The notes beneath the pieces are model-generated. The model did not search any database. It was not told the DNA's origin and worked only from the letters and a program-made list of their open reading frames with translations. A stretch of DNA of 64,000 bases. Source: an uncultured Solirubrobacterales bacterium. Its GTDB lineage: Bacteria; Actinomycetota; Thermoleophilia; Solirubrobacterales; 70-9. This document shows positions 1 through 64,000 of the stretch, piece after piece (positions within the stretch are counted from its first letter, which is position 1; every line of letters starts with the position of its first letter). Position numbers and translations under genes: made by a program. The DNA is taken from contig CAWCMK010000007.1 of the NCBI GenBank assembly GCA_963796705.1, positions 6,641 through 70,640 of the forward strand, read 5' to 3'.

Positions 1-885
1 CGGTCTACGTCGGCAAGCTCAAGTACAAGGACGAGCTGTTCGAGGGCGTGCACGAGCCGATCATCGGCGCCGAGCGCTGGGAGGAAGCCGCGCAGCTGAT
101 TGCCGCGAAACCCTCAAAGCGCGGTCGCCCGCCGAAAGCAAAGCGCCACCTGTTCACCGGCGGCTTCCTACGCTGCGCGGCCTGCGGGGATGCGATGTGT
201 CCCAGGACAAGGCCCGAGAGCGCTTACGAGTTCTATGAATGCAACGGGCGCATCCACGGCTGCAAGACGGGCGCGCTCCGCCGCGCCGATATCGACGGCG
301 CGGTGCTCGCCCACTTCGAGCAGACGGTGCTAGACGTGGAGGCAACGCGCGAGCAGGTCGCGGCGGCGATGGATCGCAAGCTGATCGAGGCAAGGGCTCT
401 CCTGGCGAGCGCCGAAGCCGAGGCCAAGGACGCCAAAGCCCGACTTGCCAAGATCAACCGTGACTACTCACACAGCGATCTCAGCATCGCCGAGTGGCGT
501 GGGTTTTGCGACGAGCTCGAGCCGGAGGAGGTGGCCGCCCGGGCAGAGGTCGAGCGCCTGCGCGAGCAGGTCAAGGCAGCCGAGTCAGGCGCGGCGGTGG
601 GTGCCGCAGAAGCCCAGGTCATCGAGCAATTGGCCGAGCTGCGCGCGGCGATCGCCGGGGACGTCAACGCGGCCGAGGGAATCGAGGCGGTGCGGGCCGT
701 GCTGCAGAGGCTCTTTGAGGGCTTCCTGCTTCATCTGGAGGTCCCGAGCGAGGCCCACGTTGAGCTGATCGGCGACGGCTACTGGATCGAGCCGATCGTC
801 AACGAGCGGGCAATCGCCGGCTATGACGAGAAGATGAAGCCGGTCCTTGCCAGGGAACCGCTTCAGCAAGCCGGAAACAATTACG
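1..885 (+). CDS. Large serine recombinase, C-terminal portion (gene begins upstream of the window)
   Basis: Frame 3 is open from base 3 (VYVGKLKYKDELFEGVHEPII...). It has a Cys-rich zinc-ribbon segment (FLRCAACGDAMCPR...YECNGRIHGCKTG) followed by a ~150-aa Ala/Glu/Arg-rich coiled-coil (AEAEAKDAKARLAKINRDY...REQVKAAES). This is the domain order of large serine recombinases. There is no stop codon before SDR-derived sequence starts at ~886-892. Confidence 0.75.
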
Positions 886-1661
886 GCGACGGTTCGGTGG
901 CGCTGCTCGACCTCGACGCCGGCGAGGCCGAGGATGCCGCCGCAAGGCTCGGCGAGCAGGCGTTCGGGATCGGGGCCGACGTCACCGACCACGGCGCGAT
1001 GATGGCCGCCGTGGCGGAGACAGTCGAGCGCTTCGGCGGCCTCGATGTGGCGGTCGCCAACGCCGGCATCGCGCAGTCGCGCCTGATGACCACGCGGGCG
1101 ATCGGCACCGAGGAATGGGAGCGGGTCTTCGAGGTCGACCTGCTCGGCGTCTGGCGAACCTGCCGGGCGGCGCTGCCGCAGGTCGTCGAGCGGCGCGGCC
1201 AGTTGGTCCTGATCTCCTCCGTCTACGCCTTCATGAACGGGATGGGCAACAGCCCCTACGCGGTCGCCAAGGCCGGGGTCGAGTCGATGGGCCGGACTCT
1301 TCGCACCGAGCTGCTGCCGCAGGGCGCGAGCGCCACCGTCGGCTACTTCGGCTGGGTCGACACGAAGCTCGTCCAGGATGCGATGGCCCAGGAGGACGCC
1401 GGGCGCCTCAACGAGTCCACCCCCGACTGGCTGCTGAAGCGGATCACCCCGGCGCAAGCCGGAGCCGCCCTGGTGAGCGGCATCGAGGAACGGGCCCCAC
1501 GGGTCTTCGCGCCGAAGTGGTGGCGCTACGTCTCGGCGATGCGCGGGATCGTGATGCCGCTGCTCGATCGGCGCATGGAACGCGACAACCGCATGGCCAC
1601 CTTCCTGCGCGACCTAGACGCGAAGACCGTCGACGCCGAGCGCACCTTCTCCGGCGGCTGA
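886..1661 (+). pseudogene. 5'-truncated short-chain dehydrogenase remnant, read in frame as the tail of the recombinase ORF (ORF track 48..1661)
   Basis: From SVALLDLDAGEAEDAAARLG... to the stop it aligns with residues ~34-286 of the intact paralogue at 1665..2525 (SVAVLDLDAGQASDAAERIG...). The N-terminal Rossmann segment (VVLITGAARGIG in the paralogue) is absent. Confidence 0.7.
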
Positions 1662-1664
1662 GAG

Positions 1665-2525
1665 GTGCCCGCCTACGACCTCAATGGCAAGGTCGTCCTG
1701 ATCACCGGCGCGGCCCGCGGCATCGGCTTTGAGACCGCGCGTCAGATGCACCTGCGCGGCGCCTCGGTCGCGGTCCTTGACCTCGACGCCGGCCAGGCTT
1801 CCGACGCCGCCGAGCGGATCGGCGAACGCACCCTGGCGATCGCCGCCGACGTCACCGACCAGGGGGCGATGCTGGCCGCCGTCGCCGAGGTGGTCGAGCG
1901 CTTCGGCGGCCTCGACGTGATCATCGCCAACGCCGGCATCGCGCCCGAAGGCGCGACCACACGGACGATGCCGCCGGAGGAATGGGAGAGGGTCGTCGAG
2001 GTCAACCTGCTCGGCGTCTGGCGCACCGTGCGAGCCGCGCTGCCGCAGATCTCCGAGCGTGGCGGGCAGGTCGTCCTGATCGGCTCGCTGGCGTCATTCC
2101 TCAACGGCATGATGCTGAGCCCCTACGCGGCCGCCAAGGCCGCGGTCGAGGCGCTCGGGAGGCCGTTGCGGGTCGAGCTGGCGCCCTTCGGGGCGAGCGC
2201 GACCGTCGCCTACTTCGGCTGGGTCGACACGGAGATGGTCCGCGATGGCCTCGACCGCCAACAGGGTGGTAAGCGCATACAGGAACTGCTGCCCAGCTTC
2301 TTCTTCAGGCGGATCCCGCCCGACGAGGCGGCGGCGGCGCTGGTCCGCGGCGTGGAGGAACGGGCGCCGCGCGTCTTCGCGCCGAAATGGTGGCGTTACG
2401 GCTCCGCCCTACGCGGGCTGCTCAACCCGGTCTTCGACCGGCGCATGGAGCGCGACGCGAAAGTGCGCGCGGCGATCCGCGGTGCCGAGTCCGACAGGGC
2501 TGCTGAGGAGGTCGACGCCGCCTGA
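1665..2525 (+). CDS. Short-chain dehydrogenase/reductase (SDR family oxidoreductase)
   Basis: 286 aa with the ITGAARGIG Rossmann motif, NAG motif (IIANAGIA) and YAAAK catalytic Tyr/Lys motif. It starts 4 nt after the stop of the upstream ORF. Confidence 0.9.
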   Translation: MPAYDLNGKVVLITGAARGIGFETARQMHLRGASVAVLDLDAGQASDAAERIGERTLAIAADVTDQGAMLAAVAEVVERFGGLDVIIANAGIAPEGATTRTMPPEEWERVVEVNLLGVWRTVRAALPQISERGGQVVLIGSLASFLNGMMLSPYAAAKAAVEALGRPLRVELAPFGASATVAYFGWVDTEMVRDGLDRQQGGKRIQELLPSFFFRRIPPDEAAAALVRGVEERAPRVFAPKWWRYGSALRGLLNPVFDRRMERDAKVRAAIRGAESDRAAEEVDAA

Positions 2526-2562
2526 GGCTCGCCGGCGACGCCGGCAAAGGGCGACGGCCGCC

Positions 2563-3189
2563 TCATGATCTCTGGCCTTCGAGCCGCGAGAACGCCCCGA
2601 GCAGGGCAAACCACCAGCCGGCGGCGAGCAACCAACCGCCGAGGACGTCGCTCGGGTAGTGGTAGTTGATGATCGGCAGCCCGAGGCTGACCGCCAGGGT
2701 GTAGAGAGCCCCGACCGCGACCGTCGGCCGCCGCCAGGTGGGCGGGACGACGGTGAGGAAGGCGAGCGAGATCGCCAGCGCCCCGGCGGAATGGCCGCTC
2801 GGATAGGAGTTGTCGAAGGGGTGAGCGCCCACGACCGCAATCGGGCGGTAGCGGGAGTGCGAAAGCAACGCCTGCAGAGCGATGTCGAGGAGGCCGGTGC
2901 CGGCGAGGAGGGCGAGGACGAGCACCGCATCCCAGACTCGGCTGCGCCCCAGCGCGATCAGGGTGGCGATCATCGCCCCGATCACCCAGGCCACGGGATC
3001 GGCGAGTTTCACGACCGCGTAGGCCGCTGCGTTGGCGAAGGACCCGGTGGGAGCGCTGAGGGCGTCGAGGACGTTGCGGTCGAGATGCTCGAGGGGCGCG
3101 ACCCAGTAGGCGAGGATGAGCACCACGGCGATGCCGGCGATACAGACGAGGCAACCCGCAACCGCATGTCGCCTGGCGCTCTCGACCAT
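2563..3189 (-). CDS. PAP2-family membrane phosphatase
   Basis: PAP2 motifs YPSGHSAG and HYPSDVLGG, with multiple TM segments. I take the start at ATG 3189 (MVESARRH...), preceded by GGAGGA. The longer ORF-track N-terminus (to 3621) is low-complexity and overlaps the divergent gene. Confidence 0.8.
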   Translation of the reverse strand: MVESARRHAVAGCLVCIAGIAVVLILAYWVAPLEHLDRNVLDALSAPTGSFANAAAYAVVKLADPVAWVIGAMIATLIALGRSRVWDAVLVLALLAGTGLLDIALQALLSHSRYRPIAVVGAHPFDNSYPSGHSAGALAISLAFLTVVPPTWRRPTVAVGALYTLAVSLGLPIINYHYPSDVLGGWLLAAGWWFALLGAFSRLEGQRS

Positions 3190-3219
3190 TCCTCCCGCAA
3201 TTAATTCAGAATCGGCCCG

Positions 3220-3759
3220 GTGAGCAGACGGTCTCGCAGGATGTGGCTGATCCTCTCCGGAGCGGCGATGATCGGCTGCTGGGTGGCGATGGGCGCGATC
3301 GAACGGCGCCTGCCCGCGGGCACACCGGGGATCATCGACTTCGAGTTCGTGGGGAACAGCTCCCGGGCGGCGCGTTTCCTCTCTGAATGGGGACCCGAAG
3401 GGCGCAACGCGGTTCGTCTCTCGCTCTGGATCGACTACGGCTTCATGCTCAGCTACGGAACGTTCGTCACCGTTGCCGGCCTGGCGACGCGCGACCTCGG
3501 CCGTGAGCGTGGACTGAGAAGGCTTGCCGGAGCGGGCCGGGTCCTCCCCTGGTTCGCGGCCGTAGCCGCGCTCTTCGACGCCGTTGAAAACGCCTTCCTG
3601 CTGCTGATAATCAGCGGCCACGGAGGCGGCGCTGCCCCGGTCCTGGCGACCGCGTGCTCGATCGTCAAGTGGACGCTGATAACTCTCGCGGTCGCCTATG
3701 TGGCCTGGGGGCTCATCGCCCGCGTCAGCTCCTCAAGGAGGATCACCACCGACTCGTAG
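3220..3759 (+). CDS. Hypothetical integral membrane protein
   Basis: 179-aa ORF with 4-5 hydrophobic segments (MWLILSGAAMIGCWVAMGAI, FMLSYGTFVTVAGLA, VLPWFAAVAALFDAV, WTLITLAVAYVAWGLIA). No recognised motif. Its 3' end overlaps the convergent oxidase gene by ~60 nt. Confidence 0.5.
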   Translation: MSRRSRRMWLILSGAAMIGCWVAMGAIERRLPAGTPGIIDFEFVGNSSRAARFLSEWGPEGRNAVRLSLWIDYGFMLSYGTFVTVAGLATRDLGRERGLRRLAGAGRVLPWFAAVAALFDAVENAFLLLIISGHGGGAAPVLATACSIVKWTLITLAVAYVAWGLIARVSSSRRITTDS

Positions 3760-6509
3760 TTCTCGCCGGTGGCGCGAGCGAGGCCGATCTCGCAGGTACG
3801 GTTGCTGGAGAGGCGAGCGTCGAAGCGGCGCCCGGCGAGCTCCGCGGCCTCCTCGCGGAGGGCCGCCTCGGTCAGCTCAGGGTGGCTGATTCCGCGGTCG
3901 CCGGCGAAGCCACAGCAGGTCGCCGAGGTCGGCACCTGAACCTGATCGGCGAGGGCCGCGGCGAGCGAGCGAAGGCGCGGGGCCAGGCCCATCAGGCGGG
4001 TCGCGCAGGTCGGGTGGATCGTCGCCGAGCCGACCCGGCGGCCGACCTCGAGGTTGGGCAGCAGGTGGTCGTGGGCCCAGATGATCGAGTCGAGGATTTC
4101 GAGCTTTGCGAGTCGCTCGGCGTTGACCTCCTCGAGCGTTCCCTCGCCGGGCGTCGCGATCGCCTGCGTGCAGGAGGTGGCGTCGACGACGATCGGCAGC
4201 TCACCTTCGCCGCTCCACTCCCAGATGCGCTCCAGCATCTCGTTGGACTTGTGACGGTGAGCCTCGGAGAAGCCTTTCGAGCCCCATGGCAGACCGCAGC
4301 AGGAGCCGGAGACCCCGTCGGGGACCCAGACAGGCAGGCCCGCCCGCCGCGAAACCTCGACCATGGCCGCGACCGGGTTGCCAGCGAAGATCCGGTTGGT
4401 GCAGGACGGGACGTAGAGTGCGGCGGCGCCCTCGCGGGCGGTCGCCGGCAGCGAGCCGCTCGCCGCGCCGGGAAGGTCGCGACCGCGCTTCGTGCGACGC
4501 ACCAGCGGCCCGCCGACGCGCAGGCCAGCTCGCGAGGCCCGCTCGACGGCGCCCCAGCGCTTCGCGGCGCGCAGCGCCCGCGCCTCGGCGCGCGGTGAAT
4601 GCCCCTCCGCCCGCAGCTCCTTGACGAGCCTGCCGGTGTCGATCCCGACCGGGCAGGCAAGCTGGCAGGAACCGTCGGCTGCACAGGTCTCGAGGCCGTC
4701 GTATTCGAACTCCTCGAGCAGCGCCGTGCGCAACCGTGAGCCCTCCGGCTGGCGGGCGATCTCGCGCCGCAGGACGATCCGCTGGCGCGGGGTCGTGGTC
4801 AGGTGGCGACTCGGGCAGACCGGCTCGCAGAAGCCGCACTCGACGCAGGTCGTCGCCGACTCCTCGATCGGCGGCGTCGTCTTCAGATTGCGCAGGTGAA
4901 CGCCAGGGTCGCGGTTGAGCACGACGCCGGGGGCGAGGACCCCGTCGGGGTCCGCCAGCGCCTTCACCCGCCACATCAACTCGGTCGCCTTGGCCCCCCA
5001 CTCGCGCTCGACGTAGGGGGCCATATTGATCCCGGTCCCATGCTCGGCCTTCAGCGAGCCGTCATACTTGCCGACGATCAGCTCGACCAGTTTCGCCATG
5101 AAGGCCTCGTAACGCTCGAGGTCCTCCTCCTTGGCGAAGTCGGGGGTCAGCATGAAGTGCAGGTTCCCGGCCGAAGCGTGGCCGGCAACCCCGGGTAGGA
5201 AGCCGTGCTCGCCAAGCAACGCCTGCAGGTCGCGGGCGCCCTCGGCGATCCGCTCCGGCGGCACGCAGACGTCCTCGACGATCAGCGAGGTGCCGGGTAC
5301 CCGCACGCGGCCGACCAGGCCGTGCAGACCCTCTCGCACGCGCCAGGCGAGCTCGATCTCGTCCGGGTCTCGGGTGAAGGTCAGCGGCCGGATCGTCTCC
5401 CGCGAGGCGAGGATCGCCTCCGCCTTCTCGAGGTAGGCGTCGAGCTGCGAATCGCTCTCGGCGCCGAACTCGACCAGCAGGGCGGCCGACTCGGGCGGCA
5501 GCTCCTTCCACTCCTCGGGGGCGCCGACCATGTTCCAGGCGGCGGTGATCAGCGCCGGAGCGACCATCAGCTCGACCGCGGTGGCGCCCGCTTCGACGAA
5601 CTCGCGGACCGGCTCGATCGCCCCGTCGATCCCGGGGAAGTGGATCCAGGCGGTGGTCGTCCGCGCGGGCACCGGGACCGTCTCGAAGACCGCCTCGCCG
5701 ATGAAGCCCAGGGTGCCCTCGGAGCCGACCAGCAGGCGCCGGAAGATCTCCAGCGGCTCCTCGGCGTCGAGGAAGGCACAGAGACGGTACCCGGTCGTGT
5801 TCTTGATCGCGAACTTGGCGCGGATCCGGGTGCGGAGCTGCTCCTCGGCGCGGATCTCGTCGCGGATCGACTCCAGCCCGGCCGCCAGCTCGGGCTCCTC
5901 GGCGGCGAAGCGCTCGGCGGCACCAGGCGCAGCGGTGTCGATCGTCGTCCCCGAGGGCAGCACGAAGGTCATCGAGCGCAGTGTCGAGTAGGAGTCCTTG
6001 GTTGTCCCGCAGCGCATGCCGCCGGAGTTATTGGCGATAACCCCGCCGACGCAGGCGATCTCGGTGCTAGCCGGGTCGGGCCCGAGTTTGCGCCCGTGCG
6101 CCGCCAGCACGCGATTCGCGTGGCCGAGGACCGTGCCCGGCTTGAGGCGCGCGAGGGCGCCCTCCCCCTCGACCGCAACCCCGGTGAAGTGGCGGCGCAC
6201 GTCGACGAGGATGCCGTCGCTCTGCCCCTGCCCGTTAAGGCTCGTGCCGCCGGCCCTGAAGGTCACCGGGACCCCCTTGCCGCGCCCGTAGTCGAGGACC
6301 TTGGCGACGTCGCCGGTGTCGTGGGCCATGACGACGACTTGCGGAAGCAGCCGATAGGGACTGGCGTCGGATGCATAGCGGACGATGTCACTCGCCCGGC
6401 CAAGGACGCGATCGGCGCCGAGAAGCGCCTCGAGCTCGCCCCGCAGCGGCTGCGCCGTGCCGCTCGCGAGCGACTCGGGGGCGCGGTCAGTGGCGGCCAC
6501 GTCGGCCAT
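3696..6509 (-). CDS. FAD-binding and (Fe-S)-binding oxidoreductase (D-lactate/glycolate dehydrogenase-like fusion, YdiJ-type)
   Basis: N-terminal FAD-binding PCMH-type region (VVVMAHDTGDVAKVLDYGRGKGVPVTFRAGGTSLNGQ), two ferredoxin-type Cys clusters (CVECGFCEPVCPS, CAADGSCQLACPVGID) and CCG-type motifs (SGSCCGLPWG, TCCGFAGDRG). Start taken at ATG 6509 (MADVAATDR...), 2 nt after the stop of the upstream gene. Confidence 0.85.
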   Translation of the reverse strand: MADVAATDRAPESLASGTAQPLRGELEALLGADRVLGRASDIVRYASDASPYRLLPQVVVMAHDTGDVAKVLDYGRGKGVPVTFRAGGTSLNGQGQSDGILVDVRRHFTGVAVEGEGALARLKPGTVLGHANRVLAAHGRKLGPDPASTEIACVGGVIANNSGGMRCGTTKDSYSTLRSMTFVLPSGTTIDTAAPGAAERFAAEEPELAAGLESIRDEIRAEEQLRTRIRAKFAIKNTTGYRLCAFLDAEEPLEIFRRLLVGSEGTLGFIGEAVFETVPVPARTTTAWIHFPGIDGAIEPVREFVEAGATAVELMVAPALITAAWNMVGAPEEWKELPPESAALLVEFGAESDSQLDAYLEKAEAILASRETIRPLTFTRDPDEIELAWRVREGLHGLVGRVRVPGTSLIVEDVCVPPERIAEGARDLQALLGEHGFLPGVAGHASAGNLHFMLTPDFAKEEDLERYEAFMAKLVELIVGKYDGSLKAEHGTGINMAPYVEREWGAKATELMWRVKALADPDGVLAPGVVLNRDPGVHLRNLKTTPPIEESATTCVECGFCEPVCPSRHLTTTPRQRIVLRREIARQPEGSRLRTALLEEFEYDGLETCAADGSCQLACPVGIDTGRLVKELRAEGHSPRAEARALRAAKRWGAVERASRAGLRVGGPLVRRTKRGRDLPGAASGSLPATAREGAAALYVPSCTNRIFAGNPVAAMVEVSRRAGLPVWVPDGVSGSCCGLPWGSKGFSEAHRHKSNEMLERIWEWSGEGELPIVVDATSCTQAIATPGEGTLEEVNAERLAKLEILDSIIWAHDHLLPNLEVGRRVGSATIHPTCATRLMGLAPRLRSLAAALADQVQVPTSATCCGFAGDRGISHPELTEAALREEAAELAGRRFDARLSSNRTCEIGLARATGENYESVVILLEELTRAMSPQAT

Positions 6510-6511
6510 CC

Positions 6512-8122
6512 TTAAAAGAGCGACATGCCCGGGGCGACCGGGACTTCGACCAGCTCGGGGGCCGAGGAGGAGATCGCCTTCTGCAGCGCCGCGGCGACCG
6601 TGTCGCGGTCCGAGGCGCGAGAGGACTCGACTCCGTATCCGCCGGCCACCGCTGCGACGTCGAGCGCCGGCAGGTCGAGGCCCGGGGCGGCGTTGACCTG
6701 CTCGACCTCCGCGAACCACTTGAGGATCGCGTACTCGGAGTTGCGCAGGACGAGGAAGGTGACAGGCACGTCATAGGCGACGGCGCTCCAGAAGGCGCTG
6801 ACCGCATACTGGACCGAGCCCTCGCCGATCACGCAGACCACGGGGCGGTCGGGCTCGGCGAGCTGCACTCCAACCGAGGCTGCGAGACCGAAGCCAAGAC
6901 CGCCTCCGGCGCTGAAGTAGTAGCTGCCCGGCCGCGAGAGGCGCAACTGGTTGCGAAGCGCCAGGGTGCTCGAGGGGGACTCGAGGACGACAATCGCGTC
7001 CTCGGGCAGGACCTCGGCCAGCGCCGAGTGGACGGTCGAGGAGTCAAGCGGCTCGCGGGGCGGGATTTCCTGCGGAGGGGGGTTGGGCTCCGGGGCGGGG
7101 CGGGAGGACTCCCCCACCGCCTCCAGCAGCGCCTCCAGGGTGAGCTTCACGTCGGCGATGATCGCGTCGCCCATCGGCGCCCGCGCCGCCTCGTCGGGAT
7201 CGCTGGTGATCGCGACAAGCGAGGCGCCCTCGGGCAGCAGCGGGCCCGGGATGTAGGGGTAGTAGGGGAAGACCGAGCTGCCGACCACGAGGATCAGGTC
7301 GTGGCCCTCAAGCGTCTGGCCGACGGGGCCGATCGCCGGTGGCAGGACACCGCGGAAATTGGCGTGGCCCTCGGGGAAGCCGAGACGGACGCCGCCGGTC
7401 GCGGGGCTGGCCCAGACGGGCAGCCGCTGGCGCTCGGCGAGCGCCACGGCGGCCTCCCAGCCACCGCTTGCATCGATGTCGGGGCCCGCGACGAGGACCG
7501 GAGCGGTCGCGGAATCAAGCCGCTCGGCGAGCGCCCGGACGGCCTCGGGATCGGCGACCGCGCGACCGCTGACGGCACGGCCGATCGCGTGACCGACGTC
7601 CGCCTCATCGACCTCGGCGTACCAGTCATCCATCGGCAGCGAGACGAAGACCGGGCCCCTGGGCGCGAGGCCGGCGAGGTGCGCGCCGCGGGCGAGGGCC
7701 AGGGGCACGTCCTGGGCCCGGGCCGGCTCATAGGACCACTTGACCAACGGATGTGGCATGCGGATCGCGTCGCGGTTGGTGAGGTTGGCCTGCAGGGTGA
7801 TCTGGGCGCGGTGCTGCTGGCCGGCGGTAATCAGCAGCGGCGAGTGGTTTGCCTGGGCATTGAAGATCGCCCCCATCGCGTTGCCGAGACCCGGTGCGGT
7901 GTGCAGATTGGCGAGGGTCGTGCGGCCCGAGGCCTGGGCGAAGCCGTCGGCCATGCCGACCACGACCGCCTCCTGCAGGCCGAGCACATAGCGAAAGTCC
8001 GCCGGGAACTCGGCGAGCATCGGCAGCTCGGTCGAGCCCGGGTTGCCGAACATCGTCGTCATCCCCCGGGCGCGGAAGAGGTCGAAGCTCGCCTCACGGA
8101 CGCTCGCCATGGGCCGCACCAT
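6512..8122 (-). CDS. mdlC: Thiamine-diphosphate enzyme, benzoylformate decarboxylase-like
   Basis: It matches my memory of Pseudomonas MdlC along the full length: MASV..., FGNPGSTELPML, FRYVLGLQEAVVVGMADGFAQAS, LVKWSYEPA, DEAARAPMGDAIIAD, PGSYYFSAGGGLGFGLAASVGVQLAEP. The real start may be the second Met (8110). Confidence 0.75.
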   Translation of the reverse strand: MVRPMASVREASFDLFRARGMTTMFGNPGSTELPMLAEFPADFRYVLGLQEAVVVGMADGFAQASGRTTLANLHTAPGLGNAMGAIFNAQANHSPLLITAGQQHRAQITLQANLTNRDAIRMPHPLVKWSYEPARAQDVPLALARGAHLAGLAPRGPVFVSLPMDDWYAEVDEADVGHAIGRAVSGRAVADPEAVRALAERLDSATAPVLVAGPDIDASGGWEAAVALAERQRLPVWASPATGGVRLGFPEGHANFRGVLPPAIGPVGQTLEGHDLILVVGSSVFPYYPYIPGPLLPEGASLVAITSDPDEAARAPMGDAIIADVKLTLEALLEAVGESSRPAPEPNPPPQEIPPREPLDSSTVHSALAEVLPEDAIVVLESPSSTLALRNQLRLSRPGSYYFSAGGGLGFGLAASVGVQLAEPDRPVVCVIGEGSVQYAVSAFWSAVAYDVPVTFLVLRNSEYAILKWFAEVEQVNAAPGLDLPALDVAAVAGGYGVESSRASDRDTVAAALQKAISSSAPELVEVPVAPGMSLF

Positions 8123-8171
8123 ATCTTCGAGGGCTCAGATCCAGCCTGGCCCTCGCCGATAAGCAGAGGAG

Positions 8172-8897
8172 ATGGCCGCACCCGGAGACATCAATCGCGC
8201 GGGCGGAGTGAGGCTGCGCATATGGCTCGCGACCCTCGCCCTGCTGATCCTCGGATCAATAGCAATAGGCGCCGGAGCCCCCGCCGCCAACGCCGGCCCG
8301 GCGAGCACCAGGATCCTCCACGCGGCCGGCAAGATCGTGCCGATCCCGGCCCAGATCCCGCACGAAGCGGGCGACATGGTCGATCGTCGCATCGTCCCCG
8401 ACCTGCTGTGGATCGCCCGCCACTACCCGATCTACATCACCGATGGCTACTCGGGTCCGCTGCCGAACGGAACCCATGTCGGTTGCGACCGTTGCCACGT
8501 GCCCGGCTCCGACCATTACGTCGGGCTGGCCGTCGACATCGTCCCGGTGGGCGGGGGAACAACCTGCGATGCCAAGTGGGCACCGATCACGCGGCTCGCC
8601 GAATGGGCCGAGCCGAGCCAGAATCACCCGGTGCCGCCCTTCCGCTGGGTCGGCTATAACGGCGACGCCGGCCACGGCTGCGGCAACCACCTGCACCTCT
8701 CCTGGAACCATGCGCCGGCGGCCGAATACACCCTCGCCGAATGGGTCGAAGTCTTCAGGGTGCCCGGCGAAGGTTCCCAGACCCCGGTCAGACCGACGAG
8801 GGCACCGCGGAAACCAAAGCAGTCACTGCCCAAGGGCCCACCCGGCGGCCTCTCTGCGGGACAGTCAGGCGGGGTCGCAGCTGGAGCGGGCGATTGA
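8172..8897 (+). CDS. Secreted LAS-family zinc peptidase (peptidase M15 / VanY-like)
   Basis: N-terminal hydrophobic signal or anchor (LRIWLATLALLILGSIAIGAGAPAANA). It has an SxHxxGxAxD-type motif (SDHYVGLAVDI) and a distal His motif (GNHLHLSW). The Pro/Gly-rich C-terminus is low complexity. Confidence 0.55.
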   Translation: MAAPGDINRAGGVRLRIWLATLALLILGSIAIGAGAPAANAGPASTRILHAAGKIVPIPAQIPHEAGDMVDRRIVPDLLWIARHYPIYITDGYSGPLPNGTHVGCDRCHVPGSDHYVGLAVDIVPVGGGTTCDAKWAPITRLAEWAEPSQNHPVPPFRWVGYNGDAGHGCGNHLHLSWNHAPAAEYTLAEWVEVFRVPGEGSQTPVRPTRAPRKPKQSLPKGPPGGLSAGQSGGVAAGAGD

Positions 8898-8948
8898 GGT
8901 TTTGCCTCACCGGCAGGGTTCTCGGGTGCCACGATAGCGTGATGAGCG

Positions 8949-9422
8949 ATGCGCATCGCACCCGCCCTGCTCGCCGCCCTGACCCTGGCCGCCGGCCTGT
9001 CCGCCTGCGGCGGGATCTCTGACACAACGCCACCGGCCTGCCTCGAAGGGCCGGCGCATTACATGGACGCGCTGGAGCGCTATCCCGGAAAGGTGGAGCT
9101 GCGTGGAGGGGTGCCGCTCAGCGCCTGTCTGGCGGAAAACCAGCAGGCTGGGGACCTGGCGAGCGTCGGCACCGCGCTGGTGGTGGTCGCCACCCGACTG
9201 AATGCCCAGGCCCGCGCCGAACCCGGCGGTCAGGCCAACCTCGAGCTCGGGTACCTGCTGGGCGCGGCGCAGCGGGGGGCCGATCGCAGTGAAGGTATCC
9301 ACGCCGAGCTGCTACGTCGCCTGAGCGCAGCCGCCCGCTACAGCCGCGACAACCGGCCGCTTCCCCCGCAATTCAACGAGACCTACGAAGAGGGCTTCAA
9401 CCTTGGGCACGCAAGCGGCTAG
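8949..9422 (+). CDS. Hypothetical lipoprotein
   Basis: Signal peptide with a lipobox (ALTLAAGLSAC-GG). 157 aa with no recognised domain. Confidence 0.65.
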   Translation: MRIAPALLAALTLAAGLSACGGISDTTPPACLEGPAHYMDALERYPGKVELRGGVPLSACLAENQQAGDLASVGTALVVVATRLNAQARAEPGGQANLELGYLLGAAQRGADRSEGIHAELLRRLSAAARYSRDNRPLPPQFNETYEEGFNLGHASG

Positions 9423-9485
9423 GCCGCGATCCACACCGACGGCAGCTGCCCCGAAGTCCAAGCGTCAGGCTGTGGCAAGGCGACC

Positions 9486-9517
9486 GGGCGTCGAGGCTAA
9501 GTGTTGCCCCGACGCCC
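9486..9517. terminator. GC-rich hairpin in a convergent intergenic region, a possible bidirectional I-shaped terminator
   Basis: GGGCGTCG (9486-9493) pairs with CGACGCCC (9510-9517), and further GGC/GCC pairs are possible inside the loop. There is no U-tract on either strand. Confidence 0.3.
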
Positions 9518-9609
9518 CGAGTCACCTCACATCACGGCGCCGCCCAGGGAAGTGACGGGAGCCGATCTACGGGATCCCTGCTGTGCGATCTCGGAAAGTA
9601 CCGCACATT
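9486..9609 (-). ncRNA. Candidate small RNA (or leaderless micro-ORF transcript) driven by the orphan consensus promoter
   Basis: The predicted TSS at ~9609 is 7 nt downstream of the -10 TACAAT. The ~125-nt transcript runs to the 9486-9517 hairpin and contains a 5' stem UGUGCG...CGCACA. The longest reading frame is a 13-codon ATG ORF starting at 9608. This is purely predictive. Confidence 0.3.
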
Positions 9610-9615
9610 ACAAAA

Positions 9616-9644
9616 ATTGTAAGCTACAGTACTTCAGCTGTCAA
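9616..9644 (-). promoter_or_regulatory. Consensus sigma70/SigA-type promoter with no annotated gene behind it
   Basis: On the minus strand: TTGACA (9644-9639), 17-nt spacer, TACAAT (9621-9616). It sits in a local AT-rich island in a ~70% GC genome. The perfect palindrome TTACAA-AAA-TTGTAA (9608-9622) overlaps the -10 and the TSS. Confidence 0.55.
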
Positions 9645-9796
9645 GGGGAGCGGCCCCGCCAGTGTCGGCTTGATTGCAGCTAGGCTCGGTGGCGCACCTT
9701 GAAGGGCCGGAAAGTTACATGCGGCGAACGCCCGGTACCGGCGACGGTTTAGGTGGCTTCGAATCGCCGTTCGATCTTGCCCGGTGAGGCGCTCGA

Positions 9797-12553
9797 CTAA
9801 CCGCGCGAATGGCGCTTGTGGCGGGCGAGACGGTGCGCCTTCTTGCCGCCGCAGGAAGCCTTGAGTCGCGCGTGCTGCACCAGCGAGCTTCTGTTCTGGC
9901 CTTCGAAGCCGATTTCGATGTTCGGAACGCGGGCGCAGAGGTTCGTCGTGTTGGCGATGTAGCCGCGCGAGCCGCCATAGAGGTTGAAGACGAAACGTCC
10001 GATCGGCACGTCCGGGACCACCGGGACGACGGTCCGAAGCCCGTTCTTGGTCTCCTTCGATTCGGCTTCGGGGGTGACCATGACCTGACCGTTGAGGATG
10101 AACGCCAGGTGCGGCAGCCCGCCGTAGCCGGACACTGCGTAGGCCGGGCCTTTGAGCGGCTGTTCGAGCAGCGGAGTTTCGTCCTTCACCGCGCCGATCG
10201 CGGAGCGCCCTGCGCAGAGGTCCGAGGCGAGTTCCGCCTTCGAGCAGAGATTGCCGAGGTGTTTCTGGTCGACCTCGAACGCTCGGGGCAGGGTGACCCG
10301 CACCGACTTGATGTTCGCATCGCCCTGGTGGGTGTTCAATTCGAAGCGCAGCGCCGGATCGGCGGCTCGGCGGGTCTGCTTCTTCGAACCGTTGAGGCGT
10401 ACCGACATCTTCGGCCGGAAGGGGAGCGTCGCGCAGTCGTCGGCGTGGAAGTAGGAGGAGAATGTGGCCGCTGTTCCCTGGTCACCGACCCCTTCTGAAA
10501 CGACGCTCATCGGCGAGCAGTTGGTTGGGTTGATCATGAAGTTCGAGCGATCGATGTTCACCCTGATTTCACGCATACGGATCGGGATGCCGCCGATGAT
10601 CTCAGGCACCGTTTCCGAGTCGGCGATCACGTGCGCGTCATGCGGGTCGATTTTGAGCGCGACCCGGACCACGACGACGCCGTAGTCGTAAGGGCCCGCG
10701 AGCGCCGGCGTGATCACCGCCAGCGAGAGCGGGGCGCCTTTGAACGGTCCCGACATGTACATCTTGCCAACCGCGTGGAACGGGTGGCTGCCGGGGCCGG
10801 CGGCTACGTTGGAGGTGCCGATCTGGCTTGACGCCGGGCAGCTCGGATTCAGCTGCTCTTCGGTGCCGGACCTATTGGCCGCCTGAAGGATGGCCGCTTC
10901 CGGGCAGTAGGTGATCCCGTGCAGGTTGCCGGTCAGGCCGGGAGGCATGCTGAAGTTGAGCTTGCCCAGGTACTGGTCCCCGTCTTCGCGGTTGAGCTGG
11001 AGCGAGAAGGAGGAGAAGGCGCCGGCCAGGGAATTCGAGGTCCCCGCCGCAAGGGTCGGGTGGAAGGGTCGCACCGAGCCCGGACAGGCAAGACCGTGCG
11101 GGCCACTTTCCAAAACGAAGCCCTGGGTCGAGGTGGCGGTCGGGATGACGTGGTTCCAGGGCACGAACGTGGCCACGGTTTTGTAGTTCGTGCATTCGAT
11201 CGGGGTCGCCACCAGGCCGCGATCTGAGGAGAACAGGTGCACGTCGAAGGAGTCGAACGGGACCTGCGGCAATCCTTCGAAGTAAATGGTCAGCTGCCCG
11301 GTCTTCGGATCGGGTTTGGCCGAGCCGATCAGCTTCGCATGGAGCCCGAAGCCGTCGACGATTAGGAAGAGCCGGTATTGATCACCCGGCTCCGGTTCGC
11401 CGATGTAGATCGAGCCCTGGAGCGGCCCGGAGAGAGCCGGGGTGTGCAGCGCGACCGAGCCGATCTTGGCGCTGTCGGGGCATTCCGCCGGGGCCTCGCT
11501 GTGGAAGTGGGCGAGGGCGTCACTGCAGGCGCTCTGTCCGTCAGCCGCATCGGGGTTGATCGTCAATCCCGGTGGCAAGGTGACGATCGCGTCGTGGATC
11601 GTCGACGGAGAGACCGCGCGTCCGAGGAACTGAGCGTCCTTGAGGATAATGTCAAGGCCCGATGGCGAGTCGGTTTCATTGCTCGTCGGCCGCGAGTAGA
11701 GCAGCGGCTTGAAGAGCATCTTTTCGCAGCCTTCAACTTCGGGGTAGCTGCTGTGGGCTTCGGAAACGTTTTCGGGATCCTGATAGGTCTGGACCTTGAG
11801 CGTCGTCAGTTGTTCTTGCCCGTTGCACTCCGATGGGTTGTCGGTCAGCGGGTGCACGGGGGCACTCACCGGATTCGGCTTCGCGATGCAGCTCGCGTCC
11901 GCCAGGCCCACGCATCCGGACGGGCGGCCGCTGGCCCCCCTCGGGAAGCGCTGGCCTTCGTGGACGTTGTCCGTCGGGAATCCCCAGAAGGTCAGGTCGG
12001 CGCCGGCCAGGGGCGTCACCTGCGTGATCTCGGAAACCTTGAAGTTCAGTCCGTAGTCGCTTCCCGTCCGTACCGAGACCGGAATCTGGATCGGGATGTT
12101 CAACGTCGGGACTATAAAACCGAAGAGAGCCGTCTCAGCTTCGGAGGGTTCGAGGTCATAGATCGGCGCGGTTCCAAGGAGATAGTTCGAGTTGCCTTCG
12201 TAGCGGGCGCGGATCGTGATCAGCCCGGCCTGGGTCGTCGGCGGGCATTCCTCCTGGGCGAAGACGACCGAGGTGCACCGTTCAAGTGAGTTCGGATTGC
12301 CGAAGATGCCTTCGGGCGTTTCCACCGTGACATTCTCGGCCGCCTCCGGAATCCCCGGGCTTTCCAGGGCGAAGGAGGTGTGCAGATCGGGATGACCTCC
12401 GGCCTGGGTCGTCGAGGCTTCCGTCGTGAAAGATTCGATGCCCTCGGTCGCCTGCGCGGTTCCGGCACCGAGTAAGGCGGCGAGAAGCAAGGCCACGCCC
12501 AGGGTCAGCCCGAATGCGCGCAGCATGCCGGTGGTCGATTGTCCAGCGGTCAT
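9797..12553 (-). CDS. Giant secreted protein D (918 aa), paralogue of B, with four Cys-bracketed beta modules and a polybasic C-terminal tail
   Basis: Signal peptide MLRAFGLTLGVALLLAALLGAGTAQA. Conserved with B: TQAGGHPDL, DSPSGLDI, GQLTIYFEGLPQVPFDSF, KGAPLSLAVITPALAGPYDYG. The ATG at 12553 overlaps the stop of C (TGATG) and is preceded by GGGAGG. The protein ends ...KASCGGKKAHRLARHKRHSRG. Confidence 0.85.
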   Translation of the reverse strand: MTAGQSTTGMLRAFGLTLGVALLLAALLGAGTAQATEGIESFTTEASTTQAGGHPDLHTSFALESPGIPEAAENVTVETPEGIFGNPNSLERCTSVVFAQEECPPTTQAGLITIRARYEGNSNYLLGTAPIYDLEPSEAETALFGFIVPTLNIPIQIPVSVRTGSDYGLNFKVSEITQVTPLAGADLTFWGFPTDNVHEGQRFPRGASGRPSGCVGLADASCIAKPNPVSAPVHPLTDNPSECNGQEQLTTLKVQTYQDPENVSEAHSSYPEVEGCEKMLFKPLLYSRPTSNETDSPSGLDIILKDAQFLGRAVSPSTIHDAIVTLPPGLTINPDAADGQSACSDALAHFHSEAPAECPDSAKIGSVALHTPALSGPLQGSIYIGEPEPGDQYRLFLIVDGFGLHAKLIGSAKPDPKTGQLTIYFEGLPQVPFDSFDVHLFSSDRGLVATPIECTNYKTVATFVPWNHVIPTATSTQGFVLESGPHGLACPGSVRPFHPTLAAGTSNSLAGAFSSFSLQLNREDGDQYLGKLNFSMPPGLTGNLHGITYCPEAAILQAANRSGTEEQLNPSCPASSQIGTSNVAAGPGSHPFHAVGKMYMSGPFKGAPLSLAVITPALAGPYDYGVVVVRVALKIDPHDAHVIADSETVPEIIGGIPIRMREIRVNIDRSNFMINPTNCSPMSVVSEGVGDQGTAATFSSYFHADDCATLPFRPKMSVRLNGSKKQTRRAADPALRFELNTHQGDANIKSVRVTLPRAFEVDQKHLGNLCSKAELASDLCAGRSAIGAVKDETPLLEQPLKGPAYAVSGYGGLPHLAFILNGQVMVTPEAESKETKNGLRTVVPVVPDVPIGRFVFNLYGGSRGYIANTTNLCARVPNIEIGFEGQNRSSLVQHARLKASCGGKKAHRLARHKRHSRG

Positions 12554-15500
12554 CACTGTCCTCCCCCACTCCGGCCGTGCGAGCGCCTCTTGCCTTGTCG
12601 GTGCTTACGATGGTGCTTCCTGCGGTGGTGAGGCTTGACGCACTGCCCGTGACGCTTGACCTTGCCCTTGGGGCAGGTCTTGGTCGGTTCGTTCCCGGGG
12701 ACATGGTTGCCGCCGGTGCCGGTGATTGTGTTGACGTTCTGCGGGGCCGGCGTCGGGCTGCTGGCGCCGTGACACTCGTCCGAAGCTTTGCAACTGGGCG
12801 GCGGCGGCACATATGGGAAGCCGCCGTTTTCGCGGGCGTCATAGACCTTGACCAAGCTGCCGTTGATGTCCTGCGGCACCAGCGTGTCGCGGGTGAAGAA
12901 GTAGGCGTCGGTGCCGTCCGCAGTGGCGCTCAGCAGGCTCGTGTTGAAGGGGCTCACGCCGGTCGAGATCAGGCTCGTCTTGCCGTTCTCCCACTCGTAG
13001 ACGTCTTCGCGATTGTCGAGATCACTCGGCACCAGCGGATCGGTCGAGTTGAAGAACACCCGTCCGTCGTCGGTTAGGCTGAGTCCGTTGCGGGCGAGGG
13101 ACGCTTCGCCGGTCGATCGAGCGTTGGTCGGAGTGCACGAGACGCAGGCGAGCCCTTCGCCCGTAGCGTCGTAACGGAAGACCTCGGCGTGCCTGCCGTT
13201 GATGTACCCGGTCAGCGGGATGGTCGAGGTGAAGACCGCGTCGTCCCCGTTCGGGGTGATCTGGAAGTCGCCCGTGTGCCGAGTGCCGCTTTCGTTGACT
13301 GAGTCGACCACCAGCGGGCTATCGGTGCGGGGGTCGGGCGCCAGCACAAGCGGGCCGAAGCTCGCCACGTTCGCGCCTTCGGAGCCGGCGTTGGTCGCGT
13401 ACAAATTGCCGGCCGAGCTGACCGCAACCGACGTCGAGTTGCTGAGTACCTTTGCTCCGACATCCGGCCCGGGAGCCCTGCGGCCGTCGGCGTGGAAGCG
13501 CAGGATCTTGTTGCCCTCATCGACGTACACTTCGTGGCGAGTCGGATCGGCGAACATCTCGGTCGCGTTGGAGACTTCCCCCGCCCCGAATGTTTCCGTG
13601 GGGTTGCATTCCGAGTTGCACGTTGAGCCGTTGGGCAGAATCACGCGGCCGCTGCTGTCGAAGGCGAAGCGCGCGACTTCAACGCCACCGAAGCCGACGT
13701 AGAGCGTGCCCGTGGTCGGGTCGACCGCGACCCCTGTCTTCGGGGGAGATTCGTATTCCCAGGTCGAGATGATGGTCGAGCCTTTGCCCTTCTGCCAACG
13801 CTCGATGTATCCGTAATAGCCCTCGTAGTAGACCCGTCCCTGATTGTCGACTGCGATGCCGATCGGCTGAGGAGCGCCGTCGACGTAGTTCCCGGCAATG
13901 AACGTCCCGTCTTCTTCGTATTCGAAGACTCGGTTGGCCGAGTTGTTTTCCTGGTGAATCGCTATGTAGAGCACGCCATTTGGGCCCACCGCGATCCCGG
14001 CGAATTCGTGGCCGAGGTTGGGTTCGAATTCCCCGTTGTTCTGCCAGCTCGTGATCAGGTGGCCTTCGGCGTCGTACTTGCGGATTACCTGTTGGTTGCC
14101 ATCGGCCACGTAGACGTCGCCGTCTGAGGGCCCGCCGGAGTTATCGACCGCGACGAATTCCGGGTTTTCGGTCGCGCCGAAGGTGCCCTTGAATTGGTGT
14201 TCTTCCAGTGCCGGGTTGGGCCCGGTGGCGCCCGACTCCAGCGTCGAGACGAATTGTGGCGTCGCCGATCCCGGCTGGTGGAGATAGAGATTGGGCTGGT
14301 TGGCCTCGCCATCCTGAGGTTCGCTGCTGCCGTCGAGCAGTTCGGGGCTGAGGAAATAGATGCTGCCGTTTTGGGCGGCGACGCCGCCGCCGCCGCCGAC
14401 AGCGACGGCGTCGCAGTTGGCGGTTGCGGCCGTCGTGTTCCAGTGCTGGTTGACGGAGTTAGGAAGCGGGCTGCAGCTGTCTGAGTTGCCCGAACCGCCC
14501 GAGCCCTTGGAAACGAGGTGCAGGGTGGCCGAGGAGGCTCCGACCTGTGCTTCGTAGACGTCGGCCGAGTTGTCGCTGTCTTCGCCGTTGAGGCGGTCGG
14601 CGGTCGTGAAGTACACCGTGGACCCGTCTTCGGTCATCCCGTCGTAAAAGGCGCCGCTCGTCGTCCCCGGCGTCAGGTCGACGGTTTTCGACGAATCGCC
14701 GATGTTCATGTACAGGTGCCAGTAGCGGTTCCCCTTCGAGTCCTTGGAGATCAGCTGCCCGATCACGACCCGCGAGCCGTCGGCCGAGACGTCGAGCTCG
14801 GCGAGGCCGTCCGAGGTGCAGTCCATCAGGCATGGGATGCTGCCGCCGCCGGGCAGCTTCGAGATAGCGTGGGTCGATTTGGTGGCGAGGTCGCGGTCGT
14901 AGATTGCCGGGCTGCCGGCGCCGCTCTCGAATTCCGAGCTCGAGCCGAAGATCAGGTGCTTGCCGTTGGCCGAGACGGGCTTCTTGACGAGCATGGCCGC
15001 GGTGGCGCTGGGGCCCGCGTTCAGCGATCCGGCCATTCCCTGAACGAGTTCCCCGTTCGGGAGGGCGACCGGAACGCCGGTCGTACCGTCTGCGAAACAG
15101 GGTGAGCAGAGCCCGGAGCCGCCGAAGGCGAAGGTGTCCAGCGAGGCATCGGCCCCGGCCAGCGGCGAGGCGAACGATTCGGCCGAGTAGGGCAGGTTTG
15201 CCGGGATGCCGACGTAGGAGGTGCTCCAGCCGTCAGCACCTCGGGTGGCGACGTAGGGATCGAGGCCGTGGTTCGTCGGGTGTCCGCTGCCCGGGATCGC
15301 GCCGTCGTGAACCCCGTAGAGAACGCGGGTCGGGTCTTGCGCGTCGGGATAGCCACCGAACGGTTCCTGTTCGGCATTCAGATAGGACTCGACGTCATAT
15401 CCGCCGGCGTTCGCCGCGGAGACGAGCTCGTAGGCGCGGCAGTCGGCGAGCAGCGCGGCGCCGGTCTGCTGGCGGACGTGGGCGTTGGCGCACTTGTCTT

Positions 15501-17103
15501 CGAGGACCGGCGTGTAGGGGAACGTCGTGAAAGTCTCTTCGGTGGATTCGGAGGTTCCGCTCTGATTCGTCGCAACGATCACGTAGTGATAGGTCGTCCC
15601 GGCCTGTAGGCCGGTCGCTTTCGTTGTTTCCGCGATCGAGACAAGCCCGGCGCCGACCGAGGGGCTCTCCGGAGTTTCATCGCAGGTTTCCGGTTCCGTC
15701 GTGCAGTCGCCGGTCCCGTAGAGGACGTGGTAGGTCGTCGGCGCGCCTTCCGGTGTGATTTCGAAATGGAAGACGACGCTGTCGGAGTGGACGTCGGTGA
15801 TGTAAGGGTCTTCGACGACCGCCTGTTCGGAGGGAACGACTTCCTGCTCCTTGGTGCGAACGAATCCGTTGCTGTTAGCGACCTTCAGGCGGGTGTAATA
15901 GGTGCTCCCCTTGGTTAGGCCGGTGAGCGTGGCGCTGACCTTGGTCGGTGAGCTCCCGGAGATCGCCTGCCCCCCTTCGCATGGGGCTTCTTCTTCGAAG
16001 TAGATGTAGCCGTATTCGATCACGGTCCCGTATTCGAAGACGCATTCGCTCGTGGTAACGCCGTCGGGGTTGACCGAGGCATCGAGCTTCAAGGAGGTGC
16101 CCGTGATTTCCGACGGCGGTTCGTTCTGGACGTCGGGCAGGGTCACTTGGGTCTGCGGGGAGAAGATGGCAATTCTGTTTTCGTAGGCCAGGTAGTAGTA
16201 GCCGTTGACCCCGTTCATCGCGACCCAGCGCGGTTCCCCTTCATAGAGGAGGCCCGGCAGTTCGTTCCCGTGGGGATCGTATTCGACGCCTTCTTCGTAT
16301 CTGGCGGAGAACACGATCCCGGAGACAGGATCGACGTTGAAGACGTTCGAGAAACCCGCCGGCAGGCTTTCGATCACTTCACCGCTCAGGGTGAACTTCA
16401 TCAACCCGTGGCCTTCGAGCCCTCCCTGGTAGTCGATGAGTTCGTTGTTGGGCCCGGCCTGCAGTCGATAGGAGTAGCCGTACTGGCTCATGTCGACGAC
16501 GTTCCCGGTTTTCACGCCTTCCGGGTTGTATTCGTAGGCACGCTGCGAGAGAGGGGTGCCGGTCAGGAAGAAGTTCCCGGTGACCGGGCTGACCGCCATG
16601 TCGTCGGCGCCGTAGGGCAGCGGGAAGTTTCCGCCGACCGGCGCCCCGCTCGGTTCGAAGGCCCAGACATGGCTATCGATGAAGGAGTAGTCGAGGTAGA
16701 TGCGTCCCTGGTGCGGTCCGCCCGAGTTGTCCACGTCGAGCACCGGAGTCGCGCATCCGCAGGTGTCTTCGGGCGGGACTCCCATGTTGAGCACGTTGGT
16801 GCCATTGGCCGCCGGATCGGTGAACGGCAGGGGTTCGCCCTCCGAGTTGAATTTGAAGAGATTGAGGCCGCTCTGTGTCGTGACGGCGTAGACGTCTCCG
16901 GTCTGCTGGTCAACGGCGATGCTCGAGACTCCGCTCAAGGTGGTCGCCGCCGGCGAGCCGTTGAAATATTTTTCGAATTCGTGAGGCGTGTACTGGACCG
17001 CCTCCGCCGGGGCGGTTGTGCAGAGTGGCACGGCCGTCGCCAGGCAGGCGCCGATGATCGCCAGGCGGATGCGCCGCCCGAGCTTCACTTTCGAACCCGT
17101 CAT
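12553..17103 (-). CDS. Giant secreted protein C (1516 aa), paralogue of A: beta-propeller, Fn3-like, PD40/TolB-like repeats and an extra NHL-like propeller, with a polybasic C-terminal tail
   Basis: Signal peptide RIRLAIIGACLATAVPLCTTAPAEA. Fn3-like signatures (ECVFEYGTVIEYGY, TYHVLYGTG...TTYHYVIVATN). Junction motif CANAHVRQQ...LADCRAYELVS. NHL-like VYVADGNQQVIRKYDAEG. PD40-like DDGRVFFNSTDPLVPSDLDNREDVYEW. C-terminal CKASDECHG plus a K/R/H tail. The ATG at 17103 overlaps the stop of B (TGATG), with AGGAGG 8 nt upstream. Confidence 0.9.
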   Translation of the reverse strand: MTGSKVKLGRRIRLAIIGACLATAVPLCTTAPAEAVQYTPHEFEKYFNGSPAATTLSGVSSIAVDQQTGDVYAVTTQSGLNLFKFNSEGEPLPFTDPAANGTNVLNMGVPPEDTCGCATPVLDVDNSGGPHQGRIYLDYSFIDSHVWAFEPSGAPVGGNFPLPYGADDMAVSPVTGNFFLTGTPLSQRAYEYNPEGVKTGNVVDMSQYGYSYRLQAGPNNELIDYQGGLEGHGLMKFTLSGEVIESLPAGFSNVFNVDPVSGIVFSARYEEGVEYDPHGNELPGLLYEGEPRWVAMNGVNGYYYLAYENRIAIFSPQTQVTLPDVQNEPPSEITGTSLKLDASVNPDGVTTSECVFEYGTVIEYGYIYFEEEAPCEGGQAISGSSPTKVSATLTGLTKGSTYYTRLKVANSNGFVRTKEQEVVPSEQAVVEDPYITDVHSDSVVFHFEITPEGAPTTYHVLYGTGDCTTEPETCDETPESPSVGAGLVSIAETTKATGLQAGTTYHYVIVATNQSGTSESTEETFTTFPYTPVLEDKCANAHVRQQTGAALLADCRAYELVSAANAGGYDVESYLNAEQEPFGGYPDAQDPTRVLYGVHDGAIPGSGHPTNHGLDPYVATRGADGWSTSYVGIPANLPYSAESFASPLAGADASLDTFAFGGSGLCSPCFADGTTGVPVALPNGELVQGMAGSLNAGPSATAAMLVKKPVSANGKHLIFGSSSEFESGAGSPAIYDRDLATKSTHAISKLPGGGSIPCLMDCTSDGLAELDVSADGSRVVIGQLISKDSKGNRYWHLYMNIGDSSKTVDLTPGTTSGAFYDGMTEDGSTVYFTTADRLNGEDSDNSADVYEAQVGASSATLHLVSKGSGGSGNSDSCSPLPNSVNQHWNTTAATANCDAVAVGGGGGVAAQNGSIYFLSPELLDGSSEPQDGEANQPNLYLHQPGSATPQFVSTLESGATGPNPALEEHQFKGTFGATENPEFVAVDNSGGPSDGDVYVADGNQQVIRKYDAEGHLITSWQNNGEFEPNLGHEFAGIAVGPNGVLYIAIHQENNSANRVFEYEEDGTFIAGNYVDGAPQPIGIAVDNQGRVYYEGYYGYIERWQKGKGSTIISTWEYESPPKTGVAVDPTTGTLYVGFGGVEVARFAFDSSGRVILPNGSTCNSECNPTETFGAGEVSNATEMFADPTRHEVYVDEGNKILRFHADGRRAPGPDVGAKVLSNSTSVAVSSAGNLYATNAGSEGANVASFGPLVLAPDPRTDSPLVVDSVNESGTRHTGDFQITPNGDDAVFTSTIPLTGYINGRHAEVFRYDATGEGLACVSCTPTNARSTGEASLARNGLSLTDDGRVFFNSTDPLVPSDLDNREDVYEWENGKTSLISTGVSPFNTSLLSATADGTDAYFFTRDTLVPQDINGSLVKVYDARENGGFPYVPPPPSCKASDECHGASSPTPAPQNVNTITGTGGNHVPGNEPTKTCPKGKVKRHGQCVKPHHRRKHHRKHRQGKRRSHGRSGGGQ

Positions 17104-19850
17104 CAGCCGGTCCTCCTCGCCGAGCTCGCGCGCCTATGTCGGCTGCGGTTGGCTTGTTTGCCACATGACAGGCGGATCTTCGGCCGCGTGTTGGCGCGCC
17201 GATTGCTCTGGCCCGTCATTTCCACTGTCGCCCGCCGGACGTGCGAGCAGAGGTTTTCGGCGCTGGTCTGCAGGAGGCCGCGCTTGCCTCCGAGCAAGCT
17301 CAGCGTGAACCTGGTCACAGGCACGTCGGGGACCGTCTGGAAGCTGGTCCTCAACCCGCCGTTCTTGCTGCTGACGACGCCGTCAAGATTGACATCGACC
17401 TGGCCTTTGAGCGCGGCGAGGACGTCGGGCAGCTTGTGCCCGTACCCGGTGGCGAGGTAGACGGTTCCTTCCAGCGGCTTTTCGAGCAACGGGGATTCGG
17501 CGCGCGCGCTGCCCATCACGGAGTTGGCGGGACAGCTTTCGGCGGCAAATTGGACCTTGGTGCAGGTGTTGCCGATGTGGCCGTTGTCCAGGATCAACGC
17601 TGGCGGCATCGTCACAACGGCCTTCGCGATGTTCGCTTCGCCAGGCTTCGCTGTCAGAGTCGCCGTGAGCGCCGGGTTCTGGGTCCGCTTGTTGCCGCCG
17701 CGGAGCCGCAGGGCGAGCTTTGGCCCGAACGGCAGTTCGGAGCAGTTGGCAGCCTGGAACGGCACCGCCGGGCTGGCTTCGCCTCCCTGGTCCCCGAAGA
17801 CCCGGGCCTGCAGCGAGAACCGGTCGCAGTTGGTCGGGTTGAGAGTAAAACCGGAGCGGTCGAGGTTGATCAGGACCTGCCGCAGCCGCAGCGGGACGCC
17901 GTCGACGATCTGAGGCAAGGGATCGGAGACGGCCGTCAGCTGGGCGCTCGTCGGATCGACATGGATCGCGGCGCGAACCACGACGTTGCCGAGGTCGTAG
18001 GGCCCCGAGACGGCCGGCGTCACGACCGCCAGACTGAGCGGAGCGCCCTTGTAGGGGCCCGCCAGGTAGACCGAGCCCGGCAGGTGCACCGGGTGGTCCC
18101 CGGCGCCGGCGGCGGTCGAGGAGCTCCCGATCCTGGAGCTGGCCGGGCAGCGCTGGCTGGCGAGCTCTTCGAGGCCCGAGACGGTGGTCGAGGCGGCGGC
18201 GAGGGTCGAGTCGGGGCAGTAGGTGACACCCGCCAGGGTGGCGCTGAAACCGGGGGGCGTGGTCACGTCCACCCCGGTCAGGTTCTGTTCGCCGTCAGCG
18301 CGATCCAGGGTCAGCGAGAAGGGAGAGTGCTGGCCCGCGGTCCGGTCGGCGACACCGCCGTGGAAGCTCGAGTTGAAGGAGCGCACGCCATTCGAGCAGC
18401 CGCTACCGCCCGGCCCGCTGGCGAGGGTGAAGTACTGGGTCGAGGTCTGTTCAGAGATCCCGGCGTCCCAGGGGGTGAAGGTGCTGCTCACCCCGTAGGT
18501 TCCACACTGGGTCGGCGTCGCCAGCAAAGCGCGTTCGGACCCGAAGAAGTGCATGTTGAATTCGGAGAACGGGGTTTGCGGCAGATCCTGGAAGGAGATG
18601 GTCAGCTGCCCCGTCCGTTCGTCGGCGATCACCGAGCCCGCCAGCTTGACGTGGACGTTGTAGCCATTGGCGGTGAGGATCAGCCGGTAGCGATCACCGG
18701 GCAGCGGGGTCCCCAGGTAGATGTAGCCGGGTATCGGCCCGGGCAGGGCCGAACTGTTGACGCTCAGGGTCCCGACCTTCGAGTCCTCGGGGCAGTGCGC
18801 TTCTTCGCGGGTACCGATCGAAGCTTCGGCGTTCGAGCAGGAGGTCTTCCCGTCGGCGGCGTTCGGATTGATGGTGAGGCCGGCCGGCAGGGCCACGGTC
18901 GTGCCGCGAATCTCCGACGGCGAGGAGACGTTCGGGCTCGACTGCTGCGGGACCTGGAGGTCGACGTCGAGCCCGGAGGGGCTGTCGGTCGCGGTGCCGG
19001 TCGGCTGCGCGTAGAGGCTCGGGTTGAAGGTCAGCTGGTCGCAGCCCGTGGTCGGCGGGTACGGGGTGGTGGCGTTGGTCACGCCTCTGTCGTAGGAGGT
19101 GATGCTGACGTTGGCCGCCAGGTTCTGCTGGTCGCAGGTCGTCGGATTGCTGAGGAACGCCTTTTCGGGCGCGTTCGATCGGGTCGGTGGGTTCTGGCCT
19201 TCGAGGAACGAGTCCCACCCGGTCGGGAAGCGTTCGGCGTCGTTTTCCGAGGCTGCCGGCACGCCCCAGAGCTTCTCTTCGACGAAGGCGAGCGGCAGGA
19301 GGTGGGTGATGTTGACCGTGGTCACGTCGAGGCCGTAGTCGCTCTCGGTCCGCGAGTTGATCGACTGGAATATCGGGAAATGCAGGAACGGGAAGGTCAT
19401 GCCGATCAGGCCGGCATCGCCCGGATGGGGTTCGAGGTTGTATACGGCGATCAGACCGAAGCCTTCGGTGCCCGGCGGTTCGGCGTTGACGCTGATGGTC
19501 GCCGTCCCGACCTGTGTCTCGGGCGGGCAGTTTTCGGTGGCGAAGTCTTCCGCGTCACAGGTCGGCGTCGCGTGCGGGTCGCCGATCACCCCGGGAGGCA
19601 TTTCGACGTTGATATCCCTGGCATCCTGACAATCGCAGGTGGGAGGAGGGATGTGCTGGGTATAGCGATTTCCCACCCAGACCACGGTTTCGAGATTCGG
19701 GTGCCCGCCGGCCTGGGTGTTCGAGGGAGTCACTTCGAACTGGTAGATCGGGGAGTCCGCGGCAGCGCGCCCCGGCGCCAGTGCGGCGAGCAGGGCGACG
19801 GCGGCGATCGCGGTCGCGCAGAGCACGGGGATGATGCGCTTGCGTGTCAT
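17103..19850 (-). CDS. Giant secreted protein B (916 aa), paralogue of D
   Basis: I take the start at ATG 19850 (MTRKRIIPVLCATAIAAVALLAALAPGRAAA, a clean signal peptide). The ORF-track extension to 20198 overlaps the end of gene A and is low-complexity. Motifs TQAGGHPNL, DSPSGLDV, GQLTISFQDLPQTPFSEF, KGAPLSLAVVTPAVSGPYDLG. The protein ends ...RLSCGKQANRSRHRRASSARRTG. Confidence 0.85.
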   Translation of the reverse strand: MTRKRIIPVLCATAIAAVALLAALAPGRAAADSPIYQFEVTPSNTQAGGHPNLETVVWVGNRYTQHIPPPTCDCQDARDINVEMPPGVIGDPHATPTCDAEDFATENCPPETQVGTATISVNAEPPGTEGFGLIAVYNLEPHPGDAGLIGMTFPFLHFPIFQSINSRTESDYGLDVTTVNITHLLPLAFVEEKLWGVPAASENDAERFPTGWDSFLEGQNPPTRSNAPEKAFLSNPTTCDQQNLAANVSITSYDRGVTNATTPYPPTTGCDQLTFNPSLYAQPTGTATDSPSGLDVDLQVPQQSSPNVSSPSEIRGTTVALPAGLTINPNAADGKTSCSNAEASIGTREEAHCPEDSKVGTLSVNSSALPGPIPGYIYLGTPLPGDRYRLILTANGYNVHVKLAGSVIADERTGQLTISFQDLPQTPFSEFNMHFFGSERALLATPTQCGTYGVSSTFTPWDAGISEQTSTQYFTLASGPGGSGCSNGVRSFNSSFHGGVADRTAGQHSPFSLTLDRADGEQNLTGVDVTTPPGFSATLAGVTYCPDSTLAAASTTVSGLEELASQRCPASSRIGSSSTAAGAGDHPVHLPGSVYLAGPYKGAPLSLAVVTPAVSGPYDLGNVVVRAAIHVDPTSAQLTAVSDPLPQIVDGVPLRLRQVLINLDRSGFTLNPTNCDRFSLQARVFGDQGGEASPAVPFQAANCSELPFGPKLALRLRGGNKRTQNPALTATLTAKPGEANIAKAVVTMPPALILDNGHIGNTCTKVQFAAESCPANSVMGSARAESPLLEKPLEGTVYLATGYGHKLPDVLAALKGQVDVNLDGVVSSKNGGLRTSFQTVPDVPVTRFTLSLLGGKRGLLQTSAENLCSHVRRATVEMTGQSNRRANTRPKIRLSCGKQANRSRHRRASSARRTG

Positions 19851-19881
19851 CACGGGGATCAGCGTCTCGCTTGCGATCTGG

Positions 19882-22800
19882 CTAGGCACGGTTGTTCCCC
19901 CGCTTGTGCTTACGATGGTGCTTTGCCTTGTGCTTCCTCCGCTTCTGCTTGGGCTTCGACTTGTGCGCGCTCGGGTTGGGCGCGTTGCCGCGCGAGCCGA
20001 GGTCGCCTTCGCTGGTGACCGTCGGGGCGGCGGGCGCGGCGTTGCCTTCGCCATGGCACTCATCGGCGGCTTCGCAGGGCGCCAGGGCCGGTTCGTAGGG
20101 GAAGCCGCCGTCGGTGCGGGCGTCGTAGTAGGCGAGGAACGGGCCGTTGTGGTTCTGCGGCACGAGGATGTCGCGGGTCGAGAAGTAGACGTTGACACCG
20201 TCGGCGCTGACCCCCGCGAGCCCTTCTTCGCCGGCGTTGCCGGAGCCGCCGTAAATCGCGTGTCTGGTCAAGGTCGTCCCGGTCCCGGTGGTGATCAGCT
20301 GGGGCCGGCCTTCGGTGTACTCGTAGACGTCCAGCTGTTCGTTGGTGTCGGTCGGGACCAGGGGATCCTTGGTGGCGAAGAACGTCCGCCCGTCGTTCGA
20401 CATGAAGATCCCCATTTTGCTGGCTTCGACGTTGAAGGCCGGGGGCTGGCCGTCGGGGCGGCAGGAGACGCAGATGAGCTTCCGCGCGGCCGGTTCGTAG
20501 GCGTACATCTCCTTGAGGCCCACGTTGTCGTAACCGGTCAGCTTGGTGGTGGTGATGAAAGCCATGTGACCGTCGTTAGGCGAAACCTGCATACGGGTGA
20601 TCGGGCCGTGTTCCCCGCTGGACGGGTTCAACGAGGCGACGAACTGCGGCTCGCCGTTGCGGTAGACGTAGAGGTTCTCCCTGTTCGGCGTCCCCTTCCT
20701 GCCGTCGAGCTGTTCGGGCGAGTAGAAGTAGATTTCGCCGGATTCAGAGGAAATCGAGTTGTCGGTGAGAGTTTCGCCGGTGACCGCCGCGACACCACAT
20801 TGGGTCGTCCAGGTTGCGGTGCATTCGTCGCTGTTGCCGCTGCCTTCGGCTTCGGGCCCGGCTTTCGAGACGAGCGTCAGTTTGTCCCCTTCCTCACTCC
20901 ACATGTAGAGGTCGACGCTTTCGTCGGTGTCTTCGGAGGTGAGCTGTTCCGGCGAGGTGAAGAAAACCCTGGTGCCGTCGGCGGTCATGCCAACGTAGTT
21001 GACGTCTTTTTTGTCCGAGACTTCGTAGGTCACCGCGTCGTTGACCCTCATGTAGAGACGGGTGGGCTTCGGCGGTTCGTTGAAGTGGTTGTAGGGCGCG
21101 CTCGCCGTCGACATCAGGATGTGCGTCCCGTCCGTCGACACACCCGGGTGCGCGGGCGATGCCATCGAACCGTAGCCGTATCCACCGTATTCGGGATTTA
21201 CGCCTGGGAAGAGAATGGCCTCTTCGGTAGCGCTGGTGTTGCCGGGCTCCTGTTGGATGTCTTCGCCGTTCGCATCTTTGGAGATCAGCGCCGTCGTGCC
21301 GGTCGCCGCGTTGTAGTCATACGCCGAGCCGACCCCGGTCGTGAGCCCTCCGGGTGCGAATGCGATGTTGGTCGAGGAAATTGCCAGGTGGCTCAAATCC
21401 GGCGAGGGCTGGAACGCGCCTTTGCTTTCTTCGACATTCGGGATGCTTTCGAAGTTCTGTGGCCACCTTTCCAGCAGGTTTCCTTCACTGTCCCAGACGT
21501 ACGGGATGCTATGGGGCGGCTGCGGTTCTCCTTCGAAGCCACCGTTTTCGCGGAAGTCCAGGAACTTGCTGAAGTTCGCGTTGGCAAATAGCGCGCCTGC
21601 GGCGGTTCCTTCATATCCCCGCAATCCGACCAGGTGGGTTTTCCAGCCGGTGTTCGTGCGGGTCGCGATGTAGGTGTCGGCGCCAAGAGCATTGGTCGGT
21701 TCGGTTCCGTTGACGCCACCGAGGTATCCGTTGAAGGCGAACCTCGGGGGACTGACCGCGTAAGGATCCGCGTCGGGCTCGGCGTTGGTCAGCTCGACAT
21801 TGCCGGTTTCTTCGGGGGAGACGAGCTCAAAGGCGCGACAGTCCGGCAGGTACTGGCTTTCGTTCTGCTGGCGCACGGTCGAGTTAGGGCAAGTCTGCGG
21901 GTAGAAGTTGAAGCTCTGGTCTTCGGTGCGAACCGCACCCCATTTACTTTCGGCGACGACCCTGAAGTGATAGAGAACTCCCTGGAGTTCTGTGAGGTGC
22001 ACCACGACGGCTTCGGAGGCGTTGCCGGCGGGTAGCGTTTGGCTCGGAGTGACCGAGCCATACTGGGTCGTCGGCCCGTATTCGATGTAATAGGTTGTTT
22101 CGAAGCCGTGCGGATTGACCTCTGCGTCGATGTCCGCCGACGTGGCCGTCAGATGGCTGCTCGTGGCGGCTTCGATCGAGGGCAGTTCGTAGGTTTTGAA
22201 GCTCTTATCGGTCCCCTTGGAGACGCCGATCGAGTTTTCGGCGACGACGCGATAGTGATAGGTGAACCCGGGTTCCAGGCCCGTGATTTCGGAGGAGACG
22301 TGGGTCAGTTCCGTCGTCACGCCGGCGTCTTCGCCAGGCGGAATCGCGGTCTTGTGACCGTAGGCGGTGGTCTGGCCCCATTCAAAGTAGTAATGGGTGT
22401 CTTCTCCGGTCCCTTCGTATTTGGCGTTGAGAAGGGCCGAGTTCTGGGTAATTTCCGTAGCCGCTTCGGTGCCAAGGCCTTTGACGTTGTGCGGTGTGAT
22501 GGTCTTGTCGGCACCCCTGCCGATGACGTGCGGTTCACCGTTTGTCAGCACAAGGCGGTAGTGGTAGGTTTCCTCGCCAACGAGTCCCGGCAGGTTCGCG
22601 TGGACCGTCTCTTCGCTTGAAATCGGCGTCGACTCCGAGCAGTTCTGTTTGCTGCCGTAGGCGCTCGTCAGGCCGTATTCGAAATAGCATTCGGTGATCG
22701 GACCGACCCCATTGGGATCCGCAGTGCCGCTCACTTCGCTGTTCCCCGTCGGTTCGCCGGTTGTCGCCTTCGGGGTGGTTAGCCCGAGGTATTCGACTAT

Positions 22801-23730
22801 GTAGCCGCTGGAGCCCGAGCCGATGGTGACGAAGAGGGTGTCGGTCGCTTCGTCGACGGCGAGGCCGTGCCCTCCGTTTTCGGGGAGGGTGATCGTTTCA
22901 ACGAGACTCGCGGTTTCGGTGTCATAAACATTGACAGTCGTGCCGCCGTTGCCAACGTAGAGCTTGTGTTCGGCGTCGTTGACGGCGAGGCCAGGTTCGC
23001 CTGAAGGCGCCGGGAAGCTGAGTTTGGTCGTGTAGCCGCTTTCGGCGGTGAACTTGACCAGCTGGCCGCCGCCGTAGGAGGCGGCATAAACGTCACCGTT
23101 TGCGTGATCGACTGCAAGCTTGCAGAGGCTGAAACCGATTTCGATCGATCCAGTGGCGGTCCCAGCAGCCGAGTATTTGAAGACTTTGTGTTGCGTGTAG
23201 TCGCCGGCCCAGGGTCCGCCACCCGGCCCGACGTCAACGCCGCAGATTTCGCCGCCGCCAGGGATGACGACCGGCCACGGCGCGCCGAGCGCGTTACCGC
23301 TCGAGTTCCAGCCGTAGATCCTTTCGCTGCTGCCGGACTGGACGCCGTAGATGTTGCCGGCCCCCGAGCTTTCCACTTCGATGTCGGGTTCCCCGCATTC
23401 GGTGCTGATCCCGGCACTGAAGGGGAATTTGCCGCCGAGTGGAGTCGCCGATCCGGAGCTGATGGCGAGGCCGTAGATCTTGCCTTCAGAGGCGAGGTAG
23501 AGGTCCCCGGAAGAGCCGTTGTAGGCGATGTGGCAGCCAAAGCCGACACCGCTCGATTTCGGGCCTTCCTTGCCGTATTCGCCGGTGACTTCGGTATGTT
23601 CGCTGGCGAGGCTCTGTGACACCGGCAGGGCGAGCAGCAACCAGGCCGCGGCGCAGAAGGTTGCGACACCGGCGCGCACCGATGCGGTCCTCAGGCGATC
23701 GCCGCGGCCCAGGTTCTCCTCTGCCCTCAA
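19882..23730 (-). CDS. Giant secreted protein A (1282 aa): N-terminal beta-propeller-like region, three Fn3-like units, PD40/TolB-like repeats and a polybasic C-terminal tail
   Basis: TTG start at 23730 with AAGGAG 7 nt upstream. Signal peptide VATFCAAAWLLLALPVSQSLA-SE. Fn3-like signatures ECYFEYGLTSAYG, HYYFEWGQTTAYG, TYYIEYGPTTQYG, each followed by (T/L)YH(Y/F)R(L/V)V. Junction CPNSTVRQQ...LPDCRAFELVS. PD40-like NDGRTFFATKDPLVPTDTNEQLDVYEY. C-terminal CEAADECHG and KSKPKQKRRKHKAKHHRKHKRGNNRA. Confidence 0.9.
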   Translation of the reverse strand: MRAEENLGRGDRLRTASVRAGVATFCAAAWLLLALPVSQSLASEHTEVTGEYGKEGPKSSGVGFGCHIAYNGSSGDLYLASEGKIYGLAISSGSATPLGGKFPFSAGISTECGEPDIEVESSGAGNIYGVQSGSSERIYGWNSSGNALGAPWPVVIPGGGEICGVDVGPGGGPWAGDYTQHKVFKYSAAGTATGSIEIGFSLCKLAVDHANGDVYAASYGGGQLVKFTAESGYTTKLSFPAPSGEPGLAVNDAEHKLYVGNGGTTVNVYDTETASLVETITLPENGGHGLAVDEATDTLFVTIGSGSSGYIVEYLGLTTPKATTGEPTGNSEVSGTADPNGVGPITECYFEYGLTSAYGSKQNCSESTPISSEETVHANLPGLVGEETYHYRLVLTNGEPHVIGRGADKTITPHNVKGLGTEAATEITQNSALLNAKYEGTGEDTHYYFEWGQTTAYGHKTAIPPGEDAGVTTELTHVSSEITGLEPGFTYHYRVVAENSIGVSKGTDKSFKTYELPSIEAATSSHLTATSADIDAEVNPHGFETTYYIEYGPTTQYGSVTPSQTLPAGNASEAVVVHLTELQGVLYHFRVVAESKWGAVRTEDQSFNFYPQTCPNSTVRQQNESQYLPDCRAFELVSPEETGNVELTNAEPDADPYAVSPPRFAFNGYLGGVNGTEPTNALGADTYIATRTNTGWKTHLVGLRGYEGTAAGALFANANFSKFLDFRENGGFEGEPQPPHSIPYVWDSEGNLLERWPQNFESIPNVEESKGAFQPSPDLSHLAISSTNIAFAPGGLTTGVGSAYDYNAATGTTALISKDANGEDIQQEPGNTSATEEAILFPGVNPEYGGYGYGSMASPAHPGVSTDGTHILMSTASAPYNHFNEPPKPTRLYMRVNDAVTYEVSDKKDVNYVGMTADGTRVFFTSPEQLTSEDTDESVDLYMWSEEGDKLTLVSKAGPEAEGSGNSDECTATWTTQCGVAAVTGETLTDNSISSESGEIYFYSPEQLDGRKGTPNRENLYVYRNGEPQFVASLNPSSGEHGPITRMQVSPNDGHMAFITTTKLTGYDNVGLKEMYAYEPAARKLICVSCRPDGQPPAFNVEASKMGIFMSNDGRTFFATKDPLVPTDTNEQLDVYEYTEGRPQLITTGTGTTLTRHAIYGGSGNAGEEGLAGVSADGVNVYFSTRDILVPQNHNGPFLAYYDARTDGGFPYEPALAPCEAADECHGEGNAAPAAPTVTSEGDLGSRGNAPNPSAHKSKPKQKRRKHKAKHHRKHKRGNNRA

Positions 23731-23842
23731 GCTTCTTCTCCTTGACCGGCCGTCTTCCCCTGCCCGTGATTCCCTGTGGTGGGCGTGGGGCCCCTGGCCC
23801 TGTCGATTGATGTCCCAGCCCGCTCCCTAGCGAGCAAGCGGC

Positions 23843-23872
23843 ACTGTAAACGGGTTCGTGCATTTTTGTCAA
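23843..23872 (-). promoter_or_regulatory. Predicted promoter of the A-B-C-D operon
   Basis: On the minus strand: TTGACA (23872-23867), 18-nt spacer, TACAGT (23848-23843). This predicts a ~105-nt leader before the AAGGAG/TTG start of gene A. The -35 lies inside motif site 1. Confidence 0.55.
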
Positions 23873-23881
23873 GCCCGGTAC
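23867..23881 (+). promoter_or_regulatory. Motif site 1: TGTCAAGCCCGGTAC (candidate TetR operator overlapping the operon -35)
   Basis: One of four sites matching TGTCAAG-N4-GTAC with identical spacing. It lies in the divergent region between gene A and the first double-TetR gene. Confidence 0.5.
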
Positions 23882-23890
23882 GCGAGAAAA

Positions 23891-23905
23891 TGTAAAAGTC
23901 GGTAC
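23891..23905 (+). promoter_or_regulatory. Degenerate second copy of the motif: TGTAAAAGTCGGTAC
   Basis: Same length and spacing as site 1, 24 bp downstream (start to start), with 2 mismatches in the heptamer. It ends 5 nt before GTG 23911. Confidence 0.3.
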
Positions 23906-23910
23906 CAGAA

Positions 23911-25308
23911 GTGTCAGCGATCGGACATTTCGCTGTCATATCTCGTACACGCCAAATAATGGCCTGCGGGTTATGGTCTGCCGCCGGGATGGTGCCTGGG
24001 GAGCTAGGTTCTCAGCCGGTCGAGCCGCTTTTCCCTCAGCTCATCGAGGGACTGCGGGGCATGCCTCCTGCCGCGGTCGCAGAGCACCAGCGCATCCGGC
24101 TCGAGGCGGCGATGGTCGAGGCGGTGGCCCGTCATGGATACGCCGGGACAACCCTGCGCGAGCTCGTTCGGATCGCAGGCGTTTCCAAGTCGACCTTCTA
24201 CGACCACTTCGAGACCAAGCAGGACGCGTTCCTTGCAACCGCGGACTCGATCGTGACCCAGATCAGCGAACGGGTGCGGGTCGCCTATCGGGAGGGCTCA
24301 GACCATCGCGACCGACTCGTCCGGGCGCTCGCCACCTTCATGGATCTGGTCGCCAGCGAGCCGCAGGCCGCCACACTGACCATCGTCGAGACGCTCAGCC
24401 TCGGCCGGGCTGGGATCGAGGCCCGCGATCGCGGCTCGGAGGTATTCGAAGAGGCCTTGCGGAGCAGCTTCGAAAGCTCGGCCTCCAAGGTCGAGGTCCC
24501 GCTGCGCACCGTCAACGCGATAGCCGCCGGATTTCGCGGCGTCGTCTACCGCAACCTGCGCGCCGGCACCGCCAGCGCACTTCCCGGCCTCGTCGAGGCA
24601 TTGGCCGACTGGGCCCTCGGATATCAGGTGGCACCGAACGCCGCGGTGCGGCGCGCCGCCGTGGCGGCGGCCAGGCCGGCACCGGCCGCCGAGCGGAACG
24701 CCGAGGCACTCGATTGGAGCGAGCCTCCGGACAGCCCTCGCAGTCGTGTCCAGCTGAGCCAGCGCGAGCGAATCGTCCGCGCAATCGGCCTCCTGGTCGT
24801 CGAGAGAGGCTATGAGACACTGACGATTCCCGCGATCTCCGCGACCGCCGGGACATCGAATCAGACCTTCTACGAACACTTTGAAAACAAACGCGAGGCC
24901 TTCGTGGCGGCATTTGACGACAGCGCCGCCGAGGCCCTGGAGGCGACAACCCGTGCCTTCCGAACCTCCCAGGGCCCGGAGGCAATCGGGGTCGCACTGC
25001 GCGCGATGCTCCAATACATCGCCGCCCACCCGCTCTTCGCTCGGCTTGCCTTCTTCGATCTGCAGACCGCCGGCCCGGCGGCGCTGGACCGCGCAGATTC
25101 CGTGATGAGAAGCTTCGGTGCATTCCTGGAACCAGGCGTGGCTCCCGAGGAGCTCAACGTCGGGCCGTCGGAGACCGTCCTGCAGGCGATAACCAGCGGT
25201 GCCTGGGGCGTAATCCAGCATGAGCTTGCACACGAGAAAATCGAGACGCTGCCCGAGCTCGCCCCAGAGCTTGCCCAGATAGTCCTTGGGTCGCTACCCT
25301 CGACCTAG
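23911..25308 (+). CDS. Single-chain double TetR-family regulator (two complete TetR units in one polypeptide)
   Basis: First HTH: GYAGTTLRELVRIAGVSKSTFYDHFETKQDAF. Second HTH ~220 aa later: GYETLTIPAISATAGTSNQTFYEHFENKREAF. Each is followed by a helical ligand-domain-sized region. The start is uncertain (GTG 23911, ATG 23959 or later). Confidence 0.8.
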   Translation: MSAIGHFAVISRTRQIMACGLWSAAGMVPGELGSQPVEPLFPQLIEGLRGMPPAAVAEHQRIRLEAAMVEAVARHGYAGTTLRELVRIAGVSKSTFYDHFETKQDAFLATADSIVTQISERVRVAYREGSDHRDRLVRALATFMDLVASEPQAATLTIVETLSLGRAGIEARDRGSEVFEEALRSSFESSASKVEVPLRTVNAIAAGFRGVVYRNLRAGTASALPGLVEALADWALGYQVAPNAAVRRAAVAAARPAPAAERNAEALDWSEPPDSPRSRVQLSQRERIVRAIGLLVVERGYETLTIPAISATAGTSNQTFYEHFENKREAFVAAFDDSAAEALEATTRAFRTSQGPEAIGVALRAMLQYIAAHPLFARLAFFDLQTAGPAALDRADSVMRSFGAFLEPGVAPEELNVGPSETVLQAITSGAWGVIQHELAHEKIETLPELAPELAQIVLGSLPST

Positions 25309-25356
25309 GCTCCAGCGGGCGCCGGTCCCCCGCAACTTGGAGCTTGGGAGCGGATC

Positions 25357-25371
25357 TGTCAAGCTGCGTAC
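25357..25371 (+). promoter_or_regulatory. Motif site 2: TGTCAAGCTGCGTAC, abutting the ATG of the second double-TetR gene
   Basis: Exact match to TGTCAAG-N4-GTAC. The GTAC is immediately followed by ATG 25372. Confidence 0.45.
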
Positions 25372-26688
25372 ATGGCGCCAGAAGCAACCGGAGATAGAGC
25401 CATCCAAGGAAGATCTCGGGCTGAGCCGGCCAGCCTGGGTCGCACCGTCACCGAACGGCGCCAGCGGTCCAGGTTGGAAGCAGCGATGGTCAGGTCGGTG
25501 GCTCAGCACGGTTACGCGGAAACGACGGTGGCCGAGCTGGTCCGGGTCGCCGCCGTGTCGAAGTCAACGTTCTACGCGCACTTTCGCGACAAGGAAGACT
25601 GCTTTTTCGTCACCCTCGACACGATCGTCGACGAAGTCAGCGCCAGGGTTGGAGTTGCCTTCCGCTCCCAGACCGGCCTCGAGCGGAGCCTCGCCGCGGC
25701 GCTCTCCAACTTCGCCGACTTCCTGGTCGGCGAAGCCGACGCAGCTTCGCTGGTCGTCGTCCACTCGCTCAGTCTGGGCGCGGCCGCGGTCCCCCATATC
25801 GAGCGCGCCGGCGAGGCCTTCGAACGAACGCTCCGCCAGAGCCTCGCCGAAGAGCCGATCGAGACCGGCCGGCCCTCGGAGCTCGCCGTTCGTGCGATCG
25901 TCGGCGGGATTCGCACGGTGATCTACCGGTGCCTTCGCGATCGACGCCCCGAGCAATTCATCGACTGGCTGGAGCCGCTGCTGAGCTGGGCCCTCTCCTA
26001 CGTCTCCGAGAGGGCCGGGACATACCCGATCGCGCAGCGGCCGCTGCCGGCGGAGGCGCTGGCCAACCCGGACCCCGACTACATCCCCTGGGATGAGCCG
26101 GCCGACAGCCCGCTGAGCCGCGAACGGCTGACCCAGCGCCAGCGGATACTCCGCGCCACCGCCCAGGAGGCGTCCCGTGTCGGCTATCCAAGCCTGACGA
26201 TCCCCACGATCTCGGCCGCTGCCGGAACCTCCAATCAGACCTTCTATGAGCACTTCGAGAGCAAGGAGCAGGCCTTCATCTTCGCCTTCGAGAAAGTGGC
26301 CAAACGAGCGATGGCCGCGGTATTTGCAGCGGCGCTGACCGAGAAGGATTGGCGGGCGGTCGTTGAAGCGGGCCTCCGCGGCTTTCTCGAGTATCTGGCC
26401 CATGAACCGCTCTTCGCCCGGCTCGCGTTCTTCGAGCTGCCAGCCGCCGGCGCCGCGGCCCTTAGTCACGGTGATTCCACCGTGCAGATGTTCACCTCCT
26501 TTCTCGCCCCCGAGGCGCTGCCGCCGGGCGTCCCGACCCTGCCGGCGGTTGAGGTCGAGGTGATCGGCGGCGCCATCTGGTGGACGATCCAGTGCGAGAT
26601 CGCGGCCGGAAACATTGAGAAGCTGCCGGATATGGCGGCCGCCATCTGCGACATCCTCTTCGTGCCCCTCTTGGCGCGCCAGGCGTGA
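25372..26688 (+). CDS. Single-chain double TetR-family regulator, paralogue of 23911..25308
   Basis: First HTH: GYAETTVAELVRVAAVSKSTFYAHFRDKEDCF. Second HTH: GYPSLTIPTISAAAGTSNQTFYEHFESKEQAF. It is colinear with the upstream paralogue throughout. Confidence 0.85.
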   Translation: MAPEATGDRAIQGRSRAEPASLGRTVTERRQRSRLEAAMVRSVAQHGYAETTVAELVRVAAVSKSTFYAHFRDKEDCFFVTLDTIVDEVSARVGVAFRSQTGLERSLAAALSNFADFLVGEADAASLVVVHSLSLGAAAVPHIERAGEAFERTLRQSLAEEPIETGRPSELAVRAIVGGIRTVIYRCLRDRRPEQFIDWLEPLLSWALSYVSERAGTYPIAQRPLPAEALANPDPDYIPWDEPADSPLSRERLTQRQRILRATAQEASRVGYPSLTIPTISAAAGTSNQTFYEHFESKEQAFIFAFEKVAKRAMAAVFAAALTEKDWRAVVEAGLRGFLEYLAHEPLFARLAFFELPAAGAAALSHGDSTVQMFTSFLAPEALPPGVPTLPAVEVEVIGGAIWWTIQCEIAAGNIEKLPDMAAAICDILFVPLLARQA

Positions 26689-27350
26689 TCAGCCGGCGAT
26701 TCGCCTGGCCTCGGCGGATCCCAGATAGGGGCTCAGCAGGATTTCGACGAGCTCTCGCTCGAGCCTCCCGACGGGCAGCGGCAGCTCGGCGAGCAGTGTC
26801 CCCCTGACCACATATGCGGCTCCCCCGACCAGCAGTGTCTCGGTCAGGGCCGGCAACCCTGCCGCCTCGGGGTTGCGCTCGCGCCCCTCGCGCAGCATCG
26901 GCACACCCGCTCCATCTCCGCGGCCTGCCGCTCGAGGATCACGGGGCCCGCGGCCAGCGCCTCGATTACGAAAAAGCGCGCCCGACTGGCGGTTTCTTCG
27001 ATGAACTCGAGGATCGCGGCGACCCCGACCCTGACACGCCTCGGCCAGTCATCGAGGGGGTCGATCGCGCCTGCCGCTTCACTCATCAGCCGCTCGAAGA
27101 AGGCGTCGTGGGCGGCGCTCAGACATTGGCCAGTGCTCTCGAAGTGCGCGTGGAAGACGGCCTCGGAGACGCCCGCGGCCGCGACGACGTCCCCGACGGT
27201 CGTCTCCGAGTAGCCACGTTCAGACGCGACCTTCGTGAAGGCATTGATGAGGCGCTCGCGCTGAGCCTGCGATTCGGGGCTCCCAGACCCGTTCTCGCCG
27301 ACCTCCCGCTCGCGACCGCCCGACTCGCGGCGTCGAGGGTCCCCTGTCAC
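26689..27350 (-). pseudogene. TetR-family regulator disrupted by a frameshift (ORF-track pieces 26844..27350 and 26689..26904)
   Basis: The N-terminal piece carries the HTH (GYSETTVGDVVAAAGVSEAVFHAHFESTGQCL). The C-terminal piece (PMLREGRERNPEAAGLP...LSPYLGSAEARRIAG) is in another frame, yet it aligns with the C-terminus of the paralogue at 27426..28067 (...AAGLPDALEQ...LSPYIGTEEARLAASA). The frames switch at GTGTG (26902-26906). Confidence 0.7.
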
Positions 27351-27358
27351 GGCGCGGC

Positions 27359-27388
27359 AGCTTACGCAGGCTTCACCGAAAATGTCAA
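27359..27388 (-). promoter_or_regulatory. Predicted promoter of the frameshifted TetR gene (near-leaderless)
   Basis: On the minus strand: TTGACA (27388-27383), 18-nt spacer, TAAGCT (27364-27359), then 8 nt before GTG 27350. Confidence 0.5.
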
Positions 27389-27397
27389 GAGCGGTAC
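27383..27397 (+). promoter_or_regulatory. Motif site 3: TGTCAAGAGCGGTAC
   Basis: Exact match to TGTCAAG-N4-GTAC. It overlaps the -35 of the promoter above. Confidence 0.5.
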
Positions 27398-27425
27398 ATC
27401 AAATCGATCGGCGATCGACGGTAAC

Positions 27426-28067
27426 TCAGGCGCTCGCGGCCAGCCGCGCCTCCTCGGTGCCGATGTAGGGGGAGAGAACCATCTCGATCGCTTCCGGTTC
27501 AACCTCGGCGAGCATCTCGCCCTCGTCGCCGAGCAGGTGACCACAGACGATCACCACGACTCCGGCGATCAGGACCTGCTCGAGGGCATCGGGGAGGCCG
27601 GCCGCGGGCGGGTAGAGCAGGCGCCCCTGCTTGAGCTGCGAAGCGGCGCGCTCGATGGAGGCGTAGCGGCGCTCAATTCCGGCCGGACCGACGCGCACCG
27701 CGTCGATCGCGAAGAGTCGCGCCACCGGCTCGACCTCGGCGATGAACTCAAAGACGGCGCGAATCGATGCCCTAACCCTCATCGACCAGTCCTCGATGTC
27801 CTCGCAGGCTTCGGCGACGTGTTCGAGCATCCGCTCCAAGAAGCGGTCGAACGCCGCCAGAAGGCACTGCTCGACGTTCTCGAAGTGAAGATCGAAGTCC
27901 TCCGTCGAGAGCCCTGCGGACCGCGCCACGGTCTCGCGATCAACGCCCCGCAGGCCACGCTCTGTGGCGATCCTGGTGGCAGACTCGATGAAACGCTCGC
28001 GCACCTCCGCCGGCGCCCACTCGGCCGTCGCCTGGGCTGAAACGCCTCCCACCATCAGATCCGGCAT
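27426..28067 (-). CDS. TetR-family transcriptional regulator (single unit)
   Basis: 213 aa with HTH region RERFIESATRIATERGLRGVDRETVARSAGLSTEDFDLHFENVEQCL. Paralogous to the frameshifted neighbour. Confidence 0.8.
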   Translation of the reverse strand: MPDLMVGGVSAQATAEWAPAEVRERFIESATRIATERGLRGVDRETVARSAGLSTEDFDLHFENVEQCLLAAFDRFLERMLEHVAEACEDIEDWSMRVRASIRAVFEFIAEVEPVARLFAIDAVRVGPAGIERRYASIERAASQLKQGRLLYPPAAGLPDALEQVLIAGVVVIVCGHLLGDEGEMLAEVEPEAIEMVLSPYIGTEEARLAASA

Positions 28068-28073
28068 GGGTCA

Positions 28074-28102
28074 ACAATGACCGGTACACATTCTCCTGTC
28101 AA
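28074..28102 (-). promoter_or_regulatory. Predicted promoter of TetR 27426..28067 (leaderless mRNA predicted)
   Basis: On the minus strand: TTGACA (28102-28097), 17-nt spacer, CATTGT (28079-28074), then 6 nt before ATG 28067. Confidence 0.45.
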
Positions 28103-28111
28103 GGAAAGTAC
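28097..28111 (+). promoter_or_regulatory. Motif site 4: TGTCAAGGAAAGTAC
   Basis: Exact match to TGTCAAG-N4-GTAC, in the divergent region between the TetR gene and fumC. Confidence 0.5.
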
Positions 28112-28177
28112 TCGCTTCTGATCCGAGCGGATGCCGGCTCCAATACGCTCTTCGCACCCGACGATGGAGGCAGGACT

Positions 28178-29491
<1,314 letters not shown>

Positions 29492-29540
29492 GCTGCTCCT
29501 GTGGGCCCCGGCACCCCGACGCCGACAGGAGGCGGGATCC

Positions 29541-30986
29541 TCAGCCCTGCAGGGTGATGAAGCGCTCCTCGGTCAGCTCGAGCACCGCGAAGGCGGGGCC
29601 CTCACGCGTGTTGCCGGAATCCTTGACACCGCCGTAGGGCTGCTGATCGGCGCGGAATGTCGGCACCTCGTTGATCAGCACGCCGCCGAACTCGAGATCG
29701 CGCCCCGCCGCGAGCCCGCGCCCGATGTCGCGGGTGAAGACGCCGGCCTGAAGGCCGAACTTGGAGTCGTTGGCGAGACGCAGGGCCTCCTCGAAATCGG
29801 AGTAGCGGTCGATCGTCGCAACCGGTCCAAAGATCTCCTCGCACCAGACCTTCGCCTTCCGCGGCGGCGACCCGAGCAGGGTCGGCGCCAGGCAGCGGCC
29901 CTCGTCGACGAGCTCGCCGCCGGTGAGAAGCTCCGCTCCTTCCCCGACCGCCTCCTCCACCCACCGCTTGACGCGATCGCGGTCGCCGGGGGTGATCAGC
30001 GGCCCGACGTCGGTCTCATCATCGAAGGGATTGCCGACCCTGAGCGACTCGACGTTGGCTACCAGCCTCGCGATGAACTCCTCGGCGATCTCCTCGTGGA
30101 CGAGGATTCGTTGGATCGAGATGCAGCTCTGTCCCGCGTGGGAGAAGGCGTGGATCTGGGCCTTGTCGGCGGCGGTCTCCCAGTCGCCGTCGGAGTGGAC
30201 AATCAGCGGCGCGTTTGAGCCCAGCTCAAGGCTGACCTTCTTGTGGGGGACGCGACTGCGGATCTCCCAGCCGACCTTTGCCGAACCGGTGAAGGTGAGC
30301 GCCGCGGTCAGCTGGTGCTCGACGATCGCCCCCCCGACCTCGGCGCCGGGACCCGGAATGACGTTCAGCCAGCCCTCGGGCAGCCCCGCCTCGACCAGGA
30401 TTTCGGCCAGCTTCAGGGCGCAGATCGGCGTCTGACCGGCGGGCTTCAGGACGATCGCATTGCCCGCCGCGATCGCCGGCCCGAGCTTGTGGGCGACCAG
30501 GTTGAGCGGAAAGTTGAAGGGGCTGATCGCGCCGAGGACCCCGTAGGGCACGCGCAGCATCACGCCGAGCTTGCCCGCTCCGGCCGGCGAGGCGTCCATC
30601 GGAACGGTGCCCCCGGTCAGCTTGCGCGCCTCGACGGCCGAGAAGGTCAGGGTCTCGACACAGCGCTGGGCCTCGACCCGCGCGGTCTTGATCGGCTTGC
30701 CCGCCTCGGCCGAGATCGCCAGAGCCAACTCCTCGACCCGCGCCGCGACCAGCTCGGCAGCCCGTTCCAGGGTCGCGGCCCGCTCATGCTGGGGAAAGTC
30801 CGCCGTCTCAAATGCCCGCCGCGCGGCCCGCGCGGCACGGTCAACGACTTGCGCATCCCCCAGGGCCACCCGGCCGACGGGGCTGCCGTCATAGGGGCTC
30901 TCGACCTCGTCCCACTCGCCGGTCTCGAGCCACTCGCCGGCGACCAGAAGCCGGTGATCGGTCGCCTCGAGTGTCTGCGTCGCCAT
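29541..30986 (-). CDS. NAD(P)-dependent aldehyde dehydrogenase
   Basis: ALDH family features (FTGSAKVGWEI, VSLELGSNAPLIV, catalytic-Cys region HAGQSCISIQR). Start taken at ATG 30986 (MATQTLEATDHRLLVAGEW). Confidence 0.85.
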   Translation of the reverse strand: MATQTLEATDHRLLVAGEWLETGEWDEVESPYDGSPVGRVALGDAQVVDRAARAARRAFETADFPQHERAATLERAAELVAARVEELALAISAEAGKPIKTARVEAQRCVETLTFSAVEARKLTGGTVPMDASPAGAGKLGVMLRVPYGVLGAISPFNFPLNLVAHKLGPAIAAGNAIVLKPAGQTPICALKLAEILVEAGLPEGWLNVIPGPGAEVGGAIVEHQLTAALTFTGSAKVGWEIRSRVPHKKVSLELGSNAPLIVHSDGDWETAADKAQIHAFSHAGQSCISIQRILVHEEIAEEFIARLVANVESLRVGNPFDDETDVGPLITPGDRDRVKRWVEEAVGEGAELLTGGELVDEGRCLAPTLLGSPPRKAKVWCEEIFGPVATIDRYSDFEEALRLANDSKFGLQAGVFTRDIGRGLAAGRDLEFGGVLINEVPTFRADQQPYGGVKDSGNTREGPAFAVLELTEERFITLQG

Positions 30987-31086
30987 TGCACGGACCTCCG
31001 TTTCGGTCGCATTCTCCAACCGGTTCCTGGGACTCAGACTAGTGCAGGCGGCGAGCGGCCCACCCCGGCACTCCGTGGGTCGCCGC

Positions 31087-32079
31087 TCAGCCGTCCGGAT
31101 AGGGCTGAATCGGGATGCCGTGATCGGTCTCGCGCATCCCGCACTCATAGGCGGCGCCCGCCGCGAGCCTCAGCGTGCGCGCGGCCCGCCCCGGGCGGTC
31201 GATGCTCAGCTCGAGGTCGGCGACCGAGCAGTTGACGGTGTTGTGCTCGGGCCCCTCGGGGTCCGCGTAGACCCAACCGACGAAATCCTTTTGGGGAGCG
31301 GAGACGCGGCCCCGGACGACTATCTCGCGGCCCGGCAGGACAAAGGAGCATTCGGCCGGGGCCTCCTCGATCACCGTGGAGCGAATCCCGCCCAAGCCAC
31401 CGAGCCGATGTGCCTCGCCCTCGAGAACCAGCATTCCCGAGGGGATCCAGGGGGTGGTGCGGCGGCCGAACCTGACCCGTGCGGCGCCGGCGTCGAAGTA
31501 GGAGCCGGGGGCGTCCTCAAAGCCGGTGCCCTCGAGCCAGACCCAGCGCTCGGCGTGCTCGCTGCCCCAGTTGTGGCCGATCATCCCCGGCCAGCCGGCG
31601 AGCTCGATCGGCTCGGCGCCGGCGATCTCAAGATGGCCCTCAAAGCGCGCGTCCGGGTAGGGCGCGACGAACTTCGTGCGCGGCACGGGCGCCTCATAGA
31701 GCCAGTCCGCCGGCAGGTATTTGCAGGGGCGGGCGTCGCCCCTGAAGCGCAGATCCCAGGAGGCCTCAAGGGCATCGGTGCTGAGCCCACCCGCCGCCCG
31801 GCCGGGTCCGATCTCCGCCTCTGAAACACGAATCCAACCGCGATCTGGAACCGAGATCCCCGAGGCCGCAACGGTGAGCTTGCTCGCCCGCGGCCCGGGT
31901 GCGTCGCGGTCAAAGAGGACGAACCAGAGCGAACCCGTGGGCTCGGCCCGCGGGCGCTTGTGGACCGTATGGCGGATCCACAGACCCCGCCCGCCGGCGG
32001 GCTCGCAGGCCTTCAGGTAAAAGCTCTCGTAGTGGCCGGCTCTTGCCGAGACCTCCGAGAACCTGGCGCGTTCCTCCAC
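31087..32079 (-). CDS. Conserved hypothetical protein
   Basis: 330-aa ORF with coding-like composition and no motif I can name with confidence (GHNWGSEHAERWVWLEG). Confidence 0.55.
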   Translation of the reverse strand: MEERARFSEVSARAGHYESFYLKACEPAGGRGLWIRHTVHKRPRAEPTGSLWFVLFDRDAPGPRASKLTVAASGISVPDRGWIRVSEAEIGPGRAAGGLSTDALEASWDLRFRGDARPCKYLPADWLYEAPVPRTKFVAPYPDARFEGHLEIAGAEPIELAGWPGMIGHNWGSEHAERWVWLEGTGFEDAPGSYFDAGAARVRFGRRTTPWIPSGMLVLEGEAHRLGGLGGIRSTVIEEAPAECSFVLPGREIVVRGRVSAPQKDFVGWVYADPEGPEHNTVNCSVADLELSIDRPGRAARTLRLAAGAAYECGMRETDHGIPIQPYPDG

Positions 32080-32081
32080 GC

Positions 32082-33158
32082 CTAGACCCTAATCGTGATC
32101 ACATCGCCATCGGCGACAACGTAATCCCGGCCCTCCACTCGCAGGCGGCCGCGATCGCGGGCCGCGGCGTAGCCGCCGCACTCGATCAGCTCCCGCCAGG
32201 CGATCACCTCGGCCTTGACGAACGCCTCCTGGATCTCGGTGTGGATCGTGCCCGCCGCCTCCCAGGCGCTGGCTCCGCGGGGCAGGGGACGCGCGACAGC
32301 CTCCTTGTCCTCACCGGCGGTGAAGAAGGTGATCAGCTCGAGCAGGTCATAGGCGGCGCGCACCAACCGTGCCAGCCCCGACCCCTGGACTCCGTAGGAC
32401 TCGCGCATCTCCTCGGCTTCGGCGGCGTCGAGCTCGGCAAGCTCGCCCTCGATGCGAGCGCTGAGGGCGACGACGCCGGCGCCGACCGAGGCGGCATGGG
32501 CGCGAATCGCCGCCGGCGCCTCGGCGTCTCCCTCATCGACGTTGGCGACGTAGAGGACCGGCTTGCTGGTCAGCGCCTGCAGGTTGGCCGGCCCCTGCAC
32601 CGCGGCCTTGGGGACCGGCACCGAGCGCGCCGGCCTGCCGGCACCGAGCGCCTCGAGGACCTGCTCGAGCCAGTCGCGCTCGGCGAGCGCCGCGGCCTCC
32701 CCTGACTTCGCGCCCTTGCGGACCCGTTCAAGGCGGCGCTCGGCCTGCTCGTAATCGGCGAGGATCAACTCGGTCTCGATCGTCTCGATATCGGCCATCG
32801 GGTCAACCCGCCCGTCGGGATGGGGCACGCCGGTCTCCAGGCTGTGGCAGCGGACCACGTGGCAGATCGCGTCGGTCTCCCGAATCGAGGCGAGGAACCG
32901 GTTGCCCAGACCCTCCCCCTCCGAGGCCCCCCTCACCAGTCCGGCGATGTCGTGGAAGGAGATCGTCGCCGGAAGCGTCTCGGAGCTGTGCACGGTTGCC
33001 GCGACCTGCTCGAGGCGCTCGTCGGGGACCTGGGCGATCGCGACGTTCGGCTCGATCGTCGTGAACGGGTAATCGCCGGTCTGGGCGCCACCCTGGGTGA
33101 GGGCATTGAAGAGCGTTGACTTGCCCGCATTCGGGAGCCCCACGATGCCCACCTTCAC
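32082..33158 (-). CDS. ychF: Redox-regulated ATPase YchF (Obg-family GTPase-like)
   Basis: MKVGIVGLPNAGKSTLFNALT P-loop, PFTTIEPN, TGS-like C-terminus (FIRAEVI-type: FVKAEVIAW). 358 aa. Confidence 0.9.
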   Translation of the reverse strand: MKVGIVGLPNAGKSTLFNALTQGGAQTGDYPFTTIEPNVAIAQVPDERLEQVAATVHSSETLPATISFHDIAGLVRGASEGEGLGNRFLASIRETDAICHVVRCHSLETGVPHPDGRVDPMADIETIETELILADYEQAERRLERVRKGAKSGEAAALAERDWLEQVLEALGAGRPARSVPVPKAAVQGPANLQALTSKPVLYVANVDEGDAEAPAAIRAHAASVGAGVVALSARIEGELAELDAAEAEEMRESYGVQGSGLARLVRAAYDLLELITFFTAGEDKEAVARPLPRGASAWEAAGTIHTEIQEAFVKAEVIAWRELIECGGYAAARDRGRLRVEGRDYVVADGDVITIRV

Positions 33159-33247
33159 CGGCTCTGGCCCCAGTTCTCGGCTCCCGCCGAACCCAGAGGT
33201 CGCGCTCGGATGAGGGCTCTCAGCGATGCGGTGACCACGCCAGGTTC

Positions 33248-33769
33248 CTACAGCGAGAGCGGCACGAGGAGGCCGAGGATCACGCCGAGGATCACGCCTG
33301 CGGCGACGTCGGAGGGATAGTGCATTCCCAGATAGGGACGGCCCAGGGCGAGGGCCAGGGCGGGGATGAACGCCAGGGCGCCGAGCGGATCCACGCGGCT
33401 CATCGCGGTCGCCACCGCGAATGAGGAGGTCGCGTGGGCTGAGGGAAAGCTCAGCGAGCTCGGGGCGCCGCCCAGCGGCGGCAGACCATCAAGGACGGGG
33501 CGGGGCCGTTTGACGATCGCCTTGACCACATAGTTGAGGCCGATCGCCACGGGGCCCAGGGCTCCGCAGATCAGCCACGCTTCGCGTCGGGAGGAGTCGA
33601 GGAGCGCCAGCACGACCCCGATCGCGAGCCAGATCGCGCCGTTGTTGCCGGCCTTGCCGAGCAGCTTCGCGGCCCGCTCCAGGGCGGGCGTGTGCCAGCG
33701 GGTGCGCATCGTGCGCAGCAGGGCGAGGTCAGTCTCCACGGCGGCGCAGGATAATCGCGATCGTGCCAT
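33248..33769 (-). CDS. PAP2-family membrane phosphatase
   Basis: Motifs SFPSAHATSSFAVA and HYPSDVAAGVILG. The start is uncertain (ATG 33769 or 33709; the ORF track gives 33814). Any of the earlier starts overlaps the divergent gene. Confidence 0.7.
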   Translation of the reverse strand: MARSRLSCAAVETDLALLRTMRTRWHTPALERAAKLLGKAGNNGAIWLAIGVVLALLDSSRREAWLICGALGPVAIGLNYVVKAIVKRPRPVLDGLPPLGGAPSSLSFPSAHATSSFAVATAMSRVDPLGALAFIPALALALGRPYLGMHYPSDVAAGVILGVILGLLVPLSL

Positions 33770-34734
33770 CAGTCCCCGGCTACACCCACCACCCCGGCCA
33801 TCACTGCGGCTCAACCGCGCTCCGCAACCTGCTCGGCTTCCACGGCGTTCAGATCAGCGAGGAGCTCGCCTTCGGCCTCGGGGCCGGCCCCTGCTTTTAC
33901 TACGTGACCCTTCCCGAGGCCTCTCCGAGCCGCTGGTTCAACGGCCGCACCGCAAGGCTCGAGGAGAACTTTGGCGAGCTGACCGGGGCGGCGCTTGCGA
34001 TGCGCACCTTCGAGCCCGGTGAGGAGGATGCCTGGCAGGCGGCGCGCGAACAGATCGATGGCGGGACTCCGGTGCTCTTGCTCACCGATCTCTACTACCT
34101 GGACCACTACGGCAATTCAGCGCACTTCCCGGGCCACGCCGTCGTCCTCGCCGGCTATGACGAGGAGGTCGCACTGCTCTCCGATACCGGCTTTGAGGAG
34201 CTGCAGAGGACGCGTCTTGCAAACCTCGACCGCGCCCGCCACAGCGAGCATCCCGCCTACCCGTTGGCCGGCCACATGTTCAGCGTCACCGGGGAGATCG
34301 ACATTCGTTCGCTGCGGGAGGCGATCCCGGCCGCGATCGAGCGCGCCACCGGCGCGATGCTCGAACCGCAGTTCCGCGAATTCTCCGGGCTCGAGGCGGT
34401 CCGGCGCCTCTCCGAGGAGGCCGGCGCCTGGCCCGAGACGGCCGAGGACTGGCGCTGGTGTGCGCGCTTCGGCTACCAGGTGATCGAGCGTCGCGGCACC
34501 GGCGGCGGCGCCTTCCGCCTGATGTATTCGCGTTTCCTCGAAGAGGCCGAGCGTCCCGAGGCGCCGCTGGCCGCCGATGCCGCGGCACGCTGGACGGAGC
34601 TTGCCGCGAGCCTGCGTGCGGCGAGCGAGGCAGAGGAACCCGGGGTCCGCCTCTGGCGCGAGGTGGACGCCGCCGCCCAGCGCGTCTTCGCCGCCGAGGA
34701 GCGACTCTGGACGACATTGGCGGCAGCGAGCTAG
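33763..34734 (+). CDS. BtrH-N / DUF4872-like protein (papain-like fold family)
   Basis: N-terminal HHPGHHCGSTALRNLLGFHG is typical of the butirosin BtrH N-terminal domain family. 323 aa, GTG start. Confidence 0.6.
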   Translation: MPSVPGYTHHPGHHCGSTALRNLLGFHGVQISEELAFGLGAGPCFYYVTLPEASPSRWFNGRTARLEENFGELTGAALAMRTFEPGEEDAWQAAREQIDGGTPVLLLTDLYYLDHYGNSAHFPGHAVVLAGYDEEVALLSDTGFEELQRTRLANLDRARHSEHPAYPLAGHMFSVTGEIDIRSLREAIPAAIERATGAMLEPQFREFSGLEAVRRLSEEAGAWPETAEDWRWCARFGYQVIERRGTGGGAFRLMYSRFLEEAERPEAPLAADAAARWTELAASLRAASEAEEPGVRLWREVDAAAQRVFAAEERLWTTLAAAS

Positions 34735-34843
34735 GCAATCGGTGCATCGCGATTGGATCGGGATACGCTCGGCGGCGAGCGGCGGCCCGAACCGATTGCT
34801 CTGCGGCGGAGCCGTTCCTTCACTCCAACTGAGGGAATGATGT

Positions 34844-35461
34844 TCAGTCGCGCAGCGGCCTCAGCCGCGCGAAGTAGCCGAACCAGTTGCCGGAGTGCTC
34901 GGTGTAGGCAAGCCCGGCGGCAAGCGCGGCTCGCCGCAGTGCGGCGAGCGTCGTGAAGTGCGGATCGCCGAACAGCTCGCCGACCAGGAGACGACCGTCG
35001 GGTCGCAGGACGCGCTCGATCTCGCCCAGCGCCGCGTCTGGGTTCGGAATCTCGCCCAGCACCGCGGTCAGGATGACGGCGTCCATCGAGTCATCCTCGT
35101 AGGGGAGGGTGGTTGCATCTCCCTGGGTCGGGACGAGGTTGCCGAGTCCACGCTCGCTCGCGCGCCTCATCGTGTGCTCGAGAAACTCCTGCTGCAGATC
35201 GAAGATCTCAACCACACCGTCTGGCCCCACCCACTCGGCGATATTGAGCGTGTAGTAACCGACCCCCGGGCCGATCTCGAGAACCCGCTCCTCCGGCGCG
35301 GGGCGCAACACCGATCGCAGCCGCGCCCGGGTGATGATCGGGTGCGGAGCTTCAACCCAGAATCGCTGTCCGTAGGGGCAGGCGGAGGGATTCCTGCGCC
35401 ACCAGAGCGCCGCCCCGAGGGTCGCCAGGCCCGCCACGACCAGCAGGGTGCGGATCCGCAT
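34844..35461 (-). CDS. Class I SAM-dependent methyltransferase with an N-terminal membrane anchor
   Basis: Motif I VLEIGPGVGYYT and an N-terminal hydrophobic segment. The start overlaps the upstream stop (TGATG). Confidence 0.8.
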   Translation of the reverse strand: MRIRTLLVVAGLATLGAALWWRRNPSACPYGQRFWVEAPHPIITRARLRSVLRPAPEERVLEIGPGVGYYTLNIAEWVGPDGVVEIFDLQQEFLEHTMRRASERGLGNLVPTQGDATTLPYEDDSMDAVILTAVLGEIPNPDAALGEIERVLRPDGRLLVGELFGDPHFTTLAALRRAALAAGLAYTEHSGNWFGYFARLRPLRD

Positions 35462-35685
35462 CAGCTCTCGTCGAAGGCGAACCCGACCCGGCTATCTCCC
35501 GAGTCAATGCGCAAGAACGCGACCTTGCCGAGATACACGGAGAGGACACCATCCTCGGTCTGCAGGTCGTGCCAGCCGCCCTTCTCGAGCTGCTTGCGGA
35601 GGCTCTTCAGCTGCTCCTCGGAGAGTCTCACGGAGACGACCTGCCCCCCCTCAAAGCCGATCTCGACGCGCTGGGTGTTCGCCAT
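35461..35685 (-). CDS. Small conserved protein (DUF3107-like)
   Basis: 74 aa, translationally coupled at both ends (TGATG overlaps). Its general resemblance to actinobacterial DUF3107 proteins (...RVGF near the C-terminus) is from memory only. Confidence 0.45.
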   Translation of the reverse strand: MANTQRVEIGFEGGQVVSVRLSEEQLKSLRKQLEKGGWHDLQTEDGVLSVYLGKVAFLRIDSGDSRVGFAFDES

Positions 35686-36098
35686 CAGTGGCCTCCGGCC
35701 TCCGGCTCGACGATCTCGGTCAGCACCCCACCGGTCGAGCGCGGGTGCAGAAAGGCAACACGGCTCTGGCGGATCCCGACCCGCGGCTCGCTGTCGATCA
35801 GCTCGAGGCCCTTCGCGGAGAGCGCCCGCAGCGTCGCCTCGATGTCCTTCACCGCGTAGGCGATGTGGTGCAACCCCGGGCCCTTGCGATCGAGGAACCT
35901 GCCGACCGCCGTCTCGGGCCCGAGCGGCCGCAGCAGCTCAATGTGTCCCTCGCCGACGTCGAGCAGGACCGCCTCAACACCCTGCTCCTCGACCGTCTCA
36001 CGATGGGTAAGCGCCATCTCGAAGGAATCCTCGTAGAGCTTCAAAGTGGCGTCGATGTCCTCCACGGCGACGCCAACGTGATCGATCCTTCCGAACAT
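35685..36098 (-). CDS. mce: Methylmalonyl-CoA epimerase (VOC family)
   Basis: IDHVGVAVEDIDATLKLY, GHIELLRPL, GPGLHHIAYAVKDIEA, IRQSRVAFLHP. 137 aa, typical for the epimerase. Confidence 0.8.
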   Translation of the reverse strand: MFGRIDHVGVAVEDIDATLKLYEDSFEMALTHRETVEEQGVEAVLLDVGEGHIELLRPLGPETAVGRFLDRKGPGLHHIAYAVKDIEATLRALSAKGLELIDSEPRVGIRQSRVAFLHPRSTGGVLTEIVEPEAGGH

Positions 36099-36109
36099 CG
36101 GCGCGCAGT

Positions 36110-36952
36110 CTATGCGCCCTCGGCGCGAAGAATCTCAGCGAGCGCCGCGATCCCCACCTCGAGCTGCTCGGCGTTCGGCTCCTTGGTCGCCAGGTGCCGC
36201 TGAATCTCGCGCCCGGGAGTGTGAAAGGCCTCCGCCAGCGGCGTCCCGTGGTGGCGGTCGCTCCAGGCGAACATCTCGACGGCAAGCGAGGCGCCGCCGA
36301 GACCGACGGCGGTGCGCACCAGCGGCCCTGGCTTCTCGATCACCCGCTCGAGCAGCACCGTGCCGCCCGCGGATAGAAGCATCATCGGGGCCACCAGGTT
36401 AGAGCCGCAGCGGTCATGCTCCTTGGGGACTTGGCTCGGATCCTCAACTCCCTGCTCATAGGCGGCGATCGCCTTGTGCTCGACGCCGTGATAGGCGGCG
36501 AGGTCCCGGTCGGAGAGGGCGATGAGCGCCGGCACCAGGCCCAGGGCCTGGACGATCCCCTCGCGCATCGGCGAGGGGCCCGACCGCCTGCGAAGCACGG
36601 CGCTGGCAAGCAGGGTGGCGCCGATCGCGGCCGCCACGCGCGGGTCCTCAAAGGGGAGCCGCGCCGCGGGCATGCGGCGGCGCAGGAGCGGCAGCACCGC
36701 CATTGCCTCCGCCAGTTTTAGGGGTCCGCGCAGTCCCGGCACCCGGGCGGCAAGCTTCGGTGCCAGCTCGAGCTTGCGCTCGGAGGCGACCTCGATCTCG
36801 CCGGCCGGCCCGCGCACCGCCGCGGCCCAGTGCGTCGGCCCGTGGATCAGGAGGCCGTTGCGCAGCGCCATGCCTCCCAGCCTCAGCTTTTCCTTTTCTT
36901 CGGCCACCGACCCAAGATAGACCCTGGACCCCACAACCCGACGGCCGCGCAT
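36110..36952 (-). CDS. DUF1385 domain-containing membrane protein
   Basis: LGGMALRNGLLIHGP..., HGVEHKAIAAYE, EHDRCGSNL. Start uncertain (ATG 36952 or GTG 36907). The ORF-track extension to 37471 overlaps rarA and is rejected. Confidence 0.65.
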   Translation of the reverse strand: MRGRRVVGSRVYLGSVAEEKEKLRLGGMALRNGLLIHGPTHWAAAVRGPAGEIEVASERKLELAPKLAARVPGLRGPLKLAEAMAVLPLLRRRMPAARLPFEDPRVAAAIGATLLASAVLRRRSGPSPMREGIVQALGLVPALIALSDRDLAAYHGVEHKAIAAYEQGVEDPSQVPKEHDRCGSNLVAPMMLLSAGGTVLLERVIEKPGPLVRTAVGLGGASLAVEMFAWSDRHHGTPLAEAFHTPGREIQRHLATKEPNAEQLEVGIAALAEILRAEGA

Positions 36953-37103
36953 TGCGCGGCACGTCGAGTTTCCCCCCTGATCTCCCTTTAGGTCCTGCCG
37001 GAGGCCCCCAGTCCAGGCCTCCGGCAGGTGTTCGGCTCTCCCTGGCTCTAGCTTGGAAAGCCGACCCTGAAAACACCGGTGCATTCTTGAAGTTGCGCCA
37101 AGG

Positions 37104-38516
37104 TTAATTTTTCTCGAGCCGTCTGCGGAGCTCCACCAGTCGCCTGCCCAGCTCCGCCTCATGGCCACGGTCGCTCGGCTCGTAAAAGCGCCTTCCGCGC
37201 AGCTCCTCGGGCAACAACGGCTGGTCGACGAGCGCCCCCGGCTCGTCGTGGGGGTAGCGGTAACCACGACCCCGGCCGAGCTTCTCGGCGCCCGGATAAT
37301 GCGCGTCTCGCAGATGGTCGGGTGGTGTCCTGGCGCCGTTGGCACGAACCTCGGCCCGGGCCGCAGCAAGCGCCGTGTAGGAGGCGTTGGACTTCGGCGC
37401 GAGCGCCAGATAGACAGAGGCCTGGGCGAGGTTGAGGGCGCACTCGGGGAGACCGACGCGATCGACCCCACGAGCCGCCGCCTCGGCGATCAGCAACGCC
37501 TGGGGGTCGGCGTTGCCGATGTCCTCGGATGCGAGGATCACCATCCGGCGGGCGATGAAGCGCGGGTCCTCCCCGCCCTCGAGCATCACCGCCAGGTAAT
37601 AGAGCGAGGCATCCACATCAGAGCCGCGGGTCGCCTTGATCCAGGCCGAGATGAAGTCGTAATGTCGATCTCCGGTGCGGTCGTATTGGACCGCGCGGCG
37701 CTGCAGGGCATCTTCGGCCGCCGCCACGTCGATCTCGGCGCCGGCGCTGCGCTGGACGGCACGCTCGAGCGCCGACAGCGCGACCCGGGCGTCTCCGCCC
37801 GAGCGCTGGGCCAGCATCTCCAGGGCAGCCTCGGAAACCGCCGGCGGATCGGCAATCCCGCGCTCGGGATCAGCCAGGGCCCGAAGCAGCAGCCCCCGCA
37901 CCTGCTCGGCGGCGAGCGGACGCAGCTCATAGAGCTGGCAGCGTGAGAGCAGCGCCGAGTTGACCTCGAAATAGGGGTTCTCGGTCGTTGCCCCGATCAG
38001 CGTCAGCAGGCCCTCCTCGACAGCCGGCAAGAGCGCATCCTGCTGGGCCTTGTTGAAGCGGTGAATCTCGTCAAGGAAGAGGATCGTCGAGCGACCGGCG
38101 CCCCGGCGGCGCTCGCGGGCGCGCTCGATCACCGCCCGGATCTCGGCCCGGCCGGCGTTGACCGCCGACTCCTCCTCGAAGGCACCGTCGGCCTTCGAGG
38201 CGGCGATCCGGGCCAGCGTCGTCTTCCCGGAGCCAGGTGGCCCGTAGAGGATCGCGCTGTGTGGACGGGCGTCCTCGATCGCCGTGCGCAGCGCCGACCC
38301 CGCGCCGAGTACGTGCTCCTGCCCGACGAGCTCATCGAGCGCCCGCGGTCTCATGCGGACGGCCAGGGGCGCGGCGGCCGCCGAAACCTCGCCGGCGCGG
38401 CGGCCGCGGTGCCCTGGGGCACCGGGCGCGTCTGCGTCAAACAGCTTCTCGGTCACTGAGTCGGAGTATGGGGGGTCGGGCGGGTCTTGAGCGGGCACCG
38501 CGGCCGTTGCCCCCAA
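37104..38516 (-). CDS. rarA: Replication-associated recombination protein A (AAA+ ATPase)
   Basis: Walker A GPPGSGKTTLARIAA, Walker B ILFLDEIHRFNKAQQDALLP and the MgsA C-terminal region (HYDFISAWIKATRGSDVDASLYYLA). Confidence 0.9.
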   Translation of the reverse strand: MGATAAVPAQDPPDPPYSDSVTEKLFDADAPGAPGHRGRRAGEVSAAAAPLAVRMRPRALDELVGQEHVLGAGSALRTAIEDARPHSAILYGPPGSGKTTLARIAASKADGAFEEESAVNAGRAEIRAVIERARERRRGAGRSTILFLDEIHRFNKAQQDALLPAVEEGLLTLIGATTENPYFEVNSALLSRCQLYELRPLAAEQVRGLLLRALADPERGIADPPAVSEAALEMLAQRSGGDARVALSALERAVQRSAGAEIDVAAAEDALQRRAVQYDRTGDRHYDFISAWIKATRGSDVDASLYYLAVMLEGGEDPRFIARRMVILASEDIGNADPQALLIAEAAARGVDRVGLPECALNLAQASVYLALAPKSNASYTALAAARAEVRANGARTPPDHLRDAHYPGAEKLGRGRGYRYPHDEPGALVDQPLLPEELRGRRFYEPSDRGHEAELGRRLVELRRRLEKN

Positions 38517-38558
38517 GAGATTTGCCCAGGCTCAGCATTTCAACCTTAGAATCAACCA

Positions 38559-40151
38559 ATGGCCACGACACAGACGCGCCCCGCCGCCTCCACCCTTGAG
38601 TCCTTTAACCCCGCCACGGGCGAGCTCGTCGGCTCCGTTGCGACGATCACGCCCGACCAGGTACAGGGCGTGGTCGACGACGTCGCCCGCATCCAGCCGG
38701 CCTGGGCCGAACTCGCGCTGGGCGACCGTGGCCGCTACATGCGCCACACCGCCGAGGCGCTGCTCGAGGAGATCGACGAGATCGCCGAGCTGCTGGTCAG
38801 CGAGCAGGGCAAGCCTCGCGCCGAGGCCTACACGATGGAGTTGCTGCCAACCGTCGACGCCCTGCGCTGGGTCGCGAAGCAGGGTCCGAAGATCCTCGCC
38901 GAGGAGAAGGTCCGCATGTCCCAGGCCTTCCTGGCGAGCAAGAAAAGCCGCTTCACCTACGAGCCGATCGGCGTCGTCGGCGTGATCGCGCCCTGGAACT
39001 ACCCCTGGTCGATCCCCTTCGGTGAGGTGGCGATCGCCCTGATGGCCGGCAACGGCGTCGTCCTCAAGCCGGCCAGCCTGACGCCGTTGCTGGGCGAGGC
39101 GATCGCCCGGGTCTTCGAGAAGGGAGGCCTGCCCGAGGGACTGCTGAGGGTCGTGCACGGCGGCGGCATGGTCGGCGACGCGCTCGCGCGCTCAAGCGTC
39201 GGCAAGATCTTCTTCACCGGTTCGGTCGAGGTCGGCCGCAAGGTCGGTGAGGTCTGCGCCCAGAACCTCAAGGGCTCGGTCCTCGAGCTCGGCGGCAAGG
39301 ACCCGATGATCGTCTGCGCCGACGCCGAGCTGGGCAATGCGATCTCCGGTGCGGTATGGGGTGGCTTTGCCAACGCCGGCCAGACCTGTTCGGGGATCGA
39401 GCGGGTCTACGTCGTGCGGAAGATCGCCGAACCCTTCATCGAGGGGGTCATCGCCGAGAGCGAGCGACTGCGGCTCGGCGACCCGATGCAGTGGGAGACC
39501 GAGATCGGGCCGATGACCTCCCAGGACCAGTATGAGATCGTCGTCGAGCTGATCGAGGACGCCCTCGCCAGCGGCGCGGAGAAGCGCTGCGGGGGGCCCG
39601 CCGAGCTGGCCGGGCTGAGCGGCAAGTTCGTCGCTCCGACGGTCCTCACCGGCGTCACCCACGAGATGCGGATCATGAGGGAGGAGGTCTTCGGAGCGGT
39701 CCTGCCGATCGTCGTCGTCGAGGACGAGCAGGAGGCGATCGAACTCGCCAACGACTCGCAGTTCGGACTCGGCGCCTCGGTCTGGACGAAGGACCGCCAG
39801 AAGGGGGAGCGGATCGCGCGGCGGCTTGAATCGGGGATGGTCTGGATCAACGACCACTCCTTCAGCCACGGCGCCTGTCAGTGCGCCTGGGGCGGAGTCA
39901 AGGACTCCGGGGTCGGCCGCTCGCACTCCAAATTCGGCTTCTATGAGTGCGTCAACATCAAGCAGAACTCCTGGGAGCCCGGACTGACTCGGGACTTCTG
40001 GTGGCATCCCTACGACAGAACCCTGGGCGAAGCCGTTCGCGCCTCGGCGAAGCTGCTCTATGGCAGGGGCGCAACTCGGACCAGGGCGCTGCGCGAAGGC
40101 GCAGGGCCGCTGCTCACGGTCGGCCGCCGGACACTGCGCAAACGCCGCTAG
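38559..40151 (+). CDS. Aldehyde dehydrogenase family protein
   Basis: FFTGSVEVGRKV, LELGGKDPMIV, NAGQTCSGIERVYV, EEVFGAVLPIV. 530 aa with a C-terminal extension. Confidence 0.85.
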   Translation: MATTQTRPAASTLESFNPATGELVGSVATITPDQVQGVVDDVARIQPAWAELALGDRGRYMRHTAEALLEEIDEIAELLVSEQGKPRAEAYTMELLPTVDALRWVAKQGPKILAEEKVRMSQAFLASKKSRFTYEPIGVVGVIAPWNYPWSIPFGEVAIALMAGNGVVLKPASLTPLLGEAIARVFEKGGLPEGLLRVVHGGGMVGDALARSSVGKIFFTGSVEVGRKVGEVCAQNLKGSVLELGGKDPMIVCADAELGNAISGAVWGGFANAGQTCSGIERVYVVRKIAEPFIEGVIAESERLRLGDPMQWETEIGPMTSQDQYEIVVELIEDALASGAEKRCGGPAELAGLSGKFVAPTVLTGVTHEMRIMREEVFGAVLPIVVVEDEQEAIELANDSQFGLGASVWTKDRQKGERIARRLESGMVWINDHSFSHGACQCAWGGVKDSGVGRSHSKFGFYECVNIKQNSWEPGLTRDFWWHPYDRTLGEAVRASAKLLYGRGATRTRALREGAGPLLTVGRRTLRKRR

Positions 40152-42037
40152 CGCGGCACTCGCACGATCACCAGGCGGTGCTTGACACCGGGTCCGGTGA
40201 GCTGTGCCTTGAGGCCGTCCGGCATCGCTTCGCGCACCAGCGTGGCGCCCCGGGTCGACAGCGGGACGCCGACCGTGACCTCCGGCCCGCCGGAGATTGC
40301 AAAGGGACCGCCGCCGATCTGCACCCGGTGACCGACCAGATGGCCGCGGCGCTCGATCCTGGCGACCGCAATCAGCCGGATTCGCCCGCCGCAGCCGGCC
40401 GGGCTCGGACAGTGCAGCCGCAGCCTCGCCCGGCGGCCCCGAAGGAGTGCGTTGCGGCTGGCGCGGGCGCCCGGGTAGACCCTGATGGCGCCTCCCGCGG
40501 TGGCCGCGTTGCCGAAGGCGTCGGTCGCCGTCACGGTCACGATTCGCGAGCCGAGGCTGTCGAAGACGTGGGTGCTCGCCGGGCCGCTGGCGATCGCCCC
40601 ATCGCCAAAGCTCCAGGCGGTCGATTCGATCGGCGACCAGACGTCGAAGGGGTCGACCGAGAACGCGACCGGGCGATCGATCGTCGCTGCCGGCGGGATT
40701 GAGAGTGAGTCCAGGTCGGGCGGCGCTCCGTCGAGAGCGGCCGCTTGGATCAGGTGCTGGCCGCCTTCCTCGAGCACCCAGGCCGCGAGAGCGTTGCCGC
40801 TCGGGTCGAGGGCCAGCGCGGGTTCGACCGAGTCCACCCCGAGTCGGGAGACGGTGAGCTGCGGCTGCCAGCTCCCTCCCGCCGAGCGCAGCGAGCCCTC
40901 GACCACCGTCGGGGTCGCATTGGAGAACGACCAGAGGGCGAGCGCGTCGCCGGCGCCGTTGATCGCAACCCGCGGCGCGACCGCGGCGCCACCGGTCTGC
41001 GAGAGGTCAAGTGGCGCGCTCCAGGCACCGTTCGGGTCGCGGCTGGTGCCCTGCACGACGGTCGAGCCGCCGCCGTTGCCGCGCGACCAGGCAACCACCC
41101 CCCGGCCGGCCGCGTCGAGCGCCACCTGCGGTGCTTCCGCATTCTGACCGGGCGCCGAGAGTTCGGCGGGCGTGCTCCAAGCGCCGCCCGGCGGCCTGTC
41201 GGCGCTCTCGATCACGTAGTTGGAGCCGTTTGAGCGCGACCAGACCGCGGTCGCGATGCCGGCACCGTCGATCGCAACCTGGGGGGCCACCGCGTTCTCA
41301 CCGGTCGCGGAGAGGATGAGCGCTTCGCCCCAGTTGCTGCCAGCGTCCAGCGCGGCGCCCTGAACGACGAAGTTGGAGCCGTCGAAGCGGCGCCAGACGG
41401 CGACCGCGTCGCCGGCGGCGTTGAGCGCAAGCCGCGGCGTTTCGGCGTTCTGCCCCGTCGCGGAGAGATCGCGCGGCGCACTCCAGGTGCCGCCCGCCGT
41501 GCGGGTCGCCGCCTGGACGATGAAGTCGAAGCCATCGAAGCGGCGCCAGAGGGCGACCGCCTCGCCGGCGGCGTCGAGGCCCACCTGCGCCAGCTCGGCA
41601 TTGCGTCCGGGCAGCGAGAGGTCGACCGGCGAGCCCCACGGCCCGCCCGCTCCTCGCGCCGCCGCCTGGACGATCGAGTTGGAGCCGGTTTCGGCGCCGT
41701 TGAAGCGCGCCCAGACCGCGACCGCGTCGCCGGCGGCGTCCTCGGCGAAGGATGGCGCCTCGGCATCCTGGCCCGCCGCGGAGAGATCGACCGGCGAGCT
41801 CCACGTCCCGCCGGCGGGGCGGTAGGCGCTCTGCACGATGTAGTTGGCGCCGTCGAGGCGCCGCCAGACGGCGGTCGCATCGCCGGCAGCGTCAAGTGCG
41901 ACCTGGGGGGTTTCGGCCTTCTGACCCGGAAGTGAGAGGGCCTCGGGCCTGAGCCAGGTCGGAGCTGCAGCTGCTCCGGCCGGCAGCACCGCAAAAGGCG
42001 CGGCCGCGAGCACGACAAGCAGGCTCCGCCAGCGCAT
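40148..42037 (-). CDS. Secreted protein with eight ~50-aa tandem repeats (propeller-like), a PKD-like domain and a C-terminal domain
   Basis: Signal peptide MRWRSLLVVLAAAPFAVLPAGAAAA. The repeats have consensus P.VALDAAGDAVAVWRRFDGSN.IVQAA.R.AGG.WS.P.DLSA.GQNAE. The PKD-like segment is WSFGDGAIASGPASTHVFDSLGSRIVTVTATDAFGN. Confidence 0.8.
   Translation of the reverse strand: MRWRSLLVVLAAAPFAVLPAGAAAAPTWLRPEALSLPGQKAETPQVALDAAGDATAVWRRLDGANYIVQSAYRPAGGTWSSPVDLSAAGQDAEAPSFAEDAAGDAVAVWARFNGAETGSNSIVQAAARGAGGPWGSPVDLSLPGRNAELAQVGLDAAGEAVALWRRFDGFDFIVQAATRTAGGTWSAPRDLSATGQNAETPRLALNAAGDAVAVWRRFDGSNFVVQGAALDAGSNWGEALILSATGENAVAPQVAIDGAGIATAVWSRSNGSNYVIESADRPPGGAWSTPAELSAPGQNAEAPQVALDAAGRGVVAWSRGNGGGSTVVQGTSRDPNGAWSAPLDLSQTGGAAVAPRVAINGAGDALALWSFSNATPTVVEGSLRSAGGSWQPQLTVSRLGVDSVEPALALDPSGNALAAWVLEEGGQHLIQAAALDGAPPDLDSLSIPPAATIDRPVAFSVDPFDVWSPIESTAWSFGDGAIASGPASTHVFDSLGSRIVTVTATDAFGNAATAGGAIRVYPGARASRNALLRGRRARLRLHCPSPAGCGGRIRLIAVARIERRGHLVGHRVQIGGGPFAISGGPEVTVGVPLSTRGATLVREAMPDGLKAQLTGPGVKHRLVIVRVPR
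40727..41908 (-). repeat. Eight tandem in-frame coding repeats (~150-168 nt each) inside 40148..42037
   Basis: Repeat units start at residues ~44, 95, 151, 201, 252, 303, 355 and 406 of the protein. Confidence 0.75.
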
Positions 42038-42053
42038 CGGCGCCGCCAGGCGC

Positions 42054-42884
42054 TCAGCCCCTCACGGCGCAGGTGCGGGTCAGCGTCGCCGAGAGCGAGC
42101 GCCCGTCGGCGAAGGACATCGAGGCGCGAACGAACGGGAAGGATGCCCTCTGCAGGCCCCGCGGCGCGCTGCAGGGAGCCGACAGATAGCTGTGGGATCG
42201 GCCGTGGTAAGCGTAGCTGCGGTGCAGCTTCAGGCTGATCCGCTTCAGGTAACTGAAGCGCGAGAGCGAGCCCGGTACCGAGCCGTCGAGGACGGTCCCG
42301 AATTCACCCGGGCCGCGCTTGATCGCGAAGTCGATCACGCTGGTCGACTGGGCGGGCTGTGTGGTGAAGACCTGGCCGAGGATCGCTTCCCGACCGCCGA
42401 CCTTCGAGTTGAAGGCGAGGATCTTTCCGATCGAGGGGGTCGGGGGCTGGCCGGGAAAGGTGGTCCTCGCCCGGTAGCGGCCGGTGCCGACCAGCGCGTC
42501 GCCGCAGGCCCGCATCGCCTGGGCACTTGTCGCGGCCTCGATCTGCGACCTGCGGCAGATCGGCAGGCCCTGCGTTTCCAGCCTGCCGTTGCGGTTCAGG
42601 GCGATCGTCACGGTCCGCAGGGACGGCGGCTTTTCGCCCGAGAGCGTCCTCACCTTGCCGGCCATCCAGACGCTGATCGGTGCCCGCGAGTCACGCGGCA
42701 GCGCTTTCGGCAAGATGCCGCCGTTGAAGGTGATGAAGAGGTTCCCGCTGGAGCTCAGCTCAGCTCGGGCCAGGGCGGCGGCGACACAGAGCCCGGCGAG
42801 CGCCGCCAGCAGCGCAGCGCCCGCTCGGCGCCTTCGAGGCAGCCACTCAAGCACGCGCCCTGCGAGGGTTTGACTCTTCACCAA
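42054..42884 (-). CDS. Secreted hypothetical protein, apparently a single-module relative of the B/D internal repeat
   Basis: Signal peptide (AALLAALAGLCVAAALARA). The Cys pattern ...LPICRRSQIEAATSAQAMRACGDALVGTG...SLKLHRS...YLSAPC...FADGRSLSATLTRTC resembles the last module of protein D. TTG start, uncertain. Confidence 0.6.
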   Translation of the reverse strand: MVKSQTLAGRVLEWLPRRRRAGAALLAALAGLCVAAALARAELSSSGNLFITFNGGILPKALPRDSRAPISVWMAGKVRTLSGEKPPSLRTVTIALNRNGRLETQGLPICRRSQIEAATSAQAMRACGDALVGTGRYRARTTFPGQPPTPSIGKILAFNSKVGGREAILGQVFTTQPAQSTSVIDFAIKRGPGEFGTVLDGSVPGSLSRFSYLKRISLKLHRSYAYHGRSHSYLSAPCSAPRGLQRASFPFVRASMSFADGRSLSATLTRTCAVRG

Positions 42885-43005
42885 CTCATCCGCTCCCCGG
42901 CCTCCGAATGGAGACCAGGCCAGCTTACATCACAAATATCCAGTTCCCCTCTCGCGGGCGCCGGGATCGACCCGGGCGCGGGGCGATACGGACGCCCCTC
43001 GTGGC

Positions 43006-43407
43006 TCAGCCGCCGCTGATTTCGACGATCTTCGACCTCGCCCCCCGACACCTGTAGATCGTCCCGGCGGCACCCTCGCTGCTGGGCTTCACTTCCGCAT
43101 AGAGCTTGTAGGGGAGCTGGCCCTTGAATTTCAGTTCTTCGGGCGGGATTTCCCAACTCCCAGACGCCTTTGATTTCGTCCGGCCGAGGACCCCGTGGCC
43201 CTTCTGCTTGAGCACCACCGTCCGCTCAGAAACACAGCCGTGGTTGGGCGAGGTGACCGCGCCCCTGTCACCGTAGACGCTGAGCTTGATCGCGGAGGGG
43301 ATCGTGACGATCCGGGTCGCCAGGGCGCTCCCCGCCAGCCCCGCCAGCCCCGCCGCCGCGAGCGCCAGCATCAGCATCCCTCGATTCAGTTTCCTGTGCG
43401 TGCTCAT
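43006..43407 (-). CDS. Small secreted hypothetical protein
   Basis: 133 aa, ATG with AGGAGG upstream, signal peptide MLMLALAAAGLAGLAGSALA, two Cys. Confidence 0.65.
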   Translation of the reverse strand: MSTHRKLNRGMLMLALAAAGLAGLAGSALATRIVTIPSAIKLSVYGDRGAVTSPNHGCVSERTVVLKQKGHGVLGRTKSKASGSWEIPPEELKFKGQLPYKLYAEVKPSSEGAAGTIYRCRGARSKIVEISGG

Positions 43408-43463
43408 GCATCCCTCCTTTGAAAGTGTCCCGTGCCAGCCTAGACGTTCACAATCCCGCCTAC

Positions 43464-44138
43464 GTGGAGCCAGGCACGGCCACAGACCAGCCCGCGCTCA
43501 GCCTGACCGGGTTGCGCCGCGACTTCGGCGAACGGACGGCGCTTGACGGGATCACGGTTGAGCTCGCGCCCGGACGCACGCTGCTCGTCCTAGGCCCCAA
43601 CGGAGCCGGCAAGACGACCCTGCTGCGGGTCCTGGCGACCCTGCTGCGGCCGAGCGGCGGCGAGGTCCGGGTCCTCGGCTGCGAGTTACCGCGCGAAGCC
43701 TGGCGGCTGCGCGGCCGGATCGGCTACCTCGGTCACGAACCGCTCCTCTATCGTGACCTCAGCGGCCGCGAGAACCTCACCTTCCAAGCCCGCCTGCACG
43801 GGATCGGCCGCGAGCGTGCGAGAGCCCGCATCTCCGCCCTGCTCGAGGCGGTGGGAATGCAGCGCCGCGCCGATCAGCGTGTCGCGGAGCTCTCGGCGGG
43901 AATGCGGCAGCGCCTCTCGATCTGCCGCTGCGTGCTGCATGAGCCCGATCTCCTGCTGCTCGACGAGCCGGACTCTAACCTCGACGCCGAGGGTCGCGAA
44001 TTGGTCCGCGCTCTGATCGGACCCGATGCGGGCGCGGCCCGGGTCCTCGTCACCCACGACCCCGAGCGACACATGCCCGAGGCCGAGCGCGTCCTTCGAC
44101 TTGGAATCGGCGAGGCCGCGGTGGAGGTGGCGGCGTGA
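43464..44138 (+). CDS. ccmA: Heme ABC exporter ATP-binding protein CcmA
   Basis: Walker A GPNGAGKTTLLR, signature LSAGMRQRL, Walker B LLLLDEP. It is followed by ccmB and ccmC. Start uncertain (GTG 43464, or TTG 43419 in the ORF track). Confidence 0.75.
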   Translation: MEPGTATDQPALSLTGLRRDFGERTALDGITVELAPGRTLLVLGPNGAGKTTLLRVLATLLRPSGGEVRVLGCELPREAWRLRGRIGYLGHEPLLYRDLSGRENLTFQARLHGIGRERARARISALLEAVGMQRRADQRVAELSAGMRQRLSICRCVLHEPDLLLLDEPDSNLDAEGRELVRALIGPDAGAARVLVTHDPERHMPEAERVLRLGIGEAAVEVAA

Positions 44139-44815
44139 CCAGCTTCCGCTCGGCCTACTGGGCGATCCTCACAAAGGACCTGCGGGCCGAGCTGCGCACC
44201 CTGCAGTCGCTGCCGGCGATGGCCCTCTTCGCGGTCACCGCCTTCATCATCTTCCGCTTCGCTCTGGACCGCACGAGCCTCTCGGGGAGCCTTGCCGCCG
44301 GCGTCCTGTGGGCGACGCTGCTGTTCGCCGCGGTGCTCGGCATCAACCGCCTGTTCGTCGCCGAGCGCGAGGAGGGAGGCTTTGACGCGATCCGCCTGGC
44401 GCCGATCGACCGCACCGTCCTGTTCGCGGCCAAGGCGAGCGCGCTGCTGGTCTTCCTCGGCGCCCTGGAGCTGGTCGCGGTGCCGGTCTTTGCTCTCTTC
44501 TTCCTCGGCTCGCTCGCCGGCCTGGCGCCGCTGGTCGCAGTGCTCGTCCTCGCCGACCTCGGTCTCGCCGCGACCGGGACGCTGATCTCCTCGATGGCGG
44601 TCAACTCGCGGGCCCGCGACCTGCTCGTGCCGCTTGTCCTGCTGCCCTTGGTCGTGCCGCTGATGATCGCCGCCGCCGGTGCGACCGAGCCGCTGCTCGC
44701 CCTCGGCGGACCCGGCTATCACCGCTTCGGAACCTGGCTGGCGGTGCTCGGCCTATACGATTCGGTCTTCCTGTTGGTCGGATACGCGGTCTTCGACTTC
44801 CTGCTCGAGGATTGA
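44135..44815 (+). CDS. ccmB: Heme exporter protein CcmB
   Basis: 226-aa polytopic protein. GVLWATLLFAAVLGINRLFVAEREEGGFDAIRLAPI aligns with the E. coli CcmB block GIIWVAALLSSLLALERLFRDDLQDGSLEQLMLLPL (from memory). It overlaps the ccmA stop (GTGA). Confidence 0.75.
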   Translation: MTSFRSAYWAILTKDLRAELRTLQSLPAMALFAVTAFIIFRFALDRTSLSGSLAAGVLWATLLFAAVLGINRLFVAEREEGGFDAIRLAPIDRTVLFAAKASALLVFLGALELVAVPVFALFFLGSLAGLAPLVAVLVLADLGLAATGTLISSMAVNSRARDLLVPLVLLPLVVPLMIAAAGATEPLLALGGPGYHRFGTWLAVLGLYDSVFLLVGYAVFDFLLED

Positions 44816-44845
44816 GCGCAACCCGCTCGGCACCGCGATGAACCC

Positions 44846-45568
44846 ATGTACGGCAAAGGCCTGAGACCCCTCTCGATAGCGACCGTGGTTGCGATCGCCG
44901 CGGCGCTCTCGCTGGTCTTCTTCTACGCGCCGCTGGATGCCGACCAGGGCTTCATCCAGAAGATCTTCTACCTGCACGTGCCGCTGGCGATGACGGCCCT
45001 CGTCGGTTTCATCCTCGGCGGCCTCTTCGCGATCGCCCACCTGCGCAGTGGCAACCGCAAGTGGGATGCCTACTCCTACGTCTCGATCCATATCTCGGTG
45101 ATCTTCGGCGTCGCCGTTTTGATCACGGGGGCGATCTGGGCGAAGGCCTCCTGGGGCCACTGGTGGGTCTGGAACGAGCCGACGCTGGTCAGCTTCCTGA
45201 TCGTCTTCCTGCTCTATGCGACCTACTACCCGTTCCGCTACGCGATCGAGGACCCCGAGCGGCAGGCTCGCTACGCGTCGGTCTTCGCGGTCACGGCGGG
45301 GGCCTTCGTGCCGCTGAACTTCATCGCCGTGCGGATGGCGCAGAGCCTCGTCCATCCTCGGGTCTTCGGAACCGCAAACGGCGGCCTGCCGGGCGCGATG
45401 ATGTTCACCTTCCTGATCAGCCTCCTCGCGATCGCCCTGCTCTGGGTGACGCTCGTCAAGTTCGAGCTGACCGCGAAGAGCGCCAGGGGGCAGGTCAAGC
45501 GCCTGCGGCGCGCGCTCGACGCGCCCCTCCCCGGCGGCGGCTCGCGCGTCGCCCCGGAGGTGAGATAG
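44846..45568 (+). CDS. ccmC: Heme exporter protein CcmC (WWD-domain protein)
   Basis: 240 aa with the Trp-rich motif WGHWWVWNEPTL (compare WGxxWxWDxRLT) and flanking His residues. Confidence 0.75.
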   Translation: MYGKGLRPLSIATVVAIAAALSLVFFYAPLDADQGFIQKIFYLHVPLAMTALVGFILGGLFAIAHLRSGNRKWDAYSYVSIHISVIFGVAVLITGAIWAKASWGHWWVWNEPTLVSFLIVFLLYATYYPFRYAIEDPERQARYASVFAVTAGAFVPLNFIAVRMAQSLVHPRVFGTANGGLPGAMMFTFLISLLAIALLWVTLVKFELTAKSARGQVKRLRRALDAPLPGGGSRVAPEVR

Positions 45569-45841
45569 GTGCTGGCATTGCTCGCCGAGGCCCCGGCGCT
45601 GCCGCTCCATGAGGCCGGCAAGTACGTCGCCGGTGCCTATGTCGTCTTCCTCGTGCTGGTCGTCGTCTACGTCGCGATCATGGCCGCCCGCCTGCACCGC
45701 ATCGAGCGCGAACTGCGGGAACTGGCCAGCTTCGCGGAGACCCGATCGAAGGTCGATGAGATCGCCTCTGAAGCCGGGAGCGAGGAGGACTCCGTATCGG
45801 TCTCCTCCGCTCCGGCCAAGAGCAGCGGAGGCGAGGCCTGA
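45569..45841 (+). CDS. Small single-TM protein, CcmD-like
   Basis: It starts immediately after the ccmC stop. It has a single TM (YVAGAYVVFLVLVVVYVAIMAA) followed by a charged tail, like CcmD in position and topology. Confidence 0.45.
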   Translation: MLALLAEAPALPLHEAGKYVAGAYVVFLVLVVVYVAIMAARLHRIERELRELASFAETRSKVDEIASEAGSEEDSVSVSSAPAKSSGGEA

Positions 45842-45869
45842 TGGCCGCCGGGCGGGCGGGCGGAACTCG

Positions 45870-47201
45870 ATGAGCGAGCTGCTCGCCCTCGGGGTATCCC
45901 ACAAGACGGCGCCGCTCGACCTGCGCGAGCGCCTCTCGCTGACCGAGGGCAGCGCCCTCGGCGCCCTGCGCGAGCTGCACACCGCCGAGGGGATCCACGA
46001 GGCGGCGGCGATCTCGACCTGCAACCGGACCGAGCTCTACCTGATCGTCTCCGACACGGTCGCCGCCGAGTCGACGGCGCTCGGCGTCCTCACCCGCCAG
46101 GCGGAGATCCCCCCCACCGAGCTTCTCGGCCACCTCTACTCGCACCGTGGCGGCGAGGCCGCTCACCACCTTTTCCGGGTCACCGCGGGACTCGACTCGA
46201 TGGTCGTCGGCGAGGCCGAGATCCAGGGGCAGGTCAAACGCGCCTACGAGCTGGCCCTGGTGGAGGGGGCGACGGGACCGATCCTCAACCGTCTCTTCCG
46301 CGGCGCCCTCGCCGCCGGCGGTCGCGTCCGCGGGGAGACGCGAATCGGCGAGAAGGGCGTCTCGATCCCCTCGGTGGCGGTCGAGCTGGCGCGGCGAACC
46401 CTGGGCGACCTGGCCGAGCGGCGGGTGCTCGTGGTGGGCGCCGGGGAGACCGCCGAGCTGGTCGCCCGGGCGCTGGTCGCCCGCGGCGTCGCCAGCGTCT
46501 TTGTCGCCAACCGCCATTACGACCGGGCGATCGGGCTCGCCCAACAGTTCCACGGCGAGGCGGTGCGATTCGACGAGCTGCCCGCGCAGCTGCAGGCGGC
46601 CGACATCGTCGTCTCGGCCACCAACTCCCCCCACCACATCGTCGAGCGCGACGAGCTGACCGAGGTGATGCTGACGAGGCAGGGACGGCCACTGCTGCTC
46701 GTCGATATCGCCGTCCCACGCGACATCGAGCCGGCCTGTCGAGAGATCGCCGGAGTCAGCCTGCACGACCTCGACGACGTGCAGCAGATCGCCGAGCGCA
46801 ACGCCAGCGGCCGTGGCGCCGAGGCGCGTCGCGCGGAGCCGATCCTCGCCGCCGAGCTCGACCGATTCGAGGGCTGGCTCGCCTCACTTGAAGTGGTACC
46901 GACGATCGCCGCCCTGCGCGAACGCGGCGAGGAGATCGCGCGCCGCGTGCTGGCCGAGAATGAGGGTCGCTGGGAGGGCGACCTCACGGAGGCCGACCGG
47001 GAGCGCCTGGGGGCGATGGCCAGAGCGATCGCCTCCCGTCTCCTGCACGACCCCACCCTGAGGATCAAGCGCTCGGCCGGCAGCGAGGATGCCTACCTCT
47101 ACGTCAGCGCCCTGCGCGAGCTTTTCGGCCTCGACGGCGAGACCAGGCCCGAGGGCGAGGCGGGGGCGAGCGTCACCGAGCTTCGCCGCAAAGAGGTCTG
47201 A
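45870..47201 (+). CDS. hemA: Glutamyl-tRNA reductase
   Basis: MSELLALGVSHKTAPLDLRERL, CNRTELY, NADPH-binding VLVVGAGETAELV. Start taken at ATG 45870; the ORF-track upstream extension is rejected. Confidence 0.9.
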   Translation: MSELLALGVSHKTAPLDLRERLSLTEGSALGALRELHTAEGIHEAAAISTCNRTELYLIVSDTVAAESTALGVLTRQAEIPPTELLGHLYSHRGGEAAHHLFRVTAGLDSMVVGEAEIQGQVKRAYELALVEGATGPILNRLFRGALAAGGRVRGETRIGEKGVSIPSVAVELARRTLGDLAERRVLVVGAGETAELVARALVARGVASVFVANRHYDRAIGLAQQFHGEAVRFDELPAQLQAADIVVSATNSPHHIVERDELTEVMLTRQGRPLLLVDIAVPRDIEPACREIAGVSLHDLDDVQQIAERNASGRGAEARRAEPILAAELDRFEGWLASLEVVPTIAALRERGEEIARRVLAENEGRWEGDLTEADRERLGAMARAIASRLLHDPTLRIKRSAGSEDAYLYVSALRELFGLDGETRPEGEAGASVTELRRKEV

Positions 47202-47210
47202 GGTCTGTGC

Positions 47211-48092
47211 GTGGCGCTGCGAATCGCCAGCCGCGCTAGCGCCCTGGCGCTCGCCCAGGCAGGCCAGGTGGCCGAAATGCTCGGCGGCGCCGAGTTGATC
47301 GAGGTCTCCTCAGACGGGGCTCGGGGAGATAAGAGCCGCTTCGTGCGCGGGGTCGAGCGCGCCCTGTTGGCCGGCGAAGCCGACGTCGGCGTGCACTCGG
47401 CGAAGGACCTCCCGGCCGAGCTGACCGAAGGCCTGACCCTGGCCTCGGTGCCGCCGCGCGAGGACCCGGCCGACGCGTGGGTGGGAGCCGAGGGGGGACT
47501 CGACCAGGTGCCCGAGGGGGCACGGGTCGGGACCGCCAGCCTGCGGCGCCGCGCCCAGCTGTTGGCCGAGCGACCAGACCTGGAAGTGAGCGAGCTGCAC
47601 GGCAACGTCGATACCAGGCTGCGAGAACTCTCGCAGGGAGACCTGGACGCGATCGTGCTGGCCGTCGCCGGGCTGCGCAGACTGGGGCGCGAGGCTGAGG
47701 TCTCCTTCCGGCTGCCGTTTAACTCGATGACCCCTGCGGCCGGCCAGGGAGCGCTGCTATTGCAAACCCGGGCCGATGATGGGGCGGCATTGGCCGCGGT
47801 CGAGCCGCTGACCGATGGCCCGGCCCTGCGCGAGGTGACCGCCGAGCGGACCGTGGTGGCCCTTCTTCGGGCGACCTGCAACAGCCCGCTGGGCGTCCGC
47901 GGCGCCGTCGACCTGACCACCCGTCGGATGCGGATCGAGGCCTTCGTCGGCCTTCCCGACGGGGGCGATTGGATCCGCGACCGGATCGAGGGCGACTCGA
48001 CGGAGCCGAGCCTGCTGGGGGCCGAACTCGCGAGGCGTCTGCTCGGTGCGGGGGCCCGCGAGATTCTTGACCGAGCGGAGCAGATGGCGTGA
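47211..48092 (+). CDS. hemC: Hydroxymethylbilane synthase (porphobilinogen deaminase)
   Basis: LRIASRASALALAQA, GVHSAKDLP, GTASLRRRAQL, GNVDTRLREL. Confidence 0.9.
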   Translation: MALRIASRASALALAQAGQVAEMLGGAELIEVSSDGARGDKSRFVRGVERALLAGEADVGVHSAKDLPAELTEGLTLASVPPREDPADAWVGAEGGLDQVPEGARVGTASLRRRAQLLAERPDLEVSELHGNVDTRLRELSQGDLDAIVLAVAGLRRLGREAEVSFRLPFNSMTPAAGQGALLLQTRADDGAALAAVEPLTDGPALREVTAERTVVALLRATCNSPLGVRGAVDLTTRRMRIEAFVGLPDGGDWIRDRIEGDSTEPSLLGAELARRLLGAGAREILDRAEQMA

Positions 48093-49594
48093 GCGCGCGG
48101 CCGGGAATCGTCTATTTGGTCGGCGCCGGTCCCGGCGACCGCGGGCTGATGACCGCCCGCTCGCTGGAGCTGATCGCCAGCGCCGACGTGATCCTTCATG
48201 ACCGGCTGATCCCAGCCGGGGCGCTCGATGGGGCCCGCGAGGGGGCCGAGCTCCTCTACGTGGGCAAGGAGCCGGGCGCCGCATCGGTGCCCCAGGAGGA
48301 GATCGCCGCGCGGCTGATCGAGGCGGCTCGCGGCGGTCGCAGCGTCGTGCGACTCAAGGGCGGTGACCCGTTCGTCTTCGGTCGCGGCGGCGAGGAGGGC
48401 GAAGCCCTGCACGAGGCGGGAGTCGAGTTCGAGGTCGTCCCCGGGGTCACGGCCGGCGTCGGCGCCCCGGCCTACGCCGGCATCCCCCTCACCCACCGCG
48501 AGGACGCCTCCGCCGTTGCCTTTGTGACCGGTCACGAGGACCCCGCGAAGCCCGGCACGGCGCTTGACTGGGAGGCGCTGGCGCGCTTCCCGGGGACGCT
48601 CGTCTTCTACATGGGCATCCGCAACCTGGGAGCCAACGTGCAGGCGCTGATCGACGCCGGCCGCGATCCCGGGGAGCCCGCGGCCGCGATCGAGCGCGGC
48701 ACCAGCGAGCGCCAGCGCACGGTCACGGCGACGCTCGCGACGCTCGCGGCCGAGGTCGAGCGGGCCCGGGTGGGCGCTCCGGCGCTGATCGTCCTCGGTG
48801 AGGTCGTCCGACGTCGCCAGGCCCTTGCCTGGTTTGAGCGCCGTCCCCTGCAAGGCCGCCGCGTCCTCATCACCCGCGCCCGCGCCCAGGCGAGTGACCT
48901 GGCGGCGACCCTGCGGGCGCTCGGCGCCGCGGTGGTCGAGCTCCCGGGGATTCGCATCGAGCCCCGCCTCGACAGCGAGGCGGTGCGCAGGATGCTCGAG
49001 GCACTCGACGAGTACGAGCTCATCTGCCTGACCAGCCCCAACGCGGTGGCGCTCCTCTTCGAGGCGCTTGCAGGCGCGGGCCGCGATGCGCGCGCCCTCG
49101 CCGCCGCGAGAGTCGCCGCGATCGGCCCGGCCAGCGCCCGGGAGCTCGGCCGCCACGGAGTCATCGCCGACGTGGTGGCCGAGCGCTTCATCGCCGAGGG
49201 CCTGATCGAAGCCCTCGCTGAGATCGAGCTAGGGGGCATGCGAGTGCTCCTCGCCCGGGCCGCCGAGGCCCGCGACACGCTTCCCGACTGGCTGCGCGAG
49301 CGCGGTGCCGAGGTCGACATCGTGGCTCTGTATGAGACGGTCCGCGAGCAGCCTGATGGGGCGGCGATCGAGGCGGCGCTGGAAGCCGACTACGTCACCT
49401 TCACCTCCTCCTCGACGGTGCGCAACCTGACCGAGGCGCTTGGCGAGCGTTTCCCGCGGGCCGCGCGCATCGTCTCGATCGGACCGATGACCAGCGCGGC
49501 CGTGCGAGAGGCGGGTCTCGAGGTCGCCCTCGAGGCCGAACGCCACGACCTCGAGGGCCTGGTGTCCGCCCTCCTCACCGATGCAGCGAATTGA
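48089..49594 (+). CDS. Bifunctional uroporphyrinogen-III C-methyltransferase / uroporphyrinogen-III synthase
   Basis: N-terminal SUMT motifs (VYLVGAGPGDRGLMT, VVRLKGGDPFVFGRGGEE) and a C-terminal HemD-like half (RVLITRARAQASDLAATLRALGA...). It overlaps the hemC stop. Confidence 0.85.
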   Translation: MSARPGIVYLVGAGPGDRGLMTARSLELIASADVILHDRLIPAGALDGAREGAELLYVGKEPGAASVPQEEIAARLIEAARGGRSVVRLKGGDPFVFGRGGEEGEALHEAGVEFEVVPGVTAGVGAPAYAGIPLTHREDASAVAFVTGHEDPAKPGTALDWEALARFPGTLVFYMGIRNLGANVQALIDAGRDPGEPAAAIERGTSERQRTVTATLATLAAEVERARVGAPALIVLGEVVRRRQALAWFERRPLQGRRVLITRARAQASDLAATLRALGAAVVELPGIRIEPRLDSEAVRRMLEALDEYELICLTSPNAVALLFEALAGAGRDARALAAARVAAIGPASARELGRHGVIADVVAERFIAEGLIEALAEIELGGMRVLLARAAEARDTLPDWLRERGAEVDIVALYETVREQPDGAAIEAALEADYVTFTSSSTVRNLTEALGERFPRAARIVSIGPMTSAAVREAGLEVALEAERHDLEGLVSALLTDAAN

Positions 49595-49627
49595 TCGCGC
49601 CATGGACCCGAATCTCGGCGCGCGACG

Positions 49628-50341
49628 ATGATCGGCACCGGGTTCGGAGCGCCCCACAGGCACCTCCGCCTGACGGATTCGACGAACAACCGCGCCCGGG
49701 AGCTGGCCGAAGCGGGCGCATCGCACGGCACCGTGGTGACCGCCGAGGAGCAGAGCGCAGGACGCGGGCGCCTGGGTCGCACCTGGACGGCTCCCAGGGG
49801 TAAGGCGCTGCTCTATTCGGCGATCGTGACGCCCCTCGATGAGCGCCATCTGCTGCTGCCGTTGGCTGTGCCGATCGCCGTGTGTGAGGCCGCCGAGTCC
49901 CTCCAAGAGGGTCTCGAGTGCGCGATCAAGTGGCCGAATGACATCTGGGTCGCGGGGCGCAAGCTGGCCGGGGTCCTGATCGAGGCGCGGCCTCAGGAGG
50001 GCTGGGCGGTGATCGGCGTCGGGCTAAATCTGGCGATCGCGCCGCAGGAGTTCCCACCGCAGCTGCGCCAGAGTGCGACCTCGCTCTCCCTTCAGGGGTC
50101 GGCGATCCGCGAGACGGCGCGGCGAGAACTCGACGCCGCACTCGATCGCTGGGTGATCGCCGAGGGGGAGGCGATTCTCGATGAGTGGCGGGCGCGAGAT
50201 GCCCTCTGCGGCCGCCAGATCTCCTGGGAGGGCGGCTCAGGAGTCGCCGACGGCGTCGACGAGACCGGCAGACTCATCGTCCTGCTCGCCGGCGGCGAGC
50301 CCATCGCCCTCGGCGCCGGCGAGGTCAGCCTCCGGCTCTGA
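49628..50341 (+). CDS. birA: Biotin--[acetyl-CoA-carboxylase] ligase (group I, no HTH)
   Basis: GRGRLGRTW motif, KWPNDIWV, GVLIE. 237 aa. Confidence 0.85.
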   Translation: MIGTGFGAPHRHLRLTDSTNNRARELAEAGASHGTVVTAEEQSAGRGRLGRTWTAPRGKALLYSAIVTPLDERHLLLPLAVPIAVCEAAESLQEGLECAIKWPNDIWVAGRKLAGVLIEARPQEGWAVIGVGLNLAIAPQEFPPQLRQSATSLSLQGSAIRETARRELDAALDRWVIAEGEAILDEWRARDALCGRQISWEGGSGVADGVDETGRLIVLLAGGEPIALGAGEVSLRL

Positions 50342-52855
50342 GGCCCGATCCGACTCCCCGCCGGCCGTCTCCGAGTCCTCGCCTGCTGGGGCACCGTCGG
50401 GTCCCTCCGCGTCCTCGAGCTGCGCCAGATCGCCGTTCGCCGCCTCCGCGACCCCCTCGACATCCTTTCCGCCCCTCTGCTTGCGGCTCCGCTTGCGGCG
50501 CCGCTTGCCGCCCTTGGGGAAGTTGCGCAGAAGCTCGCGTGCGATCGCCGAGGGTTTCCTCGCCATCCGCATCCGCGCCCCGCGGAGCACCTCTTCGCCC
50601 TCGGGTGTGTGGGAAACCGCGGCCGCCAGCAGGGCCACCGCCAGTCGCCGGTCCTGTTTGCGGGCCGCGTGCACCAGACGCCGCGCATTGCGCCCGTGCG
50701 CCCGTCCTGAGGAGTTGACCAGCAGGCCCAGCAACCGCTTGGTCTCGGGCCAGCGCTGCACCGCATACTCTTCGTGCAGCTCGCGGGTGTAGGAGGCGAG
50801 TCGCCAAACCCAGGCCTGGGCCTGGTCGCGGCGGCCGATGCGCTTATCAACCAGCGCCTGCAGCAGGGTCTTGGTTCCCGCGCGCTTGTCGTCGCGGCTC
50901 CAGGCGCCGACGATTTCGATCGCATCATCGAAGGCCTCCGCGTCCCTGAGATCGGCGATCTCGGTCAGGGCTTTGAGCCGTAGCTGGGAGTTGCGGTTGC
51001 GCTGCACGCAGGTCAGCAGGAAGCGCCGTCGCAGCTCCTTGGTCCGCTCGCCCTGCAGCATCGCCCGTGCCCGCCGCCAGCCCTGCGGGTTGACGCGTGC
51101 CCCGGCCAGCGCGGCCCAGGCGTGCTGCTCGGGATAGTCGAGGTTCTCGACCGCGATCCGCCAGATCTCCCGTTCGAGAACCTGCATGCGGCTCTCCTCG
51201 GAGTCAGATACCGGGACGATCCGCCGCTCGACCCGCACCCTTCGCCCCCGCGAGCGTCGCACCGGGCCGACGACGATCGCCCCGCCCCGATAGACCTCGC
51301 GGTCGAGCAGGCTGTGCAGGGTGACGATCGTCTCATCGTGGGTCGTCGCCGGGTGGACAAAGTCGATCACCAGGCCGGCCTCCTTACCCGGGGCGCGGCG
51401 CGTGACCCGCCCCACCCGCTGCTGGTAGACGCGCCGTGAGGCTGTTGGCGCCAGGTGCATACAGATCGTCGCTCGGGGGCTGTTCCACCCCTCCGCCAGA
51501 AGCATCGCGTTGCAGAGCACGTCGACCTCGCCGCGCTCGAAGGCGGCGAGGATCTCGGCCAGCTCACGCTTGGGGGTCTCGCCGGAGACGGCGCGGGCGT
51601 TGATGCCGGCGTCCTGAAAGGCCTTGGCGACGTTCTTCGCGTGCTCCACCCCGGCCGTGTAGAGGACGCCCGGGACCCCGTCGAAACGCGTCCTGTAGAG
51701 GTCGGCGATGGCGACGTTGAAGGGCGCCTGGTCGAGCAGCGCGGCCAGCTCCTCCTGGTCGAAGTCCTGGTCGACCTCGCCTTTGCGCAGCGGCACCTTG
51801 GCGATCGTCCGCACTCCCGGCCCCGGGGGGATGCGCAGGCAGCGCAGCGGCGCGATCACCCCGCGTCGCGCCGCCTGAGCGAGGTCGAAGCGCGAGGTCT
51901 GGGTCGGGAACAGGTCGGCCACGTGGCGGGCGATCAGCGCCCCGGTGGCGGTCATCCCGATGAAGACGGGGCCGGGCCAGGCGCGAATGCAGGCGCTGGT
52001 CTTCTCGCCGAGCGCCGTATGGGCCTCGTCGCAGATCACAATCGAGTAGGCGTCCGAGACGCGCTTGTGGTTGCGGACGAACCACTGGTAGGTCTCCACC
52101 GTCACCGGCCCGTCGGGATCGTCGCGCCCGTCGAGCAGCGGCGGCCGCAGCCGCTCCTTGTAGCCGCGGTCTGAAATCTCGCCGATGAACTGGTCGACGA
52201 GGTTGCGGCGGTGGGTGAGGATCAGGACGCCACCGGTCCGCGATGCCTCGATGAAGCCGACCGCGGCGACCGTCTTACCGGCCCCGGTCGCGTGCTCGAA
52301 CCAGAAGCGGCGCTCGGCTCCAGGGTCCTCGGGAGCGACCTCAACCGTCTCCTCATCCTCGTTCCCGGCCCCCGACTCCTCCCAGTCGCGGGGCTCCTCA
52401 TCGGGGGCCAGCTCCTCGCCCGCCAGCGCCTCCTCGTCGACCTCGCCGTTCTCGGAGGCCTCGGGCAGCTCGCCTTCGGCGGTTGGCGGAGTGCCGTTCT
52501 CGGCCGCTGTCTGCTGCTCGGTCATCAGCTCGGCAAGCGTTCCCGAGAGCGCGTCGACCTGGTGGGGGTTCAGCTCCGCACCGTCGCGCAACTGCGGTGG
52601 TTCATCGGCCAAGAGCCGCTCGAGCCCGAGCAGCAGTGAGAAGTCGCGGCGCCACTGAATCGACGGGTACTCAGCTCCCTCATCGATCTCGGCCAGGGCG
52701 GCGTCGAGCGCGCGGCGGCGGGCCGTGCCGAGCGCCAGCGCCTCAGGGCCCTCGCCGTCGAGCAGGAACGGCTCGCGGGCAAACTCCGCCGCCCGCTCGA
52801 TGTCGGCATCTGAAGGAACTGCCGCCTGCGCGGCAACTTCGCTGGTTTTGGCCAT
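50237..52855 (-). CDS. DEAD/DEAH-box (type III restriction Res-like) helicase with a long C-terminal extension
   Basis: Walker A ATGAGKT, DEAH-like VICDEAH, helicase-C motifs (YQQRVGRVTRR), then a ~330-aa C-terminal region ending in a basic cluster (GGKRRRKRSRKQRGGK) and an acidic tail. Start taken at ATG 52855. The 3' end overlaps birA by ~105 nt. Confidence 0.8.
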   Translation of the reverse strand: MAKTSEVAAQAAVPSDADIERAAEFAREPFLLDGEGPEALALGTARRRALDAALAEIDEGAEYPSIQWRRDFSLLLGLERLLADEPPQLRDGAELNPHQVDALSGTLAELMTEQQTAAENGTPPTAEGELPEASENGEVDEEALAGEELAPDEEPRDWEESGAGNEDEETVEVAPEDPGAERRFWFEHATGAGKTVAAVGFIEASRTGGVLILTHRRNLVDQFIGEISDRGYKERLRPPLLDGRDDPDGPVTVETYQWFVRNHKRVSDAYSIVICDEAHTALGEKTSACIRAWPGPVFIGMTATGALIARHVADLFPTQTSRFDLAQAARRGVIAPLRCLRIPPGPGVRTIAKVPLRKGEVDQDFDQEELAALLDQAPFNVAIADLYRTRFDGVPGVLYTAGVEHAKNVAKAFQDAGINARAVSGETPKRELAEILAAFERGEVDVLCNAMLLAEGWNSPRATICMHLAPTASRRVYQQRVGRVTRRAPGKEAGLVIDFVHPATTHDETIVTLHSLLDREVYRGGAIVVGPVRRSRGRRVRVERRIVPVSDSEESRMQVLEREIWRIAVENLDYPEQHAWAALAGARVNPQGWRRARAMLQGERTKELRRRFLLTCVQRNRNSQLRLKALTEIADLRDAEAFDDAIEIVGAWSRDDKRAGTKTLLQALVDKRIGRRDQAQAWVWRLASYTRELHEEYAVQRWPETKRLLGLLVNSSGRAHGRNARRLVHAARKQDRRLAVALLAAAVSHTPEGEEVLRGARMRMARKPSAIARELLRNFPKGGKRRRKRSRKQRGGKDVEGVAEAANGDLAQLEDAEGPDGAPAGEDSETAGGESDRASEPEADLAGAEGDGLAAGEQDDESAGLVDAVGDS

Positions 52856-53021
52856 CGCGGCTTGTGATTCCGGCCCCCCGGCGCGCGCTCTCCTGCGCCC
52901 GGCGGGGGAAACAGTCGGTGAGGGGGGCCGAGAGTTCGCTGTCTCGCGGCGCTCCCAGAAGGCCCGCAAAATCACAGAGCGGACCGAACGAGCTACGTAT
53001 TGTAGTCATCCCGTGCCGAGG

Positions 53022-53591
53022 ATGGGGCAAAGCCGAAAAATCGCCCTGGCGGCGCTGGCCGTGCTCGCCGCGGGGCTGGGGGGCTGTGGCGGCTCAAGCG
53101 AAGGCGAGCAGGGCAGACACCCCGACTACGCCGCGGCGCTGGCCGGCTCGCCGCCGCCGCTCGCGGCTCTGCACCGCGAGGCGGACGATCTGCTGGGGGG
53201 CGGAACCAGCGCCTTTGAAAGGAGGATCGCTGCGCTGCGCGGCTACCCGGTGATCGTCAACGTCTGGGCCTCCTGGTGCGGAAACTGCCGCTATGAGTTC
53301 CCGACGCTGCAAGGGCTCTCTGCCCGATACGGCAAGCGGGTCGCCTTCCTCGGCGTCGACAGCCAGGACTCCAACGGCGAGGCGAAGGCCTTTCTCGGCG
53401 AAGACCCGGTCCCCTACCCGAGCTATGCCGACCCCGACAGGAGCATCGCCGAAAGCCTCGGCGTCACCTCAGGCATTCCCGACACCGCCTTCTACAACCG
53501 CGCCGGAAAACTTGTCTATCTGAAACGGGGCCCCTACTCACAAGGCTCCGATCTCGAAGCCGATGTCCGCAGCTACGCGCTGGGGTCATGA
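53022..53591 (+). CDS. TlpA/ResA/CcmG-like thiol:disulfide oxidoreductase lipoprotein
   Basis: Lipobox LAAGLGGC-GG, thioredoxin motif VWASWCGNCRYEFP. Start taken at ATG 53022. Confidence 0.8.
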   Translation: MGQSRKIALAALAVLAAGLGGCGGSSEGEQGRHPDYAAALAGSPPPLAALHREADDLLGGGTSAFERRIAALRGYPVIVNVWASWCGNCRYEFPTLQGLSARYGKRVAFLGVDSQDSNGEAKAFLGEDPVPYPSYADPDRSIAESLGVTSGIPDTAFYNRAGKLVYLKRGPYSQGSDLEADVRSYALGS

Positions 53592-53598
53592 TGTAGCC

Positions 53599-54057
53599 AT
53601 GACCACGACGATCGTCCTCCTGCTCCTGATCGCGATGGTGCTCTTCATCGCCGAGGCGCACGTGCCGAGCGGGGTCCTCGGCATCCTCGGCATCGGCGCC
53701 CTCATCGGCGCCGGGCTGATCTATCGCGACGAGGGCCACGAACTGCCGGTCGCCGTGATCGTCGCTGTCGCCCTGGTGCTCGGCGCCCTGGTGCTGTTCG
53801 CGGCCCGCAAAGCGCTCGCCGCGTATCGCAACGAGCCGGTCCGCACCGGCAACGAGGAGATAAGAGGAGCGATCGCAGAGGTTCGACGCACCCTCGACCC
53901 CGAGGGCCAGGTGTTCGTTCAGGGGGCGGTCTGGCACGCTCGCCTCGTCGATCCCGGGAAACCGGTACCACTTGGAGATAGAGTCAGGGTTGAGTCGGTT
54001 GACGGACTGACGTTGATGGTGGGGCCCGTGACCGGAACCGAGGAAGGAACACGCTAG
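53599..54057 (+). CDS. NfeD-family membrane protein
   Basis: N-terminal TM segments and a C-terminal OB-like segment (VFVQGAVWHARLVD...GDRVRVESVDGLTLMV). It lies directly upstream of an SPFH gene. Confidence 0.75.
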   Translation: MTTTIVLLLLIAMVLFIAEAHVPSGVLGILGIGALIGAGLIYRDEGHELPVAVIVAVALVLGALVLFAARKALAAYRNEPVRTGNEEIRGAIAEVRRTLDPEGQVFVQGAVWHARLVDPGKPVPLGDRVRVESVDGLTLMVGPVTGTEEGTR

Positions 54058-54894
54058 ATGGCAGGGCTGATTGCGGTCGTGGTGGTGCTGGCGATTCTCT
54101 TCGTCGTCCTGGCCTCCTCTGTACGGATCCTGCGCGAGTACGAACGAGGGGTGATCTTTCGCCTCGGACGCCTGATCGCTCAGAAGGGCCCGGGGCTGAT
54201 CCTGCTGATCCCTTTGGTCGACCGCATGGTCAAGGTCGACCTGCGAACTGTGACCCTCAACATCCCACCTCAGGAGGTGATCACACGCGACAACGTCCCC
54301 GCCGGCGTCAACGCGGTCGCCTACTTCCGCGTGATGGATCCGCGCAAGGCGATCACAGAGGTCGAAAACTTCCTCCTCGCCACCTCACAGATCTCGCAGA
54401 CGGCATTGCGCTCCGTGCTGGGCAAGGCTGAGTTCGACCAGCTCCTCTCCGAGCGCGAGCGCCTCAACGAGGAGCTGCAGAAGATCATCGATGAGTCGAC
54501 CGAGCCCTGGGGTGTGAAGGTGACGGCGGTCGAGATCAAGGACGTCGAGATCCCCGAACAGATGCAGCGGGCGATCGCGCGCCAGGCCGAGGCCGAGCGC
54601 GAGCGACGTGCCAAGATCATCAACTCAGAGGGCGAGTACCAGGCCGCCCAGAAGCTCACCGACGCCGCCGACATCATCAGCACCAACCCGGCCTCGCTGC
54701 AGCTGCGCTATCTGCAGACGCTGCTCGAAATCGGCAGCAATCAGAACACGACGGTCGTCTTCCCCCTGCCGATGGACATGATCGAGCCCTTCGTCGCCTC
54801 GGCCGGGGGGAGGCCCAAGCCGCCGACGCCGCCTCCTCCCCCACCGCCGGCGGACCCTGACCTCGGGGCCGACCTTCCCCCCTCCCGCTCCTGA
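54058..54894 (+). CDS. SPFH/band-7 (stomatin-like) protein
   Basis: [37 protein letters not shown], a coiled-coil [10 protein letters not shown] and a Pro-rich tail. Confidence 0.85.
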
Positions 54895-55994
54895 GCTCGC
54901 GGCGCGCGCCAGAGATCCGCATCGACCAGCTGAGTGGGCTGCGGACGATTCTCGCGCCGGGACGCGCCGAGCGGCCGGACCAGTTCAGCATCGGCGGCGA
55001 TGCCCAGCGTGGGGCCAAGGCCGAGGCCTGTCCGTTCTGCGAGGGCCACGAGGACCGCACGCCGCCTGAGGTCGACGCAAGGCGGCCGCACGGCGGTCCG
55101 CCGGACACGCCCGGCTGGATGACGCGCGTCGTGCCAAACCTCTACCCCGCCCTCGAGGATGAGGAGAGCTACGGGGGCGCGACCGCGGGTGGGCCGGGTG
55201 GCGCTTTGCGGGAAGGGACGAGCGCCGAAGCCGGCGCCTTCGCCAGCGGCGGAGATCCGCTGCTCGCGACGCGGCGGGCCGGCGAGCCCGACCTCTTCGC
55301 CTCACGGCCGGCGAGCGGCGCCCACGAGGTGATCATCCACGCGCCCCAGCACCTGACGGCCATGTCCGAGCTCGGCGACGAGCGCTTCGCCGCGGCGATC
55401 GAGACCTGGCGCGAGCGGATGCGCGCCCACCGCGAGGCGGCCTATGTGCAGCTGATCGTCAACGAGGGCGGCAGCGCCGGAGCTTCGCTGGAGCACACCC
55501 ACGCGCAGCTCTATGCGCTGCCCTTCGTGCCGGCAGCGGTGGCGCGCGAGCGGGAGCGGGCGGGTGCCTACAGCGAGCGGACCGCGGGCGGCGGCCTGCT
55601 GAGTGACGTCCTCGTCGAGGAGGTGCGGCGCAAGGAGCGGCTGGTCGCGATCGATGACGAGGCGGCGCTGATCTGCCCTTGGGCGTCGCGCTCACCCTTC
55701 GAGCTTCGCGTGCTGCCGCGTCGCGAGGCGCCCGCCTTCGAGGATGATGAGGCGGGCACGGCGATGATCGCCATGGCGCTGCGTTTGTTGGCAGCGCGCT
55801 TCGATGGTCCGCCGGAGCTGAACCTCTGGGTGCGGACTGCCCCGCGGGGCAGCAGTGAGGGCTTTCAGTGGCACGTCGACATCGCCCCGCGATTGACCGT
55901 CAAGGCGGGCTTCGAGCTGGCGACGGGGGTTGACATCAACATCTACGCGCCGGAGCGCGCGGCGGCCGATCTGCGGGATTGCATCCCAGGCTAG
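54891..55994 (+). CDS. galT: Galactose-1-phosphate uridylyltransferase. The N-terminal ~75 codons have no canonical start codon (possible CTG start overlapping the upstream TGA).
   Basis: Zinc motif [14 protein letters not shown] (55029..), VVPNLYPAL, active-site HTHAQ (HxHxQ). Between the in-frame stop at 54858-54860 and ATG 55119 the frame is open and clearly GalT-like ([22 protein letters not shown]), but it contains no ATG, GTG or TTG. Confidence 0.7.
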
Positions 55995-56305
55995 GCCGCG
56001 GTCTCCCGCTCGGCACTCAGCACCGCGTCGAGCAAGCCGGGGAAGCGTCGCTCGAGGTCGGCGCGACGCAGCGTGCTGAGCCGACTGGTGCCCTCGCGCC
56101 TCTGTTCGATGATCCCCGCCTCGCGCAGCACTCGGAAATGGTGCGTGCGGGTCGACTTGCCGATCTCGAGGGCAAAGCTGCCACAGGCCCGGGGCGATTC
56201 GCTTGCCGCGAGTTCGCGGACGATCCGCAGCCGCTGCGGGTCGCTCAGTGCGTGCAACACGGAGGCGAGCTCGATCTCATCACCCTGCGGATGGACAAAA
56301 TTCAT
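55991..56305 (-). CDS. ArsR/SmtB-family transcriptional regulator
   Basis: 104 aa: LHALSDPQRLRIVRELA...GKSTRTHHFRVLREAGII, a winged HTH. Confidence 0.8.
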   Translation of the reverse strand: MNFVHPQGDEIELASVLHALSDPQRLRIVRELAASESPRACGSFALEIGKSTRTHHFRVLREAGIIEQRREGTSRLSTLRRADLERRFPGLLDAVLSAERETAA

Positions 56306-56316
56306 CAGCCAATGAT

Positions 56317-56336
56317 AGTACGACGATCTTCGTACT
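56317..56336. promoter_or_regulatory. Perfect inverted repeat AGTACGA-N6-TCGTACT between the ArsR and MFS genes (candidate ArsR operator)
   Basis: 7-bp arms at 56317-56323 and 56330-56336 within the 53-bp divergent intergenic region. Confidence 0.5.
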
Positions 56337-56358
56337 TTGGTACGGTAATCGTCGAACT

Positions 56359-57798
56359 ATGAGCACCGCCCGTGACCGCCGCAGCTCCGACGTCCTGATC
56401 CTCGTCGTGTGCCTGGCCCAGTTCATGGTCATCCTCGACATCTCGATCGTCAACGTCTCCCTGCCGCGGATCCACGACTCGCTCGGCTTCTCGCAGACGG
56501 GGCTGCAATGGGTCGTCAACGCCTACACGCTCGCCTTCGCCGGCTTCCTGATGCTGGGCGGACGGGCGAACGACCTGATCGGACGGCGGCGCGTGTTCCT
56601 GGTCGGCGTGGCGCTCTTCTCCTTCGCCTCGCTGGGCTGCGCCCTCGCCGACAGCCAACCGACGCTGATCGTCGCCCGCACGGTCCAGGGCCTCGGCGCG
56701 GCGATCATCTCCCCGGCCAGCCTTGCGATTCTCACCGCCTGCTTCGCCGAGGGTCGCGAACGCAACCGGGCTCTGGGAATCTGGGGGGCGATGGCCGGGC
56801 TCGGTGGCTCGGCCGGGGCGCTGCTCGGCGGCGTCCTCACACAGAGTTTCGGCTGGGAGGCGGTCTTCCTGATCAACGTCCCGATCGGCGCCGCGGTCGT
56901 CCTCGCCGGGCGGGCGGTCATCCCGCGCAAGCAGGTGCTCGCCGAGGAGCGGCACTTTGACCTTGCCGGGGCGGTCCTGATCAGCGGCGGACTGAGCGCC
57001 ATCGTCTTCGGCATCGTCCGCACCGACGTGCTCTCCTGGGCCAGCCCCGGGGTGCTCGGCCCGCTCCTGGCCGGGGTGGTGATGCTCGCCCTGTTCGTCC
57101 TCGTCGAGGGGCGCCTCGCGCGCGACCCGCTGATCCCGCTGCGGGTCTTCCGGATGCCGACACTGCGGGCCGCGAACCTGATCATCGCCCTGCTCTTCGC
57201 GGGGATCTTCGCGATGTGGTTCTTCGTCTCGCTCTACCTGCAGCAGGTCCACCATGACGACCCTCTCGAGGCGGGAATCGCCTTCCTGCCGATGACCCTG
57301 AGCATCGCCGCCGCCTCGACGTTGGCGCCACGGCTGATCGAGCGCTTCGGGGTGCGCCGCGTGCTGAGCGTCGGGATGCTGACCGCTGGGGCCGGGCTGC
57401 TGCTGCTGTCGGGAATCAGCGCCGATGGCACCTACGCGAGCAACGTGCTGCCCGGTGGGGTGCTGGCGACGCTTGGGGCTGGATCCTCGATGGTTCCGGC
57501 GACGATCGTCGCGGTGCGCGGCGTGCCCCAGCAGGAAAGCGGGTTGGCCTCGGGGGTGCTGAACACCTCGCGCCTGACCGGGGGAACAATCGGCCTGGCG
57601 GTGCTGAGCACGATCGCCACCTCACAGACCCACGCGAAGCTGGCCGCGGGAGTGGCGAGCGGCGCGGCTTTCACCGACGGATACCGGGTGGCCTTCGAGC
57701 TGGGGGCAGCCTGCTGCCTGGTGGGCGCGGTCGCGGCGGCGGTCCTCCTGCGGGCGCGCCGCCCGGTCGAGGGCGAGGTCGAGCCCGAACCGGCCTGA
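56359..57798 (+). CDS. MFS transporter, DHA2/EmrB-type (14-TMS drug:H+ antiporter family)
   Basis: LAQFMVILDISIVNVSLPRI, LGGRANDLIGRRRVFL, ~14 hydrophobic segments. Start taken at ATG 56359. Confidence 0.85.
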   Translation: MSTARDRRSSDVLILVVCLAQFMVILDISIVNVSLPRIHDSLGFSQTGLQWVVNAYTLAFAGFLMLGGRANDLIGRRRVFLVGVALFSFASLGCALADSQPTLIVARTVQGLGAAIISPASLAILTACFAEGRERNRALGIWGAMAGLGGSAGALLGGVLTQSFGWEAVFLINVPIGAAVVLAGRAVIPRKQVLAEERHFDLAGAVLISGGLSAIVFGIVRTDVLSWASPGVLGPLLAGVVMLALFVLVEGRLARDPLIPLRVFRMPTLRAANLIIALLFAGIFAMWFFVSLYLQQVHHDDPLEAGIAFLPMTLSIAAASTLAPRLIERFGVRRVLSVGMLTAGAGLLLLSGISADGTYASNVLPGGVLATLGAGSSMVPATIVAVRGVPQQESGLASGVLNTSRLTGGTIGLAVLSTIATSQTHAKLAAGVASGAAFTDGYRVAFELGAACCLVGAVAAAVLLRARRPVEGEVEPEPA

Positions 57799-57842
57799 GT
57801 CCTCGGCGGGCGGACTGGCCACGCGCCAGATAGGGTCACGGG

Positions 57843-58496
57843 GTGCCGCCGAACCCGAGGCCGATACCGCGGTTCATTGCCGACACCACACAGGAGGGGA
57901 TCCCGCACGGGCGCTTTGCGGAATCCCTTGGCGCCGCCTTCCGGGAGGCGTGCGACGCAATCCACGAGCTGCCCGAGGGAAGCGAGGCGAGCGGCGACCT
58001 CGAGTGGTTCCCCGAGCGGGCCTGGGGCGGGCGCGTTTGGGTCCCTTGCTGCACACGCGCGCGTGGGCCCCAGGGTGAGCTCGAGCTCTTCGGGCATGTG
58101 TCCTATGTTCAGCCCGAGGTGGGAGACCCCGAGGACGTGAGGGCGAAGGCTGACTTCACGGACGTCCTGGCCGAGGAGAACCCTGACTGGAAGATCGACC
58201 TGAACGATGACGTTATTGGGCGCTGGCGGGGGGAGAACGGGCGGGCCGGCGAGGTCACCCTCGTTTGGGGTCGGCCGCTCCTCCAGGGAGCCGTCGCGGC
58301 CACCGCCGAGCTCGATAATGAGACGGTCGATCAGGAAGCGATCTCAAACGATCGCTTCACCTTGATATCCCTCGATGCCCTGGTCGGCTACGGCGATGAC
58401 ATCTTCATGCAGGTGCGCCTCTGGAATCGCAGAGCCCAGGAGCTGGCCTCAGAGAGCCTCTACGACGAGCCCTCCGACCCCGCTGACTCAGGCTGA
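57843..58496 (+). CDS. Hypothetical protein
   Basis: 217-aa ORF with coding-like composition and no recognised motif. Confidence 0.5.
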   Translation: MPPNPRPIPRFIADTTQEGIPHGRFAESLGAAFREACDAIHELPEGSEASGDLEWFPERAWGGRVWVPCCTRARGPQGELELFGHVSYVQPEVGDPEDVRAKADFTDVLAEENPDWKIDLNDDVIGRWRGENGRAGEVTLVWGRPLLQGAVAATAELDNETVDQEAISNDRFTLISLDALVGYGDDIFMQVRLWNRRAQELASESLYDEPSDPADSG

Positions 58497-58536
58497 TAGC
58501 GCCTCCCTCCTCTGGGGAGTCACTCACAATTCGGAC

Positions 58537-58558
58537 TTCGGCTGGGTCTCTAGCCGAA
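58537..58558. terminator. Hairpin TTCGGCT-N8-AGCCGAA in a convergent intergenic region
   Basis: 7-bp perfect stem between the 3' ends of 57843..58496 (+) and 58621..59349 (-). No U-tract. Confidence 0.25.
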
Positions 58559-58620
58559 CCGCCCGGCTCCAGCCTCGACCTCGGACCCGGCCTGACTGAC
58601 GGTCCCCGTCGTCGGTGGTG

Positions 58621-59349
58621 CTAGCGAACCAGCGGGTAGACGCAGATGTAGTCGTAGCTCGCGATGATTTCGTGCGTGATTTCGTTTTCGAGCTTGACGT
58701 CTTCGACACCGGCTTCGCTGACGATCTGAGTGAAGTATTCGCTTTTGGTGGCGGCGTTTGCAAGGTAGGTGTCGGTGAACTCCGCGTTTGAGCCGTTGCC
58801 GTCCCCGAGGGGGATCTGGTGGCGCAGGGCCAGCAGCTGTCCGGGAGCCGGGAGGAAACCGCCACGTGCGGCGCACGCATCGGCCGCCGCCTTGACGCCA
58901 AGGACGGGTCCTGAGGGGGCGCTGTCATAGCAGAGGCCACCGATCAGCTTCGTGCCGGCCGGGCAGGACGCCGAGTGGCCCCCTTCAAGTTCTTGGGCGT
59001 CCGCGACCTTGCTGGCTTCGGCGGCCTTGGGGACCGCTCCGAGCGCTTCCGTATTGATGTCAGCTCCGGTCAGGGTGCCGTTGGCGACCGTAGTGGCGTT
59101 GATGGCTCCGTTGGCAATTTTGCTGCTTTTCACGGCCTTGGCCTTCAGCTGGGGGGTGCCAATCGAGTGCGGGGGGATCGAAAACTTCGCGTAGGCGGTG
59201 CCGCCTAGGGCAATCGCCAGAGCGATCAGAGCGACCACCATCGCCGGGCTCAAACGCCGTCTGCGCCTGCTCTCATCGCGCCTCAAAATCCGTCCCTCCC
59301 GTTTCATGTTCTCCCGTTGTGCCAAGCCCGGTCCCGCGCCCTGGCTCAC
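58621..59349 (-). CDS. Membrane-anchored or secreted hypothetical protein
   Basis: Arg-rich n-region plus hydrophobic segment (RRRRRLSPAMVVALIALAIALGGTAYA), short repeats (ANGAINATTVANGTLTGADIN) and a Cys-containing C-terminal domain. The start may be ATG 59307. Confidence 0.6.
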   Translation of the reverse strand: MSQGAGPGLAQRENMKREGRILRRDESRRRRRLSPAMVVALIALAIALGGTAYAKFSIPPHSIGTPQLKAKAVKSSKIANGAINATTVANGTLTGADINTEALGAVPKAAEASKVADAQELEGGHSASCPAGTKLIGGLCYDSAPSGPVLGVKAAADACAARGGFLPAPGQLLALRHQIPLGDGNGSNAEFTDTYLANAATKSEYFTQIVSEAGVEDVKLENEITHEIIASYDYICVYPLVR

Positions 59350-59769
59350 TACACCATATTTGATCCGCTCTCATAAAGTCTCTCCGGCACCCGAAGTTGC
59401 GGTCGGGACGGCCGGCAGACGCGAGCTCCGCCGCGGCCCCAGCACTCCTCCTCTGGGTTGCAGGTCGAGCCGCTTGGTTCGTGCTCGGGCCGGGTCCAAC
59501 GTGTTCGCGCTTTTGCCCTTGCGCTGTCCTGGCGATCGGGTTGCCCTGGAATATTGTTTGTCATCGAGGTCCGTGGTATCCAAGAAGTTGCCCGATCAAC
59601 CATTTGCCGCGATGGTGAGTGATATGACTTCGACGAACTTCCAGGAAGCCGGCTGGTTCGCATCGCACGCGAAAGAGGGCTCAGAAAAGAAAGGCGTCGA
59701 GCCCTCCGCTGATCTCAGAACGATGACCGTGCGATCGGCAGCTCGCGGATTGAAGGGGGCTGCTCGGAG

Positions 59770-60723
59770 ATGACAGCGCTGGTCGATTTGCGTCGGTTGC
59801 CGGTGCCGATCGTTCAGGCGGGGATGGGCGCCGTGGCCCGTCATGAGCTCGCTGCGGCTGTCTCGGAGGCCGGTGGACTGGGGACGATCGGCGGTGCCCG
59901 CGCGCCGATCACCGAGGAGCTTGGTGCAGCCCGCAGGCTCACCGACCGACCGATCGCGGTCAACCTGGTGCTGCCGCTGCTTCGACCAGGCGATGTGCAG
60001 GCGGCGGCCGCCGCCGACGTGATCGTCACCTTCTGGGGAAAGCCACGCAGGCTCGCCGAGGGTACGTGGGTCCACCAGTGCGGCTCGGTCGAGGAAGCAA
60101 GAGCCGCTGTGGGGGCGGGTGCCGATGCGGTGATCGCCCAGGGTGTCGAGGCTGGCGGGCACGTGCGTGGCACAACCTCGGTTCTCGATTTGGTCGAGCG
60201 GATTCGGGCAGCGGTCAAGGTCCCGGTGCTGGCGGCCGGCGGGATCGTTGAGCGAGCGGGTGTGGAGGAGGCGCTCAACGCTGGCGCTGTCGCCGCGCTT
60301 TTGGGCACTCGCTTCCTCCTCAGCGAGGAGAGCCGCGCGCATCCGGACTACAAGCGGCGCTGCCTGGAGGCCGAGGGCACGGTACTGACCGAGTTCTTCG
60401 GGCTGGGATGGGCCAACGCACCGCACAGGGTGATCCCAAACGCCGCGACCCGCCGCTGGCTGGGCCACGAGCCGCGTGGGCCGGGCTGGATCCGGCTCAT
60501 CAACCGGCTCGCCTCGCCGCTTGCGAGGCGCCTGCCACCAACGCTCCAGGAGCGCTGGCTCGCGACCCAGCGGCCCTCACTTCCCTTCCTGGCCCCGCCA
60601 ATGGCCTTGGATGACGGGCCCTCGAGCCTGCTGGATGCTGGACCGCTCTACGCGGGCGCGAACGTGACCCGAATATCCGACATTCGCCCGGCCGCGCAAA
60701 TAGTCAGCCTCCTCACTCCCTAG
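59770..60723 (+). CDS. Nitronate monooxygenase (NMO / 2-nitropropane dioxygenase family)
   Basis: PIVQAGMGAVARHELAAAVSEAGGLGTIG, IAQGVEAGGH. Its TAG stop (60721-60723) lies inside the IS481 target duplication. Confidence 0.8.
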   Translation: MTALVDLRRLPVPIVQAGMGAVARHELAAAVSEAGGLGTIGGARAPITEELGAARRLTDRPIAVNLVLPLLRPGDVQAAAAADVIVTFWGKPRRLAEGTWVHQCGSVEEARAAVGAGADAVIAQGVEAGGHVRGTTSVLDLVERIRAAVKVPVLAAGGIVERAGVEEALNAGAVAALLGTRFLLSEESRAHPDYKRRCLEAEGTVLTEFFGLGWANAPHRVIPNAATRRWLGHEPRGPGWIRLINRLASPLARRLPPTLQERWLATQRPSLPFLAPPMALDDGPSSLLDAGPLYAGANVTRISDIRPAAQIVSLLTP

Positions 60724-60724
60724 A
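60719..60724. repeat. Target-site duplication CCTAGA (left copy)
   Basis: Identical hexamer at 61753-61758. It fits the NCTAGN target preference known for IS481. Confidence 0.8.
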
Positions 60725-61752
60725 TGTAGTTCCTAACAACGTTGTTCATCCGGGCCTCCTTGGAGGCTGGGGGTGTCTACCCACCCAGCAACAAGGAGGA
60801 CACCGGATGAAGCTCCACGCTAATGCCCCCTTCGGCCCGAAGGGGAGACTGACGATGGTCAGGCGCGTCACCGAGCAACGGTGGTCGCTCGCGGAGGCGG
60901 CCGAGGCCGCCGGAGTGAGCGAGCGCACCGCCTGCAAGTGGACCCAGCGCTACCGCTCCGAAGGAGAGGTCGGCCTCTGGGATCGAAGCTCGGCACCGCG
61001 CTCGGTGCCAAACCGCACCCCCGAGGACCGCGTCGCGGCGATCGCCGCCTTGCGTCGGGTGCGAATGACCGGGCCCGAGATCGCCGAGGTGCTGGAGATG
61101 GCGAGTTCCACGGTCTCCGCGGTGCTGTCGCGGATCGGCCTGGGCACGCTCGCCCGCCTGGAGCCCCCGGAGCCTCCCAACCGATACGAGCGAGCCAACC
61201 CGGGGGAGCTGATCCACATCGACGTCAAGAAGCTGGTGCGGATCGAGAAGGGTGCCGGTCACCGGGTGACCGGCAAGCGCACCTCCCAGGCCAAGGGCGC
61301 CGGCTGGGAGCGGGTCCACGTCTGCGTCGACGATGCGACCCGTCTCGCCTACGTGGAGGTCCTCAGCGACGAAAAGGGGAGGACCGCCGTCGGCTTCCTG
61401 AAGCGCGCCCTCGCCTTCTACTCAGCCCACGGCATCACCGTCGAGCGGGTGATGACCGACAACGGCCCGGCCTACCTCTCGATCGCCCATGCCATCGCCT
61501 GCCGGGCCTTGGGGGTCCGCCACATCCGCACCCGTCCCTACCGGCCGCGCACCAACGGCAAGGCCGAGCGCTTCATCCGCACGATGCTCGGCGGCTGGGC
61601 CTACGGGGCCATCTACCGCGACTCCGCCCAACGCACCGCGGCGCTATCCGGCTGGCTGGAGTTCTATAACTGGCGCAGACCGCATGGCTCTCTCAGTCAC
61701 AAGTCGCCCGGGGCTCGCCTTCGCGAGCTGAACAACGTTGCTGGGTCTTACA
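60725..61752 (+). mobile_element. Complete IS481-family insertion sequence (1028 bp)
   Basis: Imperfect 24-bp terminal inverted repeats (19/24): TGTAGTTCCTAACAACGTTGTTCA at 60725-60748, and TGTAAGACCCAGCAACGTTGTTCA as the reverse complement of 61729-61752. Flanked by identical 6-bp CCTAGA direct repeats. It encodes one DDE transposase. Confidence 0.85.
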
Positions 61753-61757
61753 CCTAG
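60807..61757 (+). CDS. IS481-family transposase (DDE integrase core)
   Basis: N-terminal HTH (WSLAEAAEAAGVSERTACKWTQRY), then HIDVKK...VCVDDATRLAYVEVL...MTDNGPAY...FYNWRRPHGSL. AAGGAGGA RBS. Confidence 0.9.
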   Translation: MKLHANAPFGPKGRLTMVRRVTEQRWSLAEAAEAAGVSERTACKWTQRYRSEGEVGLWDRSSAPRSVPNRTPEDRVAAIAALRRVRMTGPEIAEVLEMASSTVSAVLSRIGLGTLARLEPPEPPNRYERANPGELIHIDVKKLVRIEKGAGHRVTGKRTSQAKGAGWERVHVCVDDATRLAYVEVLSDEKGRTAVGFLKRALAFYSAHGITVERVMTDNGPAYLSIAHAIACRALGVRHIRTRPYRPRTNGKAERFIRTMLGGWAYGAIYRDSAQRTAALSGWLEFYNWRRPHGSLSHKSPGARLRELNNVAGSYT

Positions 61758-61758
61758 A
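61753..61758. repeat. Target-site duplication CCTAGA (right copy)
   Basis: Identical to 60719-60724. It supplies the TAG stop of the transposase ORF. Confidence 0.8.
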
Positions 61759-61911
61759 CGATCGGCTTCCGCACCTGGGCTCGAACGTTTAGCTGCCCCC
61801 GTAGCGGCTCGAGCGCTCCCCAAACGTCGCCCGAGAAATGCCCGAGAGAGCAGCGGTGTAGCTGACGCACGCCCGCGGGGAGCGGCGCAGCGTGCAGTAC
61901 GCTGGGAAGCG

Positions 61912-62619
61912 ATGCACCGCGACACCCAGCGGACTCCAAAGCGAGTCATCCTCGCCGCCGCGGTGATCGTGGCCGCCGCGCTGACGCTGATTGTGGTGGT
62001 GGCCGCGCCTGTTGCGACGGCCACAAAGCAGAAGAAATCGGGTACGCACCCAGCGAACGCGACGGTCCTGCACCTCTGCGAATGGGGCAACGCCAGCGGC
62101 GCCGTTGCGAGCGCGGAAGTCTCCGGCGGATGCCACGAAAAACATGGTCACAGCAAGACGCAGCACACCCCGTTCGGCACAGTTGGCTTGACCATCTACT
62201 CGGCCGAATGGGGCAGCCTGACACCGGGACTCGTTCCCCAGCACACGCTGCTGGTGACCGCATTGCGGGAGACCGGAACCGGCAAAGCCGCCAGGTACAT
62301 CGAGAAGCAGGCGCGCCTCAAGGTGCTCGAAGAAGGCTCTCCGGTGAGCCCGGTCGGCAGCAAGGTCACCGCGTCTTGGAGCGGCGACACCTACTCGTGT
62401 GAAAACCCTCCCACGGGAGATTGCACCAACAGCGAATTCCAGGCGGCGAAGGGCCGCTGGGTCCTCGGTGCGGGGCTGAGCGGGGCACCTCCTGGCATCC
62501 CGGGCAGCGAAGAAAACGCTGCAGAACAGAATGAAGATGATCCTCAGGACCTTCAGCAGGAGGAAGCGCTGAAGGGGCCGGTCGTCTCGCTCGGCCTCTA
62601 CATCGCCGCGCGGCTGTAG
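61912..62619 (+). CDS. Hypothetical membrane-anchored or secreted protein between two IS elements
   Basis: N-terminal TM or signal (RVILAAAVIVAAALTLIVVVAAPVATA). 235 aa from ATG 61912, no recognised domain. Confidence 0.5.
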   Translation: MHRDTQRTPKRVILAAAVIVAAALTLIVVVAAPVATATKQKKSGTHPANATVLHLCEWGNASGAVASAEVSGGCHEKHGHSKTQHTPFGTVGLTIYSAEWGSLTPGLVPQHTLLVTALRETGTGKAARYIEKQARLKVLEEGSPVSPVGSKVTASWSGDTYSCENPPTGDCTNSEFQAAKGRWVLGAGLSGAPPGIPGSEENAAEQNEDDPQDLQQEEALKGPVVSLGLYIAARL

Positions 62620-62892
62620 CGTCTCGATTCTAGGTTCGGGCCCAGTGGACAGTGACTGAAAGCGAGTATCGCGCGATCAGTCCACCCTGGCCAGAAAAGC
62701 CCCACTTGAGCAGTGAAACCGGTTTTCGGCCGCCGAGATCACGGAGGATCCGTTGACCTCAGGCTCGCCCTTTCTGGTGGCGGTGCCGCCGGGGGCAGTC
62801 GGCCTTGACCTCGGGATGGGCCTTGAAGACCTTGCCGTCGAGGATGTCCGAATCCCCGTGGAATTTCGACGGCGATCCCCACGGGTTGACGA

Positions 62893-64000
62893 TCACACCG
62901 TAACGGCCTCGGTCACCTCCTGACGGTCGGTGTTCGGTTGCGTGGTGTGCAGGGCATCTCGCTCGATCGCGACCACGAGCTTGGCGAGGTCGCTATAGCC
63001 GATGATCTTGCGGAACTGTTGCTCGGCGACGAGCATGCCGGCGGCGGTCCACCGCTTGCGCATATCGCCCCCGCGCCAGCGCTTCACGTTGCGCTGGGTG
63101 TGGCGGACGATCTCGATCATCGACTCAATCGGGTTGGTCGAGGAGAGCGTCTTGGCGAGGTTGCCGTCGATCCCGAGCCCGATCAGCGTCAGCGTCTCCT
63201 CCATCCCCTCCCGTAGTGAGCCGCCCGCGTCCGGCCAGGAGCGCTCCAGCTCGCCGGCGAGCAACTCGAGGCGCTGGCGGGCGAGATCGGGGTCGCTCAG
63301 CGACCAGGCGGCGCGCATCCGGCCGCGGACCCCATCACGGTCTGCCTCGGGCAGCAGATCGGTGACGTTGCGCTCCTTGTGGCGGTGGCAGCGATGGATG
63401 AGGGCGTGGGTGCCGAAGACCTCGCGGATCGCCTTTGCGAGCGCCTTGGCGCCGTCGATCACGAAGAGGATCGCCTGCTCGGGGTCAAGGCCGCGGTCGA
63501 TGAGATCGGCGAGCAGCGTGCGCGCCAGGGTGGCGTTCTCGGTCGAGCCCTCCCAGAGCCCGAGCGGGATCTTGACGCCCTCGGTGGTGATCCCCAGGCA
63601 GACCACGTGCGTGCGCTCGGCGATCTCCAGGCCGTCGAGCATCATCGCCGCCAGGCGCACGTCCTCGAGACGGCGGCTCATCAGCTTCTCCAGCGCCGTG
63701 GTGGTGCGCTCGACGAACGCCTCCGAGACCGAGGAGCGCGAGGTAGCCGAGGCGCCGCCCTCGACATCCTCTCCGACCGGCTCCCCGACGCCGGCGAAGC
63801 GGCGGGTGGAGACCCCGGCGAGCATCCGGTTCATCACCGCTCTGGTCAGGGGATCGCGGTCGGCGAAGTGCTCGTAGGTGCCGAGCGCCAGCTCGCGCTC
63901 ATCGTCGGCTGAGCGCATCCGCGGGCGGCTGACCTTGACCCGTCGCCCGCCGAGGGTCATCGAGCCGTCCTCATGGCCATGGCGCTTGGCGGTGCGCTCG
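62893..64000 (-). CDS. IS256-family (Mutator-type) transposase, 5' end beyond the window
   Basis: LTRAVMNRMLAGVSTRRF, HVVCLGITTEGVKIPLGLWEGSTEN, FVIDGAKALAKAIREVFG, HRCHRHKERNV, TNPIESMIEIVR. The frame stays open to base 64000. Confidence 0.85.
   Translation of the reverse strand, partial: ERTAKRHGHEDGSMTLGGRRVKVSRPRMRSADDERELALGTYEHFADRDPLTRAVMNRMLAGVSTRRFAGVGEPVGEDVEGGASATSRSSVSEAFVERTTTALEKLMSRRLEDVRLAAMMLDGLEIAERTHVVCLGITTEGVKIPLGLWEGSTENATLARTLLADLIDRGLDPEQAILFVIDGAKALAKAIREVFGTHALIHRCHRHKERNVTDLLPEADRDGVRGRMRAAWSLSDPDLARQRLELLAGELERSWPDAGGSLREGMEETLTLIGLGIDGNLAKTLSSTNPIESMIEIVRHTQRNVKRWRGGDMRKRWTAAGMLVAEQQFRKIIGYSDLAKLVVAIERDALHTTQPNTDRQEVTEAVTV

Follow-up and report, generated by a model that had tools for sequence, protein, structure and literature searches.

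The segment at 9476-9646 on the minus strand of the window (the whole 64,000-nt stretch of DNA from an uncultured Solirubrobacterales bacterium analysed here) is probably, with a probability of about 0.6, a true gene, kept by selection, whose product is a non-coding RNA of ~125-135 nt, derived from the leader of a TetR gene and standing alone. From comparative sequence evidence, the element is very likely under selection and is likely to be transcribed into a folded RNA. The first-pass annotation had proposed an RNA of ~125 nt bounded by a hairpin, and what was found is a conserved structured non-coding RNA of about that size, ending at the predicted hairpin. The site and its flanks comprise the following features:

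9476..9646 (minus strand): whole module (promoter plus RNA), matched end to end by both covariance models
9639-9645 (minus strand): -35 box TTGACA (hexamer 9644-9639) preceded by C; on the plus strand this reads as the heptamer TGTCAAG of the double-TetR operator
9629..9632: GTAC in the promoter spacer, 6 nt past the -35 box; candidate repressor contact, present in 12/13 homologues
9616..9621 (minus strand): -10 box TACAAT; family consensus KTACAnT, kept in 13/13 homologues
9608..9622: perfect inverted repeat TTACAA-AAA-TTGTAA, spanning the -10 box and the predicted start
9606..9609 (minus strand): predicted transcription start, placed by its distance from the -10 box
9582..9607 (minus strand): 5′ hairpin UGUGCG/CGCACA (arms 9607-9602 and 9587-9582), specific to the window
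9535..9564 (minus strand): stem-loop 2, with apical loop ACUUCCCUG (9553-9545) closed by CGUC/GGCG
9559-9540 (minus strand): 20-nt core CCCGTCACTTCCCTGGGCGG, inside stem-loop 2
9478..9527 (minus strand): 3′ domain, with a 12-bp GC hairpin (9517-9506 with 9497-9486) and basal helix AGGUGAC/GUCGCCU, without a U-tract
9797..12556 (minus strand): gene D, directly upstream on the same strand, last gene of a secreted-protein operon
8949..9422 (plus strand): convergent lipoprotein gene (lipobox LSAC), stop codon 54 nt from the end of the RNA module

The flanking genes, a lipoprotein gene on the plus strand and gene D on the minus strand, are as described in the first-pass annotation. The product of gene D is a secreted protein of 919 aa that lacks Pfam domains; its family has 27 matches in the source genome. 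The source genome is a 3.4-Mb MAG of 67.6% GC.

The minus-strand promoter, previously placed at 9644-9639 and 9621-9616, is present there and is conserved in homologues, and is thus a selected feature. TTGACA and TACAAT, separated by a 17-nt spacer, match the consensus at 11 of 12 positions; the hexamers and spacer are those of a housekeeping (sigma-70/SigA-type) promoter (spacer 16-18 nt), with the same elements and spacing in 13 homologues. No other promoter-like site was found between 8500 and 10800, where shuffled sequences give 0.1. The AT-rich patch reported around the promoter was also recovered (50% GC at 9550-9649, ~68% in the surroundings). Across the whole 3.4-Mb genome four sites reach 11/12 consensus matches, ~1.7 being expected by chance (a back-of-envelope i.i.d. 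estimate), so that the match to consensus is not decisive by itself; on the comparisons described below, it is conservation, not the consensus match, that raises the window site above chance. The composite TTGACA-N6-GTAC occurs once in the entire genome.

The 374-bp gap between gene D and the lipoprotein gene had no BLAST match in 40 relatives, which reflects a lack of sensitivity and not of conservation. Homologues were discovered by directly reading the DNA downstream of single-copy lipoprotein orthologues. In the closest relative, the sister species G006, the corresponding position is occupied by two tandem minus-strand units, one of which has an identical offset; gene D is 73% identical and the lipoprotein ~60% (flanking proteins 60-73% overall), and BLAST detected no DNA similarity between the two loci. 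Both G006 units have TTGACA-N17-TACATT with the same spacer word (GRAGTAC), the blocks TGTAA...CGGTA and TCAnnTCCCT, and a GC hairpin with compensatory changes. The left flank in G006 is syntenic (FAD oxidase, TPP enzyme, orf8172, lipoprotein); on the right, secreted-protein genes are found once more.

Searches with a strict promoter composite (150 genomes of the order) and with strict RNA blocks (162 genomes of the genus) each returned only the window genome and G006, but these patterns were too strict, as a covariance model later gave ~10 more species. The promoter composite also identified a clear homologue (L076) and a 5′-truncated copy (L051) on metagenome contigs; among GTDB species representatives, a set that may omit the window's own genome, it found G006, one different Solirubrobacterales promoter and chance matches in AT-rich genomes. 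Model R1, covering promoter and RNA and built from the window-genome and G006 copies, had full-length matches in nine further species among the 162 of the genus (G301, with two copies, G014, G307, G280, G186, G305, G264, G250 and G269; E 1e-23 to 1e-7), and weaker ones elsewhere. The window itself scores 148 bits with R1 (E ~1e-38; this row helped to build the model) and 120 bits with R2, and its genome has one copy of this promoter-plus-RNA subfamily. Among 201 genomes of the family, R2 scored 74 bits in G401, which belongs to another genus, and had two weak matches. At least 11 of the 162 genus species therefore have a full-length homologue, as do one species of another genus and one metagenome contig. 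The distribution is patchy: the model detects the element in ~7% of the species of the genus, and the 20-nt core is present in 17%.

Neither the window region nor 11 homologous loci gave an Rfam score close to the gathering threshold of any family; P17 and Scr3202 (E 0.13-0.35) were far under theirs and were rejected. No tRNA, tmRNA or integration site was found at the window site. As delimited by these searches, the element is a new RNA family, confined to one uncultured soil genus of Solirubrobacterales and at least one neighbouring genus. Solirubrobacterales and Thermoleophilia are abundant, almost uncultured soil Actinobacteria. A literature search found no small or leader RNA for Solirubrobacterales/Thermoleophilia, and Rfam had no match.

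The 20-nt core CCCGTCnnTTCCCTGnGCGG extends beyond this subfamily, with four copies in the source genome and occurrences in 28/162 species of the genus (41 matches, compared with 7 for a reversed control). Of the other own-genome copies, two are found 135 nt ahead of TetR paralogues and one is ~175 nt past a TetR-like gene. The promoters of these three copies are of a different type (CTTGACA-N4-GGTC-N7-TGTTCTnAT), and their stems covary (GGGGUCGC/GCGAUCCC versus GGGAUCGC/GCGGUCCC).

Within the promoter, the -35 box is exactly TTGACA in 10 of the 13 homologues and has a C before it in 10, GTAC follows it at exactly 6 nt in 12, and KTACAnT is found in all 13, so the conserved promoter of the module, as read from this alignment, is CTTGACA-N6-GTAC-N6-TTACAnT. 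The spacer GTAC is not needed by polymerase, and its conservation therefore points to a bound protein. An operator had earlier been proposed at the palindrome over the -10 box. The perfect repeat is indeed present at 9608-9622, but its 6-3-6 form was found in the window genome only and results from the loss of ~10 nt that the nearest relatives have. Downstream, 8/13 homologues have an inverted counterpart of the -10 word (TACA...TGTA), either 1-3 nt or 13-15 nt away, so an operator role for the palindrome may still be entertained; the spacer GTAC appears to be the better operator candidate. Periodic KTAM words past the start, suggestive of an operator array in the window, vary in homologues and were discarded as such.

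The heptamer at the -35 box connects this promoter to the operator of single-chain double-TetR regulators. Only four sites with TGTCAAG-N4-GTAC exist in the genome, all within 23867-28111 at promoters that serve the TetR array and the giant operon, and no other was found in the window, even with one mismatch. As the first-pass annotation had observed, the window -35 box carries this heptamer without its GTAC partner: TGTCAAG at 9639-9645 is followed by GGGAGCGG, with no GTAC four bases beyond, and the full operator is absent from the window promoter. The two arrangements thus share the heptamer (CTTGACA being its reverse complement) and a conserved GTAC, but in the window GTAC lies 6 nt away on the other side of the heptamer, in the spacer, rather than 4 nt beyond. 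In two homologous promoters (L103 and L076) the full GTAC-N4-CTTGACA operator is present as well as the spacer GTAC, so that control of the window promoter by a TetR-type repressor can reasonably be inferred. The suspected link to the TetR motif is borne out by these two full operator words and by TetR genes being the commonest neighbours of the element.

The conserved words (CTTGACA, GTAC, TTACA/TGTAA and perhaps also the 20-nt core) could instead act as DNA, forming a group of sites bound by TetR-type proteins and serving as a landing pad or decoy. Such an explanation accommodates the ~10-11-bp steps between GTAC and TTACA/TGTAA words in the window, the two spacing classes of the inverted -10-word counterpart, about one helical turn apart, and the TetR genes that are the usual neighbours, but the periodic words past the start vary among homologues, exact -35 and -10 boxes with a 17-nt spacer imply a transcript, and stem-loop 2 and the 3′ hairpin have compensatory changes, which are constraints at the RNA level. 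We give it only a slim chance of being correct.

The fold of the 132-nt RNA is better than that of all 200 dinucleotide shuffles (z = -3.2), and all pairs proposed for the window RNA are canonical. The 5′ stem UGUGCG/CGCACA and the GC hairpin at 9486-9517, both predicted earlier, are found at those positions. In relatives, hairpin 1 has an outer stem, CCCCUG/CAGGGG, surrounding ACAGCGGUA; the window lacks ~10 nt that include the 5′ arm of this stem and has its own UGUGCG/CGCACA hairpin instead. In a MAFFT alignment made without a covariance model, pairing reaches 91% in the inner stem of stem-loop 2 (CGUC/GRCG, closing nnUUCCCUG) and 97% in the 3′ hairpin, where six pairs have both partners changed. 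The model-fitted alignment has 83% of cells pairing and 16 doubly changed pairs, a result reached by 0/500 shuffles, while slid controls on this alignment are 41-50% paired. The basal helix AGGUGAC/GUCGCCU, although seen in single-sequence folds, is 50% paired in the independent alignment and was not accepted as proven. Conservation and covariation in relatives had been named as a check on the first-pass proposal, and here both promoter and structured RNA proved to be kept, with compensatory changes.

The loop of stem-loop 2 has the family form RUCACYUCCCUG (AUCACCUCC in one G006 copy) and resembles the anti-Shine-Dalgarno 3′ end of the 16S rRNA of this genome, GGAUCACCUCCUUUCU. YCCCU is unpaired in the loop in 10/13 single-sequence folds, with stem sequences that are quite different; an unpaired C-rich motif in a hairpin loop, one mark of the 6C/UCCC-motif class, is therefore present.

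A leaderless micro-ORF had also been suggested as the product. A 13-codon ORF (MCGTFRDRTAGIP) does begin at ATG 9608-9606, coinciding with the predicted start, and might be translated with no leader or a short one, but we give this almost no credence. The ATG and frame are absent from all homologues (G006 reads TGTGTAAACAGCGG at this place), no small protein is conserved in frame, module lengths differ among homologues by indels that are not multiples of three, and the coding signature is missing (GC3 0.59-0.68 in the ORF region, 0.82 in real genes).

The surroundings of the homologues suggest where the RNA came from. The same-strand upstream gene in 11/15 loci is either a gene D relative with a Cys-plus-basic tail or encodes a 260-aa secreted protein. 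A same-strand TetR gene follows in 6/18 loci (L103, L107, L109, L111, L124 and L105; Pfam TetR_N above cut-off), and in three further loci double-TetR genes flank the element. In L103, L107, L109 and L111 the TetR start codon is 0-25 nt past the hairpin, which leaves no room for another promoter; the L105 TetR gene has its own GTAC-N4-CTTGACA word. The lipoprotein gene is convergent in G006, G280 and G301, as in the window. The gene order in G301 is D-like gene, RNA, TetR gene and convergent lipoprotein gene; at the loci of the window, G006 and G280 no TetR gene intervenes, and the lipoprotein gene is what the RNA directly faces. It follows that the module, an orphan in the window genome, is the leader of a TetR gene in many species. 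The 'orphan' status given to this promoter at first pass thus holds for the window lineage, but elsewhere the same RNA runs into a TetR gene. Candidate stand-alone units, with their own promoter and hairpin and no co-transcribed ORF, are seen in the window, G006, G280 and L119. The co-directional downstream gene that a 5′ leader or riboswitch would have is absent at the window site, where the next gene is convergent.

This history raises the question of decay. As ~10 nt with the 5′ arm of hairpin 1 are absent, the window copy could be decaying, and the site would then be a relic, i.e. a promoter and leader left over after loss of TetR, maybe transcribed but no longer selected in this lineage. 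We consider this unlikely. The syntenic homologue in G301, which keeps the TetR gene between RNA and lipoprotein gene, the deletion of one hairpin 1 arm and the target searches (below), which were without result, are what a relic would predict, but the window promoter is the best consensus match in the family (11/12), and loop, stem-loop 2 and 3′ hairpin are intact with every proposed pair canonical. In addition, the orphan form is found in three species with flanking proteins only 60-67% identical, including a tandem duplicate in G006, and the surrounding intergenic DNA is not alignable.

The 3′ end of the RNA is less sharply defined. The 12-bp hairpin is followed by GGUCGCCUUGCC, with no U-tract, and a terminator scan gives no call there, so the site lacks the hairpin plus U-tract of an intrinsic (Rho-independent) terminator. 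Terminators without a U-tract have been reported in Actinobacteria, and termination at this hairpin is possible. In TetR-linked homologues the hairpin must allow read-through, and a discrete 3′ end is therefore not assured. In 9/11 loci the promoter lies only 18-54 nt past the upstream stop codon, so the upstream operon probably ends at the hairpin of the RNA; no discrete terminator hairpin was found between gene D and the promoter.

The element might act only in cis at the end of the operon, as a shared 3′ UTR/terminator for both strands, with the promoter giving antisense transcription or interference at the 3′ end of the lipoprotein gene. The short distances in 9/11 loci leave no room for a separate terminator, the hairpin also matches its model on the opposite strand, and the lack of a U-tract would permit read-through into the lipoprotein gene. 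We nevertheless regard a purely cis role as quite improbable: a 3′ UTR needs no conserved strong promoter, conservation of the loop motif and stem-loop 2 far exceeds the needs of a terminator, and the RNA is kept at loci without the lipoprotein gene (L105, L119, L104, L107 and L109). A tie between element and lipoprotein gene was itself rejected, homologues without this gene being located behind D-family or 260-aa secreted-protein genes.

If the site is a stand-alone RNA gene, as we favour, the near-consensus housekeeping-type promoter would start minus-strand transcription near 9609-9606, giving an RNA with the 5′ hairpin, a second hairpin displaying ACUUCCCUG and a long GC hairpin without a U-tract, at which most transcripts would end. 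Any read-through past this hairpin in the window would go antisense into the lipoprotein gene. In many species the RNA would form the 5′ leader of a TetR gene right behind the secreted-protein operon; this downstream TetR reading frame is absent in the window genome, G006 and a third species, and the module would therefore persist there as a stand-alone sRNA. A TetR-type protein may repress the promoter through the CTTGACA and GTAC words, and the free RNA is predicted to pair through its CU-rich loop with purine-rich ribosome-binding sites, in the manner of 6C/UCCC-motif sRNAs. A genome-wide scan for 9-mer complements and duplex energies at 11 local start regions identified no target above background; the best local duplex, at the start of gene D (-15.6 kcal/mol), is at the 4th percentile of background among 11 tests.

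A more elaborate scheme seems doubtful, in which a TetR circuit governing secreted surface-protein operons would use one RNA in three ways: as a 3′ end shared with the operon, as a gate at the TetR start codon (attenuator or translational lock) and, once released or orphaned, as a free anti-Shine-Dalgarno mimic. If true, it would place an RNA layer within TetR regulation, possibly ligand-sensing or bound by TetR, that is undescribed for this regulator family, and gating of TetR or action on ribosome-binding sites would add a post-transcriptional layer to regulators thought to be DNA-binding only. If the element is only a lineage-specific sRNA, the result is ordinary but still provides a useful annotation and a candidate new Rfam family. 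The family ties giant secreted-protein operons, single-chain double-TetR regulators and the asymmetric operator into one module, and offers a defined regulatory element that lends itself to testing by DNA synthesis.

Among known RNAs, type I 3′-UTR sRNAs such as DapZ and MicL are transcribed from a promoter of their own near the end of an operon, whose terminator they share, and SreA and SreB of Listeria are riboswitch-derived sRNAs released from 5′ leaders. The present family resembles the former in the position of its promoter, 18-54 nt past the upstream stop in most homologues, and in a 3′ hairpin common to the upstream operon, and resembles the latter in that the window-type RNA is, in other species, the leader of the next gene. 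It differs from all four in that a single family, known from sequence alone, has both arrangements as well as an orphan form.

The 6C sRNA of M. tuberculosis pairs G-rich ribosome-binding sites through C-rich hairpin loops, with no RNA chaperone (PMC6486639). Like 6C (RF01066), the window family is a small structured RNA of high-GC Gram-positives, with a loop (nnUUCCCUG) that could pair likewise. However, the 6C model has no match in the window (E up to 10) or in the 11 loci (E up to 1), the window family has one CU-rich loop with three Cs rather than several C-rich loops, and architecture, promoter and genomic context differ. In UCCC-motif sRNAs of Staphylococcus aureus (RsaE and relatives, RNAIII), UCCC binds the Shine-Dalgarno sequence and blocks initiation (PMC2790875). 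These share with the window family an unpaired UCCC in the most conserved part and the layout of a 5′ hairpin and a 3′ hairpin, but belong to an unrelated phylum and have no sequence or model match to it, and for the window family the function is a predicted one. By analogy, stand-alone action in trans through the CU-rich loop would fit the mode of both 6C and the UCCC-motif sRNAs.

Three additional copies of the 20-nt core CCCGTCnnTTCCCTGnGCGG, the conserved stretch in stem-loop 2 of the RNA element, are found outside the window in the same genome and constitute a second, larger subfamily of the window's RNA:

C3:55308-55327, minus strand, additional copy of the 20-nt core
C3:369864-369883, plus strand, additional copy of the 20-nt core
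C4:914760-914779, plus strand, additional copy of the 20-nt core

All three are embedded in a longer hairpin and followed by a long GC hairpin. TetR paralogues lie 135 nt downstream of two of these copies, while the third is itself located downstream of a TetR-like gene. This genome also has a second shared promoter type, CTTGACA-N4-GGTC-N7-TGTTCTnAT, preceding the paralogous core-bearing leaders and one leaderless TetR gene:

C3:361922, promoter of the second type
near C3:369780, promoter of the second type
near C4:914680, promoter of the second type
near C3:55400, promoter of the second type

The conserved spacer word here is GGTC, whereas that of the window promoter is GTAC. On the minus strand of the window (9629-9598), GTAC, TTAC, GTAA and GTAC occur in series at steps of 10, 11 and 10 nt, beginning in the promoter spacer and extending into the transcribed region, and a ~10-nt deletion compared to the sister species (G006) preserves the phase of this series. 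The regular spacing could be a coincidence or a protein-binding array. Another GTAC is contained in a palindrome located ~90 nt ahead of the -35 box, for which no counterpart was seen in homologues:

window 9732-9741, palindrome CCGGTACCGG, after the stop codon of gene D and before the promoter

The closest orthologue of gene D, the secreted Cys-tail protein gene directly upstream of the RNA, is in G006 (L005; G006:C1:74283-77006; 73% identity) and carries one in-frame TAA. About 280 kb separate it from the lipoprotein locus of G006 that is syntenic with the window's, so the giant operon beside the RNA is not the same in the two sister species. At four loci the position upstream of the RNA is occupied, in place of a gene D relative, by a gene for a secreted protein of about 255-260 aa (no Pfam match; ending ...SASCPAP.G......PFAKAS.....G......L.R.C...). 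Genes of this family are often in tandem; examples are:

2-981 of metagenome contig L076, secreted-protein gene
11027-11809 of L048, minus strand, secreted-protein gene

In a Solirubrobacterales MAG (SMAG_U6787, DATAEW010000073.1, around 6900-6990), the composite form of the window promoter, TTGACA-N6-GTAC-N6-TTACAAT, recurs with no RNA homologue behind it; a complete GTAC-N4-CTTGACA operator begins ~20 nt further on, accompanied by a second promoter and a gene. At L108 (G305, same genus) and L123 (G401, another genus), the RNA element has a double-TetR gene on either side, the two genes being in tandem on the strand opposite to it. The RNA promoter is divergent from one of these genes, as in a classical TetR/target intergenic region.

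Follow-up and report, generated by a model that had tools for sequence, protein, structure and literature searches.

The locus analyzed here occupies positions 9797 to 23730 of a window of 64,000 nucleotides (the whole stretch of DNA that was analyzed) from an uncultured Solirubrobacterales bacterium, and consists of four large minus-strand genes, A, B, C and D, whose coordinates and lengths as given in a previous sequence-only reading were borne out (Table 1). The TTG start of A, with AAGGAG located 8 nt upstream, is seen in the sequence as described, and the public annotation of the contig has an identical start (P0241, 1282 aa, 100%). The A/B spacing of 31 bp had to be corrected: it amounts to 28 nt if B starts at ATG 19853, while the publicly annotated B (P0121, 928 aa) starts at GTG 19889 and overlaps the A stop by 8 nt, an overlap that recurs in related loci. 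The B/C and C/D junctions are indeed 1-nt TGATG overlaps with AGGAGG and GGGAGG ahead of them. Each of the junctions has a preceding Shine-Dalgarno sequence, and the junctions of related loci are comparably tight (small overlaps or gaps of up to ~30 nt). The suggested organization of the locus as a single, tightly coupled transcription unit with two paralogous gene pairs is supported. The only good candidate for driving A-B-C-D is a promoter-like site ~110 nt upstream of the A start. No Rfam family or tRNA was matched in the whole window and, therefore, no riboswitch in the A leader.

Table 1. Coordinates of the four genes, the modules of D and the upstream elements (positions in the window)
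Feature	Position	Strand	Product	Basis
A	19882..23730	-	1282 aa	ORF list and translation
B	17103..19853	-	916 aa; 928 aa with start GTG 19889	ORF list and translation
C	12553..17103	-	1516 aa	ORF list and translation
D	9797..12553	-	918 aa	ORF list and translation
D module M1	11708-12442	-		
D module M2	11060-11707	-		
D module M3	10415-11059	-		
D module M4	9854-10414	-		
D basic tail	9800-9853	-		
Promoter-like site TTGACA-18-TACAGT	23843..23872	-		Consensus scan, 10/12 matches; pattern only
Double TetR-family regulator, divergent from A	23911..25308	+	465 aa	Pfam TetR_N, E 9e-21, two stretches
Second double TetR-family regulator	25372..26688	+	438 aa	Pfam TetR_N, E 2e-22, two stretches

The regulators earlier noted beside the operon proved to be two double-TetR genes, located upstream of A and divergent from it. 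In six of nine loci examined, TetR genes lie no more than 3 kb upstream of the A-type gene; this adjacency alone is weak evidence, because TetR genes are very common in Actinomycetota.

Domain architecture of the four products

The proposed paralogy of A with C (28–37% identity over the Fn3, junction and C-terminal regions) and of B with D (41% identity across 891 aa) holds at the protein level. In A, a signal peptide (~1–42) is followed by a six-blade NHL propeller (~45–330), three Fn3 domains (~330–610), the junction CPN..VRQQ..LPDCRAFELVSP with a large PD40/TolB-type propeller (~611–1230), the motif PCEAADECHG and, at the very end, a polybasic tail (~1245–1282). C follows the same plan, with a second NHL propeller inserted at residues ~960–1250 and the tail at ~1470–1516. 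The sequence-only reading had seen only binding or scaffold folds in these proteins and no recognizable catalytic domain; indeed, no catalytic domain was matched, but to speak of no recognizable domain at all would be too strong for A and C, which have a clear NHL head (E 1e-15 to 1e-27 to structures of PknD and of the Pizza designs derived from it) and, by fold, a TolB/S9-type C-terminal propeller. Thus, the A-type family profile (~55–326), in which six blades are discernible, matches in PDB the PknD sensor (E 3.5e-15), Pizza6 and Pizza7 (down to 2.9e-27) as well as the NHL domains of TRIM2/3, and the NHL-like insert of C, also anticipated, matches PknD and TRIM3 directly (residues 963–1174, E 1.5e-5). 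Single-sequence Pfam NHL matches of A and C stay below the cut-off. Among all four scanned proteins the Pfam gathering cut-off was passed by Fn3 only and in C only (30.9 bits vs. 25; A, with 22.3, is just under), and the A-type family profile matches titin Fn3 domains with an E of 4e-19. At E <= 0.1 the Pfam matches of A and C comprise only Fn3, PhoD_N, Pur_ac_phosph_N, NHL, SGL and DUF7453, those to NHL, SGL and PD40 being weak, as are the strictosidine-synthase-like ones.

For the C-terminal part of A (residues 600–1282), the AlphaFold model (pLDDT 83.8, pTM 0.85) is nearly all beta, with ~36 strands and only one short helix of at least 4 residues. Foldseek relates it to propellers of TolB, S9 peptidases (prolyl oligopeptidase, DPP4, acylaminoacyl peptidase), tricorn and the sortilin Vps10p domain (probability 1.0, E 3e-9 to 2e-7, TM up to 0.38; for TolB, TMq 0.20–0.21 and TMt 0.29–0.31), although the same region has no profile match among PDB sequences. 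The repeats DG..V.F.S....D.N...DVY of A and C are of PD40 type, and some polar residues of their C-terminal domain (R, D, S, E and H) are invariant, as is the ECHG motif. The likeness to TolB is confined to the fold, as neither TolB_N nor PD40 has a Pfam match above the cut-off, and A lacks a TolB N-terminal domain; its propeller is larger than the six-blade one of TolB and ends in the conserved C..DECHG motif and polybasic tail. A Tol-Pal envelope system is, to our knowledge, not to be expected, the organism being of Actinomycetota, and no pal or tolA-like gene was found among the Pfam-checked flanking genes. Likewise, A has no Peptidase_S9 Pfam match and its model no alpha/beta-hydrolase domain. 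Overall, by profile and model, each of A and C has an Fn3 stalk that carries two or three beta-propellers. The NHL heads most closely resemble the propeller of PknD, which is also an extracellular domain of an actinobacterial protein; we know of no ligand of that propeller. Unlike PknD, A and C have no transmembrane kinase; their NHL propeller heads a secreted protein of 1.3–1.5 kaa that also contains Fn3 domains and another propeller of much larger size.

B and D consist of a signal peptide, four beta-sandwich modules and a basic tail. The four modules (~200 aa each) are homologous (90–98% hhalign probability between module slices), and B/D proteins have at least 16 invariant cysteines, with conserved pairs in the modules of D. 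The D model is nearly all beta (pLDDT 90, pTM 0.79). B and D have no match at all in Pfam and NCBIfam, and neither D alone nor the B/D family profile matches any PDB sequence. The D model yields in PDB and BFVD only generic Ig-like arrays (TM 0.1–0.2; best matches with E 2e-7 to 1e-4, probability up to 1.0 and identity of 6–10%), such as the integrin alpha leg, the C-terminus of S. mutans AgI/II (probability 1.0, TMt 0.23), factor XIII barrels, complement/alpha-2-macroglobulin MG domains and DUF11. Isopeptide-bonded adhesin domains of Gram-positive bacteria (CnaB, SpaA, AgI/II C-terminal) gave no Pfam match. These chains of beta-sandwiches, like D, serve as stalks or scaffolds in extracellular proteins; unlike them, D is built of its own module repeated four times with conserved Cys pairs. 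The B/D profile matches 10,200 clusters (at 50% identity) in public data, including giant homologues of up to 7,161 aa with up to 17 matched stretches; a Pfam scan of giant and N-terminally extended homologues detected no enzymatic or anchor domain. The assessment of both families as uncharacterized stands, all named homologues being 'hypothetical protein'.

The predicted export of all four proteins agrees with a Sec-type signal peptide and a single N-terminal hydrophobic segment in each of them. No later TM-like segment is present in A-D (maximum Kyte-Doolittle value over 19 residues after the signal peptide <= 1.6), and the reported lack of a TM anchor and of LPXTG is correct for all four; 148 diverse B/D-type representatives are also devoid of LPXTG and of a C-terminal hydrophobic segment. 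No wall-binding domain of SLH, LysM, GW or CWB type, including those of classical S-layers, was detected in A-D by Pfam at E <= 0.1. What all four proteins and most of their relatives have is a polybasic C-terminal tail on an acidic body (62 K+R vs. 152 D+E in A; 67 vs. 178 in C): a bare, low-complexity K/R/H stretch of 15–45 residues after a conserved Cys. Conserved cysteines are numerous in each of the four products. Over the C-terminal 30 residues, three homologue sets have median net charges between +10 and +17.5, and 108 of the 148 B/D-type representatives have a polybasic C-terminus. No enzyme family was found among A-D in Pfam, NCBIfam, PADLOC or PHROGs. PADLOC gave no matches, and PHROGs a single marginal one (C, PD40 region). 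GxSxG strings occur only in Fn3 or loop regions, and A-D contain neither HExxH nor a thioester motif (no C.EQ) and have no A2M Pfam match.

Conservation and genomic context

Rather than being a one-off, the locus belongs to a type of four-gene unit that genomes across Solirubrobacterales contain in several copies. We compared 80 related loci from 32 Solirubrobacterales MAGs (up to 7 per MAG), all of which have an A/C-type gene directly upstream of a B/D-type gene, as expected from the proposed pairing; the A/C-type C-terminal propeller is encoded on the same strand, and the median distance from it to the B/D match downstream is 228 nt. The interpretation of the locus as a duplicated two-gene module is valid as far as the paralogous pairs are concerned, but the whole A-B-C-D order is conserved and not the pair alone: best matches place the genes as B-C-D or A-B-C-D in 49 of 82 loci, most others being extended or frameshifted versions. 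At least five operons of ~13.5 kb each are present on one 881-kb contig, and one MAG contains at least seven D-type loci. D-type matches across the 80 loci are 53–77% identical to D; the paralogues are of old origin, with orthologues of each found in further MAGs. Orthologous operons in a related MAG share the same genomic context. Natural fusions are also observed, i.e., single polypeptides in which a full B/D body is preceded by NHL+Fn3 or PD40 segments of A/C type (e.g., P0172, P0198, P0380, P0387, P0487, P0492). Adjacency and fusions establish a functional link and are not a proof of a physical complex. To the sequence-only reading we add the repetition of a module four times within B/D, the polybasic tails at the C-termini, and the conservation of the four-gene order in multiple copies.

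Two further ideas did not hold up. A hypervariable A/C head as the main difference between paralogous operons is at odds with the alignments: some 80% of A-type homologues align over the head, and the identity there (~50%) is similar to that elsewhere in the protein. The lower G+C of the operon (62–65% vs. 67–72%) is poor evidence for horizontal transfer, because GC3 stays at 0.82–0.85 for B, C and D and the shift affects mainly codon position 1, reflecting amino-acid composition; the shared context of the orthologous operons in a related MAG points the same way.

In 15 of the 80 loci, D is followed on its own strand by an MMPL gene (Pfam E 1e-53), often along with two more genes, one for a secreted protein of small size and one for a TM-anchored protein of ~200 aa. 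A higher count of MMPL (48 of 82 loci) was discarded as a single-linkage artefact, with phmmer and tblastn detecting MMPL-like ORFs in 16 loci, in 15 of them after D on the same strand. MMPL is absent beside the operon in most loci, including the window and its closest orthologue (L001). Its presence in about a fifth of loci hints at a transport-linked role, which is not used in the surface-complex explanation given below. No carbohydrate-active or peptidase genes recur beside the operons.

A putative surface complex and its alternatives

The explanation that we tentatively prefer, at somewhat less than an even chance, is that A-B-C-D form a Sec-exported, non-enzymatic hetero-oligomeric surface complex with a binding or scaffolding function, held by the basic tails. 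The four proteins would be exported and undergo oxidative folding outside the cell; A would pair with B and C with D, B/D serving as a scaffold of some rigidity and the propellers of A/C as heads that bind ligands. Surface retention would be non-covalent, since the tails are proposed to bind any anionic polymers of the envelope or, alternatively, neighbouring subunits, at their acidic bodies or propeller tunnels. Expression would be conditional, under the adjacent TetR-type repressors, and the diverged operon copies within a genome may differ in binding specificity, serving adhesion to environmental ligands or their capture. This diversification of specificity is a weak idea, as the N-terminal head of A-type proteins shows no hypervariability. 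A cryptic catalytic site is conceivable as well, because NHL/SGL-type propellers include real enzymes (lactonases, DFPase).

Non-covalent attachment by basic regions is exemplified by the basic anchoring regions of Lactobacillus S-layer proteins and by lysine-rich C-terminal domains, e.g., that of mycobacterial HBHA. With these, as well as with SLH, LysM, GW and CWB2 domains, the proposed mode of retention shares the concept of binding anionic wall polymers without a TM or sortase signal (examples partly from a review, PMC5817068); unlike them, A-D contain no such domain, and the candidate anchor is a bare K/R/H tail. Anchoring of this kind is not listed in that review of monoderm surface display (PMC5817068), and our search of the literature on surface proteins of Solirubrobacterales and Thermoleophilia and on polybasic-tail anchoring found nothing relevant. 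A more far-reaching form of the same explanation, which we regard as doubtful, is that of an unrecognized hetero-oligomeric surface machine, a hallmark of Solirubrobacterales (among the most abundant bacterial orders of soils) built from the undescribed B/D family, with cohesion of the subunits or their retention on the wall by a new mechanism that needs neither sortase nor SLH, in which the tails dock onto anionic wall polymers or acidic propellers of partners, and with diverged copies each under its own TetR switch. The four proteins may also simply be large adhesins of an ordinary type.

A structural coat, i.e., an S-layer-like lattice or sheath tied to the wall by the basic tails, with paralogous operons encoding alternative coats, appears unlikely. 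The large, acidic, disulfide-rich, all-beta secreted proteins with a compact and confidently predicted domain arrangement (pTM 0.79 and 0.85), their fixed four-component stoichiometry, the heavy genomic investment in operon copies and a charge dipole (acidic body, basic tail) suited to lattice attachment would all fit a coat; however, S-layers are usually built of a single protein or two, with very high and constitutive expression, rather than of four proteins in many diverged copies with TetR repressors adjacent. The absence of SLH or any other known S-layer anchoring domain, of S-layer proteins from the top 50 Foldseek matches of D, and of any description of an S-layer in Solirubrobacterales in the literature that we searched argues in the same direction. 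Decidedly unlikely is an accessory role in envelope transport, in which the complex would act together with MMPL (RND-type) exporters and serve as extracytoplasmic conduit or acceptor of a hydrophobic product, e.g., a lipid or glycolipid, with TetR regulators sensing the compound. Such a role would be consistent with the MMPL genes following D, with the upstream TetR genes, including those for double-TetR proteins (an architecture known from Mce3R), and with the function of TolB-type propellers in trans-envelope systems. Furthermore, the hetero-oligomeric envelope loci of Actinomycetota, i.e., Mce operons and MmpL/MmpS loci, likewise consist of a fixed set of genes for paralogous secreted components that a genome contains in several diverged copies, with adjacent TetR-family (including double-TetR) regulators and, beside some copies, MMPL. 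This likeness is organizational only, as A-D have no Mce, YrbE or MmpS domain, and the explanation is weakened by the lack of any TM segment or recognizable lipid-binding fold in A-D, by the lack of an adjoining MMPL gene in most loci, and by the general abundance of TetR genes.

We consider it quite improbable that A-D constitute a cryptic extracellular enzyme complex for soil polymer breakdown, with one catalytic propeller (e.g., a lactonase, lyase or phosphotriesterase) and B/D as a carrier or substrate-binding scaffold. The A-type head profile does weakly match DFPase and streptogramin B lactonase (E ~1e-5), and the weak SGL and strictosidine-synthase-like Pfam matches and the invariant polar residues of the C-terminal domain could be seen in the same light; but by far the best matches are the non-catalytic NHL sensor propellers, the cut-off of no enzyme family is reached, the model of the C-terminal propeller has no alpha/beta-hydrolase domain, to which S9 peptidases owe their activity, and the neighbouring genes offer no recurring enzymes of carbohydrate or protein breakdown. 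An extracellular shield against phages, proteases or competitors, e.g., an alpha-2-macroglobulin-like decoy or trap with paralogues generated by an arms race, is the most improbable of these alternatives. It would draw on the Foldseek matches of D to MG-domain arrays of complement C3/C5, CD109, A2ML1 and Salmonella alpha-2-macroglobulin and on the multi-copy, diverged state of the system within genomes, yet these matches have a TM of only 0.04–0.12 and represent generic beta-sandwich arrays, and neither the motif and A2M searches nor PADLOC lends them support. Moreover, the paralogues are old and have orthologues elsewhere with 53–77% identity to D and, therefore, show no rapid arms-race turnover, in line with an A-type head that is not hypervariable.

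Solirubrobacterales are abundant in soils, poorly studied and largely known from MAGs. Our analysis shows that they spend a notable share of the genome on one undescribed four-protein secreted system, and that its B/D module represents a large unannotated family that deserves a family definition. Its fixed A-B-C-D order, natural fusions and TetR switches provide experimental handles. Should the polybasic tails serve as a signal for retention or assembly, they would represent a new mode of Gram-positive surface display.

Layout and conservation of the four-gene operon

The four long minus-strand open reading frames described at 9797-23730 in the sequence-only reading are borne out by ORF calls and translations, and form a tight operon (see table). 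In the public record for this contig (74.5 kb, NCBI/ENA), gene A is annotated identically, at 1282 aa (P0241). The 1-nt TGATG overlaps joining B/C and C/D, preceded by AGGAGG and GGGAGG, respectively, were correctly described. The reported 31-bp spacing between A and B was not: the gap is 28 nt if B begins at ATG, and it becomes an 8-nt overlap with the stop of A if B begins at GTG 19889, as in the annotated 928-aa form (P0121). A promoter-like TTGACA-18-TACAGT lies ~110 nt upstream of A, and no convincing internal terminators were predicted (13 terminator-like sites vs. 14.3 expected). The proposed paralogy also holds, with 41% identity between B and D from end to end and 28-37% between A and C across the Fn3, junction and C-terminal parts.

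Features of the operon and its surroundings (positions in the window)
Feature	Position	Strand	Description
Gene A	19882-23730	minus	1282 aa; start TTG, AAGGAG 8 nt upstream
Gene B	17103-19853	minus	916 aa; start ATG
Gene C	12553-17103	minus	1516 aa; start ATG
Gene D	9797-12553	minus	918 aa; start ATG
Double-TetR regulator	23911-25308	plus	465 aa, two TetR_N stretches; divergently upstream of A
Double-TetR regulator	25372-26688	plus	438 aa, two TetR_N stretches; divergently upstream of A
ORF next to double-TetR pair	26814-28040	plus	408 aa; no Pfam match
Small exported protein	8172-8897	plus	241 aa, signal peptide, H..D / HLHLSW motifs; convergent to D
Lipoprotein-like protein (LSAC)	8949-9422	plus	157 aa; convergent to D
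Orphan copy of ~200-aa protein	58621-59349	minus	242 aa; N-terminal TM anchor, Cys-containing C-terminal domain

The co-occurrence of A-type and B-type genes expected from the duplicated-module reading extends across related genomes: a same-strand A/C-type C-terminal propeller precedes the B/D match in all 80 related loci, at a median distance of 228 nt. When each long ORF was assigned to whichever of A, B, C or D it matched best, the order B-C-D was found in 36 of 82 loci (with A beyond the flank covered) and A-B-C-D in 13, most of the others being extended, tandem or frameshifted forms of the same gene order. Eight further loci carry A (1236-1356 aa), B (912-948 aa), C (1478-1529 aa) and D (899-909 aa) in order, and neighbouring genes overlap or almost touch (in L086-L088, D lies outside the DNA covered); a ninth, L002, has A, B and then a truncated 713-aa C-like gene, with no D. 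The conserved unit is thus a four-gene operon; the earlier finding is real, but its unit is not just a duplicated pair. Since the unit order is kept across loci, the A-B / C-D duplication happened before the operon multiplied, and since then the four gene types have stayed together as obligate partners. We found no description of this four-gene organisation in the libraries or literature searched.

Many B/D-type homologues carry A/C-type segments, either the NHL head with Fn3 or the final stretch of the PD40 propeller, ahead of a full four-module body in one polypeptide (e.g., P0172, P0184, P0198, P0213, P0380, P0379, P0387, P0487 and P0492). These natural fusions, taken with the obligate adjacency and the translational coupling of the genes, are the strongest available argument that A/C and B/D may work together physically.

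The operon differs in composition from its surroundings, with G+C of 62-65% vs. 67-72% in the flanks, a positive GC skew and a strongly negative AT skew (plus strand), and GC1 of ~0.60 in B, C and D vs. 0.70-0.80 in most neighbouring genes (GC3 0.82-0.85). The lower G+C is better explained by amino-acid composition than by a foreign origin. Nor is there an indication of recent transfer, because the operon context is common to the window and the orthologous locus and the unusual GC1 comes with no collapse of GC3.

Folds, modules and termini of the four proteins

All four proteins are built from Cys-rich, all-beta binding or scaffold folds and contain neither catalytic nor anchor domains. For A and C, Pfam yielded only Fn3-type matches and weak NHL/SGL matches, and NCBIfam no meaningful match. 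A profile of 80 A-type sequences identified the N-terminal ~280 residues as an NHL six-blade propeller, whose nearest matches are the M. tuberculosis PknD extracellular sensor (E 3.5e-15) and the Pizza designs derived from PknD (E to 3e-27), and matched the Fn3 domains to titin. In C, a second NHL propeller is inserted at about residues 960-1250. The AlphaFold model of A residues 600-1282 (pLDDT 83.8, pTM 0.85) is nearly all beta, with ~36 strands, and resembles in Foldseek the PD40-type propellers of acylaminoacyl peptidase, prolyl oligopeptidase, DPP4, tricorn and TolB, as well as the ten-blade sortilin Vps10p domain (probability 1.0, TM up to 0.38).

B and D have no matches in Pfam, NCBIfam, PADLOC or PHROGs, nor among PDB sequences by single sequence or profile. 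When their family alignment was divided into the residue ranges 38-282, 283-498, 499-713 and 714-900, hhalign showed the slices to be homologous to one another (probability 90-98%, E 1e-6 to 1e-14), giving four modules, each with a conserved Cys pair; at least 16 Cys are invariant across 106 sequences. The D model (pLDDT 90, pTM 0.79, nearly all beta) retrieved only generic beta-sandwich arrays in Foldseek (TM 0.1-0.2), such as integrin alpha legs, the AgI/II C-terminus, factor XIII barrels, complement MG domains and DUF11. The module is outside every library searched here.

Each protein begins with a Sec signal peptide, its single N-terminal hydrophobic segment, after which no TM-like segment follows; LPXTG, HExxH and thioester motifs are likewise missing from A-D, and motif and hydrophobicity scans agree with the original report of no LPXTG and no TM anchor. 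Overlooked in that report, and present on all four proteins, are K/R/H-rich C-terminal tails with 11-19 basic residues among the last 30. They follow strongly acidic bodies (62 K+R vs. 152 D+E in A, 67 vs. 178 in C) and are conserved in composition (over these 30 residues, the median net charge is +11 for D-like homologues, +10 for B-like and +17.5 for A-like ones). The tail occurs in 108 of 148 diverse representatives (50% level), and in none of the 148 is it replaced by a TM segment or LPXTG. None of the libraries or papers searched describes a polybasic tail standing alone as a possible retention signal.

Family distribution and neighbouring genes

D and B each gave >1,700 matches among 8,000 candidates scored, the named ones all being "hypothetical protein" and the organisms, where given, Solirubrobacterales or Actinobacteria MAGs; the A-type search gave 708, without informative names. 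Against 1.84 billion cluster representatives, the B/D profile yielded 10,200 matches (4,137 at E <= 1e-30), including giant proteins as long as 7,161 aa with as many as 17 matched stretches. In eight giant or N-terminally extended homologues (1.5-3.5 kaa), Fn3 and PD40 were the only informative Pfam domains. The giants P0361-P0368 (2,100-7,161 aa), encoded outside the window, consist largely of repeated B/D modules 2-4, with no informative Pfam domain; one of these clusters carries the label "Actinobacteria bacterium" and another the erroneous name "Cu/Ag efflux protein CusF". The GTDB species representatives contain at least 583 stretches coding for relatives. The 80 best of these are all from MAGs (78 labelled Solirubrobacterales, one Paraconexibacteraceae, one "Actinomycetes"); they represent 32 MAGs, with up to seven loci per MAG and five on a single 881-kb contig.

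In six of nine loci examined, TetR_N genes occur in the 3 kb that precede the A-type gene; double-TetR genes (415-426 aa) also occur there in related loci L085 and L086. Downstream of D, related loci encode a TM-anchored ~200-aa protein (directly after D in ~26/80), a small secreted protein (20/80) and an MMPL transporter (15/80; same strand, Pfam E 1e-53), the last often followed by a ~130-aa secreted protein without Pfam match (e.g., L010:11583-14657, L075:13122-13511). None of the three follows D in the window or in the closest orthologous locus, L001. The orphan 242-aa protein, 35 kb from the operon, is 45% identical to the ~200-aa family, and its N-terminal repeats weakly match a phage tail-fibre PHROG (E 3e-4).

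The two exported proteins convergent to D have no Pfam match; by its motifs, the 241-aa one could be a LAS/M15-type metallopeptidase. L001 has 224-aa and 157-aa genes that correspond in size and position, likewise convergent to D, and then the TPP-enzyme gene. In the window, the gap from the 157-aa gene to the D stop (9423-9796) contains a near-consensus minus-strand promoter, TTGACA-17-TACAAT (9644-9616, 11/12 consensus matches), conserved with ~190 nt downstream in the orthologous locus L001/L003 (-35 invariant, -10 one position off, TACAAT vs. TACATT). The 183 nt downstream fold better than shuffles (z = -3.2) and have no Rfam match; this region may give rise to a small RNA or to antisense transcription.

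Proposed mechanism and alternatives

The domains of A-D belong to known fold classes. Tests confirmed NHL and Fn3 membership and were negative for TolB, S9 peptidases, alpha-2-macroglobulin, LPXTG proteins and SLH-type proteins. We rate the system as a variant among large secreted bacterial surface, adhesin or scaffold proteins; common binding folds are found throughout, and there is no evidence yet of an unprecedented mechanism. The most likely mechanism, which we favour tentatively and at slightly below an even chance, is a TetR-controlled, exported and tail-retained heteromeric extracellular complex. The products of A-D would be exported and assemble, B/D providing the rigid scaffolding and the A/C propellers the binding heads. 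Through electrostatic attraction to anionic envelope polymers or to partner subunits, the tails would keep the complex at the cell, and the complex would be made only once the TetR repressors are relieved.

An S-layer-like coat formed by the same proteins is unlikely, and a role as an accessory to export by the MMPL transporter, encoded after D in a part of the related loci, is slightly more doubtful. A cryptic propeller enzyme complex appears improbable; the A model matches the propellers of several peptidases and, unlike them, is missing the hydrolase domain. A defensive trap or decoy is very improbable.

Overall, the finding is real and reaches well beyond the window, and the interpretation given in the sequence-only reading is supported in part. 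The system is large, uncharacterised and readily approached by experiment, and the lineage that carries it is abundant in soil.

Follow-up and report, generated by a model that had tools for sequence, protein, structure and literature searches.

Genes A to D and their C-terminal ends

Four genes encoding giant proteins, here called A to D, lie on the reverse strand of the 64,000-nucleotide stretch of DNA that was analysed (the window), and all of their features described below are on that strand. Gene A (19882..23730, 1282 aa) encodes a signal peptide, an NHL/YncE-like propeller, fn3-like domains and a second propeller-like region, in a body with a net charge of -87. Its paralogue, gene C (12553..17103, 1516 aa), has a body net charge of -93. 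Gene B (17103..19850, 915 aa), which starts at the ATG at 19850 (MTRKRIIPVL) and not at the start of the 1031-aa open reading frame, is a paralogue of gene D (9797..12556, 919 aa), whose product is a chain of beta-sandwich domains. A-type and B-type genes form translationally coupled pairs, with tails on both products. An AF2 model of D (pLDDT 84, pTM 0.72) returned only generic multi-sandwich matches in a fold search, namely integrin legs, complement MG domains and adhesin stalks (TM 0.1-0.15), and no sequence match for D was found in the PDB.

A preliminary description of this DNA held that all four proteins end in a cysteine motif followed by a basic tail. The tail is present in all four, and its coordinates and quoted sequences were each confirmed, but the single cysteine motif resolves into three different elements made of paired disulfides: the most C-terminal cysteine of the last folded domain in B and D, a C-x5-C-H-G mini-loop in A and C, and an additional C-x10-C hairpin in C. 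In A, the disulfide mini-loop CEAADECHG (20050..20076) is followed by a linker of 26 residues (19972..20049), rich in Pro, Ala, Thr and Gly, and then by the polybasic tail SAHKSKPKQKRRKHKAKHHRKHKRGNNRA (19885..19971), which lacks a hairpin and has 15 K/R/H among its last 20 residues. A nearly identical tail is found in the syntenic orthologue L096. In C, the mini-loop CKASDECHG (12766..12792) precedes the hairpin and tail, KTCPKGKVKRHGQCVKPHH...GGGQ (12556..12681), which comprise the cationic disulfide beta-hairpin CPKGKVKRHGQC (12640..12675), a match to our hairpin profile A1, and the polybasic run VKPHHRRKHHRKHRQGKRRSHGRSGGGQ (12556..12639). The hairpin is the sole confident element in the last 135 residues of the AF2 model of C (pLDDT 79-89, two short strands); the tail and linker are modelled as coil at low to moderate confidence (pLDDT about 50-70, and 54-61 in the region equivalent to the linker of A). 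B ends in its last domain cysteine and the basic tail CGKQANRSRHRRASSARRTG (17106..17165), the weakest of the four, with 8 K/R/H among its final 20 positions. The corresponding end of D is CGGKKAHRLARHKRHSRG (9800..9853), where Cys902 is partnered by Cys874 and residues 906-919 fall below pLDDT 50 within an otherwise confident model.

The C-x5-C-H-G mini-loop closes the conserved body of the A/C family (YDAR..GGFP..C.A.DECHG) and is present in 118/120 relatives. Mature A, B, C and D contain 14, 18, 22 and 18 cysteines; among tail proteins generally the count is even in 34/38, and among D homologues in 119/120. The even counts indicate that the cysteines are paired, and we rejected a free cysteine for lipidation or a thioester. 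The family-conserved G-x-G-N motif in the linker was considered as an N-glycosylation sequon and rejected, as N-x-S/T occurs in only some copies. We also rejected a polymorphic-toxin-like variable C terminus: the variable part consists of 30-60 low-complexity residues, and no immunity-like gene follows. An identical 18-nt block is common to A and C. The final residue is Gly in 50/120 A/C proteins, often as RHG or RNG, and these endings may reflect a start/stop overlap with the next gene.

Extent and conservation of the tail

We scanned the whole genome, a metagenome-assembled genome of an uncultured soil actinobacterium of the order Solirubrobacterales (3.41 Mb, 3124 ORFs), for a last 20-residue window with K+R+H >= 9, His >= 2 and D+E <= 1. 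Such ends occur in 53/3124 ORFs, compared with a chance expectation of 1.2 from the rate of windows inside proteins or 0.85 from shuffled proteins; the same criterion applied to N termini genome-wide found none. Signal peptides were called on 40 of the 53 (odds ratio 6.5, p = 2e-10) by an in-house heuristic that over-calls, assigning them to 1030/3124 ORFs, and the tail ORFs without a call are mostly fragments of the same families. The preliminary description had proposed a proteome scan as a check; the scan shows enrichment, with 53 cases against about one expected and a clear association with export signals. Its concern that polybasic ends might be common in cytoplasmic proteins is not borne out. 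Such ends are few, Arg/Lys-rich and almost devoid of His, and the proteins concerned are ribosomal or bind nucleic acids. As it had noted, the remaining proteins of the window with signal peptides (40148-42037, 42054-42854, 43006-43377 and 58621-59241) are free of tails. At least eight unrelated extracellular architectures carry the tag, including NHL+fn3, the B/D beta-sandwich chain, the DUF5122 propeller, CarboxypepD_reg, PKD, RTX and Big_3_5.

The tag has two parts: an optional cationic beta-hairpin (C-x2-G-x5-G-x-C, one to three copies) and a disordered K/R/H run. Tail length spans 4 to about 40 residues, and the charge contributed by Lys and Arg ranges from +4 to +19; as many as 12 titratable His come in addition, and Asp and Glu are nearly absent. 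The absence of a hydrophobic segment, first noticed in the four proteins, extends to 52/53 tails genome-wide (no 12-residue window with a mean Kyte-Doolittle value > 1.6 in the last 40 residues); pooled tails contain 3.7% V, 2.1% L, 0.2% I, 0.4% F, 0% M and 0% W. His is enriched 9-fold, Lys 5-fold and Arg only 3-fold, His and Lys being rare in the proteome. His makes up 18-23% of tail residues in this genome, with HxH and HHH runs common, as in HKHKKHHKHKKHH on G000:C4:193964-195298. The GC content of tail DNA is 66%, as against 64% for gene bodies; this small difference, together with the stronger enrichment of His and Lys than of Arg, leads us to reject a GC artefact. The bodies that carry tails are strikingly acidic, with -6.0 net charge per 100 aa compared with -1.0 for other exported proteins (p = 3e-13) and totals of -25 to -116 per protein. 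These data support the tail as a genuine feature, under selection, at the C termini of exported proteins. Simple tandem repeats such as (HKHKKH)n make up some of the tails, and tails are also found on the last genes of operons.

The preliminary description would have been undermined by tails that were not conserved in orthologues, and it had claimed that both paralogue families keep them. Both do: a basic tail follows the last domain cysteine in 119/120 D-family homologues, and the tag is retained in 108/120 A/C relatives. It is also kept in 13/13 close orthologues of a further family, delta-60, and in a syntenic operon from a second species; at 31-36% identity it persists in a different family and in a more distant lineage of the phylum. 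D-family tails contain 23% K, 25% R, 12% H and less than 1% D+E, with a median net charge of +7. Their pairwise identity is 24%, compared with 16% expected from composition alone and with 49% in the 30 residues that precede the tail. His is absent from 22/119 of these tails (median 1-2), whereas all are positively charged, and same-genus relatives have K/R/N-rich tails. Judged by these sequences, what is conserved in orthologues is the composition and charge of the tail and not its sequence. The syntenic orthologue of D has its tail cut down to SARRK, so a long tail is dispensable in at least some cases. Among distant delta-60 homologues from other phyla the tail is absent (0/106), and several of these end in a T9SS sorting domain, suggesting that the tail holds the place of a localization module. 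The homologue matches (648 in the A/C family and 1471 in the D family) derive from metagenomes of environmental samples and from metagenome-assembled genomes of uncultured organisms. The trait is concentrated within a single genus, with a patchy distribution outside it; it is no general solution for the order.

Comparison with known families and sorting systems

As the preliminary description had supposed, the tails do not resemble known sorting signals or wall-binding domains. Pfam and NCBIfam searches gave no match in the C-terminal parts of A-D, in ten other tail proteins or in eight isolated tails, the last searched at E <= 10, and the PEP-CTERM, T9SS Por_Secre_tail, GlyGly-CTERM and Gram_pos_anchor profiles were unmatched in the same searches. 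SLH, LysM, GW/SH3b, CWB2, WxL and PG_binding_1 were likewise not matched in 14 tail-bearing proteins. Below threshold, the only likenesses were to the last 16 positions of the TIL_2 profile (16.6 and 15.9 bits, with the cut-off at 24) and, more weakly, to EB (12.5 bits). A regular-expression search of the ORF set and all six frames yielded no credible LPXTG-like pentapeptide near a C terminus, and none in tail proteins. The only sortase match (PF04203) lies on the 9.8-kb contig C6 and is split over two reading frames (36.8 and 31.1 bits), owing to a frameshift in the gene or to a fault in the assembly. With no LPXTG-type substrates and the only sortase gene split, another route of display would be needed. 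No processing enzyme was conserved beside the operons in two related genomes. The genome encodes two LCP wall-polymer ligases and lacks PF04464, the classical polyol-phosphate (TagF-type) teichoic acid polymerase family. A comparison of tails with lipoproteins (2/58 versus 45/567, p = 0.30) was underpowered and gave no significant mutual exclusion. We found no paper that joins Solirubrobacterales with a sorting signal or describes this tag, and the literature that we retrieved on non-covalent retention and wall binding held no polybasic tag of this type.

Several Gram-positive systems rely on charge. The wall-binding regions of Lactobacillus S-layer proteins attach to teichoic acids (PMC11181022), Listeria InlB is held on teichoic acid (PMC7155027) and CWB2 proteins bind the anionic polymer PSII (PMC4973711). 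Like the proposed tag, these regions hold exported proteins without a covalent bond or membrane helix, through a cationic or polymer-binding module for an anionic envelope polymer that is separable from its passenger. They are, however, repeated domains that fold, are 50-150 residues long and are covered by Pfam models, whereas the tag is a disordered K/R/H run of 5-40 residues with at most a disulfide hairpin of 12-16 residues and no model match, in a genome that lacks the classical teichoic acid polymerase. In being exported and bearing a strongly cationic module with no covalent or membrane anchor, the tail proteins resemble the functional class of charge-based, non-covalent retention. The tripartite signals (LPXTG/sortase, PEP-CTERM/exosortase, GlyGly-CTERM/rhombosortase and PGF-CTERM/archaeosortase) are also C-terminal and modular across unrelated exported proteins, with a basic cluster at the end and often a Pro/Thr-rich spacer before it. 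By contrast, the tag lacks both a signature motif and a hydrophobic helix, we found no enzyme dedicated to it, and its basic part is 3-10 times longer.

The hairpin shares its cysteine spacing and G-[FY] turn with the terminal hairpin of TIL, EB and EGF-like domains (C-x2-G-[FY]-x5-6-C). It amounts to one hairpin, with a single cysteine pair, of a five-disulfide domain and is strongly cationic, C-terminal and bacterial; the likeness is one of mini-motifs, not domain homology. Thanatin, bactenecin and the frog 'Rana box' peptides are cationic, disulfide-stapled beta-hairpins that bind anionic envelopes. The tag hairpin resembles them in its short Cys-bracketed, Lys/Arg-rich loop, its predicted beta-hairpin and its expected affinity for polyanions, but those peptides are free host-defence molecules and the hairpin stands at the end of a bacterial protein of 400-1600 residues with no sign of release. 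Mycobacterial HBHA, which has no signal peptide, binds sulfated glycans through a Lys-rich C-terminal tail of Lys/Ala/Pro repeats. HBHA is actinobacterial and surface-associated and has a disordered polybasic C terminus that binds a polyanion, as is proposed for the tail proteins; it is a single protein, whereas the tag is common to dozens.

Proposed charge-based retention and its alternatives

From sequence, we put at about even the chance that the tails are a charge-based, non-covalent retention tag that binds polyanions, and not a sorting signal of the sortase type. Such a tag would most likely bind the envelope of the cell itself. Ordinary N-terminal signal peptides are present and would direct the proteins out through Sec. 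Outside the cell, all cysteines would pair, as the even counts and the AF2 model suggest, and the optional C-x2-G-x5-G-x-C unit would form a small, rigid cationic beta-hairpin. The last 5-40 residues would remain disordered and polycationic, and would bind a polyanion multivalently. Candidate ligands are peptidoglycan carboxylates, LCP-attached wall glycopolymers and the head groups of anionic lipids or lipoglycans; eDNA or mineral surfaces are further possibilities. The highly acidic passenger (net charge about -6 per 100 aa) would be repelled and point outward, with the Pro/Ala/Thr-rich linker of A and C as a spacer. One possible explanation for the use of His and Lys over Arg is cheaper passage through SecYEG, and another may be stronger binding at acid pH. 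Secreted proteins avoid runs of positive charge, since these stall Sec transport (PMC9110029), so the tails are costly and presumably selected.

Of the three roles that the preliminary description suggested for a sorting or anchoring tag, electrostatic attachment fits best. The anchoring part of that proposal agrees with the data, and the sorting or export part, at least of a sortase-like kind, is unlikely. Cleavage or transfer of the tail by a dedicated enzyme, even one that needs no membrane helix, seems improbable to us. It would account for the strictly C-terminal position and modularity of the tail and for its place where distant homologues have a T9SS sorting domain, and the conserved A/C linker motif I-x-T-x-x-G-x-G-G-N, which lies shortly before the tag, might serve as a recognition site. 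Yet the hydrophobic segment required by all known tripartite signals is missing and no cleavage motif common to the families is present, B/D and delta-60 tails beginning directly after the last folded domain. The variable length of the tails, the nearly free drift of their sequence and the absence of a conserved enzyme gene adjoining the operons in the two related genomes argue in the same direction. Metal binding, in which the His-rich tails would be extracellular Ni/Zn/Cu-binding or metal-dependent binding modules, draws on the high His content and the HxH/HHH runs. We consider it very unlikely as a conserved function, given that the His-free D-family tails and the K/R/N-rich tails of same-genus relatives leave only net positive charge as universal.

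Two other readings concern a different binding partner. The tails might bind to acidic protein bodies, either of their own protein or of a partner, and drive self-assembly of A/B pairs into a surface lattice, matrix or coacervate instead of attachment to the wall. The extreme acidity of the bodies and the coupled A-type/B-type gene pairs are consistent with this, but unpaired single proteins of unrelated families bear the same tag, the charge of the tails is small relative to that of the bodies, and we give the idea little weight. Alternatively, the tag could be an adhesive end for external polyanions (eDNA, humic matter, clay or other minerals) by which secreted proteins, or the cell, would be held in the matrix of the soil. 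The chemistry would be identical, the relatives come from environmental samples and classical teichoic acid synthesis is missing; the sequence data fit envelope binding equally, though, and a tag placed opposite adhesin-like passenger domains suits an anchor better than a working tip, so we regard this as unlikely. That the tails are functionless low-complexity by-products of replication slippage or of the ribosome-binding site of the next gene is scarcely credible. Tandem repeats, the 18-nt block in A and C and the frequent final Gly could be explained in this way. Confinement to C termini of exported proteins, exclusion of acidic residues (<1%), persistence across families at 31-36% identity, presence on last genes of operons, lack of GC bias and the export cost of positive charge (PMC9110029) speak against it.

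A bolder form of charge-based retention is possible, although we hold it doubtful: that the tag is a previously unrecognized class of surface-display signal, a helix-free, enzyme-free, pH-gated and reversible polycationic anchor that serves as the main display route of the genus, which apparently lacks sortase substrates. Titratable His and Lys at the chain end would pass SecYEG largely uncharged, and the anchor would become fully cationic only in an acidic wall or soil milieu, holding giant acidic adhesin-like proteins.

Solirubrobacterales are seldom cultured, and we found no paper on surface-protein display in this order. If the tag is a retention device, it defines a whole surface proteome of about 50 proteins per genome, with hundreds to thousands of metagenomic relatives, now annotated in databases only as 'hypothetical protein'. 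As the tails defy the rule that secreted proteins avoid positive charge (PMC9110029), they offer natural test cases for the mechanism of Sec stalling. For surface display, a helix-free tag of 20-40 residues able to attach proteins to Gram-positive surfaces would be useful, and a profile of hairpin plus tail would improve annotation at once.

A search of 1.84 billion representatives with the present hairpin profile gave 22 matches at E <= 0.001, a small number because the model is only 34 positions long. The profile failed on real hairpins in the same-genus genome G160, and its taxonomic counts are therefore lower bounds. Arthropod TIL proteins are among the matches. The same hairpin occurs in 9-11 tandem copies in other bacterial proteins, including the unrelated protein P0121, in which 11 tandem hairpins directly follow a PG_binding_1 domain.

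Basic tails in the operon and the proteome

The four giant exported proteins are encoded by one minus-strand operon comprising gene A at 19882-23730 (1282 aa), gene B at 17103-19850 (915 aa; its start is the ATG at 19850, MTRKRIIPVL, not the start of the long overlapping ORF), gene C at 12553-17103 (1516 aa) and gene D at 9797-12556 (919 aa). They form two paralogue pairs, A/C and B/D, and all four carry signal peptides of typical form. The sequences and coordinates quoted for them in the preliminary description were all correct when re-checked against the window. In Pfam and NCBIfam, A and C matched fn3 and weak propeller or NHL models and nothing else, and B and D had no match. AF2 modelled D with confidence (pLDDT 84, pTM 0.72) as a string of beta-sandwich domains; the last 14 residues of the model, which make up the tail, have a pLDDT <50. 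A fold search with D returned only generic multi-sandwich proteins (integrin legs, complement MG domains and adhesin stalks), and a profile search found no solved relative. The GC content of the operon (9797-23730) is 62-67%, compared with 67-73% for most of the remaining window; across the genome, mean GC content is 64% in tail-bearing genes and 67% overall.

We scored the last 20 residues of each of 3124 ORF-based proteins, called with a codon model from the window's own genome (8 contigs, 3.41 Mb, 67% GC); gene calls and signal-peptide calls rely on our own heuristics. Where the close homologues of its proteins have a named source, that source is Solirubrobacterales. Tails with K+R+H >= 9, His >= 2 and D+E <= 1 were found on 53 of the 3124 proteins, when 1.2 were expected from the rate of such windows inside proteins and 0.85 from shuffled proteins. 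No N-terminus in this proteome had such a composition. Signal-peptide-like N-termini were present on 40 of the 53 (odds ratio 6.5, p = 2e-10), and the other 13 are mostly fragments of the same families or heuristic misses. Basic C-termini on truly cytoplasmic proteins (ribosomal proteins, Ku, Fpg, NusA and a helicase) were rich in Arg and Lys. Because these were few and almost devoid of His, the proposal that the tail is more than a common polybasic end held up. Residue enrichment in tails was ninefold for His, fivefold for Lys and threefold for Arg, and the GC content of tail-coding DNA was 0.66 versus 0.64 for genes. We rejected GC pressure as the origin of the tails, as we regard their DNA as not GC-richer and the order His > Lys > Arg is opposite to that expectation. 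A 444-aa exported protein without a Pfam match (G000:C4:193964-195298, in the window's genome) has the genome's most extreme tail, which consists purely of a His/Lys repeat (HRHHKHKKHHKHKKHHKHKKHHH).

Anatomy and conservation of the tag

The single 'Cys motif' of the preliminary description resolved into several distinct elements that differ between the two families. In B/D proteins, the final domain's last cysteine immediately precedes the tail (in D, the pair is Cys874-Cys902). The conserved body of A/C proteins terminates in YDAR..GGFP..C-x-A-x-D-E-C-H-G and is followed by a Pro/Ala/Thr/Gly linker of 25-35 residues, an optional hairpin, C-x2-G-[FYK]-[VI]-[KR]-[KR]-x-G-x-C-[VI]-[KR], and finally the K/R/H run. 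Protein C has the hairpin (12640-12675) and protein A does not. Each linker (12682-12765 in C and 19972-20049 in A) holds a conserved short motif within a 'low-complexity' stretch. Among family relatives this reads I-x-T-x-x-G-x-G-G-N, and only its G-x-G-N core is retained in the genome's own 13 A/C copies; it could be a docking strand or recognition site. In relatives P0144-P0262 it can also be written P-P-x-I-x-T-[IVL]-x-G-[ST]-x-G-N, a few residues upstream of the hairpin or tail.

The hairpin pattern occurred at 19 places in the proteome; 15 of them lie within 35 residues of a C-terminus, and a basic run follows every one of these. When the last 135 residues of C were modelled with AF2, confidence was high for the hairpin only (pLDDT 79-89, two short strands), and the linker and tail were coil (pLDDT 50-60). 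Apart from this optional rigid cationic hairpin, the tag is predicted to be disordered. Mature A, B, C and D contain 14, 18, 22 and 18 cysteines, and 34 of 38 tail proteins and 119 of 120 D homologues have an even number, which indicates that the cysteines are probably paired rather than free. An identical 18-nt block encoding KHHRKH lies in the tails of C (12601-12618) and A (19906-19923) between differing flanks; it occurs nowhere else in the genome, which leaves local gene conversion or the convergence of low-complexity sequence as its origin.

Loss of the tails in orthologues, which would have spoken against a function, was not what we saw. Of 120 D-family homologues, 119 carry a tail of 4-22 residues after the last cysteine (23% K, 25% R, 12% H, <1% D+E; median net charge +7). 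Pairwise identity in these tails is 24%, between the 16% expected from composition only and the 49% of the preceding 30 residues. Among 120 A/C relatives, 108 have a strongly basic end, 90 the hairpin and 118 a C-x4-6-C-x-G loop. The delta-60 protein has a basic tail in 13 of 13 close orthologues versus 0 of 106 distant homologues from other phyla. In the syntenic operon of another species, with the same flanking genes, the A, B and C tails are almost unchanged and that of the D orthologue (L096, 10001-12727) is down to five residues, SARRK. K/R-rich tails are retained in B/D homologues that are 35% identical and belong to another family of the order, and farther away in the phylum an A-type gene has both hairpin and tail at its end. 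Gly is the last residue in 50 of 120 A/C relatives (P0143-P0262), often as RHG or RNG; these endings may be imposed at the DNA level by the next B/D gene, whose start or ribosome-binding site overlaps them.

Possible roles of the tag

What the sequences conserve is a dense positive charge, free of acidic residues, at the very end of exported proteins that are highly acidic and adhesin-like. The median body net charge of tail-bearing proteins is -6.0 per 100 residues, compared with -1.0 for other signal-peptide proteins (p = 3e-13), and their median size is 922 versus 346 aa. The best-supported reading, to which we give an even chance, is a non-covalent, polyanion-binding retention tag. Candidate ligands would be peptidoglycan carboxylates, glycopolymers attached by LCP ligases, anionic lipids or lipoglycans, eDNA and minerals; the genome encodes two LCP wall-polymer ligases and lacks a TagF-type teichoic acid polymerase. 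In Sec transport, positive charge is rate-limiting, that of arginine above all; lysine crosses after deprotonation, and poly-Lys is not usual among secreted proteins (PMC9110029). A preference for His and Lys over Arg, together with the terminal position, may lower the cost of export and make binding pH dependent. A review of monoderm surface display nowhere mentions a cationic, electrostatic or polybasic retention tag, its sole 'positively charged' C-terminal element being the short tail of the LPXTG signal (PMC5817068), and our literature search found no paper describing such a tag.

A helix-free sorting or processing signal is an unlikely alternative. In its favour, several distant delta-60 homologues have a terminal T9SS sorting domain in place of the tail; against it, a hydrophobic segment precedes the tail in only 1 of the 53 proteins, an ordinary small membrane protein. 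A six-frame scan of the genome recognized no LPXTG-type substrate, the only sortase (PF04203) match is split over two reading frames on a 9.8-kb contig (G000:C6:6761-7106), and comparison with two related genomes showed no conserved enzyme gene flanking the operon. Given the acidic bodies, the tails might instead bind these and drive self-assembly, which we consider improbable, and adhesion of the tag to external polyanions, among which eDNA and minerals would count, is improbable to the same degree. Metal binding is very unlikely; His is the most enriched residue, and 22 D-family tails contain none. Slimmest of all is the chance that the tails are a neutral by-product.

Carriers and taxonomic distribution

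Architectures ending in the tag include NHL+fn3, the DUF5122 (delta-60) propeller, CarboxypepD_reg, PKD with InlB-B-repeat-like (an 802-aa protein, queried against Pfam minus two internal repeats), RTX repeat and Big_3_5, and several further tag-bearing proteins have no Pfam match; the tag is modular. By simple motif rules, the 53 comprise 13 A/C-type, 11 B/D-type, ~10 further hairpin-bearing proteins and ~15 whose tail is plain, and a handful are probable false positives.

The hairpin profile, A1, has 16 copies in the window's own genome; of 24 genomes from the same genus, which have 0-19 copies each, 14 gave matches. When 150 genomes were sampled across the order, taking in every listed genome of the window's own family, it matched just one besides the window's own, and the 16 other-family genomes covered by the search of relatives gave no solid match and one marginal match (E = 0.008). 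These counts are lower bounds for so short a profile, because a 400-kb sample of an A1-negative same-genus genome contained an A-B pair that has both the hairpin and the tails. The number of exported proteins ending in this way was 0-1 per 400-kb sample in another genus, 1 in another family and 4 in each of two samples of the own genome, and the B/D family occurred in 3 of 401 genomes across the phylum. Together, these samples suggest that the trait is mainly a feature of this genus, with scattered occurrence elsewhere.

A search of 1.84 billion representative proteins with A1 gave 22 matches at E <= 0.001. They include C-termini of the Solirubrobacterales type, which have 1-3 hairpins, unrelated bacterial proteins in which 5-11 tandem hairpins take the form C-P-x-G-T-[VI]-R-R-x-G-x-C-[VI]-R (P0121, 1082 aa, in which they directly follow a PG_binding_1 domain; P0122, 256 aa; P0130, 900 aa), and TIL domains of arthropods, in which the last hairpin is spaced like that of the tag. 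No Pfam model covers the bacterial hairpin regions, tandem repeats included.

At least 10 A-B gene pairs lie on contig C3 of the window's genome (30-200 kb and 340-516 kb). These regions, outside the window, make up a large, variable island in which many of the copies are truncated or fragmentary (at ~57-74 kb and 107-109 kb) and small toxin-antitoxin-like gene pairs are interspersed. Two small signal-peptide families without tails recur beside A/B clusters, one of ~260 aa ending in ...F.DG..L......C.VRG and one of ~170-215 aa ending in ...Y.C.YPLV[RH]; members lie at 42054-42854 and 58621-59241 in the window and at G000:C3 50257, 87739, 155620 and 56561, 156460, 179402.
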